Assembly: GCA_964035545.1 (NCBI GenBank)
Contig: OZ037768.1
Coordinates: forward strand, 2,574,741-2,638,740
Direction of reading: 5' to 3'
DNA length: 64,000 nucleotides
Source of the DNA: Bugula neritina
Lineage: Eukaryota; Animalia; Bryozoa
In this document: positions 1-64,000 of the stretch, piece by piece
Layout of the letters: each line of letters opens with the position of its first letter
How positions within the stretch are numbered: position 1 is the first letter of the stretch
Translations under genes and position numbers: made by a program
Notes under the pieces: model-generated
Database searches by the model: none
What the model was told of the DNA's origin: nothing
The model's input: only the letters and a program-made list of their open reading frames with translations

Positions 1-3000
1 AAATTCATAAAGTCACATGTATCTATTTTAAAATTTTATAACCTTCCCCTACCACTATATAGCATAATATTGTACAAGTGCAAAAGCTTGTGGAAATTTC
101 GCACATAGTTTGTGAAATTTCTGCAGAGATTTTACTGACCCCTGACAAGAGCATGATTTCATTTGTGCACCAATCAGCATGTGTATTTTGTTTACACACA
201 TCTAACCCTACCCTCTGGAGAATGGGACCTACATGTATTTTATAGTTTGTTATCTAATCTCCCTCTTTACTCTAGCCTTTAGCTATACCTATTGATTTTC
301 AAACTTGACTCATAGGAAATGATTAAATAAGTTGTGGTGTGGTAAAAGGTGAAGATACAAAAATAAATGGCATCAGACAGGGAACAATAAGACAGACATT
401 AATTAAAACTTTAGTGTATGGTAGTGGCATCTATATGGTATAGCGTCTTAGCTGTTGTTGAACAAAAGAAGTACATTGCACTAATTATTTCTAGAAAACT
501 CTTGCCATTTACCAAAGTTTATTTACCCCGAAGGCTTTCACTTTACCATCTCTATTGAAATTGAGACTGAAAATAATTATTTTAAGTAACATGAGAGACT
601 CAATTTTAGAATGATAAAAAACTGATTTACTATCTAACAAAAACTACTAAGGAGTTTAACTTATAAAGTGTTAAATTTAGCAACTGGTGTTGAAACAGTA
701 AATTTAATATTAGTATACTGTGATAATAATTTGTTAAAAGTTGTGAAAGAAATTTAAACAAGCTACAGTTGGGGATTAGTTTTTTTTAATTTATAAAAAA
801 AATTATCTAGTTGAAAATTCTTTGCAAAAGTATTGCAAGTTTCAAATCAATTTATGGAAAACTATTTTCAAATTTTTGTTATTGATACAAAGCCCATTTT
901 CAAGTTTATATAAATTATGCAGTTTTTATATACTATGATACAATTAGTTTTGTCATAAATTTCAAGGCAGCTTAGTCAATAACACTATAAGACATGTATT
1001 AGTGACTACTATATTATAATACAGCTTAGTACATCTTGTATTGTTATCATCATCATGCTCTGATATTTAACGTTTCAACACAGCAATAGAACTAAAGACG
1101 TAAACTGTTGGTAAGATCCCCATGTGCTGTCTGCTTCATTTTCATATCAAGTATAATAAATAAATGTAATATAATATAATTTCTCTTTCCCTTGTCTTTA
1201 TATGCCAGAGGTGAATAATAATCAGTTCCGTTTAATAGATTAAGTGTTTTTAATTTACAAAATACCCCTCCATGTTAAAATTATTTGTAGCAAACTAGCA
1301 TCTTGTTTGCTTACCATGTCAACCAATCTCTCCCTGCATTTGCTAGATACAGCTTTGCGTGGTAACATCATTACATGCATTATGGCTTTTGCTCCTCGAA
1401 ATTTGGTATAACTCAGCCCTAGTTTCTTTAATTTATTAAAGAATATATAACAAACTCTGGTATAGCATAGGCTTCATAAAGACATGCAAAAGAGATGCTC
1501 AGAGTTGCATATTTACAAACATAACTAAAATTTGTTTTATTTTTTACATGTCTTCAACGCGTTGAAGTTATTGTATTGTAGTAACACAAAGTTAAGTTTA
1601 ATTTATTTTACAATTCGTTTGTTTTGTGGTAATTAAGCTAGAAATTGTACGAGTCATAGGGTAATGTACTCTGATTATCTTGTTAGTAAACTATACTATT
1701 TATTCACCTATTACTAAAAAAATTAGTAACATAGCACTGCAGTGACAAAGTTATATATTTTAATAAAGTGATTTAATAAGACAGTGATATAACAGTAATA
1801 TGATATAACACACTATAATACAGTATAATAAACTAATAAAGTAATAAAAATTTAAGTATCACACAGCTTAGAATTTTGTCTGCAACTTTTGAAATTGATA
1901 AAAATATTAGAAAAAAACATTTTTAAAGAATTCTAAAGTTGCACACAGCTCAATTAGTTTTACAATATAATTTTAAATTGTATTTAGCTCATACAACATT
2001 TCATTTATATTTTAGCACAAACCTATACATGTTTTTAAATCATTTAAGATAGTGTAATTTCATTTCCTCTCACATTAAGCCAATTTTTAAACACAATCAA
2101 CAAAAAATCATGTTTTTCTATAAAGTTAACTTTTAAATCAAAACACTACTATTGCAGTGAGTCTTTAAAAAAAAATTAACTCAGGTAAACCTCAGCTGAA
2201 CCAATTTGAAAATAAGGTGATGCACTCGCACACACAATTACACTTTATATCTTGCCTAGAATTAAAATTGCATAATTAGTATACTTTTAACAGTTAGAAA
2301 TTTTATTAATAGATCTATATTCATTTTGTTAATCAGTATCTTTACATTTCACAGAAAAAAAAGATGAGCAAACAAAATAATGTTGTAAATACCAACTTTA
2401 TATGATACAAATTTTCCATTTTCCCTCTACCACTTTGGGTTAACTAACTATTGCATCTATTATTGGTTGTATTCACAGGTTTGATATCTGTGTCTATAAT
2501 ACAACTACATCTAGTATACATATGGCATCATATAGGATAATATAAATACGAATAATATATGTAATATCGCCGTGCTTATCCCCTTCCTCATTTTTATACT
2601 TTGTAAAGCAAACCATGTTAAAACATCATTTCTTATTGATTGCCTTTTTTTAATTTTCAATAAAATCTGTGAATGAAACAGTAAAAACTTTAATATACAT
2701 CATCATTGCACGTTTATTAAATTTTGCTTAATTTATAAAACGCACTGTTATAATGTTATGATAAATCAACTTTATACAAAACTAAAATGTATTGTGCCAA
2801 TTGATTGACTATCGAATTTATGGTATTAGAATCTACATTAGCACTCAGTGTATTGTCTCGAATGATTGTGTTTTGATGATTTGTACTGTTACTCAAAATA
2901 TTCATTGTATGCATGCTCTTTACAAACCTCTAATGTTACATTAAACCACTTTTTCTATGCATGTATACCTCATCATAATCTTCTTCCCTATTAAAACTAG

Positions 3001-3276
3001 GCTAGCTAAACGTATTATCTAATATTCTAATCTTTTTATGTGTTTAATGTTTATATTTATTATTTTATGCTTTTCCTATTTGAATTAGCACTAATGAACT
3101 AGTTGATTTTGTAAAAATATTATGTACAATTCTTTAGCAACTTTTTTAAAGTAGTTTAGATTGCATTTATTTATATTTTTGATACCAAAATATAATTTGT
3201 TCTTTTTAAAACTGCATATAAATGTTTTGTTTTGCATGAATTGCATAGCTGAAGTGAGAGTTATGCCCTCTTTTAG

Positions 3277-8416
<5,140 letters not shown>

Positions 8417-9279
8417 CTCATGTTTTAATTAGCTGCAGAACATTTTGCTCACCATTATGTCCTAGTGTTTTAACATATAATGCTCTGTTTGCTATGTACA
8501 TACAGATTAAAAAGTATTTTTATTGCCTAGATTTTTTATTGAAGTGAATTATTTCATCATGTATATAATCTATTTATTTGTATTAGTTTAAAATAATAAA
8601 TTATTTTATTGTATATTAAATTGTATACGCATTTGTGCCTGTCATTTAAACACAGTGTAACTTTGGTTTTATCAAACCCGCAATGAGTATTAAATTCATT
8701 TATTGTACCAAAAGATAATATAAATTAATGTTTAGAATTCATAGTCCACAGTCAAAACAGCTATAAATAATATACATGTACATTTAGAGGGGTTTACAAC
8801 ATAACTATTATTCAGTATCAGAGATAATGACTGACAGATATTCAATGGAAGTTATTGTGGAACTCTAAAATAGCCTCATGACTATACTTTGCACACAAAG
8901 AATTGACTCCAATATATAAATATATTATTATATGCACACTTGCTCTTTTAAAGCATATTCTAACATATATAATTATACAAGTATATGTAAACAAACTATT
9001 ATAATTATCAAGTAGTGATGTAAAATAAAAACCCTGAAACAGTATTTGAAACTGTGTTAACGTTATATCAGCTGATTATAATTGTATCAGTGTTATAACC
9101 ATAATTTGACTGATTATGACTGCGCTAGCCAAAAGACTGGTGCTATGCTGGTACATAATTCAACCAATCAGAATAGCTGTTATACTTTATAACACTGTAG
9201 TATATGACGTAATATTACAGAATATTACTGAAATTAAGTTTATATTCAAATTAAGGCAGGAAATGCACATGCAGACTAG

Positions 9280-11820
<2,541 letters not shown>

Positions 11821-12961
11821 TTCACCACCACAGTTTCTCAGACTATAGTAAAATGTGAGGTAATCCAACAATATATAATGCTAAGTATCTAAAACATGTG
11901 TCTACATTAATTGAAGTGATCTGATAGTATAGAAGTCTTCCAGAATATTTTGATAAAACTTGAATGTGAATAAGGCATAATATGTATGTTGTAGCTAAGT
12001 TCATTAATGCAACAACTGTGTGGAGATTATAGAGGTGCTGGTGTATAATACAAGTGTGTAATCGTTGCCTGGCAGCTGATGCCAGATTATATTTCAAGCT
12101 GCAGAATAAATATTAAATCTCTCAATTTAGCTATTGATATGCAAGGTAGTGGGGAAACTTGAGAACAATACATTAAACAAGTTATACTTGAATAAACCAA
12201 TATCCTTTCGTTTAGACTTTAGAGGAAGTAAGAGTAATGTGTAATTTTAAAACTTGCATACATGACAGCGTGATTGAATAATAGCTCTAACTGTATTTGA
12301 ATATCCTCATTTGTGTACATATGGAATGCAGTTGAGGGTCTTTACTATAGTTGCTCAACAAATCAAAAGGCCTAATCCCAGACAACATATGTACATAGAT
12401 AGATTTTACACCCAACTTATATTCAACATTAGTTGTTATTATTGGGTTGAAGCTTGAGGTGGCACCATTCAATTACAAGCAGATAATTTCTAATGCTACA
12501 AGTTGTGTGAAGCATGCAAACACACTGTTTCTACCTGTTGCAACCCTGTCACGCTCACATGCTAGAAAAACGTATGTACCGTGTAGATTGTAGAGTCTTT
12601 ATGCACATAATAAAATTTCAGACACAGATTTATTTTAGAAGTTATATTTTATTGTACTATCAGAAGAAATCTCAGCTGCACCATTAGGCTATAAGCTCCC
12701 AGTGAGCTGCACATACAACAAAGTAACCTGGAAGTGATGTCATAGTGTGTTGCAGCAGTACATGTGGTACTGATGAAACTCAACTAGTAGAAGGATGTCT
12801 TTGAAATGCATGCAACTATTTCAATAATAGCATGTTGACTGCACTAAGATAAGCCATAGAATAAGCGATGAATAATTTGAAAATTAAAAAACATAAACAG
12901 CTGATGCATTTATTCTCCCCCATTTGAATGATTAGGATCAATGCATGTTCATTAATAGTCA

Positions 12962-15865
12962 CTACGATTTTCTCTTTTTATCGGCAGGAATAGAAGACAC
13001 ACCCTCAGCTGTATCTGACAACTCTTGTGTGTTACTCCTTACAGAATCAGTGCTTGATCTCTCCAGTGACAGCCTATAGTTACTATCAGTACAACTCGAC
13101 CTCTTTAATGACTCTCTAGTCTCATTACCCAACTTGACTGGCTGAGAGTCTGACTGAGTATTAAAGTCTTGAGGAATGTATAAATTTGTGGACATGTCAG
13201 TAACTTTGGAGTAGTCTTCCCTATGTTGGGTCTTTCTAAACACCATACAATGAATGTGATCTAACTTTTGGTAGGCACATCTTTTAAAACCAATAGTTTC
13301 AATAGCTATCTTCCAGTCTTTCATCTGTAAAGGCAATCAGATTCTTAGGATATATAACCAGGGTTAGCCAACATAACACAAATAACATTGAAAACACCAC
13401 ACAAATACTCATAAAAAAATAAACTCCTCAATTCTATTAAAATGCCAGATGACATTAAATAAAAATTATTTAAATAGGTGTGCCACCACAACAACTCACT
13501 TACTTAACTTAGTTTACTAGCAGTAACCATGGTGACTGGATAAGCCAAGAGCTTACCTGTTGTGCCCGTCTGTGCTGCCTGTTAGAATCAGGTGTTATGA
13601 TGACTAACACAGAGTTAACCTGAAGGAGTTGGTGAGCTTTCACACAGCATAGCCATCTCTGTTTAGGAGAGGGCAAGTATTCCAGCAACAAAGAGAAGAT
13701 AACTCCATGAAACCACTGCAACCAAAACAAAGTGATAGTTACTAACTCAACACACCCCCATACTTATGAAATAAGTCTCAAAATTAAACTATTGATATTC
13801 AGCATCAGTTTAACTCAACAAAGCATTATAAGCATTGTAAGGTAATTACAAAAAACCTAATGTGTCTATAAATTGATCAGAGAAGCAGACAAAAGACCAG
13901 ATGACTCACACCTAACGGTAATGAAGTGACAGATCTCTTGTCCTCACTGAGTAACGCTGCCTGTATGGAGCTGCCGTGACTCTCCGTGTGGTGGGTGGAG
14001 ACATTAAGGAAATCACACTGAAGCACATCCTGCAACATATTCTCAGTTCATATGCAGGTTAATAGATGAAAGAGCATGTTTAGTTCTCTATACTGTGATG
14101 TACGCAACGTCTGCAATTCAAGAGAAACAGGAAACCGTATTGGCTGGCAAATGAGATTCTTCTTGAAGCCAAAATAATACAAAACTATGTTGAAAATCCG
14201 GTTCAAAATCAGATTTGAAGAGTAATCAATCTACATCATGAAACAAACTTTCTGTATGACTGGTACGAAATATACTCCATTGAAGATTGATGCTGTCATA
14301 TCTGTAGCTAGAAATGGACATGAGAAGAAAACTCTTAACATAATACCAGTGTTTAGCTATAGTAACGGACTATCTGTTGCAGACTACATTACCTCACAGG
14401 CAGGGCATAGGTCAATAGGAAGACAGTCGAAGTGTTCAAACTTCAGGAATGGGGCATAGCAGCTGCCAACATCCAATACTCGAATCTCTTTCATCAAAGG
14501 TCTGCAAAGAGCACAAACTCATCAGGGCAAGAAAACTCCTTAATGTATAAATTTTATTACCGACAATTATCATGAAAATAAATTTTTTTTTCACCTAAAT
14601 TATAAACAGTGAAAAAATTGTTATCTAATGAAACTGCGACAAAATAAAAACTAAATGACAAATGCTAATTAAAAATGAAATATAATGTAATGCCATATAG
14701 AATAATACATTGTATTATTAAAATCCTATTATATGCCTATGGCTAGTTACCAAAATATTTGTTTATATAATTACTCAGTAAGTAAATTTGATTAATTTTC
14801 ATTAATCTAAAACAACCGTGAGTATATTAAGCTTCATTTGAACTGTTGTATTGCGTATTGTAACTGAATTCTACTTACTCAAAAGGCGTTTTCAATCGCT
14901 CACTAAGTTTCAGCCTTACATCTGATTTGTGCTGATCTAAGTCTACAGACGAATTAAATAGAAGACCACAGCATCTGCTGCACTCTGATTGCTCATCACT
15001 CAGTGATTCCACCAACTCACTAGAATGAAAGTCTAGGCTCCTTTTGTCTTTATTAATCAGCTTTTGTAAATCTCCATTCGCACAGAAATAACTGGTGATA
15101 TATCTTTCGGTCCACACAATTCTGGTCTCTAAATTAAAGGATTTCAAGGTATGGTATAGTAACAAAAATCATTATAAATACAATATACATTATGTATAGA
15201 CATGCACACGCACACACACATATAAAACTTGGGTACAGTAAATTTACAGTCTACACTCATATACATGGTATGTGGTACGTGGTAAGATATATGATATGCT
15301 GCATGCACAATGCTCTGCATGGTATATTATATTAATGTATAATATGCTATGAGTACCACGACTTTTGTCTTTCTCCCAATGATTTGTAGCCAGCTCTTTC
15401 ATAGCCTTAGCATAATCTTTGAGTGTTTGCTGATCTTCGAGATGGTTTTCCCACACCTCATTACAGTCACCGCCTTTCAAGTAAAATAATATAGAAATTA
15501 ATCTATGTCTCATTATTTGCCCTTTTGTGCATTCTTTATCAGTTCCATCTATTTAAATGAAACACATATATTAAAAGGGATAAATTTATAACTGATACAC
15601 ACAGTAATAGCATTTGTTGAAACTATGACTAACCAAATTAACCAAAATATAATTAACATTGAAAAACAACATCTGAGTGCACCAAAACCAAAAACTATTA
15701 AATTCCAAACAATTATGAGATGAAAATTCATTGGCATTTAAATACTATACAATAATACATAGCAGATATTTGACAAACATGCGTTAAGAAATTACCATTG
15801 ATGCAGCTTCGTCTTAACTTTGAATGAACAGATTTTATGATGCAAGCAAGATCTTCCTGTGTCAT
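12962..15865 (-). CDS. BMT2: S-adenosylmethionine sensor upstream of mTORC1 (SAMTOR/BMT2/C7orf60), 395 aa
   Basis: Exons 15865-15796, 15473-15357, 15128-14879, 14501-14393, 14029-13910, 13715-13557, 13324-12962. Motifs [68 protein letters not shown]. Confidence 0.93.
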
Positions 15866-15889
15866 TTTAGGTCATAATTTTTTCCTTCT

Positions 15890-16885
15890 AAAATAAAAAT
15901 ACAATGAGTTGAAATTTTGCATAAATATCAATATATTTAAACTTCTTCACATTACAATTTGAAATTGAGAAGTTAATTCTGTTATTTTCATTTTGATTTT
16001 AATTTAAGTTTTACTTTTATACTTATAGTCTTATACTTATAGTTTTAATTAAACTTTTACTTTTAGTATTTCACTTATGCAACTAGTACTAATACTAAAG
16101 CCAAGAAATCAAAAAAAAATTTAATTAGAGTTTGAGCTACTTATAATTGAAAATAAAATTAAAATAATCATAATGAGCATCAATATAATTAAAATAATAT
16201 TTAATAAAATTAATACTTATGCAAACTCAAAACTACACCGGAACCCGCAAGTACTACCAATTGCTGGAATCATTAAATATAGCCTACTATTACTTTTATT
16301 TTTATAACTTAAACAAAGCTTTTAGTTATTGCAATAAAAAAAATTTAAATAAACAAAATGTTAAAAAAAAATTAATTACATTTGATGTTAATTTACAAAA
16401 CAAAAACAAAAAAGGTTTGACTAGTTTAAAGTAGACTAACGCGTGAACATTTCCGGGGGTGTGCTTTAAATTGTGACTTGTGGAAAAGCCGTCCTGACCT
16501 CAGACTGTAACCTGAGGCTGAGTTCAAGTGACATTACATTTACTTCTAGTTTTACTGCCAAAAGTAATAGGCAGTAGCAATACTATAACTCTTTTTCTAT
16601 AAATATTATTTATAAGTATTATTATTAGTTTAACTATAGTTTGTAAGTTATAAGTATAAGATTAAGACATAATCATAATATTAATAATAATATTATTAAT
16701 ATTAATAATCATAATGATTATGGTGATTTAATGATAATCATAATCATAATGATAATCACTGATTATTATTATGATAAGTCCAAGGCAAGTTTATTATGAT
16801 TATGATTATAAAATTATATTATTATTATTAGTCTAAGTTAATACTATTAGACTTAGAGCTACTTTTACTTTTAGTCTTACTGTTA

Positions 16886-16939
<54 letters not shown>

Positions 16940-17783
16940 GTGTTAATATTACAAATGAAGTTAGATATATTTATATTATTAATAATAATTATAATGATAC
17001 TTATGATATTATTTATAGTAATGATTATAATGGTTTAATATAAGATTCAAAGTCATCATTATGATTATTAGTATTAGTATTACTAATTAAAATAACATAA
17101 AAATAATTGTGATAATTTGATATGAAAAGATATTGTAGTTATTAAAATAAACTAAATTATTTATTTATTGTGATTCATTATGATTATAGTTGTGCTGGCA
17201 AATTTTCAGCAATATATTATTGTTAATATTATGATCATCATTATGATCATGCTTATCTTGAATAACTATTACTATGAGCTTAAGTGAATAATAAAAACTA
17301 TAATTATTTATCTTTAAAATATTGGACAACCTGAATTGATATGTTTATTATAATTATCTCAATACTCATTATTAATATTATGAATAAGTCATGAACTAGA
17401 AGTGATATATTTTTAGCAATGATAATTAATTTAGTCATTTTCATAACAACTCTGTTCGACGAAAGTAGATGTTACTTTTACAAAGTAAAATTATAATTTA
17501 CATTTTTTTATAACAGTGGCTAAAAGTGTATGCAGACAGTTTGATGAATAAAATTGAATAATTAAAAAATTAGATTGTGGGTTCACAATAACTCTTAGAG
17601 CTGTCTGTTACGGTTTGTAAAAATTAACCTCTAATAACTTTAGCGAATTAATTTTTATGGTTGCACAGTTGTAATGTTGGCAAATCTTAAGAAATAGTCT
17701 GCTAATTTAACAGCAAATACTAATAAATAAAATATGTGTTATGTGTATTTAAATCTTGCAAAAAGTGTTCTATTAATTGATAG
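15890..17783. promoter_or_regulatory. Divergent (head-to-head) promoter region and first introns of BMT2 and RBSN
   Basis: Inferred from gene orientation; a short GC-richer island at about 16435-16530 sits between AT-rich hexamer-periodic tracts. Confidence 0.55.
16885..16939. repeat. (GCTGTT)n hexanucleotide repeat
   Basis: About 9 units, embedded in a larger 6-bp periodic tract. Confidence 0.9.
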
Positions 17784-17788
17784 ATCTA

Positions 17789-20700
17789 ATGGCAAGAGCC
17801 TTGAGGCAACAGTCACCTCAATCTCCACTGGATAGGGAAGGGTTTCTATGTCCCATGTGTCTGCAGGACCTAGGAAGTGCTGCTTCACTCGCTAATCACT
17901 TTGACAATGCTCATAACTCTACAGAAAGCACAGATGTGATAGACCAAGTCAAAGGCTGGTTTTATTGCTAGTAGTAACTTCAAAAAGTTAATGCCTTCAT
18001 TGTTAGGCATTGACTATTTATGCTTTTTTGTATTTACTCAACTATAGTGTGAAACATGTTGCCTAAAGTTTGCTTGTGAACTTTTACAAATTATAAAAAT
18101 GAAAATTGATCAGTCAACTAAATGAAAATTTAAGCTGTGCACTACTGTTATAGTAATTATAATGACTTTTTTCGTTTATCAATTTTAATTTATATTGCTG
18201 ATTGATTTGTAGGATTTTTCGGTAAAGCAAAAAAGTTTTTTGCGTTGGAGGACGAAGCTAATACAGAAGTTACTACTTTTAGAGCTGAACCTGTGACCAC
18301 AGTTGCAGCAGCTTCTAGTATTGAATTTTTCGAGCCACAGTGTTTAGGTACTTTATTCTAGCTACTTGGAAGTATACATTGAAGTGAACTAAACCATGGC
18401 TAATATTTAGTTATTTCATAGATACGTTCTTTTCTAGCTCTATTTTGGAGTTGTTCTTGATTACAGATTTGTCTGTGTTTGTATTGCTGATAACCATTTA
18501 ATAATTGACAAATGATTTATATCTATTATAAGGAAGTACTCTAAATTGTTATCAGATAATCTAATTTTATATTGTTTGATATAAACTAGCATCCATTTAT
18601 TAGAAGATTTTATCATATATTATAGCTGCTTTTGCAGTTAAACATATTCATACTAATTAGCTATTGTTTGTTGTATACATATGAGCTCACATATTGGGTT
18701 TTTCTATTTTGCAAGTTATAAGATAATTTTTCTGTATCATATCTACGGTTTCAAGGTGATGCTTCATTGTTTTTTATTTTGCAATTCAGAAATTGTCTAC
18801 CCCAATCATTTAGGCTCTGTTCTTGGCAGTTGCGATCCAGAAACTGAGTGGCTTCTCTAGCATGTCCCAGTCTTCTTTTTGGCTTCCATAAGAGAGGCAC
18901 CAGATGACCACTCTTACTGAGTTATTCTAAAATCCTTAACTATTTGCACCCATGAGCTTAGCAAAAAAATGTTGCCAGACCAACATGGATTTGCTTCCCC
19001 ATTAGCACCCGATCCAATAGACATGTACATATGTATTGATCTGTAGCTCTCGCTATTTCTAATTTACAATGTGTTGCAGTTTGGAGGTGGTTGTTTGTAG
19101 GAAAGACTAGAAATCTAACAGATGGTTTCAAAGCAATGCGAGACTCTAAAGTAGACCAAACTGTTATAGAATGCAACAAACTAGTTATTAGACTATCCAA
19201 ATTATCAGCAGATGATCTGCCTGAAGACAACTCCAAACGAAAAGGTTTGAGAGTCGTTTTCCCTTTAAATATCCAGCAATAAAAGTTAACTGCTTTTATA
19301 TTTGCTACTCTAGAGGCTATTATGTTGTATCTTCCACTTTTTATGAGCTGTCGGTGATTTTCAAGTTTTAAAAGAAGTTATTAGTTTAATCAGGATAAAC
19401 TGGGAGTCACACTGAGTATAAAATGTGTTTCAATGCTGATTTATAACATTAGTTTTCACTTCCTTCTCTTACCTTAGCTTTTTATTTTCAGTTGGCTAGT
19501 TGCAGTCAATTTCTAAACATTTTTAAAAAGTTTATGTAAGTCTGGTTGTTTTTTTAGCTTTTGAGCAGAGTGTTGTAAGATGGGCAGAAGATGGGTCGGT
19601 TAAAGTATGCTCCACATGTGGCAAAGGATTCAACATAGCCCGAAGGCGTCACCATTGTAGGCTTTGCGGTGGCATTATGTGTGATAAATGCTCGGAGTTT
19701 CTCCCCCTTTCTCAAGCAAGTGGGTAAAAGTAATTTTGGTCATTATAATAAAAAATAATGAATGTTCAATTGATTATAAATTAATTTCTCAATATTATAA
19801 ACAATACAATGTGTGTATATCTGTATTTGTACGAAATGACAAGTTTGATGCTCAAACAGTTTATTAAATACCTTGTTTATATCTATTTGAGAAAATCTTG
19901 ATAGAGTTACAACTTCATAACTATTATGACAAAGATTCTAGCTTTTGCAACACCTTGTAGTAATAATTTGTATGTCATTTTACTATATGATCATAATACA
20001 TTATTATTCTAATGTATATTGCTATGGTAATATTATAAAACAGTGTTTATGATTTCAATAGGATACTACTAGTGCACCCTGAAACATTCTATACAGTATA
20101 TCAGTTTAACAAGAAACACCGAAATGGGCAATGTTTATGTTATGGAAAGCATATTTACCTTAAGCAGTAGAATAATTAAAATTCGAATTTGCACAAGTAA
20201 ACTAGAAAATATAAATAATTATATTTTTTGCAAATATATTTTTAGGTATTAAATTTTTGCTTTTATCATACCTGCATGACCTCTGAGATATTATTATATT
20301 TGTGTGTTGGCTATTATAGATTTATATTCATTATTTGATTTTATTAGAACGTCTCACTACTTCAGTCACCAGCTCTGAGCTGACCATCTCCCAGCCTGTG
20401 TTTCTAAAGAGAAGTGGGAGTAATAGTAGCCTTAGCTCATTAGGTTCTAAAGAGGAAGGCCTTGCTCTTCGACTTTGTGCAAACTGTAGGAAGCTGTTAG
20501 AATTACACAGATCTAAGCAAGAACAGCGACATTTTGTGCCACCAATAGCAGAACTTTATGAGGTATAGTCATGGCTTCTCTTCAACAGTTTCAAACTGTA
20601 TTGTGTGAGATTGTTCCGTTTGCTTTGTGAATGGCTTAATATTTATACTAGAGTTCTGTTTGCAAAGTTTCTGTAGACTTTCTTTTTCGATGAGATACTC

Positions 20701-22240
20701 AACACTAAAGAGTCTAACTGATACTAGAAAGTTTAAATAAAACACAGGTCCATTGCTTGCTTTAAGCTATTTTTAAGACACCGATTTTTCACTTAACAAC
20801 TTATGCATGTATATGCAGACGGTTTGGTTGTGATGGATAATTAATGCTATTTGTGCTCCTTGGTTTGTTTTAGAAACTGCAGAGTTTTAGATCTGAATCA
20901 GAAAAACTCACTCCTCAATACATTAAGATGGCATTTTCACTTGGGTGAGACTCAATGAAACATCACTGCTCGTGCTGGCATATTTGTCTTGAACCTATAT
21001 GGCGTTTGAAAGTTTATAGTAGAATGAAAGACTCTCTGTTTCATCACTATTATTATTGTCTTCACACGCAGGTCAGGGGAGACGACTTACAGCTTAGACC
21101 AAGCATCCACTTCTAGGCAGCAAATAGCGAGACTTTATAATAATATAGAATCTATTAGCAAAAAGATTATCAATTTACAAGGCGAGGAAGGGGAGGTAGT
21201 GAGCCAGACGGCCGTTAAACTCAGGTTACACATTAGAGCTTATGCTATATCTTATATTCAAGACTGCTCGGCAACTTTACCATCTCTGCCAGACGAGAAG
21301 AAATTTGCACAGCTGGTCCGGGAGAGAGAGGAAGAGCGCAAGAGAAGAGTACAGATTCAACTGCAAGACTCACAGGTAAATTATATTATGCAGGTAGATC
21401 ACAATACGCAGGTAAATTATGTTCCTTTAACTGTAAAATTTCTACTTCACTTGTATTCAGTATGTAATTGTGAAATATCAAAACAGGCATCTTTAATATA
21501 AAATCATCTACAAAAAGTAGTGTTTTAAGTAAGTTTATGAAGTTATCTTTAGGGCCTGTAGATATACTATGGAAATTTTTTTATCCTTTTATAGTAAAGT
21601 TATTGGCTTAAAAAATAGCGAGATGTTTTAACACTTTTTAAACAATGCTGCTAAGTTTTTTGACATGGAGATATTGGTAGTAAGGGGGGCTACTCAAGCC
21701 ACCCTTACTATACACACATCATTCTTTCAGGAAAGAGCCAGACAACAGCTCCAGTTACCAATAAAGAAGAAAGCAGTACCGGCTGTATCTCGTAGTGACA
21801 GCTCAAGACTTGGTCAGCAAAAGGCAGCACCCTCAGGATGGCTGCCTGGAGACGTAGATAGTCAGCAGGTTATGGACGATGACCCCTTGGTTAGTTTCTG
21901 ATATAGTCATGTGTTATCTTAGATTCTGTATTACATCATGTGTTTTTACTTTTTTCATAGCTTGAAAAGCTTATGTGGTGTTAACTCAGTGACACACGAA
22001 TATATTTTCTTTTACAAATGAATTCTACAGTGGTTGAACCATTTTAATGTAGTCCAACCTAACTATCAGTTGCTGGTAGCCATACAATGTGTAACTCCTA
22101 AGGGGTTTGAATTTCAGGTTCAACAGATCAATATAATTCAAGGATATTTAAAGCAAGCAAAACAGGCAGAGAAATATGATGAAGTAGAGATGCTAGAAGA
22201 AAACCTTCGCCAACTTAAAATTCAGTTTCAGCAACAGTAG
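17789..22240 (+). CDS. RBSN: Rabenosyn-5 (ZFYVE20), 492 aa
   Basis: Exons 17789-17954 (GC donor), 18213-18347, 19101-19244, 19558-19719, 20348-20562, 20874-20944, 21072-21375, 21731-21889, 22118-22240. N-terminal C2H2 finger EGFLCPMC..H..H; FYVE domain WAED...RRRHHCRLCG; C-terminal Rab-binding helix pair DPLVQQINIIQGYLKQAKQAEKYDEVEMLEENLRQL. Confidence 0.93.
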
Positions 22241-23157
22241 CCTTAGTACCATGTACTCCTTCTATATACAAGCACCGTTCTACATTCACTGGAAATGTAG
22301 TTTGGATCATAAATTGAAGTCTTTTGTACTTGGTTTAGTTACAGTAATACTGTTTTATGTGCGCATATAATGGTGTACGGAGTATTTCACTGTGCTGCTG
22401 CATCCTCTAAAATCTCTGGCCAGTAATTATCTCCCCCCTCAAATGTCCTTGGGAACTGCTCATGGCAACCAACTGGCTGGTGGGAAGACAACTTCATGAA
22501 GATGTCTGTCATTTCAACAAGTTTGTCAAACTTGTTTTAGGGTTAGCAGAAATATTAGGAAAATTATCTTGTGCAAGAAAAACTGTCAAGGCAGCTTATG
22601 AATGTTTTTTTTTTCAGATTTGGAATGTGTCTAGCTTTTCCATTTATAACAAAGTTTTAACCAATGTACAGTTTCTATGACCGATGGCTAATACTTTATC
22701 ATGAAATCTATAACGTGCACTGTGCTTAACAGCCAAACAAATATCTGTGATAGAATTTTTCTTTTAATATCCAAGCTATTAATTTATTTACATTATTTAT
22801 GTATGTAACAGAACACTAACACATATGGATCACTTGAAAACAACTTGAAAAGTCCTTTTTATTGATCTAAAAAATATTTAGATGTTTTTGGATTTCAGAA
22901 AGTTTTAAAAAATTGTTACAAATATTCATTAAAAGCTTCCAGATTTATAAAATTAGAAGAATTATAACAATTTTCTCCAATAAAATTATGAAAAACCTAT
23001 AAAACAGTGAATATGTACAAACATGAGACTGTGGTTAACTAACTCGTACTGTGTTATTAGCTGTAGCTACAAAGTTTTATGAAATGTCAATTTCAAATAC
23101 TGGCAGCACCCACATCGCTAACAATTGTTCAGGTTTCTTCTACTTCAAAGTAAACAA

Positions 23158-25183
23158 TTACATTTCCTCCTCTAGCTCGCCACGCAGTTTGGCCACTTTG
23201 TATTTACCAGTCATTTCTCTGGGCAGAGGAACAAAGCCGGGACAGGGCACTTGTCCAGGTACTTCACATATACAGTGTCGTGCTGAACCATATCCAAACA
23301 TTGCTTGGTCAACTAGCACCTCCTCTTCTTTCAGCTCTTCGCTAAATCATAGTTATATTAATTTATTATTTATGGATGAGCTCAGTGAAACATGAGTATA
23401 AATTAAATCAATTGCCAAAGTACAGAAGAATAATAGCATTGCTAGGTGAGAACAACTCCCATAACAATGGTATAGGGTGACATTTATGAAAATTCGCAAG
23501 CCCTGCTAAATTTGTTTTACTATTTGAAGTGAATGGGTACAAATCCTTACTCTGTCTTGCCCAGCACCTGTCTGATGTGACTTAATATATCCTCTTTACT
23601 TTGTCCATCAACATCTATGTGCATCTTCCTACCATTGGCTACAATATTGAAGCAAAAATAACAGAACAACAAATTTACAATGTCAATTAAAGTAATGTAA
23701 TAAGGATATATGTGATGAAACATTGAAAAAAGAACACAAAACGCCACACGAAGACTACAGCAAAGTATATTATTATATTTCATATAACATTGCACAGTAT
23801 TTAACATTTTATAACGACGCAATTTTTTTATGAATTTTACACGTATTGCATAGCATTAAAATGCAATGTAATTTACCGAGAATGAATGAGATAAATGGAG
23901 ATGGAGTCATATCTTTAAAAGTTAAAATCTGAGTGTGAGGATTTTTGTATTGGATCTGATTGAGAGACCAGAACACCATATCTCTAAAACATACAAGTAA
24001 AACATAATGACAGCAGGGATAGGAGAGTCAGCCTTATATAATAGAATTACTGTTTAAGTATTTGAGTATTTAACCGATGCTTGTTCACTTGAGTTGATGT
24101 GCCTCTACTCTGTAACTGGAAAATAATCAAACTACTGGAAGATTATAGTAAAACTATAGGTACTTTAATAATTTCACAACTGAACGATTTGAAAATACTC
24201 TTCCGAAGTATAAAAAAAATGGCAAAAACTATTTGAAGAAATATTTTAGTCACCAGTAAGCAGAGCGTTAAATGCTACGTAGTGTGTACTGTGAACACTC
24301 AAAAGTAAACTAATAGCATATTAGAATTTACTATCATTGTTATATGATGATACTGCCGTTGCATGTACAAACAGCAGCCACACACTACAATTTACAACTG
24401 TGTATAGTGTAGCTGTGCGCATTTTACAGACTAGCAAGACTTGATTATATTCCTTTCACCTATCTTAACCTTACAATTACAGTAACATAGTCCTACAGAG
24501 TAGTAAGTGGGAGTTGCACTGTACAATTAAAATCAGTAAAATTACAGTTGAATTTAATAGATCTTTTAGTTGAATCAATTAGTAGAACAATCAAAAATAT
24601 AGACATATGTTTACACTGTAATTATACATAGACTAAACAAGTTAGCAATTTAATGCTACTCAACTTCATGCATAGTATGATTTAGATTCATCATTGATAA
24701 AAAATGCTTAGCGATGTTGTATGATCAAACATTGTTTTATCAACAGACGTGGTCTAGGGGTTAAAGTGTTTGCCTAGTAAGCACAAAGGTCATAGGTTCG
24801 AGCCCAAACAAAGGCCATTGGTGATGTTAGGAAGAGCATCCAGTCATAATTGCTCCTGTGCCCTATCTAAATAAGTCCTTAGCCCGCTCTAACAAAAACC
24901 CTTTCCATCAAGGGTTTCTCACAGGGATAGCGGCTATAAACTTGCGTGAGTTTTTATTGTTTTATCAATGATGAATTTAAACCAGTTTTTGCTCACAAGC
25001 AAAACCTGTTAAAGATAATAGCCATTACCTGATGCCCACACTGCTGTCTGTTCGCCCGGGTTGGATTTTTGGAGTGTTGTAATTTATCATCATTACTTTC
25101 ACATTGTGTTTAAACACAATATGTCCCTGCTCTAGATATTTTTGAGTGTTCCGAAAAGCTTGCAGCCCTTTCATAAAAGGCAT
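23158..25183 (-). CDS. MRPS25: Mitochondrial 28S ribosomal protein S25, 177 aa
   Basis: Exons 25183-25029, 23983-23877, 23638-23551, 23341-23158. Motifs [40 protein letters not shown]. Confidence 0.95.
24745..24955 (+). mobile_element. tRNA-derived SINE in an MRPS25 intron
   Basis: A-box-like GTGGTCTAGGGG and B-box GGTTCGAGCCC, followed by a body GGTGATGTTAGGAAGAGCATCC. A degenerate second copy of the body lies at about 37160-37260. Confidence 0.7.
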
Positions 25184-25259
25184 GGTGCCTGTTAAGTTGA
25201 TTCCTTCACTTATAAGTTGTAAGGTATTTGCATTAATGACAGTACTATGCCACAATAGT

Positions 25260-26537
25260 CTGAAATAAATTAAAAACATCAACCTATTAATATAACATAT
25301 ATGGTGCACACCTTATAACTAGACGACAGGTGCAGTGCAACCGTGGCAAAATAAAAATAGTTGATAAAATAAAAAACCTGCGGATTAATTAATAATATTA
25401 TTCATAATAAAATATTTTAATTTCATTGAACTACACAATTGAAAACCAAGAATTGACAACTACTACAAGTCGTAGGATGCAGATCAACTTAAAGTCAAAC
25501 TTTGCTATAAGTTTAACTTAAACTATTAATATTACTATAAGCACTAAATAGACCCGTCATTCTCAAAGCAAAAATTAAAACTACACCTGCAAAGTCAAAC
25601 GTTACCCAGACTCAGAGTTAGTACTACTACTAGCAGTGATGAGTAATCACAATGTCACCGTAAATATAATCAAACTAATAAATTCAAACTCAAAACTAAT
25701 CAATTATCAGTGATTATCAATATAATTCAATAAATGTGAATAGGAATTCGAAGACTGAAAGTGAAAGGCAAACGTGAAACCGAATATCAATGTGAATATG
25801 TAAAACTAAAACACACAAAGCTACTGCTAGAGCCAGACGTGGACCACGAGTCTGTCCACGTCTTACTCTTAGTCTTGCACAGTCATTGAGTTACTTGGTT
25901 AGGTAATGTTAGGTAGTGTTATCTCAGTCTCACTCTGACTTTCAAAGTTTCACCGTCTCACCCTCAGTCTCACAGCCACGGTCACCGTGTTTCATAAAAT
26001 TAAATTAATCATTATCATTACATTTAATGGTTATATATTCAACTAATATTTATGTAAACTATAAATATTAGTAGCTAAAGCAGTTATTAGTGACTTCAAA
26101 CTTAAGCGTTTTTCCAATTCAAGCTCAAGCATTTGAATTAATTTTTCTAATATCACCAGTTGGTACACTAAATCTAATAAAAATACGATTATCACAAAAG
26201 CAATGAGAGAAAATGGTTTGGTTGAACCTTGACATAGATTAAGCTTAATAAACTAAGTATTTAGAATGAAGGTGGGCAGTAGTGCGCCTTTGTACCGTTT
26301 AAAAAAAACAATAGTTATCGTAGTTAAGATAGTTACGTCGTGTATTTTTAACGGCTTTAAAAATTAGCAAGCAAGTTGTGTTTGTTCTACTTGATACCAC
26401 CGTTGAGAACAAAATATTCATTTTGTATCGAATTTTCTTTTGCGTTAGCCATTAGCCGGTTTATCTATTTTAGACAAACGAAAGGTAGTCAAATATTTTG
26501 TGTTTGAACAATAACAGTAAAACTGAAAGTGAACGTC
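25260..26537. promoter_or_regulatory. Divergent promoter region of MRPS25 and SARNP (includes MRPS25 intron 1)
   Basis: Head-to-head genes with ATGs 1.35 kb apart; the MRPS25 ATG exon has an acceptor at about 25260. Confidence 0.55.
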
Positions 26538-29500
26538 ATGAGTTCAACTTCAATTTTATCTTCAGAAGAACTTGGGAAAATGAAGGTAAACTAAAACTAC
26601 ATCTGTTGAGTCTCAGTATGAGTATAGACTATAGAGTGAACTTGATTTATAGATTAAAATTTTATGGTTACTTTAGCACCATGATGGTGGTATTTTTGTA
26701 AAACTTTTATTTTTATTTAACAATTGCATAATCATAATGATAATGATTACCATTATAATAAATATAATCATAATCATAATGATGGTGATAATGATAACGT
26801 CAATAATGAATAAATATTGATAATCATAATCATAATGCTACTCATATTGAATACGATAAAATCTGAATGATGATGGTTCAGGCTACGGTCAAGAATAATC
26901 ACTACTTGTGGTGGCTACAATTGTTATTGTCATAATTGAATATAGCTATGCACACTGACAGGCAACCTAACTAGTAACTTACTCTTAGGTCTAACTTATA
27001 GTTATAGGGCCTAAGTTAGGTATCACTATCAGTATCAGCATGAACATCAGCATGGCTTATGATTATCACTATGACTATAGCCATAGTCTATGACATAATT
27101 AAGAGTTTTGCTTAAACCAGCTTCAATATGAAAATTTTGTTTATTGTATTTAATATATTCTGTTCAGGTGCCAGACCTGAAGAAAGAGTTAAAGACAAGA
27201 AACTTGTCCACGTCAGGTAACAAAGCAGAACTTCTTGAGAGGCTAGTAGAAGCTCTGAAGACAGAAGAAGGTAACTCTAAACATTCCTGTTAGGTCACAG
27301 CTTATTATCACCATAAGTAGGTGCAGCCTGTAAGACAGTTGGTGTTAGGCAGGTTGTTAGTACCTTTGACACAGTTACTCCAAGACAATTATGCAATAGT
27401 AGCTACATTTACCTGGCTCTCTTATTTACCTTTGGATAAAAGAAATGATTTCATGCTCTGTGCTTCTTGGTTATTTGATCTTCCTCACTGCTGATTACAG
27501 CACTACAGAATATTTTCAATGTTATATGAGTTTACTTAAACTGACAATGTTCTGTTTGCTTACTTAGCTGAGGCATTGCTGGAAGACGGAAGTGCAGATG
27601 ATGAAGTATCTTTAGATAAATTAGAAGAACCAGTGGCAGAGTGAGTATCGCTGACAATCTGATTATTTCTTGCTCTGTATAATAATAATATGCTCTAATT
27701 AAAAGACGAAGGTAACTCAAATGTTAGAAGCAGATATACTTTGAGTAAAATTTTGACTTGTGTGCTGCTGTTCTACTCTCTGTACACTGACTTAATTGAC
27801 TACCTGCATGTTCATGTTGAATAAACTTTACAAAATTCTACTCAGTAGGTAATAAAACCATATATGAAAGCCGATACGTGTGCTTATAGGAAAGTTCTGG
27901 ATACAGCAACTGTTGAGGGTGCTAGTGACCCTGCCGCTGCCGATAAAGCAACACCCAAGGCTACTCCGGCAGCAGCTAAACCTGTGTCAGCACCCCAGGC
28001 CAGCAAAGCCGAAGAGACAGATAAACCGGCAGCAGGTGGTGATGCTAAGGATACAGAGTCAGTCACAGCCGAACAGGTATGCAGTCTTACTCCTTATCTC
28101 TAGTCAGTATCTCTAGTAACTATTGCAGTAATATGTGATGAGTAACTTTTGTTATGTAGAAAAAGTTATCTCGAGCTGAAAGATTTGGAATTGTCACTGA
28201 TGAAGATGCTAAGTCTAAGAGAGCAGAGAGGTGAGTTTGCTATGCAGTACTCTGTACCCAGTACTCTGTATCCAATATTTTGTATTCAGTCTTATCACAT
28301 ATTGGAGTCATTTTCCCGAGCCAACTGTGCACTATTGAGAGACAGCATCTCACCCCAATAGACCCTCATAGTGTTGACTTCATTTGCTATGATCTGCTAG
28401 CATTGCTGACTTTTATTTGTAAACCTGAAGTGCTGTGAAACTCTGATTAAGGTTATATATTGGTCATAGGTTGACACGTTTGCATTTACTTTATAGGTTT
28501 GGTATCGTCAGCGACGAAGAGAAGAAAGCACAGAGAGCTGCCAAGTGAGTCTTATGTTATACATTGTAATAGTCTGCTGGTGCTCTCTGGGGTAAGGAGG
28601 GGGGAATTCCTGACTCTGACCCATCTGCTGAATATTCTATATTAATTCACATATGTCTATAAGTACCAACTGGCTGTTTATGTAAAGCTGTTATTGTGAA
28701 TAACTAGAAGTTGCCCTTCATGTCTCATTCACAGTGTGTTTTAGGACGATTCCTCTTTACTTTACTTGCAGGTTTGGACTGTCAGAAGATACAAAGTCGG
28801 ACAAGCAAGATGACGAGAAGAAATCAAAGAGAGCTGAGAGGTAAATGTTGTTATGTTGCCCATGGCAACATGGCATGCTGCAATTTACTCTCAGCAAGCA
28901 CCTTGACCTAGCTAAAGTCTCTTCTGGCTGTCAAAAACCTGTGTGTGTTGGTCACATGACTGAACGCTTGCTTAGAGTTTATTGCAGCGTGCCTTGCTCT
29001 TTGCTCTGAGAGGTAATATATCATGAGTATTTACTATCTGAGGCTACTAACTTGGAGTTTATTTTTGTAATCTAAGAATTCACATTCAAGTTTTACGGCA
29101 ATATATGGACATGCATGCATTGTTTACATGAACTTACATAAATAATATAACATTTACTGGGGTCTGCGTAGATTCTGATCTTTCCGTTATAATGATTCTG
29201 TATCTTACTATTATTCATGCAGGAAAAACTATACTAGTTAGGCTACTGAGTCTATGTAGCTAACTCATTTACCCCAGTGTTGGCCATGCTGTAGAATATT
29301 CCCATCATATTTAGATTTGGAGTTGTCTCCTCGGCTGCCAATGGTGTCTCCGCTGGCAAAGAAACAGAAGAGATGAGTGAGGAAGCGAGACAGAAGCTAC
29401 TGAAGAGGAAAGAGCGGTTTGGTGAAGTCACGTCAGATGTTGCTAACAAGGTATCCTTCCCACTCTGTCTGCTCCGCCCACTCTGTCTACTCCGCCCATT

Positions 29501-30338
29501 CTGTCTGCTTTGCTCACTTTTTTTGTCATTGTCTACACATACTATGCTGAAAATGTGATCACCAGTGTCCGGTTCCCTTGTGGCTGAAAGTTGGAAGCAG
29601 TGGAAGATCTCCCTTGTTCAGATGATGAGGGTTTAGATCTCCGCTATTGTCAATTTCCTGCAGCTGCCATTTGATCTCACCTGCATTGGTTCTCCTAACT
29701 TGCCTTGGTTACTCAGAAGTTCTTTGTAAGACTTGTGACAAAGGTCTTTAGGCTAATGAATAACTGTTGGCCAGATCTTCGTGGCAGAAACTCAATAATA
29801 AGTTTAGTGCCAGTTTCCTCACAGGCTGATTACTAGGGAGGGGGGGGGCTGTTGGTGTGTGTGCATTGTCAGTGTGCAACACATTTTAGATGGCATAATG
29901 ATTCAGTTCTTGTGTTCTATGTGATCATCTCTCCAAACCAACTTGACTCTCTCTATATTCTATCTACACTTTATCTATGCTTAACCTCCATTCTACCTAC
30001 ACCTAACTTAAAACCTACTTAGACATTTTTGCAGCCACAACTAACTACCCATCTGATTTTCTCTTTGATTCAGGCTGACACAGATGAAAAGCTTAAACAG
30101 AGGAGTGCTAGGTTTGGGGCAATATCAGGCCCAGCCCTGACAGCTGATGAAGAGGTAAGTTTGAGTTATAAAATCATTTTTATTCTGAAACGCCTTTATT
30201 GTCTTTTCAAGTATCAATCTTATTTGTGTAATACTAGCTGTTCTCTAACTGATAATGCAGTCTGTCTCTGATCTTATTGTCTCATTGGTTTTGTAGGCTA
30301 GAAAGAAGAAAAGACTAGAGAGATTTGCAGCTGCATGA
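26538..30338 (+). CDS. SARNP: SAP domain-containing ribonucleoprotein (CIP29/Tho1), 285 aa
   Basis: Exons 26538-26585, 27168-27270, 27568-27640, 27890-28076, 28160-28230, 28497-28544, 28772-28840, 29315-29450, 30074-30154, 30297-30338. SAP domain MKVPDLKKELKTRNLSTSGNKAELLERL, then seven R-x-x-[RK]-F-[GA] repeats. Confidence 0.92.
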
Positions 30339-30846
30339 ATAGGCAACTCTGGTATTCATAAATCTTGTCTCTGTTCAACTTCTGTGAACAGCATCAGTCA
30401 ACTATGCAAGATAAATGTATGATGAAAAAGTTTTAGCACAAATTTATTTAATATTTTTAAATTAGAAAATTTTCAAAATATTTCATCTGTATGAAAAAAT
30501 AATTTTTTAATGTCAACTGTACAGTCTGTAACCAGTTATTCTGGTGTCACTCTTGTGTATATATATATACCTATATAATAAACTTCTGGCTGTAAATATA
30601 CATAGTAAACATAATATTATTATACATTTAGACCCAAATATGCTTTTCCAGTTTGTCAATTATTAGTAATTTGATTCATCAATAAATGTGGTACTGTGAT
30701 ATAAATATTTACCTGACAATTTCAACTGATTCTCAATCATGGTTATACACTTCCCACTGGATTTATTATAAGTACACCAAGCTTTATACGGTATTCAAGG
30801 ATAAAGCAAGATCTATAATACAGTTTAAAATGTAATCTGCACTTTA

Positions 30847-31046
30847 TATAATACCATCAACATATAATACCATCAACATAATATAATACCATCAACATAT
30901 AATACTACCGACATATAATACCATTAACATATAATACTACCAACATATAATACCATTAACATAATATAATACTACCAACATATAATATACTATCAACATA
31001 TAAAACTATCAACATATCATACCATCAACATATAATACTACCAACA
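30847..31046. repeat. Minisatellite, ~16-19 bp unit ATACCATCAACATATA / ATACTACCAACATATA
   Basis: About 11 imperfect tandem units. Confidence 0.85.
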
Positions 31047-31730
31047 AGGGTCATATCTTGAACTCATAATTATTTCAACAAATATTATTTTGAAAGCATA
31101 TTGTAGAACCATTAATTTAATATCCATAAATATTAGCATTTTAAACTTTAATATTATTTGATGTATAGTTCTGCTTTTCACCTTTTGCTTACAATCACAG
31201 CTGTGAAAGACCTTGTTTTCTCCATATAGCCTTCAAGATAATGGTAACAGAAAGAAAGGAAAAGTAGACAGTCCTGTGCAATATACTTTTATGCACAAAA
31301 AAATAGCCCTTTACTTTCAGAATAGAATTAAATGTCGTCAATCCTATGTTGAAAGTTTTCTGTAGATTATATATTATAAAAAAAAGCTATCTAGATCAAT
31401 AAATTTCTATCTGGGCAATAGTCAGAAGCAAAAAGTGTGAAAACACAATCTATCAATAACCTAATCAATATTGGCAGCAGTTACACAATAGGCTGTGACT
31501 AAGGCTATAAGAGTTCAACCTAGTTACATTGTGTAAAAAGTGCACACAGTACAATGCTAATAATATTTCATTGTTGTGGGACTACTGCTATGTTATTTTT
31601 TAGTTGCTGTGCGACTTTTCTATTAGCTCAGTTATTATACATGGCTCTACTATCACCACTGAAAAGTTGAGAAGAACGAGGCTCTACGTCTGCGATACGT
31701 GAGCTCAGTGTGTGAGATCCCTCCCTCTAA

Positions 31731-32636
31731 ATGGGAAACTCATGCTGTGCATCACGAAGTAATCGAGTTGCAGATATTGGTATCGTAAATGCTGTTGCCG
31801 TGGGAACAAGCCTTCCTTCTCTTCAAGAATCAGCGCATCAAGTAGACTTCGAGCAGCAATGCTATGATGGCCGCTCTACTTTGCAATTACAGACACCTGT
31901 TCATAAATGTGACTTTGGGCAGCAGTGCTATGAAGGTCAATCTAGGCCAAGTTCAGTGAAACAACCTAAGAGAAATGTTGTACAGGTAGTTAATAATACT
32001 ACAGCAGCTGATGGTTACCCTATCAGCGACATTGAAATGGTGATCATGATGTGCAAAGAGTTGGAAGAAAATCTTTGGCGAAAATACGGGGCGTCTGGTG
32101 ACGGCCTAGGTAATTTGTAAACTATTTATCATATATATTTAAAAAGTTAGAAATGTTTTTGTTAAATTAGGCTTGCATTAGCAAAAAATATTCTGAGAAT
32201 GTTCATAACACATGTACAATTATTGTATTGTTACTCCAGTCGCACATAGTTCTGTGTGCATCTGTTGAAGCAGGCAGTCTTTAACCAGCCATGTAAAGCT
32301 GTTACCTGGTGCAATCAGGGAAGGACAAGTAATATTATTAGAATCTGTAGGGTTCCATTTCCAGATGAACATTAGGATAAGAGCAGAGAGAATGCTCTAT
32401 TGAAGTGCCATGGCTCCTATTTTGTGTTGTTATATTAACATATTTGGCTTTTTTGTTTACTAGGTCAGAAAGTGCATTCTGTGTCAAACGAACTACCATC
32501 TGATGTTTTTCGGGATATTAAATACAATATAGTACGAACAAGGAATCGTTTGGTGCATGACCTTCATGTCAATGGACTAGGAAATCAAAGAAGTGATTTT
32601 ATCAAAACTTTCAACCGAGTGAGATACCAGCTGTAA
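31731..32636 (+). CDS. Unannotated protein 'HEPN-A', 183 aa: N-terminal acylation motif plus C-terminal HEPN (DUF4145-like) putative RNase domain
   Basis: Exons 31731-32109 and 32464-32636, phase-1 GT-AG intron. Starts MGNSCC. C-terminal domain DIEMVIMMCKELEENLWRKYGASGDGLG|QKVHSVSNELPSDVFRDIKYNIVRTRNRLVHDLHVNGLGNQRSDFIKTFNRVRYQL; RNRLVH at 32541-32558. Paralogue on the opposite strand. Confidence 0.8.
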
Positions 32637-34230
32637 CATGTTTTTATAATTTTATTATTACATTTGTCAAGATTTGAAAATCTCAATTTTTAAGACATGC
32701 AAAAAGCAACTAGGAATAGTGCATAGTCAATTAGATAAAAGCATTAATACTTATATTTATAATATTGAAACATGATAATTAGGTTACTGGTTGTATTTAT
32801 TATGCCATAATTCAAATGTTTTTTCCAACATTTGCACTTACCAGAGATGTTATTTTTACATTCTATTATGCCTGTGGTAAATGCAGCTGAAAATCGTCCT
32901 TATTATATTTTTTTACTGTGATTTAAATATACTCTGCTCAAAACTTGTCTCCATTAGAAAGTAGGTATCTTATTTTATTTTACTGCCTGGCAATTTCTAT
33001 TCTTAGTGTTGTGGAACTTGTATTATTTATACACATGTTAGTTCTCAGAACAATTGGGAATTCGCTTGCAATAATACAAACATGAGACTGACTTGCTGCT
33101 AATATTGACCTTTACAAGTAGCTTTCAGCTAATTATTTTAGATACTAAATTGTAAAATCTCTCTTTGTTGTTGACTGTCTCTACTTACTGTTTGTTTATC
33201 GCCTAAAATGGAAACTTTAACATCACAACTTCATGTGTCATTTTTTACCCTGTAAATATGCACTTTTTACTTGCCAACTCTGGTCCTGTTTTTTTTTCAG
33301 ATCCACATGCTATAATTAGATTATAATAAACATTTATAAATTCTGACAGATTTAATTCTACATCACCACATTCCATCTAGCAGCACTGGAGACCAGTAGC
33401 TTGTTATTTGTTTGCGATTCTATAACGTGTATCTCAATGCTGACTCACATAAAATCTGTAATGTTTGCTATTAGCAAGAATGGTTAATGTTTAGCCTCAG
33501 TTGAAAAGTCATGCTGCCTCAACTTTGAAGAAATACTGTATATAGTGAGTAACACGAATACCATACATGTCCATTTCAATATTCACTGTGATCTTTCCAT
33601 ACACTGGAGTCATTACACAGCCTCTTTCAGTGATGAAAGGCAATGTGTGATTTGCTTATCACTAAGTTTAAGCTTGAGATAAGATCAATTTTTGCTCCTC
33701 TAAAACAACCTTGAAAATGTGCTGATACGTATAAGTTACATGAGCAAATGATAAGAACTTGCAATTTATGCAAAGGGAATCCCCTACCTAGGAAATTACA
33801 GGCAGCAGATTTATTTTCAGTCATTCAGCTTGAGTAAATTTGTTTTGTTGTATACAAAGGGAAAGAAGAATGGCTAGTATTTGTGCTGAAATGTTAGGAG
33901 GCAAAAACTAATTGTTGCCAATACATCAATACCTATGATCACTATTATAAGGCAGGTATTGGGCTAGTTAGTTACATAATACATACTCCACAACAGATTG
34001 AAAAGTCATTCACTATTTAGCTTCTACCAGCTGTTAGTATACATGCAATCAAATTATAACATGATGTCATATTCAAGTTTCACTCAATGATATCTGATTC
34101 CATATTATGTAATATTGTTATTGGCTTATTTTTTGAAAAAATTAAGTTTGAGTTTGACATAAATTCTACTAAACAGCACTTCTTTTTATAGTGTCTTTAT
34201 GCCTATCTTGTGTAGATTAGCTTATAATTG

Positions 34231-34290
34231 AAAAATAATTTCCCCCACTGGGAATCGAGCCCGGGTCCTCTGGGTAGACTCAGCACTACA
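34231..34290 (-). repeat. Internally deleted copy of the tRNA-like repeat at 53297-53400
   Basis: Reverse complement reads TGTAGTGCTGAGTCTACCCAG-AGGACCCGGGCTCGATTCCCAGTGGGGGAAATTATTTTT and matches both ends of the 53.3 kb copy. Confidence 0.75.
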
Positions 34291-34331
34291 ATAATTAACT
34301 TTTAAAAATCAAGCCGTGAAGCAGTTCTTCT

Positions 34332-35523
34332 TCAAGCTAAAGCAGGAAACTCTTTCTCGGTGAAAATCGGATGACTTGATTGTAAATTCACTTTACTGTT
34401 GTTCACCCATTGCATAACTTGCTCAAAAGATATCCTGAAAGTTTGTCGTTGCCTTTCATGTAGACTATTGACATCGGAGCCATGCACAAGCAGGTTTCGA
34501 AGCACCACTATGTTCATTATTACGTTGAAAATATATTCTGGAATTCTGTTTGACACAGATTTTAGTTTTTTACCTAAAAATAAGTTTTAAGAATTACTCA
34601 TATAATAAAATCTAGATATCAAATTTCTTAACATATCAAAGTTGTAAGTATTATGTGGAATATGTGCAAACTAATGGATAGTTTGAAAATAGCTAGAATA
34701 AAAGTATTTTACAACTTTAAAGCAAATGAGAATTATTTTGTGGCCATCACTTGTTTAAACTACTCAATAACCACCTAAAACTATCTAATGAAGAGCCCCT
34801 TCTTGAATCATAGCTTGATATGATATGTTGAAAGGTGTAGACAGAATTTTCTTTACCATTCTACTGCCGTGTGATCAGAAATTGATTTATTTCAGTGCCT
34901 ATAATAAAATTAGTAGTAGATATTTTACCTAGACCCTCTCCGTGAGCTTCATAGTTTTCTTTCAGCACAGTTTCCAGCTGCTTAGTCATTTTCACCACCA
35001 TTTCAAAGTCATTGTTGTGGTACTCATCATAAGCTGCCCCTACCAAGAGATGTAGTGGTTTTCTCTGACTCACTTTAGTCTCATATTTGTTAGATCTCAC
35101 AACCTGTGCAAGGGTTGGTTTTATGTATTCAGTTTGTGTATAGGCATCACGTTTTACAGCCCATTGGTGAGATGCGCTAACCCTGACTGCTGCCGGTACT
35201 ACTGCTGCCTGTGGTAAGTGTTCACCAGGTGGCAAGTGTCCACCTGGTTGTACATGTCTACCTGGTGGTACGTGTCCACCTGGTGGTACGTGTCCACCTG
35301 GTGGTAAGTGTCCACCTGGTGGTAAGTGTCCACCTGGTGGTAAGTGTCCACCTGGTGGTACGTGTCCACCTGGTGGTAAGTGTCCACCTGGCCGTACGTG
35401 TCCACCTGGTGGTACGTGTCTACCTGGTAAGTAACTTTGGGCAGATCTAGTTGGCTGCCATTCTTCATCAGATTCCGACAAACCTTCAGTACTGTCGCCA
35501 AGACAACTGCCTGTATTTCCCAT
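34332..35523 (-). CDS. Unannotated protein 'HEPN-B', 278 aa: N-terminal acylation motif, (PGGH[LV]P)x12 repeat, HEPN (DUF4145-like) putative RNase domain and C-terminal EFPALA
   Basis: Exons 35523-34929 and 34573-34332, with a phase-1 intron at the same codon as in HEPN-A. Starts MGNTGSC. Domain DFEMVVKMTKQLETVLKENYEAHGEGLG|KKLKSVSNRIPEYIFNVIMNIVVLRNLLVHGSDVNSL...; RNLLVH at 34499-34482. Confidence 0.8.
35215..35430 (-). repeat. Coding 18-bp minisatellite, 12 units, in HEPN-B
   Basis: Plus-strand unit CCACCTGGTGGTA(A/C)GTGT, encoding PPGGH(L/V) on the minus strand. Confidence 0.95.
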
Positions 35524-36519
35524 GGAAACTCAGGCCGGCCTGAATTCTGCAAGTTTTAAATCATATAATCTACATGCAGTGTTCATTTACAGCTTTTAGA
35601 ATACTTATACCATTTACAGCGTTCATAATTCTTCAGCTTTTATAGTATAGTTACATAATTTGTAAAATTTATTCTACAGCTTGTATAATACATATATTAT
35701 AAAATTAACTGGTGTATTTAATATGATGAATCTACAACGTTATCGCGGAGCAGAAAGTTAAAGTTAAGTTTCAATTCTCTAAAAACCACTAATAAGGAAT
35801 GCGCGAACACTATCATGGAAAGATAAGTATATACATACTGATAAAGCTATCTCTGCGACACCCTTATACCACAATTGTGCCAGGATAGGCTTATCGAGTT
35901 GGCTAGCAACAAGCATCGAGCAATACTTTCTTAATCTTTGAATTTTATTTACTCTTTGTCTTGTCCTCTATATCAAAATATCAAAAAATAACTACATTTT
36001 GCACAAAAATACATACATAACTAAACTTCAAATAACATCAACAAAAACATAAAACTTCAAAATTATAATTCTACTTACTAACATCAGCTCTTTATAGCGC
36101 CTTCCTGGCAAGTAAACTGTTAATAATTCTAATACATTGAAAATAACAAAACCAAAAAGCTAACAAATAGCTAAACAAGCTACAAAAAGCTAACATATTT
36201 TTTATTTAAATTTTGGCAAACAGCCAGGATTTTCTCCCTGGCACAACTATATATAGATGTAAGCAGTTACATGTAGGTTTAGTTATGCAAACACCAATAA
36301 TACAGAGTGTTCGTACCATGCATCATATGATGAGTTCCTCACTAATGATTGGCTATGTTTACTTCATTCTCTCCTGGTCCAAAAGCTTAAGCAGACCTTG
36401 TTCTGCCATGCCATACCACCAGAACTTTTATTTACTTCTTTGATGGTTTCCTTTGGCTCAAGCTACTCAACTCTTTCATCCAGAACTCATCTATACTTTT
36501 CCCTCTATGTTTCTGGTAA

Positions 36520-36863
36520 GCCTAGGGCCACACTGTGCGTATTTTCGCATGCGAAAATTGAAATCGCAAGTAGCAAAGGTGTCCACTGTAGTGTCAGTGA
36601 CGCATGATAAATGAAGCTTTCATTTTTAAATCGCACTGGCTTTCAATAAAACGCAATTCACTGGAATATAGCACTAAAATAAAGAAATTGGGCTCGCTGA
36701 ATAACTACTAGCCAATTAGGTGACGACGACAGAGACGATTCGCACTTGCGTTGAGAATGCTGAGCTACAAGTGCGAATGTTTTCTCAACGAGTACAGTGG
36801 ACACCTTTGCTACTTGTGATTTCAATTTTCGCATGTGAAAATACGCACAGTGTGGCCCTAGGC
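36520..36863. mobile_element. MITE, PIF/Harbinger (Tourist)-like, 344 bp
   Basis: About 71-bp terminal inverted repeats (GCCTAGGGCCACACTGTGCG..., 2 mismatches) flanked by TAA at 36517-36519 and 36864-36866; no coding capacity. Confidence 0.85.
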
Positions 36864-36866
36864 TAA

Positions 36867-36930
36867 GTATTAGTGGCTAGGGCACTGTCTTAGCACACAC
36901 AAGGTCAGCGGTCGAATCCCAGTAAAGACA
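36867..36930 (+). mobile_element. Degenerate tRNA-derived SINE head
   Basis: TAGTGGCTAGGG (A-box-like) and GGTCGAATCCC (B-box-like) at tRNA-like spacing. Confidence 0.45.
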
Positions 36931-37934
36931 ATACTATACCTAGTTGTTAGAGTTATAATTTGACAGCTAGCTCTTTATTGCACTAAATATTACAAGCAAC
37001 AGAACTAAGAACAAAAAACATAAGTAGCACACTTAGTAGATAGCTATAAAATTGCTATTACAGATAAGCAGCTAAGTACAATAGACTAAGAAACAAAAGC
37101 ACATTCAAATAACATCAACTGATTCAATGTGTGGCTATAAACATATTTACTGACAACAGTAGTGATGTTAGGAAAGGCATTGAGTAATAATTCCTCATTT
37201 GCCACAATAGAAAGCAAGTTCTTGGCCATAACTTTAGAAAAAATTGCCATCAGAGGTTCTGGCAATGGTGTTTATTATAAGCCAACAGAAGTTTTCATTC
37301 TTGAAAAGGATAATTTTTTATATGCTACTCAGTAATTATGAATGACTTATGAAATGCAGCAGTTTTCCTGCTGCCTTTATTAGCAAACTTCCATCAGCAG
37401 CAATTTTGCTTTTTTGGAACACTGGCATTGCTTTTTAGATAAGTCATATAGACTTTCTCTCCCTGCTTACCTCCATAGTCTTGACAAATATTGTGTTTTC
37501 AAGCTTCCATAAATGCATTAACTAACCAAAGTATTTAAAAATTCTAAGTTTCATTTGTATTTCTCACAATGCTAGGTTTACTTCATTTCTCAGAAATATT
37601 AATTACTCCAGCTTTTTTTATAATTACAAATAATATATACAATTTACTCAGAATATCTGTAGCCACATATATATTATATATGAAATTACAAAATCATGTA
37701 TGAAATCAAGTAAAATAAACATAAAATTAAATTTAAATTCAAAGGTTTTTTGTTAGCAGTTCTTTACGCCTCGTTTTATAGTTTCTTAACAGTTTTTGAT
37801 CAAATAATAAGTTGTCTAGGACAAAAAACATGATATATAATCATATTACGTAAAAATATCAAAGGTTGTATAATATTGTTATTTCGTGATAAGAGTTTGC
37901 ACCTATATAAAGTTGCAATAAAACTTTAAAATTG

Positions 37935-40171
37935 TCAAATCATCAACTTCTCAACTCCGTAGGCAATGTCCAGAAGTTTTGCTTCCTCAAAATGCTTGCA
38001 TACAATCTGCAAGCCAACCGGTAGAGGTTTGGTACCACCCTGCAGGAGAAAAAAGTTTAAAAACGTTCAAGCTACAATCGGTTTAATAAAATGTGTTTCT
38101 GTGAAGTTTGTTAGTGTGGACAATTAAAAAAGTATTTAACTAGTAAAACACCGACAAATCTCTCAATGCCAATGTTGGGAAAAAATTCGTTGTGTAACAC
38201 GTGATGAGTTGAAAAAAAAATTATATTATATGCTCCATGAAAAAATTCATAGCATCTACACTTTTTATATACTTACTGTACTTACACTTAATACCAATAA
38301 TGTCAGCACAAAACTTACATCATCTGGTTGAACTTTTCCTACATTCAAAGACAGAGCCGGATGTCCTGTGAGATTGAAAGGAGCGGTGTTAATATTCTTA
38401 AACTGGCCCACTTCATCTATAGATTCTGCAAAGGGAGGAATAGTTGAAAGTTGTTAGTTTTTGTTAATATGAAAAAAAATTAACTAATTTCTCATAAGTT
38501 GCTAAGTGACTGTGTAAATTGTGAGAACTTTTTGAGTGTCAAAGCTATGAAAAATATTGTCAATAAAATTAAATGTCATTGATGCTATAGATTTAGCTAT
38601 ATCTACAATTCAATTTTACAAATTTTACTACTCTTACTGCGGGTGTATTTATTAACTGTTGATGTTAGGTTGAGTAAGAATGCAGTTTTACATTAAAATC
38701 TTAGTTAGCTTTTCAACCAGCCAAAAGAGATACAAAAGATATAATGAGAATAAATATAATATGCGTTCAAGTTTACAGTTCCATAGCTCCATAGGCCACG
38801 GTTAAAGCTGAAATTTAACAGTTAAACACAGAACTATAAATATTCGTGCAAAGCAGCCAATATTCTAATGAAAGAAATTAGTCCACTTATTATTGCCTAG
38901 CTTGGTGATGACTGATGAGTCAGACGAGATATAAGAATACTAATCTTCAAGAAGAGCTAATTTCCATGTGTGCAGTTTTATTACATCACTAGATGTTCAC
39001 TATTATTAAATCATTATAGCAACAACTCAGACCTGAGCTAAATGTTGTTATTAGATGCACTCAGTCACCGGACGGGCTACAGCTAGGCCCATTGTTTTAT
39101 GCCTATTCGGTTGAAAATAACTTGGGGTTCTACTGTCACATGGATTCAGCTTGTTTGTTAGTTCAAAATTATTGATAAAATGTTTAACTAGCATAGAACT
39201 TTAGGCTTTTGCAATGCTTTAGTTTTAATGATATTAAACTATTTAGCAATTTATAGTAACAGTTTACCTTTAGGTGTGAGATCCAGGGGTGGTAGTTTTA
39301 CAGCAACAAATGGTATGGTAGGCATAATCAAGGCATCATATTTCTCTAAGACATCATTGTATGCTTTTCTTAGTGTAGGTCTACAGTTCATTGCTCTAGC
39401 AACTATCTGATTTCCTGGAATTTACCAAAAATAAATGGAATATATTTTTGCAAATTCTAGTGAAACCTTTAGATTTTAGAAGGTTTGAAATTAGTATATA
39501 TCATTAGTACCAAAATAATTTAAAACTCAGTTCAATAGCATACAAAAAAGTAATAAAATCACTGTTATGTGTAAATAGATATCAATTTCTACAAACTGCA
39601 AACACAGTATTTTTCAACTCCTCTTTTAGTTGAATGTATTTGAGTTGCCAAAGAGGGTAACTTCTGAATATCATAGTAACCATAGCAACCCTTGATTATA
39701 TGATAGGAACTCATAAACAAGATGTATCAGCTTAAGGAATATTTATAGAGTATAAACATTTGTCAACTGAAAAGGGTAATTTTCTTCAAGAATGGCTGAC
39801 CGCTTTTTAGAAATAATTTTACAAACAAATTTTCATGAGAATTATTATCAAAATCAATAAAATTTTACTTATTTCAAGTTAGATAAATTGGTTTGGAAAT
39901 GTATAATTGTTTGAGATAACTCATTTACAAAATGCTATAAACAAACATAGTATTTTGTTGTATATTTCAAACTAGGAAGTGTTTGCAGTAGTGAGAAGGT
40001 ATATAAAGTTATTATAACTACATTGCATACATACCATCTTTCTTTCTTATATACTCCCCAAACAATGGATAAGTTTTAGCAATGGGTATGAGATCATGAG
40101 TCCTTCCCTGTAACATGTAACATTTTGTTATCACTATATGCTCATTTATTTCATCAATAATTTATTGATGA

Positions 40172-40235
<64 letters not shown>

Positions 40236-43200
40236 CAAATGCTTGGGGCAATAATTTTATTTAGTATTAGGAAGCAAAATACTAGTAGAATTACCTTCAT
40301 AGCTTGTTTAAAGTGGCGTAATGCAGACACGTTGTAGAGCTCATTGAAGCCTGGTGATTGGCTGAAGTTTTCAAACATACAGTCGTAATACGCAGGTATT
40401 AGTGCCGTCATTAAAATATCACCTTCAACATAGTAGATAAACTATAGGCTTTGGACCTTAGACTGTAAACTATATACCGTATAATGTAGACTGTATACTA
40501 TATACTGTATAATGTGTAATGTATACTGTATACTGTATACTGTATAATGTATACTGTAGACTGCATACTGTATACTGTATAATGTATACTATACATATAA
40601 TGTGTAATATATACCGTATACTGTATATTGTGTAATATATACCGTATACTGTATACTATATACTGTATACTGTATAATGTATACTGTATAATGTAGACTG
40701 TATAGCTACTATATTATACTGTAAGCTAAATACTCGATAAGCTTTTTAATATAATCCGCAACTTGCATCTTAGACTCGCGAATAGATGCTAGTGTTTTTT
40801 CACAATAGTGTACTACTCTATAAGCTATAAAATTACATAATGAGTTGAAAATAATTACTTTGTGCATGAAGAGGTATGCTGACTTCTTCTACGACAGCCC
40901 CTGACTCTCTCAGTTTAGTAATCACATGACTCATTACAGACTTCACACCATCAGAAGCTTTTCCAGAACCTTCTTTGACATAACCAAACTTTACTCCAGC
41001 TAAATCACCTGTCAGCTGAATATGTCATGAGTATAATGAATTGATATAACGCAATTACTATTTTAATTACTGATATGAGTTTAAGTCAACTTGAGACCTA
41101 CCAGTTGACTATATTTTGGTATGACTAAGTGAGGATTCTGCCTATGATCTCTACCATCATCATATCCTGCAATGACCTCTAGTAACTTAGCCACATCAGT
41201 GACATTAGAGGCCATTGGGCCCAGGTGGTCAAAAGATGGTTCCATGCCTGTAAGATAATAAGCAGTTCTAATTAAAAAACATACATTGTATGATTATTGG
41301 TTTTATAAATTATAATAATTATAGTAATATTTAAAACTAACTATTGTTATTAGTAGATATTTACACAACTACTGTAAATGCAGATATGGTATTTCTATAT
41401 ATTTAAATTATATAATAAATAACAATTATTATATAATGTAGAGTCCTATACACAAAATGCCATCATTTCTATAAAAAACTGCTTATGAGCCAAAATGCAT
41501 ATACATTTTTTGTTTCAAACACAGTTTAGAATCAATGCAAATTATTTGGTGCAAGCAAGTGATGATAACATTATTTAATATTATATATATAGGCTGATTT
41601 TCTTAGTAATGAGTCATAGTTTAATTATTTATACTTGTCTAAAATATAATTGCAACTTTATATAATATAATGTTGTATAATTTTATCTATTGAAGAATAT
41701 AAGAAACTATTATTTTCATTCTGTGAATGAGATGAAGATAAATAGGCTCATATTTAAGTAATGCAATTGTTATTATTATGTTATTCTACTCTACCTAAAG
41801 ATCCAGTTACAGGAACTAAACCAAATGTAGCCTTAAGTCCTACACAACCAGACCAACAGCATGGCATACGAATAGACCCTCCCTGATCACCTCCAATAGC
41901 CATGTCCACTTCACCGGTTGCTACCTGCAAGGTTTCTAGCAAGGTTTTTGCTATCCTTGAATATGATTTCATGAAATCAAATAATAAAATTGTTTTACAG
42001 TTTCACATATGCTAAGTTGATAAAGTACTAGTTGAAGCAACTTGGAACAACTTTTTTGTGATCTTAAAATAATATTCTGTAAAACCTACCAAAACAGCAC
42101 TCCCAGAGCTGGATCCACCTGCAGACCTGGTGACATCATGAGGGTTGGGTACTGGACCACTCGCACTGGTGAAACTGTTCCCTGAGCAACACTGGTTCTC
42201 ACAAGTTGACTTTCCAACAATGGTCCCACCTATACATGTACCATGAGCGCTATGAGTAATCTCATTTGTGTCTTGCAGTTTGATTCATGCAGCAGCTTTA
42301 AAGTTTGTTGGAATTTATATTGCTTTTTGCAGCTACCACTGTGCATCATTTTAATAAGAATGAGATAATCAAATGCTGCTACTTTTTAAACTCCTAAACT
42401 TATAACCAAAACAATTTCTGTTTAAGGTAAGATAAAGAGTATAAACTATAATAGTAAATTTGTTCTTAGTTGTTATTAATTTCCAGTGATCCATCTGAAA
42501 GCTAAAACATTTTCACTCAATATTATTAGATGCTTTTTTGGTTGTTTCCATTTTTCTATGCATTAATGAAAGTTTTTAAGAGAAAACTTTGTGTTGCCAA
42601 ATTAGTTTGCTTCTATGAATGATGTCTTAACCTGCTTGCAGTATTCTAGTAACGACTGTAGCATCAAACTCTGGGGTGTATCCTTCCCATATTTTAGATC
42701 CATTTGTTAGTGGAGTTCCAGCAATAAACACATTGTCTTTTATTGCTATTGTTTTTCCAGCTAAGATTCCAGCATTTTCTCCTTTGATTTCCATTTTAGT
42801 TGCCCTCAAAAGAGATAATAACTCCACCCAATAATATAGAAAATTGAATGACAGCTATGCATGTTTGAATTTTTGTGACTAATATGTTATAGGTTTTTTT
42901 ACCAGGTATTGTAGGGGTTATCTTTTCTTGCTGGTTTCACTCCTGGAGTTCTTGGATACAAAACTGGAATTGTTTCCTCTTCAATTGACCGTAAACCATC
43001 ACATGTCTTTAGCCAAGTGTTGATAACTTCTGTAAAAATATTTATGGCTAATAAACGTACCTTCTTTTTATGACCTTTAGCTATTAACCATACTTCCCTC
43101 CAACGTCAGCCTGATAAATTTCTAGCCACCATTTATTAAAAAACTCAAACTGCTAACAATAGATGGCTCTATAATTTATTTTCTTAAAATTCATGCAGCT

Positions 43201-43924
43201 AATCTATACACTTGTGTAAACAAGAAGTCCAATAGCTTGAACAAGGTCCTAAGAAATAGTTTAATTATGCAGTGACAAGCAGAATGCTGCATCATTTTTA
43301 CTGGTCCAGATCTAGCACTATAAATCTAGCACTAGACACAAGACTAACAACTAGCTGCAGAATATATAAATATTTAGAATCATGTGACCTACAAAGTTCA
43401 AACGTACTTACTGTTTACAATCAGGAGAGCACAACTGCATATGATATAACCAGAAGTTATTAGCTCATTACTAGAGAGAAATAGAAACTATTTCTAAATT
43501 GAATGAAATGTGAAGCAAAGCTGAGCAATAAGCCATGCAGTTTTATACTCTTTGATAGATCTATTCTAATGTAAAATAAATCTATACAGCAAACCACCAT
43601 TCACCTAAATACTCTTTGATTTGGTCTTCATTGATTCCAAGATTGAGACCTGCTGAAATCTGAGATAAATCTGCAGAAGAAGCTGGTTCAACCAAAGGGA
43701 TATCTGCAACATAACAAAACTGAGGTGTTTTAGTCGAACCATTTGAATAAATAACTAATGTTAACTACCATAGATAGAAGATCTAACATGCAACTACATG
43801 CAATCATTGCAGTACTTTTAGACTAACAAAACCTTAAAACTGTGCAGCTGGTTGTAATCTACTGCATATCATAACACACCAACCTAACACCTGCCTACTT
43901 ACATGATTTCCTCTCATCCTCCAT
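37935..43924 (-). CDS. Amidase signature-family enzyme, CX3C type, paralogue 1, 517 aa
   Basis: 13 exons: 43924-43903, 43703-43605, 43029-42903, 42804-42632, 42229-42090, 41924-41795, 41247-41102, 41015-40859, 40422-40295, 40107-40035, 39414-39268, 38425-38319, 38039-37935. Triad motifs [20 protein letters not shown]; CENQC; [10 protein letters not shown]; LPVGLQIV. Confidence 0.92.
40174..40233. repeat. (TA)n microsatellite
   Basis: About 30 units, intronic. Confidence 0.97.
40459..40722. repeat. 7-bp tandem repeat (TATACTG/TATAATG), intronic
   Basis: About 37 imperfect units in amidase 1 intron 8; absent from the equivalent intron of paralogue 2. Confidence 0.9.
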
Positions 43925-43983
43925 GTGATCCTCCTGTAGTAGTGATTGTAGAACTTGTTACCAGTTCAAGAGACAGAATTATG

Positions 43984-44210
43984 TTTATATAAAAGTCATT
44001 GCTGTTAAAATAAACAAGTGGCCTTGATTTAGCTAGGAGTGGATGCAAAAGGTGATGCCCCTAACAGTAAAAGTTGCTTTATCAGTATAACTAAGTCATG
44101 CAGTTACAAACAACAATAGCACTGGTGTGGTTATCACCATAATTCTAAGGATGTTGCATAGCAAATGCAAAAAGAAAACAAGTCTCGGAACATCATTTCA
44201 GCCAATAGGA
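43984..44210 (-). promoter_or_regulatory. Putative amidase-1 promoter (TATA box plus a single CCAAT box)
   Basis: TATATAAA on the minus strand at 43991-43984 and AGCCAATAG at 44200-44208. The upstream block ...GATTTAGCTAGGAGTGGATGCAA is shared with paralogue 2. Confidence 0.5.
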
Positions 44211-44968
44211 TGAGTTGTAAAATAGACAATACGTCCTACAATTTTCTATTTGATAAGTAAGTTGCTAATCCTATAAGTGCTGGTAATAAGAGTTTTATAA
44301 AAAAAAGAACCCAGCTAGTACTGCTTATTAATGGGAAAGGGTATATTAAATAAGTGTAGAGCTTTTTTCAGCTGTTTTCTAAATCATTTTATTAACAGCT
44401 GACTACTCCGTGAGCTTCCAACTACTCACATGAGGGTTGGAGTTGTTATACCCTAGCCATGTGTGCCCATATCGGCTACTTCAGCTTTTCAGTGTTTGTT
44501 CAAAATTTAGCAACAATTTTGGGCTAAAAGAGTTTCCAGGGAAGGGAGGCTATAAGAAAATTATGCCTAGTCATTGTCAAATGACAACTAAATTTGTGGT
44601 TTCTCTGTATAGTTCTAAAAGCATGAAGTCCTTCTCTGCTTATCTTTATCTACTGGGTAAATACAGCATCTAGGCAGTGAATGTAAACAAAAACTATTAG
44701 CAGGTATTTTGGAGTTGTTCTCTTCTTACAGGTTATGGCTGAGTGTTAAACGCAGACTACAATGCGTTAGAACTGCATCTTATAAAAGCACTATAGCATG
44801 TATTACAGAAATTAAGGGATAAGCCATGACATGGTTGTATGACTAGTTTCATTGTAGGAATATTGAATAATCTGCTCTGTAGCAACATGACCTAATAATA
44901 TGTGTATTCTTACACATGTATAGTGTCTGGCTGACTACATCAGGTGTCTGCATGCAGTTGTTAGCCTG

Positions 44969-45609
44969 CTATCTGTCAGCTATCTGTCAGCTATCTGTCA
45001 ACTATCTATCAGCTAGCTGTCTACTATCTGTCTACTATCTGTCTACTACCTGTATACTATCTGTCTACTATCTGCCAACTATCTGTGTTTACTATCTGTC
45101 AACTATCTGTGTTTACTATCTGTCAGCTATCTGTGTTTACTATCTGTCAGCTATCTGCCAAATATTTGTCTACTATCGGTCAGCTATCTGTCAGCTATCT
45201 GCCAAATATTTGTCTATTATCGGTCAGCTATCTGTCAGCTATCTGTCAGCTATCTGTCAGCTATCTGTCAGCTATCGGTCAGCTATCTGTCAGCTATCTG
45301 TCAGCTATCTGTCAGCTATCTGTCAGCTATCTGTCAGCTATCTGTCAGCTATCTGTCAGCTATCTGTCAGCTATCTGTCTACTATCTGTCAGCTATCTGT
45401 CAGCTATCTGCCAAATATTTGTCTATTATCGGTCAGCTATCTGTCAGCTATCTGTCAGCTATCTGTCAGCTATCGGTCAGCTATCTGTCAGCTATCTGTC
45501 AGCTATCTGTCAGCTATCTGTCAGCTATCTGTCAGCTATCTGTCAGCTATCTGTCAGCTATCTGTCAGCTATCTGTCTACTATCTGTCAGCTATCTGTCA
45601 GCTATCTGT
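44969..45609. repeat. 11-bp satellite (CTATCTGTCAG)n, about 58 units
   Basis: Direct observation; it generates the spurious SAICQLSVSYL ORFs. Confidence 0.97.
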
Positions 45610-45749
45610 TCATTTTCTGTCAGCAGCCCATATAGCCATAAAACTTGTCTAGATGATAGAATACACGTGCAGCTGAGTCTGAGTTGATGTCATATTTATT
45701 ATATCCAGGAGTTAAAGTATACAACATAATAATAGTTTATTTTACTCTT

Positions 45750-48700
45750 TTATTCTGTCATCAACTTCTCAACTCCGTAGGCAATGTCCAGAAGTTTTGC
45801 TTCCTCAAAATGTTTGCATACAATCTGTAAGCCAACTGGTAGAGGTTTGGTACCACCCTAGAAAATTCAGCTAACTGTGTTAATATTCATACACTCAGGT
45901 GAACAGTGCTAAGCACAACAGCATCCAAATATAGACTTTGTAATTCTAATCTATACAGAATTTAAACTAGCTGAAACAATATCTGAATTGTCTAAATTCT
46001 GCCCAATGATTACTGTTTTTCCAATTTATATTAAAATTATTATTAAAATATCTGTAACTAAAAACTGAAACTATGTTAAAGTATCACATTTATACTCATA
46101 GATGTTCTCTATAATGACCATCGACCACAAACCAATCTGTCCATTTATATATTGTGAAGGAATACTTACATCATCTGGTTTAACTTTTCCCACATTCAGA
46201 GACAAGGCAGGATGTCCAGTTAAATTGAAGGGAGTCACGTTGACTACTGGAGACTGCAATGCTCTGATAAACTCTGCAGAGTGTAATAATAATATATCAA
46301 TAGTGTGTCTAATAGGATTCTTATGTTAAGTACAATATGAAAAGCATTTCCTGGTTTGCAGGTCATAAATCAAGTGCCATATACAATATACATATTTAAC
46401 TCTATTATGAAATTGTCAAAAGTTATTGAATTGTTGTATTGTTTCTTGTGAACTATTATATACTGAATCATCAGAATGGTTCAGAAGAGAATAAACAACT
46501 TAAGTTTACTGTTTGTTTAAAATAAAATATTTGGTTAGTATAGCAGGTTTTACTTGTATATAGAGTTGAATACTTTAGAACTAAAGCAAATGAAGTTCAG
46601 AATTTAGGTTAATCAAACAGTTTTCAAAACATAGACGGTGTAAAATCAAAATAACAACATGAGTCAAATTTATTTGAATATAGACAGAATTTCACTCAAA
46701 GTGTGGTTCATATAAAACATCAGCTCCTCATTTTTGTTCAAATTTCCAAGTATTGACAAGATAACGTTCATAGCTACTTCGGTTGTGTTACCAGTCGATA
46801 AACCAATATAACAGTACATCAAGACTACCTATTCGTCATGGAATTCAGGGAGTGAAAGATTACCTTTAGGTGTAAGATCTAGGGGTGGCAGTTTTACAGC
46901 AACAAATGGTATGGTAGGCATAATCAAGGCATCATATTTCTCTAAGACATCATTGTATGCTTTTCTCAGTGTAGGTCTACAGTTCATTGCTCTAGCAACT
47001 ATCTGGCTTCCTTGAATTTACCAAAAATATTCTTTAAAACTAGCACTAGAAGGTTTGAATAAAATAAATTGATCACGTTATAAGAAAAATAACTGTTTGA
47101 TTCAATTGAATAGTCTTTTACTGTTAACAGTTTTGAAATTACCATCTTTTTTTCTGATAAATTCTCCAAACATTGTATAAGCTTTAATCGAAGGTGGCAT
47201 ATCGTGAGCTCTAATCTGTAAAAAACCATGAAACGCATTCCTAAACTAAATACAGGCATTTTTCCAGTTGAATCTGTCTAAAGATTTTATTTATTAACAG
47301 CAGAAGCAATCATAGCCTCACATTCAGTTATTTGGAACAATCTTATTACAAACTTGTAATTTAGTCCTGGCCCTGTTACAGCAGAATCAATAAATATATC
47401 TGAAGACTTCTTTTTGGACACAATTAGTTCTTTTAATTTAGAAGTTGAAAAGTTCAAGGTCAAGATTGGATGAAGTCGCATATTAAAGTCACATTTACAT
47501 GCCATTTGCTTTAATTTCACCTAGATTACTTCTTAAATCTTGAAGTTTATATTACCTGCAAAGCTTGCTTGAAATGACGTAATGCAGACACATTGTACAT
47601 CTCATTAAAACCTGGTGGTTGGCCATAATTCTTAATCATACTTTCATAGATTGCTGCCAGCATTGCCATACTTATAGGTCCCCCTTTCCAATAGTCAAGC
47701 AGCATTAATTCATTAGGCTATTTTTAAGTGTTAATGCATTTCTCAATAATGTGATGAGCATTAACAAATCATTTTTGCTCTTTATTGAGATATGTTTAAG
47801 ATGTTCAAACTTCATATAAAATTGGAAACAAAGTAATAGTCTTGAAAGACTAGGAGTTAAACAGCGACTATTTTAAAACTTATAAGGAAACAAAAAACAA
47901 TCAATAAGTGTCTAATTTTTTTCATACTATAAACTATTAAATTTTAATAGAAGTTACTTTGTGCATGAAGAGGTATGCTGACTTCTTCTACGACAGCCCC
48001 TGACTCTCTCAGTTTAGTAATCACATGACTCATTACAGACTTCACACCATCAGAAGCTCTTCCAGAACCTTCTTTGACATAACCAAACTTTACTCCAGCT
48101 AAATCCCCTGTCAGCTGAAAATATAAAGAGTAATTAATCGATCTAATGTAATCATTATTTAAAGTTTAATTATATGAGTTTTAGTCAACTTGAGACGTAC
48201 CAGCTGACTATATTTTGGTATGACTGCGTGAGGATTCTGCCTATGATCTCTACCATCATCATATCCTGCAATGACCTCTAGTAACTTAGCCACATCAGTG
48301 ACATTAGAGGCCATTGGGCCCAGGTGGTCTAAAGATGGTTCCAAGCCTGAATTAAATAAAGATAAAAACCATTGTATGGTTGGTTATACTAGACTAATCT
48401 TTGAAATTAATTAGTATTAGTTGATAGCTTTACAATTTACTTGGCAAATATATAACGTGGGCATTATTTTATATGTAATACAGATAATAATTATTACCAA
48501 ATTAAGATATTAAGTGTTAGATATATGTAATGTTGAGCTATATGCACATATCTGTTTTATATGAAAAACATGGATTTTTTTAATGAGATTAGCTTTAATG
48601 CAGAGCATTTGGTTTGAGTTGATACTATTTGCAGCCCTAACTGATTGTACCTAAGCTAATTGCCCTAGCTATTATGACTATAAATTCATTCAACCTGACA

Positions 48701-50983
48701 GCTACTCCCTGAAATATAATGGCACAGCAATTACTGGTACATGTTGCTTTTACTGTTACTATTACTTTTTACATTCTGTCTATGGAATAAAGATTTTTAT
48801 TGTTATATTTTCTACTCTACCTAAAGATCCAGTTACAGGAACTAAACCAAATGTAGCCTTAAGTCCTACACAACCAGACCAACAGCTTGGCATACGAATA
48901 GACCCTCCCTGATCTCCTCCAATAGCCATGTCCACTTCACCAGTGGCTACCTGCAAGGTTTCTATATAGCAAGGTTTTGCTATCCTTGAATATGATTTCA
49001 TAAAATCAAATAATAAAATTGTTTTACAGTTTTGCATATACTAAGTTGATAAAGTACTAGTTGAAGCAGATTGAAATAACCAATATGACTTTTTGGTAAA
49101 TAAAGTGTGATCTTGAAGTAACATTCTGTAATACATACTAAAACAGCACTCCCAGAGCTGGATCCACCTGCAGACCTGGTGACATCATGAGGGTTGGGCA
49201 CTGGACCACTCGCACTGGTGAAACTGTTGGTTGAAAAACACTGGTTTTCACATGTTGACTTTCCAAAAATAGTTCCACCTACACCGTACAGTGTAAAGCT
49301 ATGGGAGCTTTGTGTGCTGGCCACAGTATAGCAGGTATGATTTAAATCAAACTACACGAAATTATTCTACCTGAGAGTAATTTAATATCTTTTTGCACGA
49401 TGTGGTAGTAAGTAATAAAATCATGAATAAAGGGTAGTAAAATTAATATGTAAATCTTAAGTTAAGCTGTTCAGTAATAAATTTCACAAAATGGCAACTG
49501 AATTTAATGATCACATGCCAAAATTAAACACGTTGATTTAATTAAAAGGATAAAATGTTTCACTGGAAAGCTTTTCTAATATGAATAATGTCTTAACCTG
49601 CTTGCAGTATTCTAGTGACAACTGTAGCATCAAACTCTGGGGTGTATCCTTCCCATATCTTAGATCCATTTGTTAGTGGAGTTCCAGCAATAAATACATT
49701 GTCTTTTATTGCTATGGTTTTTCCAGCTAAAATTCCAGAACTTTCTCCTTTTATCTCTACTTTAGTTGCCCTAAAAAAAGTTATAACTCCACACAATATT
49801 TATGGCAAATTGAAGGACAGCTACATGTTTAAATTTCTTTGAATAATATGTTATAGGTTTTCTTGTTACCAGGCATTGTATGGGTTGTCTTTTCTTGCTG
49901 GTTTCACTCCTGGAATTCTTGGATACAAAACTGGAATTGTTTCCTCTTCAATTGATCGTAAACCATCACATGTCTTTAGCCAGGTGTTGATAACTTCTAT
50001 AAAAATATTCATGGTTAAGAAAAGCACCAGGGTTTGTATCATCCTCATTTAGTAATCAACTTTCCTCTAACATTACAGCTCTAATGTCAGCATGATAAAC
50101 CCTTAACCAGCTAGTTTTTATTTGCAAATTCAAACTTTAAGCAAAACATGGCTCTATCAGCTAAAATGTAATCTTGGCTTCAATATTAATTTTGCTGTTA
50201 ATTTATTTGAACATGAAGTCTGAGTGTTTGAACAAGCTACTATATTAAATAGCTGCCACTACAGTAAACACAATAAAACTATCTTATATAACACTAGGTC
50301 TGTGACAGAAGACTTGCAAATAGCTGAAAAATATAAAAACATTTATCATCATGTGACCTACAAAGTTCAAACATGGTTATAATTTACGCTCTCAACCATT
50401 GGGCTAGCACAACTTCTAGAGTTATATAGAACTTATTAGCACACTGCTATAGTAAGAAATAGAAATCAAATGTGACTCAAGCACTGAACAACGTGCCAGT
50501 TTACCTATAGGCCTACATACTCTTTGATATATGACTTAAAGTAACAACAACTATACAAATTTGATAGCAAACCACCATTCACCTAAATACTCTTTGATTT
50601 GGTCTTCATTGATTCCAAGATTGAGATCTGCTGAAATCTGAGATAAATCTGCAGAAGAAGCTGGTTCAACCAAAGGGATATCTGCAACATAACAAAACCG
50701 TGGGGTGCTTTGGTATAATCATTTAAATATTTCTACGGACCTTACTAGTGGACAAAATATTAATAACTTTGCCCAATCAGCATCAATATTACAACTTATT
50801 CGTTCAAACCGGTTCAAACCTGTAATTCTTATTTATCCATTCAACTCAAATGTAACTTGGCATGTTTTGCCGGTTTTCCCAATTTTATATGCTAAAACTC
50901 TAACTAGTGATTGTAATCTACTGCATATTATAACACATCCACTTAATACCTCTCTACTTACATGACTTTCTCTCTCCCTCCAT
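45750..50983 (-). CDS. Amidase signature-family enzyme, CX3C type, paralogue 2, 517 aa
   Basis: 13 exons: 50983-50962, 50681-50583, 49996-49870, 49770-49598, 49278-49139, 48950-48821, 48346-48201, 48114-47958, 47683-47556, 47215-47143, 47010-46864, 46273-46170, 45857-45750. Same exon structure and catalytic motifs as paralogue 1. Confidence 0.92.
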
Positions 50984-51022
50984 GTGATCTTTTTGTAGCA
51001 GTGACAGTGAATGTGAAGCTTG

Positions 51023-51262
51023 TTTATATAAAAATCATTTTGAGCTAAAACAAACAAGTGGTGTTGATTTAGCTAGGAGTGGATGCAACAATCTGATAAA
51101 CCCCCAACAAGAAAATTTTTGTAGCCAATAGAATAAGTTGCAAGTTATTATAGCCATTAGAATAAGTTATAGGTTATTATAGCCAATAGAATAGGTTGTA
51201 AGTCATTATAGCCAATAGAATTGGTTGTAAGTTATTATAGCCAATAGAATTGTTTGTAAGTT
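51023..51262 (-). promoter_or_regulatory. Putative amidase-2 promoter: TATA box plus a 5x 29-bp repeat carrying CCAAT boxes
   Basis: TATATAAA (minus strand) at 51030-51023. Units of AGCCAATAGAATAAGTTG(C/T)AAGTTATTAT start at 51123, 51152, 51181, 51210 and 51239. Confidence 0.6.
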
Positions 51263-53296
51263 GGTTGATGAAAATTGCTATAAAAAGACATGGCTGCTTA
51301 TTTTTGGAGAAGATCAATGGTCTTCTTATGTCATTTTACCCCACTATAATCAATGAATTTAGCCAACAACTCCAATGAAATAAAATTTGGAGTTGTTATG
51401 CCTTAGCCATGTGCTCATTTCAATCTAGCTACTATATTTCAGCTCTTTGCTATTTGTTATAATTCCATGCTAATTGTTCTAAAACTAGAATCACTAGTAA
51501 ATTGCTAGTAATTTTACTGTAACCAGTTTCCACTGTATAATCAGTACTCAAAGTTAGGGGGTCAGCAGGTGTATGCAGTACCCCCTCCTCACAATATTTC
51601 CTTGGGGTGCACTAAACTTAGCAGTATTCCCACCATAATATCTTATTGCATTCAGCAGCAGTGCACGTGAAAGTAGTGACCAAAAGCCTTTGTATTGAAT
51701 TGTTTGACCTAAAGCCTGTGGTACAGCTCATTGAAGTGTCAAAAGCACACCAATCATTCGAACTATTATCATCATTTAATTTAATATTTTTTTTAAAGTA
51801 GTTCCTGTCTGATCTCAGCTAAGTCTATATAATTAAGTTATTCAGGCACTTGTTTTTAGAAATATGGATTTTTACAATTTATTTTTAATAAATTAGCATC
51901 AAAAATAATTAGTCATTTTCTTTGTGAAAAACCCTCAAAAGATCTGATTTATACTTTTACAGATACAGCATACAAATGACTAAACTTTTGTGTCGTGTTT
52001 AAAACTGACAAATAGGTTATTTCAAGAGCCCTTTTTTCTAGTATATTTTCAGTGCATCTGGCAGTGTAAGGAAGTGACTATACCTCGTGGGGTGAGCTGC
52101 TATAGAGATGAGTTTGTGCTTGTGATTGATAATATCACACTCTGTGTACTATCATTATTTACAGGTTATAATACCTATATTACACATACTCGTGTTACAA
52201 TTTTATGTAATCATTTATTTTATTCAAATAATACTAATGACTTCTGCAATTATTTCTTCATTTCAGGAATATAATTATTGTGTTTAGCATATTTGCAGGG
52301 AGGTTACTAACTAGGATGTCTATTGGAACCATTTATTTATCTGATCTACACTCCAATGGGTCTACTCTAGTCATTCTGTGCCAAATTACAAGTTAAATCC
52401 TGCCAACTGAAGTGGAAGTGAACTGAACTACTGGAATACTATAATCAGGGTAAATAGTTATTGTTAGTTGAGTGTTTCAGACTTTATGTTTATAGTATTG
52501 CTTTGCATTGTGTTGTATGTCCTTTACTCAGATGTACTGTATTAATGCACCATGTGTGGTATTTTATTATATATTGTGTTGTACTGCATCTTATCTGTAA
52601 TCATAACAAAGTATTTTATTGTATGAAATTATTGTTGATAAATCAGTCATCTCTACCTATTTATCAACCAATAATTTAATGAAAAAGCAGCTGCTTCCAT
52701 TATATATTATGTCATGTGTTATATGCTAATATTATACTATCATAGTAGATAATTTACAATGCTATACTATTCGTAGGACATGCCATATCTGTGACATACT
52801 AAGAGAGTTGTCTCCTCCCTATAGAATATGGTTATATTATCAGTAGACTAAAGACAGACTAATCTACATAATCCCATCATATCACAATTCACACAGACTA
52901 TTGTGTCTCATTTGATTTATCAATTTCACATTTTTGATACCAGTATATTGTATACCAACACAGTATTTAAAACATTACAAATTGTGTTGGTTTTATATAG
53001 AAGTTGATTACACATGTTTTTGAATTTTGTCTTATTATCCACTTATAAAACTTAAGTTACAAATTTAAAATTATTTGACCAGATTTTGTTATTTCTGATA
53101 AAACCACAGACCTTCACATGGTATAGTATGTAATTTGATAATAAAACAGCAAAAAAATTGAAATTCGAAACTATTGGCTATTTTACTTATTTTTGTTATA
53201 AGTTCTATGTTTAAAAATTTTATATACCAATTTATAGTTAATAATATAATGCTTTTTTAAAGTTTTTGCTAGTGTGGCTATATTTACGATATCTAC

Positions 53297-53400
53297 TGTA
53301 GCGTTGAGTTTACCCAGTAGCTCCCGTGGTGTAATGGTAGCACACTTGCCTGCAAGCCAGAGGACTCCGATTCGATTCCCAGTGGGGGCAATTATTTTTC
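53297..53400 (+). repeat. tRNA-derived repeat (pseudo-tRNA at 53320-53390 within a larger dispersed element)
   Basis: Acceptor stem GCTCCCG/TGGGGGC and the D-arm pair, and a TTCGATT loop is present, but the anticodon and T stems do not pair. Flanks are shared with the copy at 34231-34290. Confidence 0.7.
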
Positions 53401-55097
53401 ATCTACATTCTACTAATTTTATATATCGACATTTGTTTTGTAAAATAAATGTCTCCATCAAGACATGCTACCCAGTACATTATAAAGGCTATAATGAAAT
53501 TCCAACCCAAGGTGTTTTGTGAAAATCAACGACTTCTTCAAAATGAGGCAGCTCTTATAATATATTTTAGAACATTATAAATATTTATGTCAGCTAACTG
53601 TATATAATTTTATATAAAGGTGTGAAGTTGTTATAAAAGCCTTCTAATTGCATGTTCACTAGTAAAATGTTACACTCTTTGGTTCACATGGCTGCTGTTT
53701 TAACAATCTTGTGAATTTACCGTTTATGCAATCATAACAGGAGTTATTCTCCTTTTAGATGCATAATATGTGGATATCGGCAACCGTACAATGCCTATTA
53801 GGTTTAAACCCACCTAAGAAATCGAAAGATCGAATCAGGATTTCACAGACTATCGCAGCTACTCAAATCTCTACATTTAACAAAAATGGCAGCGCCCTGT
53901 GTCAAAACTTTAACATGCAGTTAATAATTTTGCTTCGCCCAGTTTGCAAACTATTTGGGACAAGCTCATTTTTAAGCTATGCCAATGCTGCTGTAAATAA
54001 TTTTTAGCGAAACAGTTTTCTCAGCTAGTGCTTTTGGAACTATCTTCATTTTGCTTTTGCTTGTGCCTGCGAGTGTGGGCTGTAAGTCTCAGTCAGTGTG
54101 AGCGTCAGTCACTGTCACCACGGTGACTGTCAGCGAGTGTGAGACTGAGAGTGGGTAGTTGCGGTGACTGTTGCTGCTGGATTGGGGTTGGTCAGAAACC
54201 GAAATACCTACTTTGATTCTACAGGTACGTCTACGGTCTAGTTTAACTTATAAGTTATAACAAAAGCTAAACCTAACGGTATCCCAAGGCCAATCTGGTA
54301 TTGTAATTGACATTGCCCATTTCAGTTGCGTCTGCAGTGTCACACTGACACTCACTATCGAATCCTAATCTAATGCTAAATTTTGAATTTATGCACAACA
54401 AATGTATAATGATAATCGTTGCCTGGAAAATTAAAATGAAATAGAATTTCAAGTATTTGTATTTAAATATATTGTCAGAGTGTTTAAGTTACAATTAAAG
54501 ATTACTGTTAAACTTCTTGACACTTTCATAAGTTTTACTAGTTGTTGTTTCTACTACTATTTTTTTTATAAATTCATTTCATAGCATATTATTCTTTTAA
54601 GTCGAACTCAATTATACTCATACTGAATAGTTCTAATATTACCTTTGAGTTCAATACCATTACATCATGTTACTGTTAATGAAAGTCAATCAATATCTTA
54701 AACAATGTCACACATATTTATTCATCAGTTCAGCTGAGTTATTTTGAGTTTATCAGGAATACTTCCAGACTAATAACTGATAACTGTACCTAGTAATAAT
54801 ATTAATTATGGCCCTGACAATACTGGTTTTGTAGACAGTAATTGTAAAGTTGTAATATAGGTTTTCCACATGTGAATGCACTTAGTTTGATACTAAGATA
54901 ACTTGTTGTATGGTTAAGATTTTATTCTCTACTGTTGTATATATAATTATTATATCTTTCTGAGTGTCTCTAATTATAGCAGTGGTGAAGATATGAAATC
55001 AAGAGTTTGGCCATTATTTCTAATTATAGTTGCTGTGAGGATACTTAATAAAAAAGGTTCAACTTTATATTGTTACTACTAGTAACTAGAAACAGCT

Positions 55098-58000
55098 ATG
55101 GACTTACAGGGTAAGTTAACTAAGTTTTACTATTTTCTTTTCCCAATGCGTATTAAATGCTCAGTTACCCGTAACGTTCCCATTGATTCTCGTTAAGCTA
55201 ATAGATTTTTCATTCAATGTTTGGAAGCAGGTCAATCGATCCATTCAAAAGAATATAAATGTGTGTTGATAAAGTTCAGTGAAAATTATTCTCAAATTAA
55301 AAACATCTGAGGCAACTGCTGTGATTAAATATAAACGGACATCATTATTTTGTATTTTTTGTGAGTTTGTGTAGATATAAAGTATAGAAGTAAAGTTATT
55401 ATTTTATTTCACGTTATTGTTAATGTCTGCTTGATTTGCTGTCCATTACATAATCTCAGCTCATTACGTAACTAACTATAGTTGTTTTTGTCGCTAACCT
55501 CTCCAATAAAACTTAATACTTTCTCTATTTCTCTCATAGGAATGAAGATAAAACGGGAGCCCTCTTACTATGTAGAGACATCAAATGATAGACCAGGTTA
55601 CTCAGAATATGGAGGTGGGCATTTAGTATGAGTTCAGTTTGAATCTTTCGGCAATGCTTAGTTACTCTTAACAGTTCAACCTTTGTACACTCTCTGGATG
55701 AATGTATTTCGATTGCCATTTCTTTCTACATGATGGCGAAGTAGATAAGACATTCTTGTTTTCTACAAATTGAGAAAATCATTGAAAATAGTATTTTTAG
55801 ACAAGGCATGATCTAATTGATTGCTGATAATCACTGCCCATGTCCTTTGCTGATAGTATAATTGCTGGGACTTAACATAAGCTTTCCTTAATGAACGATA
55901 GCTTTTCACATATCTCAGCTATGCCAGCTACATTCTGCTTTTCTACATTCATTATAGCTAATACACAAAAGCTAACTTTTTTTTACTACTATAAGAACCC
56001 AGCAGTTTTCACTTATTCACACCTGCATCTCACACTTGTACTTGCAACTTATAACTCATGAGATAACCTTTTTTGACAGTGCTATTTTCTTTCAGACTGC
56101 TACAATAAATCTTTATATCTATACACCATTAAAGCACAACAATAATATGGTTATAACATGGTTTCTCAAATTTTAAAGCTCTGTGGAGTGAAGCTAAGTT
56201 TCATTTTATTGTAGTCTGTGCTTTTCAAATTCTAGCAGGAATTCAGAGTTTCATGGCCTGTGATACCATCTTCTTTCTTGTTCTTTCCTAGACCAAGTTC
56301 ACACCTAGTAGGTAATAAACTTTTATACATTGTGTAGTGTATATAATATGTTTGTAGACGGACTGGAGGCTGTGCCAGGAACTAGTGCTGTGTGTGATGA
56401 GGTAGTGGAACTGCCAAATGGTTAGAAGTCATATGGTGTGTTGTTTGTTTACCATTTCTAATTGCTCAGATATGGAGAAGGGTTTTTATTTTTCCAGTTT
56501 TTCATAAAACATAGGAGTCCAAGTCAACCATCACAGTGATCAATAAAAAAACACTTCGTTCACCCTGGGAACAGTAGCAAATGTAGGAAATATTTGCCAA
56601 TATATATATTTGTTATTTCTCTATGATTCTGTTTGACTTAGACATCAAAGTGGAGTATTTTGAGTGTGCAGAAGAAGTAGACAACTCTAATTCGGTGACA
56701 TTATTTAATGGTCAGGAGGAACAGGATGAGGAAGGTAGTGAATTCACACAAATATTTAGGATGACACATAATTATACTAAATCTAATAGTCTCATTTATA
56801 TATTATACTAAATGTGATGGTCTCATTTATATATTTGGCCACAATAACTCTGACGTGTTTTTGATATTTTATGTGCTCAATTGAATCTTGATTGACTTGA
56901 AAACTACCTAAATGTATAGCTTGCTAATTGAAAACTATTTGGTTAAAAATTAAAAGTAATATTTTTGGCAGGTGAGCTACAATTTGATTACTAGTTAATA
57001 ATATTCTCACATGCTTTATGACTTGCAGGGAAAAGGCAAAGTGCTGAAGGTGATAGGCATAATCTGAATCCTAGTAAGGATCTCTGTATAAGAAGCTGTG
57101 ATGAAGGAAAGTCATTTCAATGTCCTTATTGTGATATGAAAATAAACCTAAAATCTCAAGTAGTTCAGCACTTGAATACTCATACAAAACAACAACGGTA
57201 TCGATGTGGTATTTGTGATGATACATTTACTGAGAAACATTCTCTAATTACTCATATGAGAATTCATGTAGGAGAAAAGCCATATAAGTATGATATTTGT
57301 GACAAAAAGTTTACTCAAAAAGTTAGCCTACATTTCCACTTTATAACTCATACAGGAAAAACACTTTTTCAATGTCATATTTGTGACAGGAAATTTACTC
57401 AGAAATCGAAATTAAGTGATCACATGATGATTCATACAGGAGAAAAACCATTTCAGTGCACTACTTGTGATAAGAAATATACTAATAAATCTTCTTTAAC
57501 TTTTCACATGAAAACTCATACTGGGGAAAAACCATTCCAGTGTAATATTTGTGGTGGAAAATTTATCCGGAGATCTCACTGGAATGCTCACATGAGAATT
57601 CATACAGGGGAAAAGCCGTTTCAATGTCATATTTGTGACAGGAAATTTGCTCGAAAATCTGCCCTAAATTATCACATGGGGACTCACACTGGAGAAAAAC
57701 CATTTCAGTGTGATATTTGTTACAGTAAGTTTACTCAGAAATATTATTTGAATGCTCACATGAAAACTCACACAGGAGAAAAACCATTTCAGTGTGATGT
57801 TTGTGGTCGAAGATTTACTCGGAGATCTTCCTGTAATGCTCACATGAGAATTCATACAGGGGAAAAGCCGTTTCAATGTCATATTTGTGACAGGAAATTT
57901 GCTCAAAAATCTGGCCTAAATTATCACATGGAAACTCACACTGGAGAAAAACCTTTTCAGTGTGATATTTGTTACAGTAAGTTTATTCAGAAATATTATT

Positions 58001-58545
58001 TGAATGCTCACATGAAAACTCACACAGGAGAAAAACCATTTCAGTGTGATGTTTGTGGTCGAAAATTTATCCGGAGATCTTACTGGAATGCTCACATGAG
58101 AATTCATACAGGGGAAAAGCCGTTTCAGTGTCATATTTGTGACAGGAAATTTGCTCGAAAATCTGCCCTAAATTATCACATGGGAACTCACTCTGGAGAA
58201 AAACCATTTCAGTGTAATATTTGTTGCAGTAAGTTTATTCAGCAATGTTATTTGAATGCTCACATGAAAACTCACACAGGAGAAAAACCATTTCAGTGTG
58301 ATGTTTGTGGTAGAAAATTCATCCGGAGATCTGACTGGAATGCTCACATGAGAATTCATACAGGGGAAAAGCCGTTTCAATGTCATACTTGTGACAAAAA
58401 ATTTGCTCGAAAATCTGGCCTAAATTATCACATGGGAACTCACACTGGAGAAAAACCGTATCAGTGTACTCAAAGTGACCATAAAAATAGGATGTTTAAC
58501 CTAAATGTTCACACGAGAACTCATGACGCAAAAGAACCTTTCTAA
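55098..58545 (+). CDS. C2H2 zinc-finger protein, about 586 aa, 17 fingers (15 intact)
   Basis: Main exon 57029-58545 has TGEKPF-linked fingers. Probable upstream exons 55098-55110, 55540-55614, 56358-56420 and 56642-56734 (all phase 1; acidic, with IKRE/IKVE SUMO-type motifs) are less certain than the main exon. Confidence 0.9.
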
Positions 58546-58718
58546 TGTATTGAATCTTAACGGAAATTAAAATGGAAAAATGGTATAATCACCAGCATGA
58601 AAACTCATACAACTAATAAGCCCATTTTAATATATATTATACAATATCATAATAATATTGTATTGTATGACATGAGTATGCTGTGATGTTTACATAACTT
58701 TTTTCTCAAAAGAGTTCA

Positions 58719-59230
58719 TGTTGAGAAACAATCATGCGATTCCATTGCTAATCACGTGACAATATATGAACTAATTTCTGTACTATAAGAGTTGCTGTAT
58801 TCTTTTTTTACCCCTTTTCTGTTTTCTGTAATACGAGCCATCGTGCTGTTTTTCATTCAAATAAATATTTTATTAAAAATCATTAAATCAGTCACTAGTC
58901 TTGCTCAATAAGTTAAAACATCAATCAATATAAATATCACAAACGTATTTCATAATTAATACTCTACACAATGGCCACACATTCAACGGTTATTGGCCCA
59001 GCGTCTACAATGTGATCACAATGTTCATGAAAGGATTACCAACATCCTATCAGCCTTTTGTAATAGTGTATATCCAACTAGACAAAAGTCAAACCCTATC
59101 CAAATTCAAAGCAGCTCTGACCAACGTTTACCTTACTGAGTCGGCTCGATGCTCTCAATTCACAGCCATGGCATCTAAAGGGAGAGAAAATTTTAACCCC
59201 CCCCCCCCCAACAAACGGGATAAACAGTGA
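58719..59230 (+). mobile_element. Degenerate Ty1/Copia remnant: LTR, PBS and gag fragment
   Basis: LTR-like TGTTGA(58719)...TCAAC(58987). GGTTATTGGCCCAG at 58988-59001 resembles the copia half-tRNAiMet PBS (GGTTATGGGCCCAG). It is followed by MFMKGLPTSYQPFVIVYIQLDKSQTLSKFKAAL, a copia gag-like segment. Confidence 0.75.
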
Positions 59231-59801
59231 TAAACTTACAAAGGAAGTTATCATGTAGTATAAGTAGGTATATGACTAAATAATTGGAAAAAGAGAATAC
59301 ACCCGATACATGTAATTCTCTTGGGCTATTTGTTCTGTATTATATGCTGGACTATTAAAGTAAGACTTTTCAATCTAAGAACCTCATGCAAATACTTGTT
59401 GAAATATGTTTTGTGTTGAACAGTTAGTCTGGTGCAAACAGCTTTAACAAATCTGGTTGAGTCTGGCCCAACTTAGACTATATCATCATTTCCATTATCT
59501 GTACAATTTCATAAAAACAAATCAGTATATTCATATACATTGTCTTACGTTTCTATTAGTAGTCGTCTTTACATGAAAATCATTTTGTTTTATAAGGTAA
59601 ATCAATTTAAAATTAGACATACAACAGGGCATATATTAGAAGCCTATTAATAAATTAACAGATATAATGCGGTTTGAGGTAGGTGTAGCTAGGGAGAAAG
59701 TAGGAAGAGCCTGTTCTCTAGATAGAAAATGTAGTAAAAGAAGCTATGTCCTCACAAGAAGTTAAACCATCATTATGTTGTAGTCTGGCAGAACTGGGGG
59801 T

Positions 59802-60907
59802 TAGGTTCGCAATCTCGGATAAAGTTTTTTTCGCTTTTGATTATTTATCTTGAGGGTCCAGGTACATGTTTCCAGGTGGGTGTGGACCTGCCACCCTTGA
59901 GCATTTCGAGAAATCCAAGATGGCCGCCAATTATGAAAAAATCGTAATCTAGTAGGCATAAAGTCTATATTATGTTGCAAAAACAAAATTTTTTTGATGA
60001 TTTAAATAGATGTGCATTTTTGGAATGAATATGTGCCATGCCAGTAAAAAAGGAATCAAAATAAAGAGCCAAGAGACATGTTTCTCAGCTCAAAAATCGG
60101 AATTGCTTCAATAAAACATCACATATGGTGCAGAGAAATGATACAAGGTTTTTGAATAACTGTTTGGCCACTGGACAGATATATAAAAAAAAACATTGCT
60201 TATTGCCAGTGAATAGAAAGTGAAAAAAAGATACAGATGCAGCATATTGCTCAGCTAAAGTTAAAATTGAACATATATATAATCGTACAAATGCGACAAA
60301 CTTTCACTCATGTTCATATTGAACACCTTTTCATTTTTTTCTATCATTAGCATTTGTTAGAAATTTTAGTTCATATTGCAGCACACTCCTGTTGCAGCTT
60401 TACAAGGGCAGAACTCTGTGCATGGGATAGATGCACTAGAATAGCCATATCTTGTTGTTTTGCATGATTGTTGGCTTCCACAGGAGCATTTAATGAATTT
60501 GGGCCATTTTACTTTATTTAATACACATCAGCAGATTATGATCAAACATTTTAAAGTTTGCTCAAAATTCATAAAAACTTACTATATGGGGTAATAGACT
60601 TTGCTGATTTTATCTATGCATAATAAAAATGACTGGGAACAGGTCCTGCAACATTTAAGCGCGGCGTCATTGTCATACAAGCTACATATATTATATTTGT
60701 GAATCATCACGGCCTATATAATATATCAATGTAATAATAAATTAGGAAAAGATATAGAAAATCATGCATAATTGGAAAAGCCTTAATTATTCAGAGTTTT
60801 ATTTGTTAAAATTTTGATAGTTTGAGGCAAAAATCTATATACAATAGCAGCTAAATTGTAAAAAATCGCCAAAAGCTAGAGTCGTCGAGTGTACACCGAA
60901 TTAACTA
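59802..60907. mobile_element. Possible non-autonomous DNA-transposon remnant
   Basis: CpG-richer ends and an AAATCCAAGATGGCCGCC motif typical of invertebrate DNA-transposon subtermini; TAG...CTA ends, but no convincing TIR or TSD. Boundaries uncertain. Confidence 0.3.
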
Positions 60908-61479
60908 AAATGATCCACTTCATAATACTGTCTGGTGTAAGCACAACATCATTTCCTACTTCTTTTTGGGAAAAGAGATTCTGTTAGATCTCCTTTCACC
61001 TACCAATGTTCTAGTGAGTTTAATGCCGAAGTTGCATATGGCTACCTGGAGGTGTGCTCTGGTGACATAGTCTTATAATAGCTTCATCTGTAGGAGGCAA
61101 AGTACATAAGTTAAAGGCACATCGCAAATAGCATTGCTGACCTTGGTTTCCCAAGCCTTTTGTCTTGTAGATGTCATGAAGGAGCACTTTGCATAATTGT
61201 AGCAACATAGCATAAACTTGGTAGCTTGTATGAATAGTCATCCTGAAAAAAGCACTAGTGTCACCAAATCACACTTTCCTTCTACCAAGACATTTAGTAT
61301 GACTCCCTTTCCAATATTTTACATTGTTGCCCCTGAGAGGTCATGGGAAAGCAACAAATTGTTCATTATAGGACCTTGTCTCGGACTTTCTCACCTAATA
61401 TGCTGTGGTCCAGGATGAGTAGCGGTTTTGCAGGGCACCAAGTGCTATCAGAGATGTGTCATCTGATTCTATTGTCAAC

Positions 61480-61730
61480 ATCTTCATCTGAGAAGCCACA
61501 TTTCAGTATGCCATCCTTCACTGTATCCATTAACCTTTTCTTTGGCCCCTCTCTTCCTCTTTCTCTATATCTTCATCTCAGCCACCATTATAATATCTTC
61601 CTCCCTATCTCTTCTGCGCACATGTCCATACCATTGAGGAGGTCTCCTCCTCATGTCTATTGCGACGGCTTCTATTTTGGCCTCCTCCTTTATATTGTGA
61701 TAGATTATGCCTTGGTTTGTTCTTTTGTTC
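61480..61730 (-). mobile_element. RTE-like LINE 3' fragment (reverse transcriptase C-terminus), degenerate
   Basis: Minus-strand peptide MRRRPPQWYGHVRRRDREEDIIMVAEMKI*RKRKRG resembles the RTE 'RLRWYGHV.RR...GKR.RGRP' tail. Confidence 0.7.
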
Positions 61731-61735
61731 AATAA

Positions 61736-62044
61736 TGTTAATTGGGGTCCGAAATTCGGAGTTCCGAGTTTCGGCTTGACCGAAGATCGGTTCCCCCGAT
61801 CTTCGGGCCTGCCGAATTTCGGAGCTACCGAACTTCGGGCCACACACACAAAAGATTCTTTGTTTTATGTTCTTTTGTTCGCTGTATATAAAAGCAGGCG
61901 AGTTACGGTGTTAAGCCAGTCTACTACTGGAGCTCGCCTAGACAAGTTGACATTATTTTTATACTATAATAAACATTTGGAACTCTACTACTTCAACCTA
62001 TCTTGTTCTGCACTAAGTTACATTCAACCCACAAGTTTATCACA
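61736..62044 (+). repeat. 5' LTR of the Gypsy element, 309 bp
   Basis: TG...CA termini; TATATAAAA at about 61886; AATAAA at 61968; PBS immediately downstream. Confidence 0.85.
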
Positions 62045-62045
62045 T

Positions 62046-62064
62046 TGGTGGCAGCGGTGGGATT
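62046..62064 (+). other. Primer-binding site for tRNA-Leu
   Basis: TGGTGGCAGCGGTGGGATT is complementary to the 3' end of tRNA-Leu(AAG/TAG), ...AATCCCACCGCTGCCA-CCA. Confidence 0.88.
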
Positions 62065-62090
62065 CTGAATACTAGTGTAAGAAGAACAAG

Positions 62091-62996
62091 ATGGCTCCAG
62101 GGGGTGAGGAGGCAACCCCTGGAGCAGCCGCGACACCAACCCTCACTGTGGAGGCTTTGGTGACAGCCCTCCGAAAGTTGCAGGGGACAGGGCAGGCGCC
62201 ACCTGGTGACAGGTACCGCCTCAGTCCCCCAACTTTTGGAGGTGATGGGGATGTGGAGCAATTCATCCGGGAGTTCCAGGACGTGGCCACCATCGCTGAA
62301 TGGCCAGTGCCGGTGCGCGTCCTCCAACTCCGGGCCTGTTTGACAGGCCGGGCCAAGAGTTTCGCTCTGGGGCCCGATGAAGCACACATCTTACGTGCCC
62401 TAAGGGCCAGGTTTGGCATGACGTCAGAGGAGGCGTCTGACCGCCTACAGGCCCTGAGAAGGGACAGGAGGACATCATTGGAGGACCACGCCAACGTGGT
62501 GGAACGCTTGGCCCAGGCTGCTTTCAGCCAGGCTACCGGAACGGAAAGACAGCGCCTGGTGTACAACGCGTTTTTCCGGAGTATAAATCATCCTGACCTC
62601 CAACGCTATTGGATGGCTGGCAAGGTGGGCAGCCTGGACGAAGCTCTGGAAACGGGTAAAGCCTATTTCCAGGTAGAAGAGCTTCAAGGACCAAGATTCG
62701 CCGCCCGCCAGGTGGTCGATGAGGAGACCGCCCTGCCTGCTAAACCCCAAGTAGCGGCCGCAGCAACTAAATCACTCGAGCAGACGCAGCTCACCATGTT
62801 AATGGACATGATGAAAGGCCTGCAGGCTACAGTGACGAAGTTGCAGAGCGAACAGGCGGATAGGCGGGCTCCCCGTTCACGGGACAACCCTGTCCGCCCA
62901 TCTCTACTAACCTGTTGGGGGTGCGGGGTGCAAGGGCATGTGAGGAGGCACTGCCCTAGAGGCCAAGGGCCTTTAAACACCCAAGGCTCACGGTAA
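62091..62996 (+). CDS. gag: Gypsy Gag, 301 aa
   Basis: PTFGGDGDVEQFIREF capsid-like start; CCHC knuckle CWGCGVQGHVRRHC. Confidence 0.93.
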   Translation: MAPGGEEATPGAAATPTLTVEALVTALRKLQGTGQAPPGDRYRLSPPTFGGDGDVEQFIREFQDVATIAEWPVPVRVLQLRACLTGRAKSFALGPDEAHILRALRARFGMTSEEASDRLQALRRDRRTSLEDHANVVERLAQAAFSQATGTERQRLVYNAFFRSINHPDLQRYWMAGKVGSLDEALETGKAYFQVEELQGPRFAARQVVDEETALPAKPQVAAAATKSLEQTQLTMLMDMMKGLQATVTKLQSEQADRRAPRSRDNPVRPSLLTCWGCGVQGHVRRHCPRGQGPLNTQGSR

Positions 62997-63016
62997 CTTC
63001 CGCCAACCGTGGGCCT
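62972..63016 (+). promoter_or_regulatory. Programmed -1 ribosomal frameshift signal
   Basis: Slippery heptamer T TTA AAC (62972-62978) in the gag frame, a 6-nt spacer, then a 10-bp stem GGCTCACGGT/ACCGTGGGCC (62985-63015). Confidence 0.85.
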
Positions 63017-64000
63017 CACGCCAATCCCATCCGGGATAGGACTCGAAGAGGAGAAGAAGAGACCTCCACAGGGTCTGCCGATACCGAGTGGCAGAGGCCA
63101 CGGAGACCTCGGAGACCGCAAGGTCTACCCGATCCTCCGGCCGTGTCACTCGAGACCCGGATGCAGCTAGAAGAAGCAGGATGGCAGGCACCTCGGAGAT
63201 CTCGGAGACCGCAAGGTCTACCCGATCCTCCGGCCTGGCCACTCCAGAACCGGTTCGCGGGGTTGCCCGAGGAGGTTGTGGAGGAGGATTCAGCTTACTC
63301 GCAAGAGTACCCCAAGCTACCCTCCCGACCTCAGAAAACCCCCGTTGTCTCTAAGACAAAGAGGAGGCCCGCTGTGCGGACCCAAGTTGTGTCTCCCCCA
63401 GAGACTGACCGCTCCAGGAGTGCCCAGCCGTATGGAAGCAGCTACTTTCTGCCCGGAAAGATTTCGGGTAAAGCTGCCACATTCCTACTGGATACTGGGT
63501 GCACTACCAACCTGCTGAGTAGGCGTCTCTTTGACACTCTTGGTGCACGAGAGCGGGCGAGCCTCGAGCCGTATGAAGGTGCGCATGGTACGTTGGCGGA
63601 CGGATCATGCATTCCTTTCTACGGCGTCATTTCACTACCTGGACGCGTCCGTGATCAAGCAATTCACGAGACGTTCATAGTCAGCCAGCTGAAGGAGGAC
63701 GCCATCCTGGGAATGCCGTTTCTGGAGAAACACCAGTGTCACATGGATTTCCAGAAGTCAGTGGTGGTGATGGCTGGGAAGGAGCTTGTCTGCGTCGACA
63801 AGTTCGGAAGGCCCTTGGTGGGCGGAGTCCAGGTAGTGCGGGACTGCACGGTTCCGGGAAGATCCCAGGCGACTCTTCGCTGCAGAGTCAACTGCAAGGG
63901 GATCGCCGGCCTGGGGGTGGTTGAGGGAACGCACGGAGCGATCCGACTAGCAAACAGCCTGAATCGGCTAGATTGTCGGCAGGAGCTCCTCGTGCAGTGC
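62972..64000 (+). CDS. pol: Gypsy Pol N-terminus (linker plus aspartic protease), -1 frame relative to gag, 3'-partial
   Basis: Frame is open from 62972 to the window end; FLLDTGCTTNLL at 63482 onwards and AILGMPFL downstream. Confidence 0.92.

Follow-up and report, generated by a model that had tools for sequence, protein, structure and literature searches.

Gene structure at the locus

The window analysed here comprises 64,000 nucleotides of Bugula neritina DNA and contains two convergent genes of two exons each, A on the forward strand and B on the reverse strand, which encode proteins of 183 aa and 278 aa, respectively (Table 1). An earlier note on this DNA had described a tail-to-tail pair of two-exon genes, and the sequence bears this out, with predicted GT-AG, phase-1 introns. 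Both introns have TAG/GTAA donors and pyrimidine-rich ...TAG/GT acceptors (slash at the splice junction) and fall at an identical position, the last G of GL-G, and the two introns show no DNA similarity to each other, with 143 of 200 shuffles scoring equally high. A TAA lies in frame immediately 5′ of the ATG of gene A. The middles of both proteins had been taken for low-complexity sequence; this description fits B, with its PPGGH-type units, and not A, which carries two DFxQQCYxG units.

The coding GC of A and B (0.42-0.46) is like that of the tested neighbours (0.36-0.54), read depth over the pair in run X1 equals that of the flanking genes (~100-150 across most bins), and an Rfam scan of positions 30000-38000 returned 0 matches. 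Judged by sequence, both genes are intact and paralogous to each other, and it is very probable that they are expressed and spliced as predicted.

Table 1. Positions of the exons, introns and motifs of genes A and B in the window
Feature	Position	Strand	Description
Gene A exon 1	31731-32109	+	MGNSCC N-acylation-type start, linker, first mini-HEPN helix
Gene A first domain helix	32022-32109	+	Carries conserved E112
Gene A intron	32110-32463	+	354 nt, GT-AG, phase 1 (predicted)
Gene A exon 2	32464-32636	+	Remainder of mini-HEPN domain
RNRLVH motif, gene A	32541-32558	+	R153, N154, H158
Gene B exon 1	35523-34929	-	MGNTGSC N-acylation-type start, Pro/Gly/His repeat tract, first domain helix
Gene B first domain helix	35016-34929	-	Carries conserved E184
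Gene B repeat tract	35211-35428	-	18-bp tandem repeat encoding 10 PPGGH-type units
Gene B intron	34928-34574	-	355 nt, GT-AG, phase 1 (predicted)
Gene B exon 2	34573-34332	-	Remainder of mini-HEPN domain and short tail
RNLLVH motif, gene B	34499-34482	-	R224, N225, H229

The shared domain and its family

The spliced domains of A and B are identical at 41 of 89 positions (46%; pairwise E 7e-18). Against a family profile built from 106 non-animal members, A scores 78.1 bits (positions 7-95; E 6.6e-17) and B 65.9 bits (positions 13-99; E 3.8e-13), the E values being for a database size of 1.84e9. The highest score among 1,000 shuffles is 2.6 bits. Each of the four exon halves matches the profile separately (E 6e-10 to 6e-7), the next-best of the 1,962 open frames of the window having an E of 0.7. 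These results bear out the claims that the proteins have a C-terminal helical domain in common and that the intron splits it.

The family is large (1,128 clusters at E<=1e-10), has bacterial and algal members, has hardly been studied and lies near DUF4145. Its V. cholerae member, the one studied relative that we found, is VC0142 (AAF93319.1), named VbdR, which matches the family ORF of locus L072 over the part shown. A and B almost certainly belong to the family of this Vibrio protein: A and an Alteromonas protein whose domain is unsplit share 43% identity over 82 aa, and over 62 aa VC0142 is 37% identical to A and 35% to B. The best 150 of 1,807 profile matches include no recognisable animal member, word-based searches with B exon 2, a method insensitive for half a domain, returned no close annotated relative, and we found no description in the literature of the VbdR-like mini-HEPN family in eukaryotes.

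In Pfam, the best match of B exon 2 is DUF4145 (PF13643; E 0.002, 18.6 against a gathering cut-off of 23.1), a family that A exon 2 does not match in the scan of single exons. Only 12 of the 106 family members match DUF4145 at E<=0.01, and only 1 of 106 matches HEPN_Swt1; some bacterial members are labelled DUF4145 by NCBI. Exon 1 of either gene matches 0 Pfam families and has no sensor domain. The ESM Atlas gave leads only (unnamed bacterial clusters, Csm6-HEPN, RnlA and DUF6548). An ankyrin/DARPin identity for B exon 2 was rejected, as the matches rest on one LLxHGxDVN stretch and lack 33-aa repeats; since this stretch aligns to the HEPN motif and no repeat is present, we consider them a chance motif.

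Predicted HEPN fold

The fold was assessed on a bacterial family member, the planctomycete protein P0004, as a stand-in for A and B. In its model (pLDDT 93) the family motif ends the helix at 42-60, where RNRLVH and RNLLVH align; this agrees with the R-x4-6-H motif of the HEPN superfamily, which has a polar residue after R and lies at the end of helix 3. HEPN proteins or toxin-antitoxin entries of HEPN type occupy Foldseek rows 1-10, at E 0.3-0.75, and no match reaches E<=0.001. The best VIA-align match is the HEPN protein 2hsb, at a Z of 9.7 (rmsd 2.2, 91 aligned) that falls in the range below ~13 where a common helical bundle can account for the score, and 11 of the top 19 rows carry HEPN in the title or come from families counted as HEPN in PMC3710099. 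Alignment of the P0004 model to 2hsb starts at residue 25 of the latter, so that the canonical helix 1 is apparently missing. For a natural two-domain member, P0026 (pLDDT 84, pTM 0.73), structure search matched each domain separately. Taken with the family profile, the DUF4145 match of B exon 2, the R-N-x3-H motif and the helix-2 E, the P0004 matches support placing the A/B domain in the HEPN superfamily, as had been proposed, the scores being middling and the model being of bacterial P0004 rather than of A or B.

Conserved and lost residues

Both genes carry R-N-x3-H where the earlier note had placed it, and its R, N and H are each conserved at 99% in 174 family domains, a figure that is partly circular because the profile used for finding them holds the motif; with this proviso, the expectation that homologues keep these residues was borne out. 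E112 of A and E184 of B occupy the helix-2 acidic column (99% E in the family), where HEPN proteins typically have Ex3[KR], with the full Ex3K form around it only in B. Of the A-x-G-x-G-L-H loop of the family, A-x-G-x-G-L is retained in both proteins and the invariant His is Gly. In profile numbering, H30 (97% conserved) is G in both, R49 (95%) is K or M, and A52 (98%) is V in both; of 21 conserved columns, 16 are retained in A and 14 in B. By these residues, whose loss the earlier note does not mention, the pair represents a divergent sub-branch and not typical family members, and the loss of H30, R49 and A52, the reduced number of conserved columns and the long branches of the pair suggest that their catalysis may be changed or lost. 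In some HEPN families the active site can include a His from the insert that separates helices 2 and 3 (PMC3710099). Some natural tandem members, P0020, P0032 and P0139 among them, have lost the GLH histidine and keep RNxxxH.

Predicted membrane anchoring

Neither A nor B has a TM helix or a CaaX box. Their starts, MGNSCC and MGNTGSC, fit a myristoylation pattern with nearby cysteines, the modification itself being predicted. Within the family, the majority of proteins have a TM helix at their C-terminal end, and a hydrophobic helix is present in 82 of 86 ORFs from loci. Among 160 family proteins, which include non-independent relatives, 128 have a TM helix only, 7 CaaX only, 0 both and 25 neither; among 72 metagenome loci the corresponding counts are 52 with TM, 3 with CaaX and 0 with both, and all 3 CaaX loci also begin MG. 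Of the 7 CaaX proteins, 3 have a myristoylation-type start ahead of the domain, as against 1 of 153 others. These counts support membrane anchoring as a family-wide trait and agree with the membrane tether predicted earlier, and by extension from the family A and B probably carry a lipid anchor. That a single domain of 85 residues occurs with three kinds of anchor suggests that location at the membrane is essential to function. In the related sequence P0185, the MGNTGSCLG start is retained and the repeat tract is largely lost, with only 2 units against 10 in B.

Further copies, selection and origin

Conservation between P0017 and B drops at the donor site of B: of the domain residues 0 of 30 differ, but where the frame is read on into the intron 6 of 21 do (p 0.003), and the B domain is kept. 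In P0185, both the start and the domain of B are kept. Run X1 reveals at least one further diverged B-like copy, with ~80% nucleotide identity over exon 2 and matching intron boundaries. Reading each site singly, 22 of its 25 listed differences are non-synonymous, which is a better fit to fast-evolving defence paralogues or to a decaying copy than to a quiet regulator. An apparent stop at S206 of this paralogue was dismissed, two changes in one codon having been read separately. The allelic changes listed, which are part of all, number 12 (7 synonymous, 5 missense and 0 stops).

In a tree of 40 hand-chosen rows out of 176, A and B form a single long-branched clade (support 97/92), which the free tree places outside the CaaX group. 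Forcing the pair into that group is not rejected (p-AU 0.62, likelihood 5.75 higher), and for this reason transfer from bacteria is not claimed; A and B may derive from a protist-like ancestor or from transfer.

VbdR and the bacterial context

VbdR is described as a biofilm-dispersal regulator induced by starvation, HapR and CRP (bioRxiv 10.1101/2021.05.02.442311). In the passages of that paper considered here, overexpression causes no substantial growth defect and raises only 8 transcripts, the deletion mutant still disperses, the authors found no catalytic domain, and mRNAs are raised with no RNase test; the terms "HEPN" and "RNase" have 0 occurrences in its main text. Like A and B, VbdR combines an RNxxVH motif with one small domain of the common family and a membrane anchor. 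It differs from them in having a C-terminal TM helix and in keeping GLH and R49, whereas in A and B the predicted lipid motifs are N-terminal, the linker is long and the gene is interrupted by an intron.

Vibrionaceae members adjoin yhhN, rsmD and ftsY, in Vibrio a fixed housekeeping locus and no defence island, and these neighbouring genes recur in 36-39 of 86 clustered loci. PADLOC on family relatives yields weak CARF-HEPN-type matches (best E 7e-4), no model being matched at E<=0.01 by more than 4 of the 106 members. Bacterial members on mobile elements are few (14 plasmid records and 2 viral loci), no family record was matched in the phage collection, and 0 of 16 candidates from the eukaryote-type profile were viral relatives. 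Given the low toxicity of VbdR, the Vibrio housekeeping locus and the weak PADLOC matches, the defence or toxin system envisaged in the earlier note is not supported; by analogy with VbdR, the balance tips slightly towards a regulatory rather than a defence role for A and B.

Comparison with other HEPN proteins

Among the closest parallels are the eukaryote-type CaaX members (Rhodomonas P0122, EukProt P0107, P0131, P0143, P0147, P0148, P0097, P0150 and L087-L089); of those CaaX-type proteins whose source was looked up, only 2 had a eukaryotic one on record. Like A and B, they have no TM helix, a predicted lipid anchor and often an MG start; a C-terminal CaaX and GLH are theirs, whereas N-terminal cysteines and a long linker belong to A and B. 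The best BLAST matches of A include the CaaX-type P0131 (63.5 bits) and P0143 (63.2), with bacterial P0004 (62.8) tied.

DUF4145, a HEPN family, likewise keeps RxxxxH; its members are listed from bacteria, archaea and dsDNA viruses and are fused to restriction or helicase modules (PMC3710099, Table 1). For the membrane HEPN groups of PMC3710099 (section 15) and for Ire1/C6orf70, RNA degradation at the membrane face has been proposed, as for A and B here; these proteins differ in their TM helices, kinases or sensor domains. The sections of that source considered here name no lipid-anchored or animal member of the A/B type, and its third membrane group, with an N-terminal HEPN and TM helices in Planctomyces, may overlap the VbdR-like family. 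Section 9 of the same source describes stand-alone, motif-intact HEPN genes multiplied in one lineage, Swt1-like in Daphnia, where the set is closer to bacterial versions, and KEN in Oikopleura. In this they resemble A and B; they differ in belonging to other HEPN families, in copy number (46 in Daphnia against the few indicated here) and in that no lipid anchor is mentioned in that section.

Proposed role and alternatives

The reading we prefer, tentatively and at somewhat less than even confidence, is that A and B are lipid-anchored small HEPN RNases acting on a narrow set of RNAs as regulators and not as killing toxins. N-terminal myristoyl and palmitoyl groups would hang A and B on the cytoplasmic face of the membrane. 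HEPN RNases need a dimer (bioRxiv 10.64898/2025.12.03.690598; 10.1101/760058), and by known HEPN chemistry RNA would be cut where two motifs meet in it; since they must meet, membrane crowding could be the switch. Dimerised A and B would then cut few RNAs, with the low toxicity and narrow, stress-linked output suggested by VbdR. We lean slightly towards at least one of the two being an active RNase. Several findings weigh against this regulatory reading: VbdR is only ~36% identical, so that its role need not carry over, it raises mRNAs and its deletion still disperses, both A and B have lost H30, R49 and A52 and sit on long branches, and the further B-like copy differs mostly at non-synonymous sites.

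Those non-synonymous differences, the extra copy itself, the long branches and the variable repeat tract would suit a role of A and B as RNase effectors of innate immunity or against parasites. On this view they are active HEPN RNases, expanded on a small scale in one lineage and kept inactive until clustering at the membrane sets off the destruction of RNA; the Daphnia and Oikopleura expansions offer a precedent and the plasmid and viral records of some bacterial members a further hint. We consider this rather unlikely, given that VbdR overexpression caused no substantial growth defect, the fixed Vibrio locus with no phage record and weak, few PADLOC matches, the lack of a sensor domain, and copies indicated by the handful and not by the dozen.

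Still less probable is that A and B are catalytically weak or dead lipid-anchored adaptors of HEPN fold that bind RNA or protein, the motif serving folding or RNA contact. The residue losses in both, a family without canonical helix 1, the raised transcripts and absent catalytic domain of the VbdR paper, and the existence of non-catalytic HEPN families (PMC3710099) would fit such adaptors, but the two paralogues, although 54% diverged, both retain R, N, H and the helix-2 E, and some tandem members likewise lose the GLH His yet keep RNxxxH. That A and B are unexpressed relics or an assembly or contamination artefact is very improbable: the fruitless word-based searches with B exon 2 are set against open frames with consensus splice sites at one common position, depth equal to the flanks, listed allelic changes without a stop, the purifying pattern in P0017 and coding GC like the neighbours.

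Extending the preferred regulatory RNase reading, one may speculate, with considerable doubt, on a cross-domain family of three-helix-plus-insert HEPN RNases switched on by membrane crowding, with TM anchors in bacteria, myristoyl plus prenyl anchors in algae and protists, and N-terminal acylation with variable linkers in an animal lineage, A and B forming an asymmetric heterodimer. If so, VbdR would be a membrane-bound RNase rewiring transcripts in biofilm dispersal, a concrete mechanism that we offer as a proposal, and the animal pair would represent a hitherto unseen pathway of RNA decay at membranes or of immunity. With the pair, a HEPN family barely covered by Pfam gains an animal branch, alongside a eukaryotic one with predicted lipid anchors, and A and B, if active, would count as very small HEPN RNases that offer a simple model of how clustering at a membrane activates such enzymes.

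Surrounding window

The pair had been placed at the edge of a housekeeping cluster, an idea that is only loosely backed by Pfam names for 5 of the 17 frames tested (GST, amidase, C2H2 array and retroelement protease) and by an MRPS25-like exon with a weak match (E 0.006). One further frame has a weak ANTAR match in Pfam.

Gene structure and family membership

Genes A and B are a real convergent pair, each with two exons, an in-frame stop just 5' of its ATG and a predicted phase-1 GT-AG intron (354 nt in A, 355 nt in B) with near-consensus splice sites that splits the same glycine codon in both. No DNA likeness was detectable when the two introns were compared, and the C-terminal domains share 46% identity over 89 aa. 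Inspection of the spliced genes confirmed the R-N-x3-H motif at the position reported for each in the earlier note. Querying with exon 2 of A returned an Alteromonas plasmid protein in which the domain is unsplit, to which spliced A is 43% identical over 82 aa. A profile of 106 non-animal members scores A at 78.1 bits and B at 65.9, with shuffled sequences reaching at most 2.6. Gene structure, motif and homology being established, we interpret A and B as animal members, predicted to be lipid-anchored, of a widespread and unnamed mini-HEPN family.

Relatives gathered from the Alteromonas protein onward comprise 15 more full-domain proteins, and family loci were found in bacterial genomes (270, of which 80 were kept, mainly Vibrionaceae and Planctomycetota) and in metagenomes (72). 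The family profile search yielded 1,807 clusters at E<=1e-3 and 1,128 at 1e-10, with a profile that had transmembrane (TM) columns and may inflate the weakest matches. Pfam coverage of the family is poor: of the 106 members, 12 match DUF4145 at E<=0.01, and each of the other HEPN models is matched by 1-3. Some members are labelled 'DUF4145 domain-containing' by NCBI, and databases thereby connect the bacterial side to HEPN implicitly.

Tandem proteins with two to four domains also occur (P0019, P0020, P0024, P0026, P0044, P0052 and P0076), several of them in clusters labelled Thermoguttaceae. One copy has usually lost the GLH histidine or the motif, and these members are, as predicted from sequence, natural pseudo-heterodimers; the predicted fold of P0026 has a pTM of 0.73.

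Features in the window and at the V. cholerae locus L072
Feature	Position	Strand	Remarks
Gene A	31731-32109 + 32464-32636	+	183 aa, two exons
Gene B	35523-34929 + 34573-34332	-	278 aa, two exons
Matches of further B-like X1 contigs	34372-34587, 34673-35133, 35106-35197		X1 contig alignment
Two tandem amidase genes	37940-44075 and 45758-51118		directly beyond gene B; Pfam Amidase
Short high-copy repeat	34229-34273 and 53357-53401		depth ~4,000 in X1
Inverted-end element (72-bp ends, 97% alike)	36519-36864		X1 depth ~240,000
GC-rich gag/protease frames of LTR retroelement	62076-64000		aspartyl protease match
Published CRP site, then 26-aa minus-strand ORF	L072:5431-5799		downstream of vc0142; CRP site from available text of PMC6050953

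Predicted fold

The HEPN fold of A and B is predicted through a bacterial stand-in, the family member P0004, whose AlphaFold2 model (pLDDT 93) has helices at 3-22, 29-35, 42-60 and 70-88 plus a TM helix. With this model, the first ten Foldseek rows were HEPN proteins or HEPN toxin-antitoxin entries, none of them significant, and VIA-align placed the HEPN structure 2hsb first (Z 9.7, rmsd 2.2, 91 aligned). Eleven of the top 19 VIA-align rows were titled HEPN or fall in families listed as HEPN in the available text of PMC3710099, where the canonical bundle includes helix 1. Because the P0004 alignment starts at 2hsb residue 25, helix 1 appears to be missing from the modelled family fold, hence mini-HEPN.

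Membrane anchor

A hydrophobic helix is present in 82 of 86 family ORFs from loci. Across 160 family proteins, 128 have a TM helix only, seven a CaaX box only and 25 neither, and the TM helix and C-terminal CaaX occur together in none; an MG start with CaaX was seen in 3 of 72 metagenome loci. A myristoylation-type start ahead of the domain is found in 3/7 CaaX proteins versus 1/153 others. Among the CaaX protein sources are one Rhodomonas transcript product and one EukProt entry. A eukaryote-type branch (proteins P0122, P0107, P0131, P0143, P0147, P0148, P0097 and P0150; loci L087-L089), with one member from Rhodomonas, has CaaX boxes, often with MG starts, in place of the TM helix.

The hydrophobic-helix check found no TM helix in A or B, whose starts (MGNSCC and MGNTGSC) both fit the myristoylation-type pattern and whose nearby cysteines could be palmitoylated. 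A lipid anchor is predicted for both, and the description of the pair as lipid-anchored in the earlier note gains backing from anchors across the family, beyond two short motifs. In the proteins P0025, P0090 and P0096, a C-terminal 'CFIATAVY' motif domain, presumably a membrane-associated tail of bacterial proteins, is fused in place of the TM helix and is a possible fourth anchor type.

VbdR, a studied relative

The V. cholerae family member (L072:5001-5369) is established as VC0142/AAF93319.1 from GenBank text in the supplement of PMC6050953. In the available text of a preprint (bioRxiv 10.1101/2021.05.02.442311), vc0142 is given the name vbdR, and its product has a TM domain together with a conserved unknown domain, with no catalytic domain recognisable to its authors. 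The text reports induction by starvation, HapR and CRP, biofilm dispersal upon vbdR induction and only eight up-regulated genes, with pilT and pilU highest. VbdR retains an intact RNKVVH motif and, as a mini-HEPN family member, is a candidate membrane-bound RNase.

In Vibrionaceae the vbdR-type gene occupies a fixed place beside yhgN, rsmD, ftsY and a neighbour that we take to be yhhN. Both this fixed locus and the lack of a substantial growth defect under VbdR overexpression in the same preprint text (10.1101/2021.05.02.442311) sit poorly with a defence island or a toxin, and the defence or RNA-toxin role first proposed for A and B is not supported. An immune effector expansion is a conceivable, if doubtful, explanation of the pair. 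The available text of PMC3710099 covers TM-HEPN groups of bacteria as well as other HEPN expansions in animals, and contains no lipid-anchored or animal member of the A/B type. No paper that links HEPN to VbdR or to lipid-anchored proteins of eukaryotes was found in a coverage largely outside subscription journals.

The CRP site published in PMC6050953 (available text) lies ~415 nt downstream of vc0142, ahead of the small gene VC0142a, so the promoter mapping of preprint 10.1101/2021.05.02.442311 may mix the two genes. By our own coordinate offset, the 'VC0142/VC0143 sRNA' in the available text of PMC3136459 falls on the 26-aa minus-strand ORF and may therefore be an mRNA.

Catalytic residues and proposed mechanism

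Canonical HEPN elements, in the available text of PMC3710099, are R-x4-H with a polar N and an acidic residue in helix 2. Measured against 174 domains, A and B keep profile residues E15, G26-x-G28-L29, S35, R55, N56 and H60, and both lose H30 (97% conserved), R49 (95%) and A52 (98%). With E15, R55, N56 and H60 kept and H30, R49 and A52 lost, the canonical elements are thus intact, in contrast to the family-specific ones. RNxxxH is likewise kept without H30 in some of the natural tandem members. We lean slightly towards RNase activity of A and B over its absence; that they are dead adaptors, a reading consistent with the lost family residues and set against the intact canonical ones, seems unlikely.

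For A and B as RNases we infer a dimer and a regulatory role. In the most likely reading, N-acylation would hold them on a membrane at its cytoplasmic face, two domains would be brought together by crowding or by a signal that the variable linker reads, and paired R-N-x3-H motifs would cut a narrow RNA set. Other HEPN RNases cut as dimers, according to the available text of 10.64898/2025.12.03.690598 and 10.1101/760058.

Origin, selection and further copies

In both trees A and B group together as a single long-branched clade (SH-aLRT 93 in a 176-row quick tree; 97/92 in a 40-row careful tree). A topology that unites them with seven CaaX-type proteins is accepted by the AU test (p-AU 0.62), with a log-likelihood 5.75 units better, on an alignment of ~100 columns. 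The shared intron would place the domain in the animal lineage before the A/B duplication.

Depth in X1, the sequencing run covering the window, is the same over A and B as over their flanks, and its evenness across introns suggests a DNA run. Coding allelic changes in A/B among those listed are seven synonymous, five missense and no stops. In Logan, the gene calls P0017 and P0185 are both exon-1 read-throughs that resemble B. Relative to B, P0017 changes 0/30 domain, 4/36 linker and 6/21 intron read-through residues (domain versus intron, p 0.003; domain versus linker, p 0.12), and P0185 keeps MGNTGSCLG and the domain, with two repeat units versus ten in B. These sequence comparisons support the donor site of B, as well as a domain under selection and an N-terminal motif that has been retained; that the genes are relics is highly improbable.

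Two further X1 contigs (depth ~75) align to exon 2 of B (44 differences in 216 bases) and to its exon-1 end, with 69 differences from B for the further B-like contigs; this implies at least one more diverged copy elsewhere in the genome. In one X1 contig, an exon-2-like piece joins an exon-1-like piece within ~300 nt, which suggests either copies arrayed in tandem or one copy with several domains.

Neighbouring elements

The window (GC ~33%) is eukaryotic and probably animal, judging by its introns and by an extended array of C2H2 zinc fingers joined by TGEKP linkers. The tandem amidase genes are 74-97% alike in matching stretches. The first copy of the short repeat sits between A and B and has no Rfam match; the repeat resembles what we take to be a tRNA-derived SINE head. 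The element with inverted ends is likely a very high-copy MITE.

Follow-up and report, generated by a model that had tools for sequence, protein, structure and literature searches.

How did a HEPN domain of bacterial appearance come to be encoded by two intron-bearing genes of a bryozoan? The genes, here called A and B, lie in a 64,000-nucleotide stretch of the Bugula neritina assembly (contig OZ037768.1; hereafter the window), whose DNA is intron-rich, AT-rich and eukaryotic and encodes FYVE, GST, amidase and C2H2 zinc-finger proteins. A first-pass annotation, made from the sequence alone, had read the pair as a possible domesticated transfer from a bacterium. Genes that look bacterial but contain an intron are open to misreading, and a transfer may have taken place long before there were animals. 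The more interesting result is the family to which the genes belong, an apparently undescribed family of lipid-anchored HEPN proteins with A and B as animal members.

Structure of genes A and B and their integration in the host genome

The features of the two genes are as follows (positions in the window).

31731-32636, + strand: gene A, two exons, 183 aa, facing gene B
31731..32109, + strand: gene A exon 1, with an MG start, a Q/S/V-rich linker of ~90 aa and HEPN helix 1 from 32025
32110..32463, + strand: gene A intron, 354 nt, GT..AG, phase 1, within the Gly codon of GDGL-G
32464..32636, + strand: gene A exon 2, HEPN helices 2-4 and stop codon
32541..32558, + strand: gene A R-x4-H catalytic-type motif, R153-N-x3-H158, as read from the sequence
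34332-35523, - strand: gene B, two-exon paralogue, 278 aa, ATG at 35523 and stop at 34332
34929..35523, - strand: gene B exon 1, with an MG start, a myristoylation pattern, C7, a tandem repeat and helix 1 starting NDFE
34574..34928, - strand: gene B intron, 355 nt, GT..AG, phase 1, splitting the Gly codon that is also split in gene A, placed by splice signals and homology
34332..34573, - strand: gene B exon 2, HEPN helices 2-4 and a short tail, no CaaX
34482-34499, - strand: gene B motif, R224-N-x3-H229

A and B are genuine host genes, each with an intron that interrupts the Gly codon of G-x-G-L-G, and the shared phase-1 position reported in the first-pass annotation is borne out by both gene structures. 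Since codon and phase are the same in A and B, the intron predates their duplication, as had been proposed. The duplication is old, since the two domains have diverged to 46% identity in protein and 57% in DNA and the introns can no longer be aligned (local score of 17, with a mean of 21 after shuffling). A contig of run X2, which we guess to be RNA, skips exactly the intron of gene A (depth 7.5; short side 22 letters), and the same run likewise skips two introns of a neighbouring gene. For gene B no splice joint appeared in the runs examined, and the contigs of X6, X7 and X8 left it uncovered even at 80%, with no contig spanning the site. In a 6012-bp contig from another sample, X6 (~92% alike), the exons of the neighbouring gene are found together with gene A. 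The splice joint of gene A in a public run and its linkage to host genes in X6 exclude contamination, and the earlier claim to this effect holds, as does that of a host-like base composition: GC3 is 0.34 for gene A and 0.32 for gene B, within the range of 0.21-0.50 spanned by eight host exon stretches. The start of the domain in gene A had been set at 32023, which is out of frame; its first codon, the Ser of SDIE, is at 32025.

Domain identity

A tblastn match (E 0.08) to a protein encoded on an Alteromonas plasmid led to a family of small bacterial proteins in which a domain of 85 residues is in most cases followed by a transmembrane tail. A profile built from ten bacterial domains only, when applied to the spliced proteins, scored 54.3 bits for A (E 1e-9) and 50.8 bits for B (E 1e-8), the E-values being those for a library of 1.84 billion, and the homology of A and B to the family is beyond chance. 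Judged from sequence, both genes encode a minimal four-helix DUF4145-like HEPN domain that appears closer to this small bacterial family than to the HEPN domains of Swt1, Las1 or sacsin, a resemblance that the first-pass annotation had already pointed out. The R-N-x3-H motif, a form of the R-x4-6-H motif of the HEPN superfamily, is present in 284 of 289 family domains, as RNRLVH in A and RNLLVH in B.

Several family members carry the RefSeq/UniRef label "DUF4145 domain-containing", and the family shares with DUF4145 (PF13643) an all-helical HEPN-like fold and the R-x4-H motif; it differs in scoring under the Pfam cut-off and in having lipid-anchored solo forms, which are not described in the accessible part of PMC3710099. 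In Table 1 of that survey (Anantharaman et al. 2013), DUF4145 is entered under bacteria, archaea and dsDNA viruses but not under eukaryotes. In a Pfam scan of the single exons of the window genes, exon 2 of gene B reached 18.2 bits against DUF4145 (E 0.0025), below the gathering cut-off of 23.1 bits, and the exons of gene A gave no DUF4145 match. When whole homologues were compared at E<=0.1, DUF4145 was matched by two of ten bacterial (best E 0.007) and four of eleven eukaryotic proteins (best E 0.012). The Pfam profiles of Swt1, Las1, sacsin and DZIP3 had no match in the single-exon scan of the window at E<=10, and HEPN_Swt1 matched single homologues only (E 0.05-0.09). Pfam scans of the window's exons likewise gave no match to the families of Ire1/RNase L and C6orf70 (ERMARD).

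Fold models of homologues, rather than of the spliced A and B themselves, were compared with 48,161 chains. For both a bacterial member (pLDDT 95.8; Z 9.1, rmsd 2.0, 85 residues aligned) and the eukaryotic-type protein P0070 (pLDDT 85.2; Z 9.8, rmsd 3.5, 106 aligned) the top match was the HEPN protein AF_0298, with many other HEPN chains in the top 20. Since Z-scores of 9-10 are moderate and can be attained by chance between helical bundles, the weight falls on the conserved R-N-x3-H motif. The prophage HEPN HepS was also among the fold matches. There was no sequence relative in the PDB, and Foldseek gave no match at E<=0.001 in the PDB or in a viral library. A homodimer model of the Pyramimonas member scored 0.56 against 0.04 for the best control (pLDDT 86; contact agreement between runs of at least 83%), a pass that may stem from its likeness to solved HEPN dimers; for comparison, 21 of 30 solved microbial one-chain pairs and 17 of 29 eukaryotic pairs passed, and none of 23 single chains did. 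In this model the motif His68 lies in the interface. On the basis of these homologues, A and B are predicted to adopt a HEPN fold and to form a homodimer with the motif His at its interface.

Atlas searches gave leads only, with scores under 0.9 for exon 2 of gene A and with DUF6548-type clusters for a bacterial member. A word search for exon 2 of gene A among longer proteins returned three candidates and no match.

A family shared by bacteria and protists

When 1.84 billion proteins were searched with a profile, 1155 matched at E<=0.001, and the best 150 of these were examined (down to 64.5 bits). About 22 of these have a eukaryote-type layout, with a Met-Gly start and/or a CaaX tail, and a second search seeded with such members gave 216 matches, of which the best 120 were examined. 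Most rows are without names; those that are named fall in five eukaryotic lineages and comprise oomycetes (Phytophthora, Bremia, Aphanomyces, Lagenidium), diatoms (Seminavis, Bacillariaceae), green algae (Pyramimonas, Tetraselmis), the alveolate Chromera, the cryptophyte Rhodomonas and the chytrid fungus Globomyces. No named animal appeared among the matches listed (best 150 of 1155; best 120 of 216). The family had been thought small and proteobacterial; it does have bacterial relatives, but also this large eukaryotic branch. A broad distribution among animals and other eukaryotes, which had been put forward as the finding that would speak against transfer, was thus observed in part, with named members in five lineages and none from an animal among the matches listed. 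The best 150 of the 1155 matches included no score expected of a close animal orthologue, the highest being 113 bits for a bacterial-type protein as against 147 for A itself. Since exon 1 of gene A alone scores 46, animal genes that are split by introns and called on raw contigs would score too low to enter the listed range.

The branches differ in their ends. Among 277 stored proteins, drawn from seeded searches so that the counts are not abundances, the PS00008 pattern was matched at Met1 by 88 of 118 CaaX-ending, 2 of 114 transmembrane-tailed and 6 of 45 other proteins. The same pattern is found at Met1 of A and of B, with Cys residues nearby; in gene A, myristoylation of G2 and palmitoylation of C5 and C6 are predicted from the motif. 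Neither ends in CaaX (A ends RYQL and B ends PALA), and the same is true of P0070 and P0277, a marine pair of the myristoylated type with an MG start. P0094 and P0135 are classed as bacterial-type solely by their transmembrane tail. The metagenome matches to P0070/P0277 were both false, being out of frame.

In bacteria the family is patchy, being found in 12 of 300 further genomes from the phylum of the Roseateles genome and in none of 150 from the phylum of the Anatilimnocola genome. Bacterial neighbourhoods consist mostly of housekeeping genes, without an antitoxin, and one locus is close to an integrase. PADLOC gave two single weak CARF-HEPN matches among 22 rows. At one locus (L013:547-7127) a bacterial member has a Csx16/Card1-like gene on one side and Cas10 on the other, within a type III CRISPR locus, a single case, and at another (L017:424-5596) a transmembrane-tailed member lies amid lambda-like prophage tail genes, a typical slot for accessory defence genes. 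A phage collection yielded no credible family member. Viral contigs contained two bacterial-type prophage loci and no eukaryote-type member, and a giant virus as carrier is therefore unsupported.

The literature searched, which excluded most subscription papers, contained no description of a lipid-anchored HEPN branch. The lipid-anchored minimal HEPN family is thus apparently undescribed, although the full additional file of PMC3710099 may list it.

Phylogenetic placement of A and B

Trees were built on 86 alignment columns after near-duplicates (>62% identity), domains of <70 aa and seven long or partial rows had been dropped and the bacterial rows had been randomly thinned to 60. The sister of A+B was the marine myristoylated pair P0070/P0277 in five of seven trees and transmembrane-tailed P0135 or P0094/P0135 in the other two, one with P0070/P0277 left out and one with four columns dropped. 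A+B fell within the eukaryotic clade in three of the seven (in one with 97/94) and outside it in four. The homology search and phylogeny proposed in the first-pass annotation gave a divided answer, with some trees placing A+B by bacterial-type proteins and others nesting them in the eukaryotic branch. When P0094 was added, A+B were sister to P0070/P0277 in 945 of 1000 bootstrap trees; the best topology of the same tree grouped A+B and P0070/P0277 with P0094/P0135 outside the eukaryotic core (99/87), and outside was their position in 1000 of 1000 bootstraps. Without A and B, P0070/P0277 lie inside the eukaryotic clade. The placement of A+B flips on the loss of one to three columns or of two rows.

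Likelihood comparisons and profiles were similarly divided. A position of A+B outside the eukaryotic core was not rejected by the AU test (p 0.36), and in a placement scan the myristoylated and the bacterial-type sister were tied (lnL difference of 0.9); the scan left 36 of the 56 eukaryotic edges and 41 of the 122 bacterial ones unrejected. Constrained LG+G4 runs, each a single search, gave the best value to a bacterial sister (-12073 vs -12085 and -12100). Matched profiles, which correctly classed 57 of 60 eukaryotic and 87 of 96 bacterial held-out members, favoured the bacterial side for gene A in 9 of 12 resamplings (mean -1.6 bits) and the eukaryotic side for gene B in 10 of 12 (mean +3.1 bits). 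The sum of column log-odds leaned to the bacterial side for both A and B, the groups compared being unequal in size. The starts of the domains are also of different types, with the bacterial-type SDIE in gene A and the eukaryote-type NDFE in gene B. Trees on 86 columns cannot settle the origin of A and B.

Among the bacteria in the tree there are also CaaX-ending proteins (P0081, P0084 and P0156), of which P0084 and P0156 come from eukaryote collections; their position may reflect either further independent transfers or misplacement.

Origin of A and B

The tie is broken by architecture only, since the shared myristoylation signal and the absence of a transmembrane tail favour the eukaryotic branch. 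We therefore consider an origin of A and B through the eukaryotic branch of the family to be somewhat more likely than one directly from a bacterium. The genes could have arrived by either of two routes, namely vertical descent with heavy loss or poor annotation elsewhere in animals, or transfer from a protist, and the data fit both alike.

Direct transfer from a bacterium into the animal lineage, as originally proposed, has thereby become the second explanation, and we rate it as unlikely although far from negligible, since the trees are unstable and no close annotated animal orthologue is found among the matches listed. The transmembrane tail would have been lost and a myristoylated extension and the intron gained before the duplication, with the likeness to protist proteins being convergent. 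The two of seven trees with a bacterial-type sister, the tied best position in the placement scan and the SDIE start of gene A are consistent with such a transfer, as is the absence of a close animal orthologue score from the best 150 of 1155 matches, although intron-split animal genes on raw contigs would rank below those 150. A rare H-to-G change, found in only 6 of 94 rows, is common to A, B, P0070, P0277, P0094 and P0135 and would also fit, but the last two are "bacterial" by their transmembrane tail only. The CaaX-ending proteins among bacteria hint at repeated transfers in the family. On the other hand, direct transfer needs an independent gain of the eukaryotic branch's own myristoylation signal, and with all candidates included the sister of A+B is the myristoylated marine pair. 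It is very unlikely that the G-L-G sublineage instead passed from bacteria to eukaryotes in a separate second transfer, apart from the main protist branch, and gave rise to P0070/P0277 as well as A and B. Such an event would agree with the 99/87 support for all six G-L-G rows in the best tree and with the MG start and missing CaaX of P0070/P0277, A and B, but the six-row group dissolves once the single H/G column is dropped, P0070/P0277 return to the eukaryotic core without A and B and score 8-19 bits better on eukaryotic profiles, and long-branch attraction is likely. An origin through the eukaryotic branch thus remains our preferred explanation.

Transfer of HEPN domains into animals has a precedent in solo HEPNs derived from bacteria, namely the Ava_2192/Swt1-like proteins of Daphnia, Naegleria and dictyostelids and paREP1/8 of Caenorhabditis (PMC3710099, section 9), which have duplicated in particular lineages and for which a role in defence has been proposed in the same survey. 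A and B resemble these in being prokaryotic-type solo HEPNs of a eukaryote with lineage-specific duplication. They differ in belonging to another HEPN family, one with a broad protist branch, and in the small size of their expansion, with two copies in the window and a third indicated.

Predicted activity and a possible mechanism

Eukaryotic HEPN RNases are few in number and have been well catalogued (Ire1, RNase L, Las1, Swt1 and DZIP3). HEPN RNases have a composite site at the dimer interface, and RAZR, an anti-phage RNase composed of a zinc finger and a DUF4145 HEPN, needs the R and H of its motif for defence (PMC13017515). A and B have the DUF4145-type HEPN in common with RAZR, whose activity depends on R, H and the geometry of the oligomer (PMC13017515); unlike RAZR they are without a zinc-finger sensor and have a lipid-anchor signal and a low-complexity linker. 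Ire1/RNase L (KEN) and C6orf70 (ERMARD) are likewise eukaryotic HEPNs, acting as dimer-activated RNases and, in the case of Ire1, at membranes (PMC3710099, section 9), whereas kinase, sensor and transmembrane segment are all absent from A and B.

From motif and model it is likely that A and B are active RNases. R-N-x3-H is conserved almost throughout the family and has been kept in both paralogues despite their 46% identity, the motif His falls in the predicted dimer interface of the Pyramimonas homologue, and the defence function of RAZR requires the R and H of its DUF4145 domain (PMC13017515). It is improbable that the domain is instead, whatever its origin, a non-catalytic membrane adaptor or RNA-binding module, for which one could point to its unusual shortness, to the presence of HEPN-like proteins not known as RNases (MtlR, GlnE, Roquin; PMC3710099, Table 1) among the top fold matches, to the mostly housekeeping neighbourhoods without an antitoxin in bacteria, and to the His of GLHEK, which is kept in 84 of 94 rows and is missing from A and B.

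For a catalytic A and B we propose that each is a minimal HEPN, a predicted dimeric RNase, which would be tethered to membranes via N-terminal fatty acids. The lipid anchor would gather monomers on the membrane and so govern the formation of the dimer and with it of the composite active site, such that the RNase would be switched by local clustering at the membrane. The means of anchoring would vary with the branch, with myristate and a CaaX prenyl group in the protists, a C-terminal transmembrane helix in many bacteria, and myristate and palmitate in the animal copies. Some form of membrane anchor is seen in most branches of the family, which suggests that anchoring is part of the function.

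The most likely role, to judge from the analogous RAZR, RNase L and Ire1, would be defence or stress-triggered RNA cleavage; a role in defence specifically is suggested tentatively, and we hold it to be somewhat short of probable. A ~110-residue lipid-anchored HEPN that occurs in at least one animal as well as in a fungus, oomycetes and algae would be a new candidate for an ancient RNA-cutting defence held in common with bacteria. In its boldest form the proposal would be that A and B belong to an overlooked and widespread class of eukaryotic membrane-tethered HEPN RNases, which arose from bacterial transmembrane-anchored HEPNs by exchange of the helix for lipids, occur in animals as two-exon genes missed by annotation, and act as RNase L-like antiviral or cell-suicide nucleases triggered by clustering at the membrane. 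As a whole this is speculative and has a low probability.

Further copies, variation and repeats

A six-frame scan of the 64-kb window found no copy beyond genes A and B. A third B-like exon 2, ~80% identical, is present in contigs of X1 and X3 (aligned to window positions 34372-34587 and 34904-35202), and this indicates a third B-like paralogue, either on a different haplotype or beyond the limits of the window; one X1 contig is suggestive of B-like copies in tandem. At window positions 32070-32078 the allele of gene A encodes N114 and W116. At these residues the other X1 haplotype and also X2, X6 and X7 have I and C, which are nearer to the family consensus; an X1 contig over exon 2 has no difference there.

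The linker of gene B contains an 18-nt tandem repeat of the PPGG(H/R) type (~35220-35420, - strand). It is represented by ~39 letters in an X3 contig and 212 in the window, and the length of the repeat is therefore variable. Gene B is flanked by short high-copy repeats at 34225-34290, 35874-36250 and 36516-36870, with summed contig depths from thousands to >400,000; the ends of the last are inverted, and it may be a MITE. At ~37000-51000 (- strand) there is a tandem pair of multi-exon amidase genes that are nearly identical to each other. A GC-rich open frame at 62076-62996 (- strand), with a CCHC zinc-knuckle-like motif at its end, is presumably the gag of an LTR retrotransposon.

Follow-up and report, generated by a model that had tools for sequence, protein, structure and literature searches.

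A lineage-restricted, probably acylated HEPN-like protein of Bugula neritina with a young, SERBP1-like C-terminal tail

The gene HEPN-B, which lies in the 64,000-nt stretch of Bugula neritina DNA analysed here (the window), appears from its sequence to encode a HEPN-like protein that is restricted to its lineage, is probably acylated and carries a young C-terminal tail. Exon 2 of this gene, tail included, is under purifying selection, and HEPN-B is, judged from its reading frame and its relatives, a real gene. The protein ends in FPALA and thereby resembles the C-terminus of the ribosome-associated factor SERBP1, which docks on RACK1. We consider this ending to be a young, copy-specific tail whose likeness to SERBP1 is probably coincidental, and do not regard it as an established ribosome dock.

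HEPN-B comprises two exons on the minus strand (35523..34929 joined to 34573..34332), which by open reading frame and translation give a product of 278 aa, with the splicing deduced from splice-site consensus, frame continuity and comparison with the paralogue (Table 1). Exon 1 encodes the MGNTGSC start, followed by an acidic stretch and the PPGGH repeats; a linker then leads to the first HEPN-like helix (...DFEMVVKMTKQLETVLKENYEAHGEGLG). The donor of exon 1, read on the minus strand, is CTAG/gtaaaat. The minus-strand open reading frame 34332..34556 forms part of exon 2 and ends ...SSHPIFTEKEFPALA, followed directly by the TGA stop. HEPN-A, a paralogue of 183 aa, lies 1.7 kb away in convergent orientation and carries its intron at the same position and in the same phase; the two proteins are 43-44% identical over exon 2 and 46% identical over the ends of exon 1.

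Table 1. Positions of HEPN-B and HEPN-A features in the window
Feature	Position	Strand	Details
HEPN-B exon 1	34929..35523	-	ATG at 35523; 198 codons + 1 nt; ends ...GEGLG
MGNTGSC codons (Gly2, Ser6, Cys7)	35503..35523	-	Predicted N-myristoylation and palmitoylation signal
PPGGH(V/L) hexapeptide-coding tandem repeat	35211..35428	-	18-nt unit, 12.1 copies (Tandem Repeats Finder)
HEPN-B intron	34574..34928	-	GT..AG, 355 nt, phase 1; acceptor tttttag/GT
HEPN-B exon 2	34332..34573	-	Second half of HEPN-like domain and tail; TGA stop at 34332-34334
RNLLVH codons, Rx4H motif	34482..34499	-	Residues 224-229; alignment and regex
HEPN-B C-terminal extension NNSKVNLQSSHPIFTEKEFPALA	34335..34403	-	23 residues, no counterpart in HEPN-A (alignment)
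EKEFPALA codons and stop	34332..34358	-	FPAL = residues 274-277 of 278 in HEPN-B
HEPN-A exon 1	31731..32109	+	MGNSCCAS...GDGLG
HEPN-A exon 2	32464..32636	+	RNRLVH; ends ...FNRVRYQL-TAA; no extension, no FPx[LF]

The dual-acylation consensus consists of Met-Gly, a position-6 residue that is small or bears a hydroxyl, and a Cys nearby; the MGNTGSC start fits it, as does the MGNSCCA of HEPN-A. Myristoylated and palmitoylated at this signal, HEPN-B may be tethered by lipid to the cytosolic face of a membrane; a literature search for myristoylated eukaryotic HEPN proteins returned no papers. At the PPGGH repeat region, 193-212 nt were skipped in the contigs of relatives, and we infer that this region is a flexible spacer of variable length.

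Close relatives of HEPN-B in other sequencing runs allowed the constraint on exon 2 to be measured. One orthologous contig from another study (X3 record 12, the same as X4 record 17) is 95.7% identical and spans 34285-34589 without gaps, showing 13 differences. Twelve of these could be placed, one in the 3' UTR and 11 in coding sequence, and 8 of the 11 coding differences are synonymous, the remaining three being N to S, E to D and N to D; at least 8 synonymous changes among 11 would be expected with P = 4e-4 to 2e-3 without constraint. Over all orthologous contigs together, 11 of 15 variable coding sites are synonymous. Within the FPALA codons themselves, all three changes (34335, 34340 and 34344) are synonymous among contigs ~95-99% identical (P = 0.02-0.04 without constraint), a comparison that comprises four runs, at most three samples and two studies.

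The residues R, N, L, V and H of the candidate catalytic motif are invariant in all three aligned sequences, RNLLVH in HEPN-B, RNRLVH in HEPN-A and RNQLVH in P0005, a short protein from a public collection. The published HEPN motif is Rx4-6H in which the Arg is followed by a polar residue (N, D or H), and it is described as lying where helix-3 ends and the loop to helix-4 begins. The HEPN fold is an up-down bundle of four helices. The domain of HEPN-B was folded as two separate halves, by exon, with one confident helix in exon 1 (residues 41-60 of its 67-residue C-terminal piece) and a pair of helices in exon 2. For exon 2 the AlphaFold2 model (mean pLDDT 68), built on an alignment of only three sequences and thus of limited weight, predicts a helix 13-31 that ends in R26...H31, then a loop and a helix 40-67. 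The predicted position of RNxLVH at a helix end thus matches that published for the HEPN motif. An upstream acidic residue, typically within Ex3[KR], is described as conserved in the HEPN superfamily, and HEPN-B has the Ex3K sequences EMVVK and ETVLK upstream and a conserved Glu in the preceding helix; HEPN-A and HEPN-B agree in the Glu of L-E-x-x-L.

Profile and structure searches gave signals below significance. When Pfam profiles were run on the second half of the domain (exon 2), DUF4145 scored 18.3 bits (E 0.0025), below its cut-off of 23.1, and HEPN_RiboL-PSP scored 15.3 bits (E 0.019), below its cut-off of 28.4; HEPN-A and P0005 matched no HEPN family in Pfam. PADLOC and NCBIfam returned nothing relevant (HamA1 reached E 0.013 on exon 1), and in the ESM Atlas the nearest named clusters were of Csm6-type HEPN at 0.90, which serves as a lead only. 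A Foldseek search of the PDB with the exon-2 half-model gave no match at E <=0.001, and its top rows, helical hairpins of ribosomal proteins, were set aside as uninformative for a two-helix model. From the motif at the end of its helix and the sub-threshold Pfam scores, the C-terminal helices probably form a small DUF4145-like HEPN domain. Like HEPN-B, DUF4145 (PF13643) and RiboL-PSP-HEPN (PF18735) have an Rx4H with Asn after the Arg, the motif before the last helix, an upstream Ex3K and a small size of ~90-100 residues. Descriptions of DUF4145 come from bacteria, archaea and dsDNA viruses, where it occurs in fusion with restriction or helicase modules, whereas HEPN-B resides in an intron-bearing, animal-type genome and has, in addition, a predicted N-terminal acylation signal, the PPGGH repeat region and its C-terminal tail. 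Such a domain would cut RNA without metal through its Arg/His pair, probably after two domains pair. RNase L and Ire1 are eukaryotic HEPN-type RNases, as HEPN-B is predicted to be, and in these KEN-domain RNases the metal-independent catalysis is described as involving the Arg, the polar residue that follows it and the His; HEPN-B, in contrast, has neither a kinase nor a pseudokinase module, and its sequence shows no detectable relation to them. Ire1 is membrane-bound, and its likeness to HEPN-B in membrane attachment would extend only to the outcome, with a predicted lipid anchor in place of a transmembrane helix.

The original prediction described a C-terminal extension of about 20 residues that is absent from HEPN-A and ends ...IFTEKEFPALA-stop, and both statements proved correct: 34332-34358 comprises exactly the stop and eight codons, and by alignment HEPN-B has 23 extra residues because HEPN-A stops at ...FNRVRYQL. 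The DNA of this tail has no further repeat copy in the window, and a sequence search of the PDB with the 23 residues gave no matches at E up to 10. In the exon-2 model described above, the tail is predicted to be unstructured (residues 72-80 coil, 75-80 with pLDDT <50), so the FPALA ending would be accessible. We further estimated how often such an ending arises by chance, using generic amino-acid frequencies of our own choice. The expectation for FPxL is 2.0e-4 per position, or ~5% for a 278-aa protein, and the six-frame translation of the window contains it at 1.95e-4 per residue. For FPxL within the last 8 residues the calculated chance is ~1e-3, and 3 of the 1960 stop-terminated segments of >=20 aa in the window have it, HEPN-B being the only one of the 1960 (six frames) that ends FPxLx-stop. 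The exact ending FPALA has a calculated chance of ~1e-6 per protein; chance nevertheless keeps its place as an explanation because the ending was picked post hoc, among very many windows and many recallable motifs. A literature search for the string FPALA gave nothing relevant by title among the matches listed.

Comparison within the family showed where this ending occurs. Two contigs (X2 record 8 and X3 record 13 / X4 record 18) match the window only over 34316/34321-34351/34353, a stretch made up of the final-residue codons of HEPN-B, the stop and the first part of the 3' UTR, and then diverge; read on the minus strand, the loose ends of X2 record 8 and X3 record 13 align with the HEPN-B tail. 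These contigs of a sister paralogue lack 4 nt immediately ahead of the TTT codon and end ...IQSNHRRCTESFLL-stop and ...ILSTHHKSTESFLL-stop. The sister paralogue thus reads ...TESFLL-stop, and the FPALA frame there has a TGA two codons before the Phe. FPALA may accordingly owe its origin to the gain or loss of 4 nt close to where the reading frame ends, and the new end may or may not have gained a function. The contig of a further paralogue (X3 record 14 / X4 record 19) continues ...M-YMMNVEKVIL. A phmmer search, run exhaustively against 1.84 billion representatives, returned 11 matches at E <=0.001, and among the four of these examined one was a true relative, P0005 (53 aa, 58% identity), which ends ...NLQSTHAVFTIIS (...VFTIIS), an end known from the protein record alone and possibly a prediction artefact. 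The first part of the extension, KVNLQS[ST]H..FT, is common to other family members, and the end after that Thr differs in each member seen (EKEFPALA, ESFLL and IIS). Conservation of the tail, which the original prediction had named as a test, therefore holds in part, with FPALA kept in close relatives and absent from HEPN-A, the sister paralogue and P0005. On the aligned sequences, FPALA is specific to the HEPN-B copy and its closest relatives and is not a feature of the family, and the likeness to a ribosome dock may therefore well be a coincidence.

Searches for further relatives yielded none: 192 + 150 pattern matches in metagenome contigs for the DNA of P0005 or other relatives gave no confirmed case, and candidates for full-length relatives among longer proteins by exon 2 query (0/48), for relatives among near proteins by residues 105-201 of exon 1 (0/10) and for longer relatives by the HEPN-B/HEPN-A/P0005 alignment (0/330) were all negative. 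The family seems to have at least four copies in the lineage of this genome and almost nothing in public protein collections. HEPN proteins often serve conflict or stress roles, and by analogy this family may serve a lineage-specific role of that kind.

In the 3' flank of HEPN-B, ~60 nt past its stop, we also observed a short, very abundant interspersed repeat (34229..34273) with a look like a tRNA T-arm. A second copy lies in the window at 53357-53401 (89% identity), and the summed contig depth over the repeat was 5,000-18,000 vs roughly 20-200 in its flanks in all four runs. ARAGORN found no tRNA genes in the window and Rfam gave no match to it. Derivation of the coding tail from this element was considered and rejected, the abundant repeat sitting beyond the stop and outside the tail.

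Binding of FPxL to RACK1 has been shown structurally for the SERBP1 C-terminus, ZAK and LARP4 (Nature 2025, PMC12823453), where the SERBP1 residues involved are F404 and L407 of 408, with 393-408 modelled. The class, given as FPx[L/F] with FPxF in RNF10, targets a hydrophobic pocket on blades 2-3 of RACK1. The motif named in the original prediction, an acidic-FPxL sequence, is thus borne out in its FPxL part, while the acidic prefix is not named in the motif descriptions for RACK1 binding in these sources. HEPN-B and the SERBP1 C-terminus both place FPxL and one further residue before a free C-terminus, in a segment that is unstructured in SERBP1 and predicted to be so in HEPN-B; the FPAL of HEPN-B has the same register as F404/L407, with an Ile 6 residues before the Phe (compare V398 of SERBP1) and a Pro at -7 from it, against P396 at -8 in SERBP1. 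Residues 406 and 408 of SERBP1 are presumably those of FPALA as well. HEPN-B shares only these five terminal residues with SERBP1, which is described as an RG/RGG-rich, disordered hibernation factor with further handles in the mRNA channel and on 60S H79; no HABP4_PAI-RBP1/Stm1-type domain was found by Pfam on the HEPN-B exons. The motifs of ZAK-alpha (FPPLIK, residues 417-422), LARP4 (FPxL) and RNF10 (FPxF) are internal, whereas that of HEPN-B is terminal, and the motifs of ZAK, SERBP1, LARP4 and RNF10 are reported to be evolutionarily conserved within their families (ConSurf). ZAK and LARP4 have a second, RACK1-interacting helix that works with FPxL, while SERBP1 manages without one; a regex for the pattern of this helix (S-aromatic-A-x-hydrophobic) found it in neither spliced HEPN-A nor spliced HEPN-B. 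Mutants of the ZAK motif still bind polysomes, the motif being needed for activation and not for binding (PMC12823453). In the SERBP1 preprint, putative FPxL motifs are reported on 4.5-6% of ribosome-detected proteins and are also noted in mRNA-decay factors, and RNF10 activity is reported to require its motif; among proteins that gain ribosome association after SERBP1 removal, motif proteins are 3-4x enriched (16-24% vs 6%).

Several readings of these data have to be weighed against each other. That the open reading frame is non-functional, a pseudogene or chance frame whose tail means nothing, could appeal to the deduced splicing and to the failure to find any annotated or predicted full-length protein in protein collections, but we judge it very improbable given the synonymous excess (8/11 in one orthologous contig and 11/15 over all), the intron position and phase kept in two paralogues with GT..AG intact, and the MGN...C and RNxLVH kept between copies just 36-44% identical. 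A quite unlikely reading is that the domain is no HEPN RNase but another helical module, such as a degenerate ankyrin-like pair or a protein-binding bundle, in which RNxLVH would be structural and the tail unrelated to RNA. The only significant PDB matches of exon 2 are indeed DARPins (E 8e-5, IVVLRNLLVHGSDVNS vs ankyrin '...LLEHGADVNA'), most matches from the 1.84-billion library are of ankyrin type, P0003 and P0013 being such repeats, the HEPN Pfam scores are sub-threshold and Foldseek gave nothing at E <=0.001. Each single ankyrin stretch is nevertheless insignificant (independent E >=32), and an ankyrin identity of exon 2 was rejected because the DARPin totals are sums over repeats; Pfam reported no ankyrin families with the E limit raised to 5. 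Ankyrin repeats are 33 residues long and have a conserved Gly in their '..HGA(D/N)(V/I)N' turn; neither HEPN-A (HDLHVN) nor P0005 (HNPNVN) keeps this Gly of 'HGADVN', whereas the Arg, Asn and His of RNxLVH do not vary, and the place of that motif, where a predicted helix ends, fits the description of HEPN.

The alternative closest to the original prediction is that FPALA is a working RACK1 motif that inserts its Phe and Leu into the blade 2-3 pocket as SERBP1 does, in competition with SERBP1, which we regard as conceivable yet doubtful. The pocket is established for FPxL of ZAK, SERBP1 and LARP4 and for FPxF of RNF10, and the enrichment of motif proteins on ribosomes once SERBP1 is removed is in line with such a role. 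The same points speak against coincidence: five terminal residues and the C-terminal register match SERBP1 (~1e-6 per protein), with Ile at -6 like V398 and a Pro near the position of P396; the tail is predicted to be an accessible coil; the changes in FPALA codons are synonymous throughout; and by analogy docking on ribosomes would be a plausible function for an RNase to have. Absence from paralogues is also compatible with a function in HEPN-B because short linear motifs often arise and vanish fast. On the other side, FPALA is not kept beyond ~95% identical sequences and is missing in HEPN-A, the sister paralogue and P0005, the ribosome binding of ZAK relies on other contacts while HEPN-B has no second RACK1 motif, competition with abundant SERBP1 would be required, and the base rate of FPxL is high for an observation selected post hoc. 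A young, copy-specific ending with a probably coincidental likeness to SERBP1 therefore remains the reading that we prefer.

If the tail does bind RACK1, an effector RNase would join the RACK1 hub, and the case would show how a 4-nt shift of frame in a single member of a young family can create a short motif overnight. In its fullest form, which we consider unlikely, a lipid-anchored animal HEPN RNase would have gained FPALA by a 4-nt frameshift, would plug the RACK1 pocket on the 40S head in competition with SERBP1 and would cut RNA on membrane-proximal ribosomes; recruitment of a nuclease by way of the RACK1 FPxL site would then be seen for the first time, and the birth of a motif by frameshift would have been caught in the act. 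The pocket is a newly recognised shared dock for ZAK, SERBP1, LARP4 and RNF10, and no nuclease is among the clients described in these sources. If the likeness is a coincidence, it offers a useful caution, as a five-residue identity to a validated motif is expected occasionally in a large scan. Regardless of the tail, the family is unusual, in that an intron-bearing, animal-type genome encodes a HEPN-like domain of a type described from prokaryotes and their viruses, together with a predicted dual lipid anchor and a variable His/Pro/Gly repeat; there are several paralogues, yet the 1.84 billion representatives contain practically no relatives.

The minus-strand open reading frame at 34332..34556 terminates SSHPIFTEKEFPALA-TGA and closes HEPN-B, a two-exon gene with a predicted spliced product of 278 residues, and positions 34332..34358 comprise its stop and the eight codons EKEFPALA. 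When the exon-2 products are aligned, the convergent paralogue HEPN-A ends FNRVRYQL and lacks the entire C-terminal extension, while HEPN-B carries 23 more residues, NNSKVNLQSSHPIFTEKEFPALA, so that the EKEFPALA ending and the extension of about 20 residues confined to HEPN-B among the window's two paralogues, as originally predicted, were borne out. The introns of both genes share position and phase, after G-[DE]-G-L-G (G-D-G-L-G in HEPN-A). Both N-termini (MGNTGSC in HEPN-B, MGNSCCA in HEPN-A) have Met-Gly-Asn and a Cys within positions 5-7, an arrangement typical of proteins that are N-myristoylated and palmitoylated, and dual acylation is predicted. About 12 PPGGH(V/L) repeats are present in HEPN-B and absent from HEPN-A; contigs of relatives skip 193-212 nt at the underlying tandem repeat, and the repeat number therefore differs strongly among close relatives.

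Coordinates of HEPN-B, HEPN-A and neighbouring features in the window
Feature	Position	Strand	Remarks
HEPN-B exon 1	35523 (ATG)..34929	-	ends EAHGEGLG, donor G|gtaaaat
HEPN-B intron, predicted, 355 nt	34928..34574	-	acceptor tttttag|GT
HEPN-B exon 2	34573..34332	-	
HEPN-A, 183 aa	31731..32109 + 32464..32636	+	paralogue, tail to tail with HEPN-B, 1.7 kb apart
18-nt tandem repeat, 12.1 copies, 90% matches	35211-35428	-	encodes His/Pro/Gly-rich PPGGH(V/L)
Exon-sized frames	27849-30268	+	include SEEARQKLLKRKERFG and DTDEKLKQRSARFG
45-nt element, tRNA T-arm-like	34229-34273; second copy 53357-53401		
Two tandem exon sets, Pfam Amidase	41084-42854 and 47947-49351	-	fatty-acid-amide-hydrolase-like; from Pfam
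Long minisatellite, LSAICQLSVSY-type repeats	44883-45687	+	three frames open; from sequence
Single 507-codon open frame, ~15 C2H2 zinc fingers	57022-58545	+	TGEKP linkers
Gag-like and aspartyl-protease frames of an LTR retrotransposon	ORFs 62076-62996, 62960-64000	+	runs off the window

The window has a GC content of about 0.33 and belongs to an intron-bearing, animal-type genome. A Pfam scan of 95 of the 117 stop-to-stop frames of at least 70 aa (the other 22 overlap repeats or run antisense to a submitted frame) returned fragments of exon size from a GH65 glucosidase, a GST, rabenosyn, a tandem pair of amidase genes, a long array of C2H2 zinc fingers and a gag-aspartyl-protease retroelement. 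The two amidase exon sets represent a local gene duplication, the zinc-finger frame is typical of animal KZNF-like arrays, and GC rises from about 0.33 to 0.48 at 60001-64000, the region of the LTR retrotransposon. The minisatellite is probably non-coding tandem DNA. The frames at 27849-30268 resemble, we presume, a SAP-domain ribonucleoprotein (SARNP/Tho1-like), and Pfam gave no match on these exon-sized fragments. ARAGORN called no tRNA at the 45-nt element, whose summed contig depth was 5,000-18,000 in all four sequencing runs (X1-X4) versus roughly 20-200 in its flanks; the element probably represents the core of a highly abundant SINE-like repeat.

DNA contigs from the two studies that produced these four runs were compared with the HEPN-B locus. 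In the second study, X3 record 12 (identical to X4 record 17) covered 34285-34589 with 13 differences and no gaps (95.7% identity). Twelve of these could be placed, one in the 3' UTR and 11 in coding sequence, the latter comprising eight synonymous changes and three replacements, all conservative (N to S, E to D, N to D); the probability of at least 8 of 11 being synonymous without constraint is 4e-4 to 2e-3. When the orthologous contigs of all four runs were pooled, synonymous changes accounted for 11 of 15 variable coding sites, and the last 23 codons held three synonymous changes and one replacement. This pattern indicates that the HEPN-B frame, tail included, is under purifying selection. 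Within the FPALA codons, differences among the four runs occurred only at 34335 (GCT to GCC), 34340 (TTA to CTA) and 34344 (CCT to CCC), all three synonymous (P 0.02-0.04 without constraint); given the exon-wide synonymous excess, this is not specific to the motif.

X2 record 8 and X3 record 13/X4 record 18, which represent a paralogous sister copy, match the window only from 34316/34321 to 34351/34353, a stretch that takes in the final codons, the stop and the first part of the 3' UTR. Beyond it, manual minus-strand reading of their loose ends gave a sequence that aligns with the HEPN-B tail (..Q-S-x-H......T-E), and the sister copy is four nucleotides shorter directly ahead of the TTT codon. 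Its homologous frame reads IQSNHRRCTESFLL-stop in X2 and ILSTHHKSTESFLL-stop in X3/X4, the last residues being approximate (substitutions in the short matched stretch are not itemised) and the frame difference firm, while a TGA two codons ahead of the Phe closes the FPALA frame; a single 4-nt insertion or deletion thus separates it from FPALA. Other contigs of X1 and X2, about 80% identical to 34371/34372-34587 and continuing through 237 nt into an exon-1-like piece (35091-35202, with joints at which the match goes back), suggest a further paralogue elsewhere in the genome, in which two HEPN-like domains may stand in tandem. A separate paralogue contig (X3 record 14/X4 record 19) reads on as M-YMMNVEKVIL.

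An exhaustive phmmer search with HEPN-B exon 2 against 1.84 billion representatives yielded 11 proteins at E ≤0.001, and the family is almost absent from public protein collections. Four of them were inspected: P0003 and P0013 consist of ankyrin-type repeats, P0009 is another repeat protein, and P0005 (53 aa, 58% identity, RNQLVH, ending KVNLQSTHAVFTIIS) is a true relative, the sole member of its cluster and derived from one metagenome contig of 3,093 nt. The remaining seven are 739-2711 aa long with 4-8 matched stretches each. Judging from the aligned members, the tail up to H-x-(I/V)-F-T is a family feature, and the residues after that Thr differ in every member seen (EKEFPALA, ESFLL, IIS). 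Tail conservation, proposed with the original prediction as a check, therefore held only at short range: FPALA is kept in close relatives and is absent from HEPN-A, the sister copy and P0005.

The domain itself showed mixed affinities. RNxLVH keeps its R, N, L, V and H unchanged across HEPN-B, HEPN-A and P0005 (43-53% overall identity), and AlphaFold2, given the aligned exon-2 products (3 sequences; mean pLDDT 68), predicted a helix at 13-31 ending in RNxLVH, a loop and a helix at 40-67, followed by a tail modelled as coil with pLDDT <50 in its last six residues. In the HEPN literature the Arg is followed by a polar residue, and an Ex3[KR] lies further upstream; for the latter HEPN-B offers EMVVK and ETVLK, at the end of exon 1 in a confidently predicted helix. 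On exon 2, Pfam gave DUF4145 at E 0.0025 and RiboL-PSP-HEPN at E 0.019, both scoring under the cut-offs, and found no HEPN family on HEPN-A or P0005; an ESM Atlas feature search gave Csm6-type HEPN clusters at 0.90, a lead only, PADLOC and NCBIfam returned nothing for the domain, and Foldseek with the exon-2 half-model found no match at E ≤0.001. Weighing both sides, we file the domain, originally called HEPN, as HEPN-like and nearest to DUF4145, with membership not proven. A sequence search of the PDB with exon 2 retrieved designed ankyrin repeats only: IVVLRNLLVHGSDVNS (exon 2 residues 15-37; 34482-34530, minus strand) mimics the ankyrin consensus (E 8e-5), also retrieves ankyrin proteins from the 1.84-billion library and is a trap for automatic annotation. 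An ankyrin identity was rejected, as single stretches were insignificant, no ankyrin Pfam appeared at E ≤5 and the paralogues do not retain the ankyrin Gly.

Generic residue frequencies predict FPxL at 2e-4 per position (in about 5% of proteins as long as this one), within the last eight residues at about 1e-3, and the exact ending FPALA, presumably also the terminal letters of SERBP1, at about 1e-6. The six-frame translation of the window gave FPxL at 1.95e-4 per residue; 3 of 1960 stop-terminated segments had it in the last eight residues, and FPxLx-stop occurred only in that of HEPN-B. The ending is rare for one protein; with very many windows scanned and a large choice of motifs that might be recognised, a scan should produce one or a few coincidences of this kind.

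In the accessible parts of the published accounts, the ZAK motif FPPLIK (417-422) sits over RACK1 blades 2 and 3, and LARP4 has FPxL in common with ZAK and SERBP1 (PMC12823453); a preprint adds RNF10, with FPxF, and places putative motifs on 4.5-6% of ribosome-detected proteins and on 16-24% of those enriched upon SERBP1 removal (10.64898/2026.08.26.747346), and such short motifs take the same RACK1 cleft (Mol Cell 2026). The original claim that acidic-FPxL motifs bind RACK1 stands for FPxL, and the same parts of these three sources state no requirement for "acidic". The C-terminal FPxL of SERBP1 in that claim was confirmed at -5 to -2 (PMC12823453), exactly the register of HEPN-B. At -6 from the Phe, the position of V398 in SERBP1, HEPN-B has an Ile; its Pro lies at -7, compared with -8 for P396 of SERBP1.

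We lean slightly towards HEPN-B being a small RNase of HEPN type, tethered by lipid and belonging to a young family restricted to its lineage, whose FPALA would be a recent copy-specific tail with a SERBP1 identity that is coincidental or not yet functional; the protein would be held by its lipid anchor, may cleave RNA, and would need domain pairing for activity. That the FPALA end is instead a functional RACK1 dock, as first proposed, is the less likely, though still live, alternative. The shared register, the aliphatic residue at -6, a tail that is accessible in the model and purely synonymous changes in the FPALA codons speak for docking, and an RNase placed on the ribosome is a coherent idea; against it, FPALA lacks deeper conservation, HEPN-B shows no second RACK1-binding motif, abundant SERBP1 would compete for RACK1, and ZAK motif mutants still bind polysomes (PMC12823453).

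Neither the FPxL motif class nor the HEPN superfamily is new; what is new is their combination in HEPN-B, an HEPN-like protein of animal type with an intron in its gene, predicted dual acylation, a variable His/Pro/Gly repeat and a SERBP1-type ending. As matters stand, these sequence comparisons present FPALA on HEPN-B as an intriguing resemblance on an orphan gene, and RACK1 docking of this protein would, if true, be of real interest.
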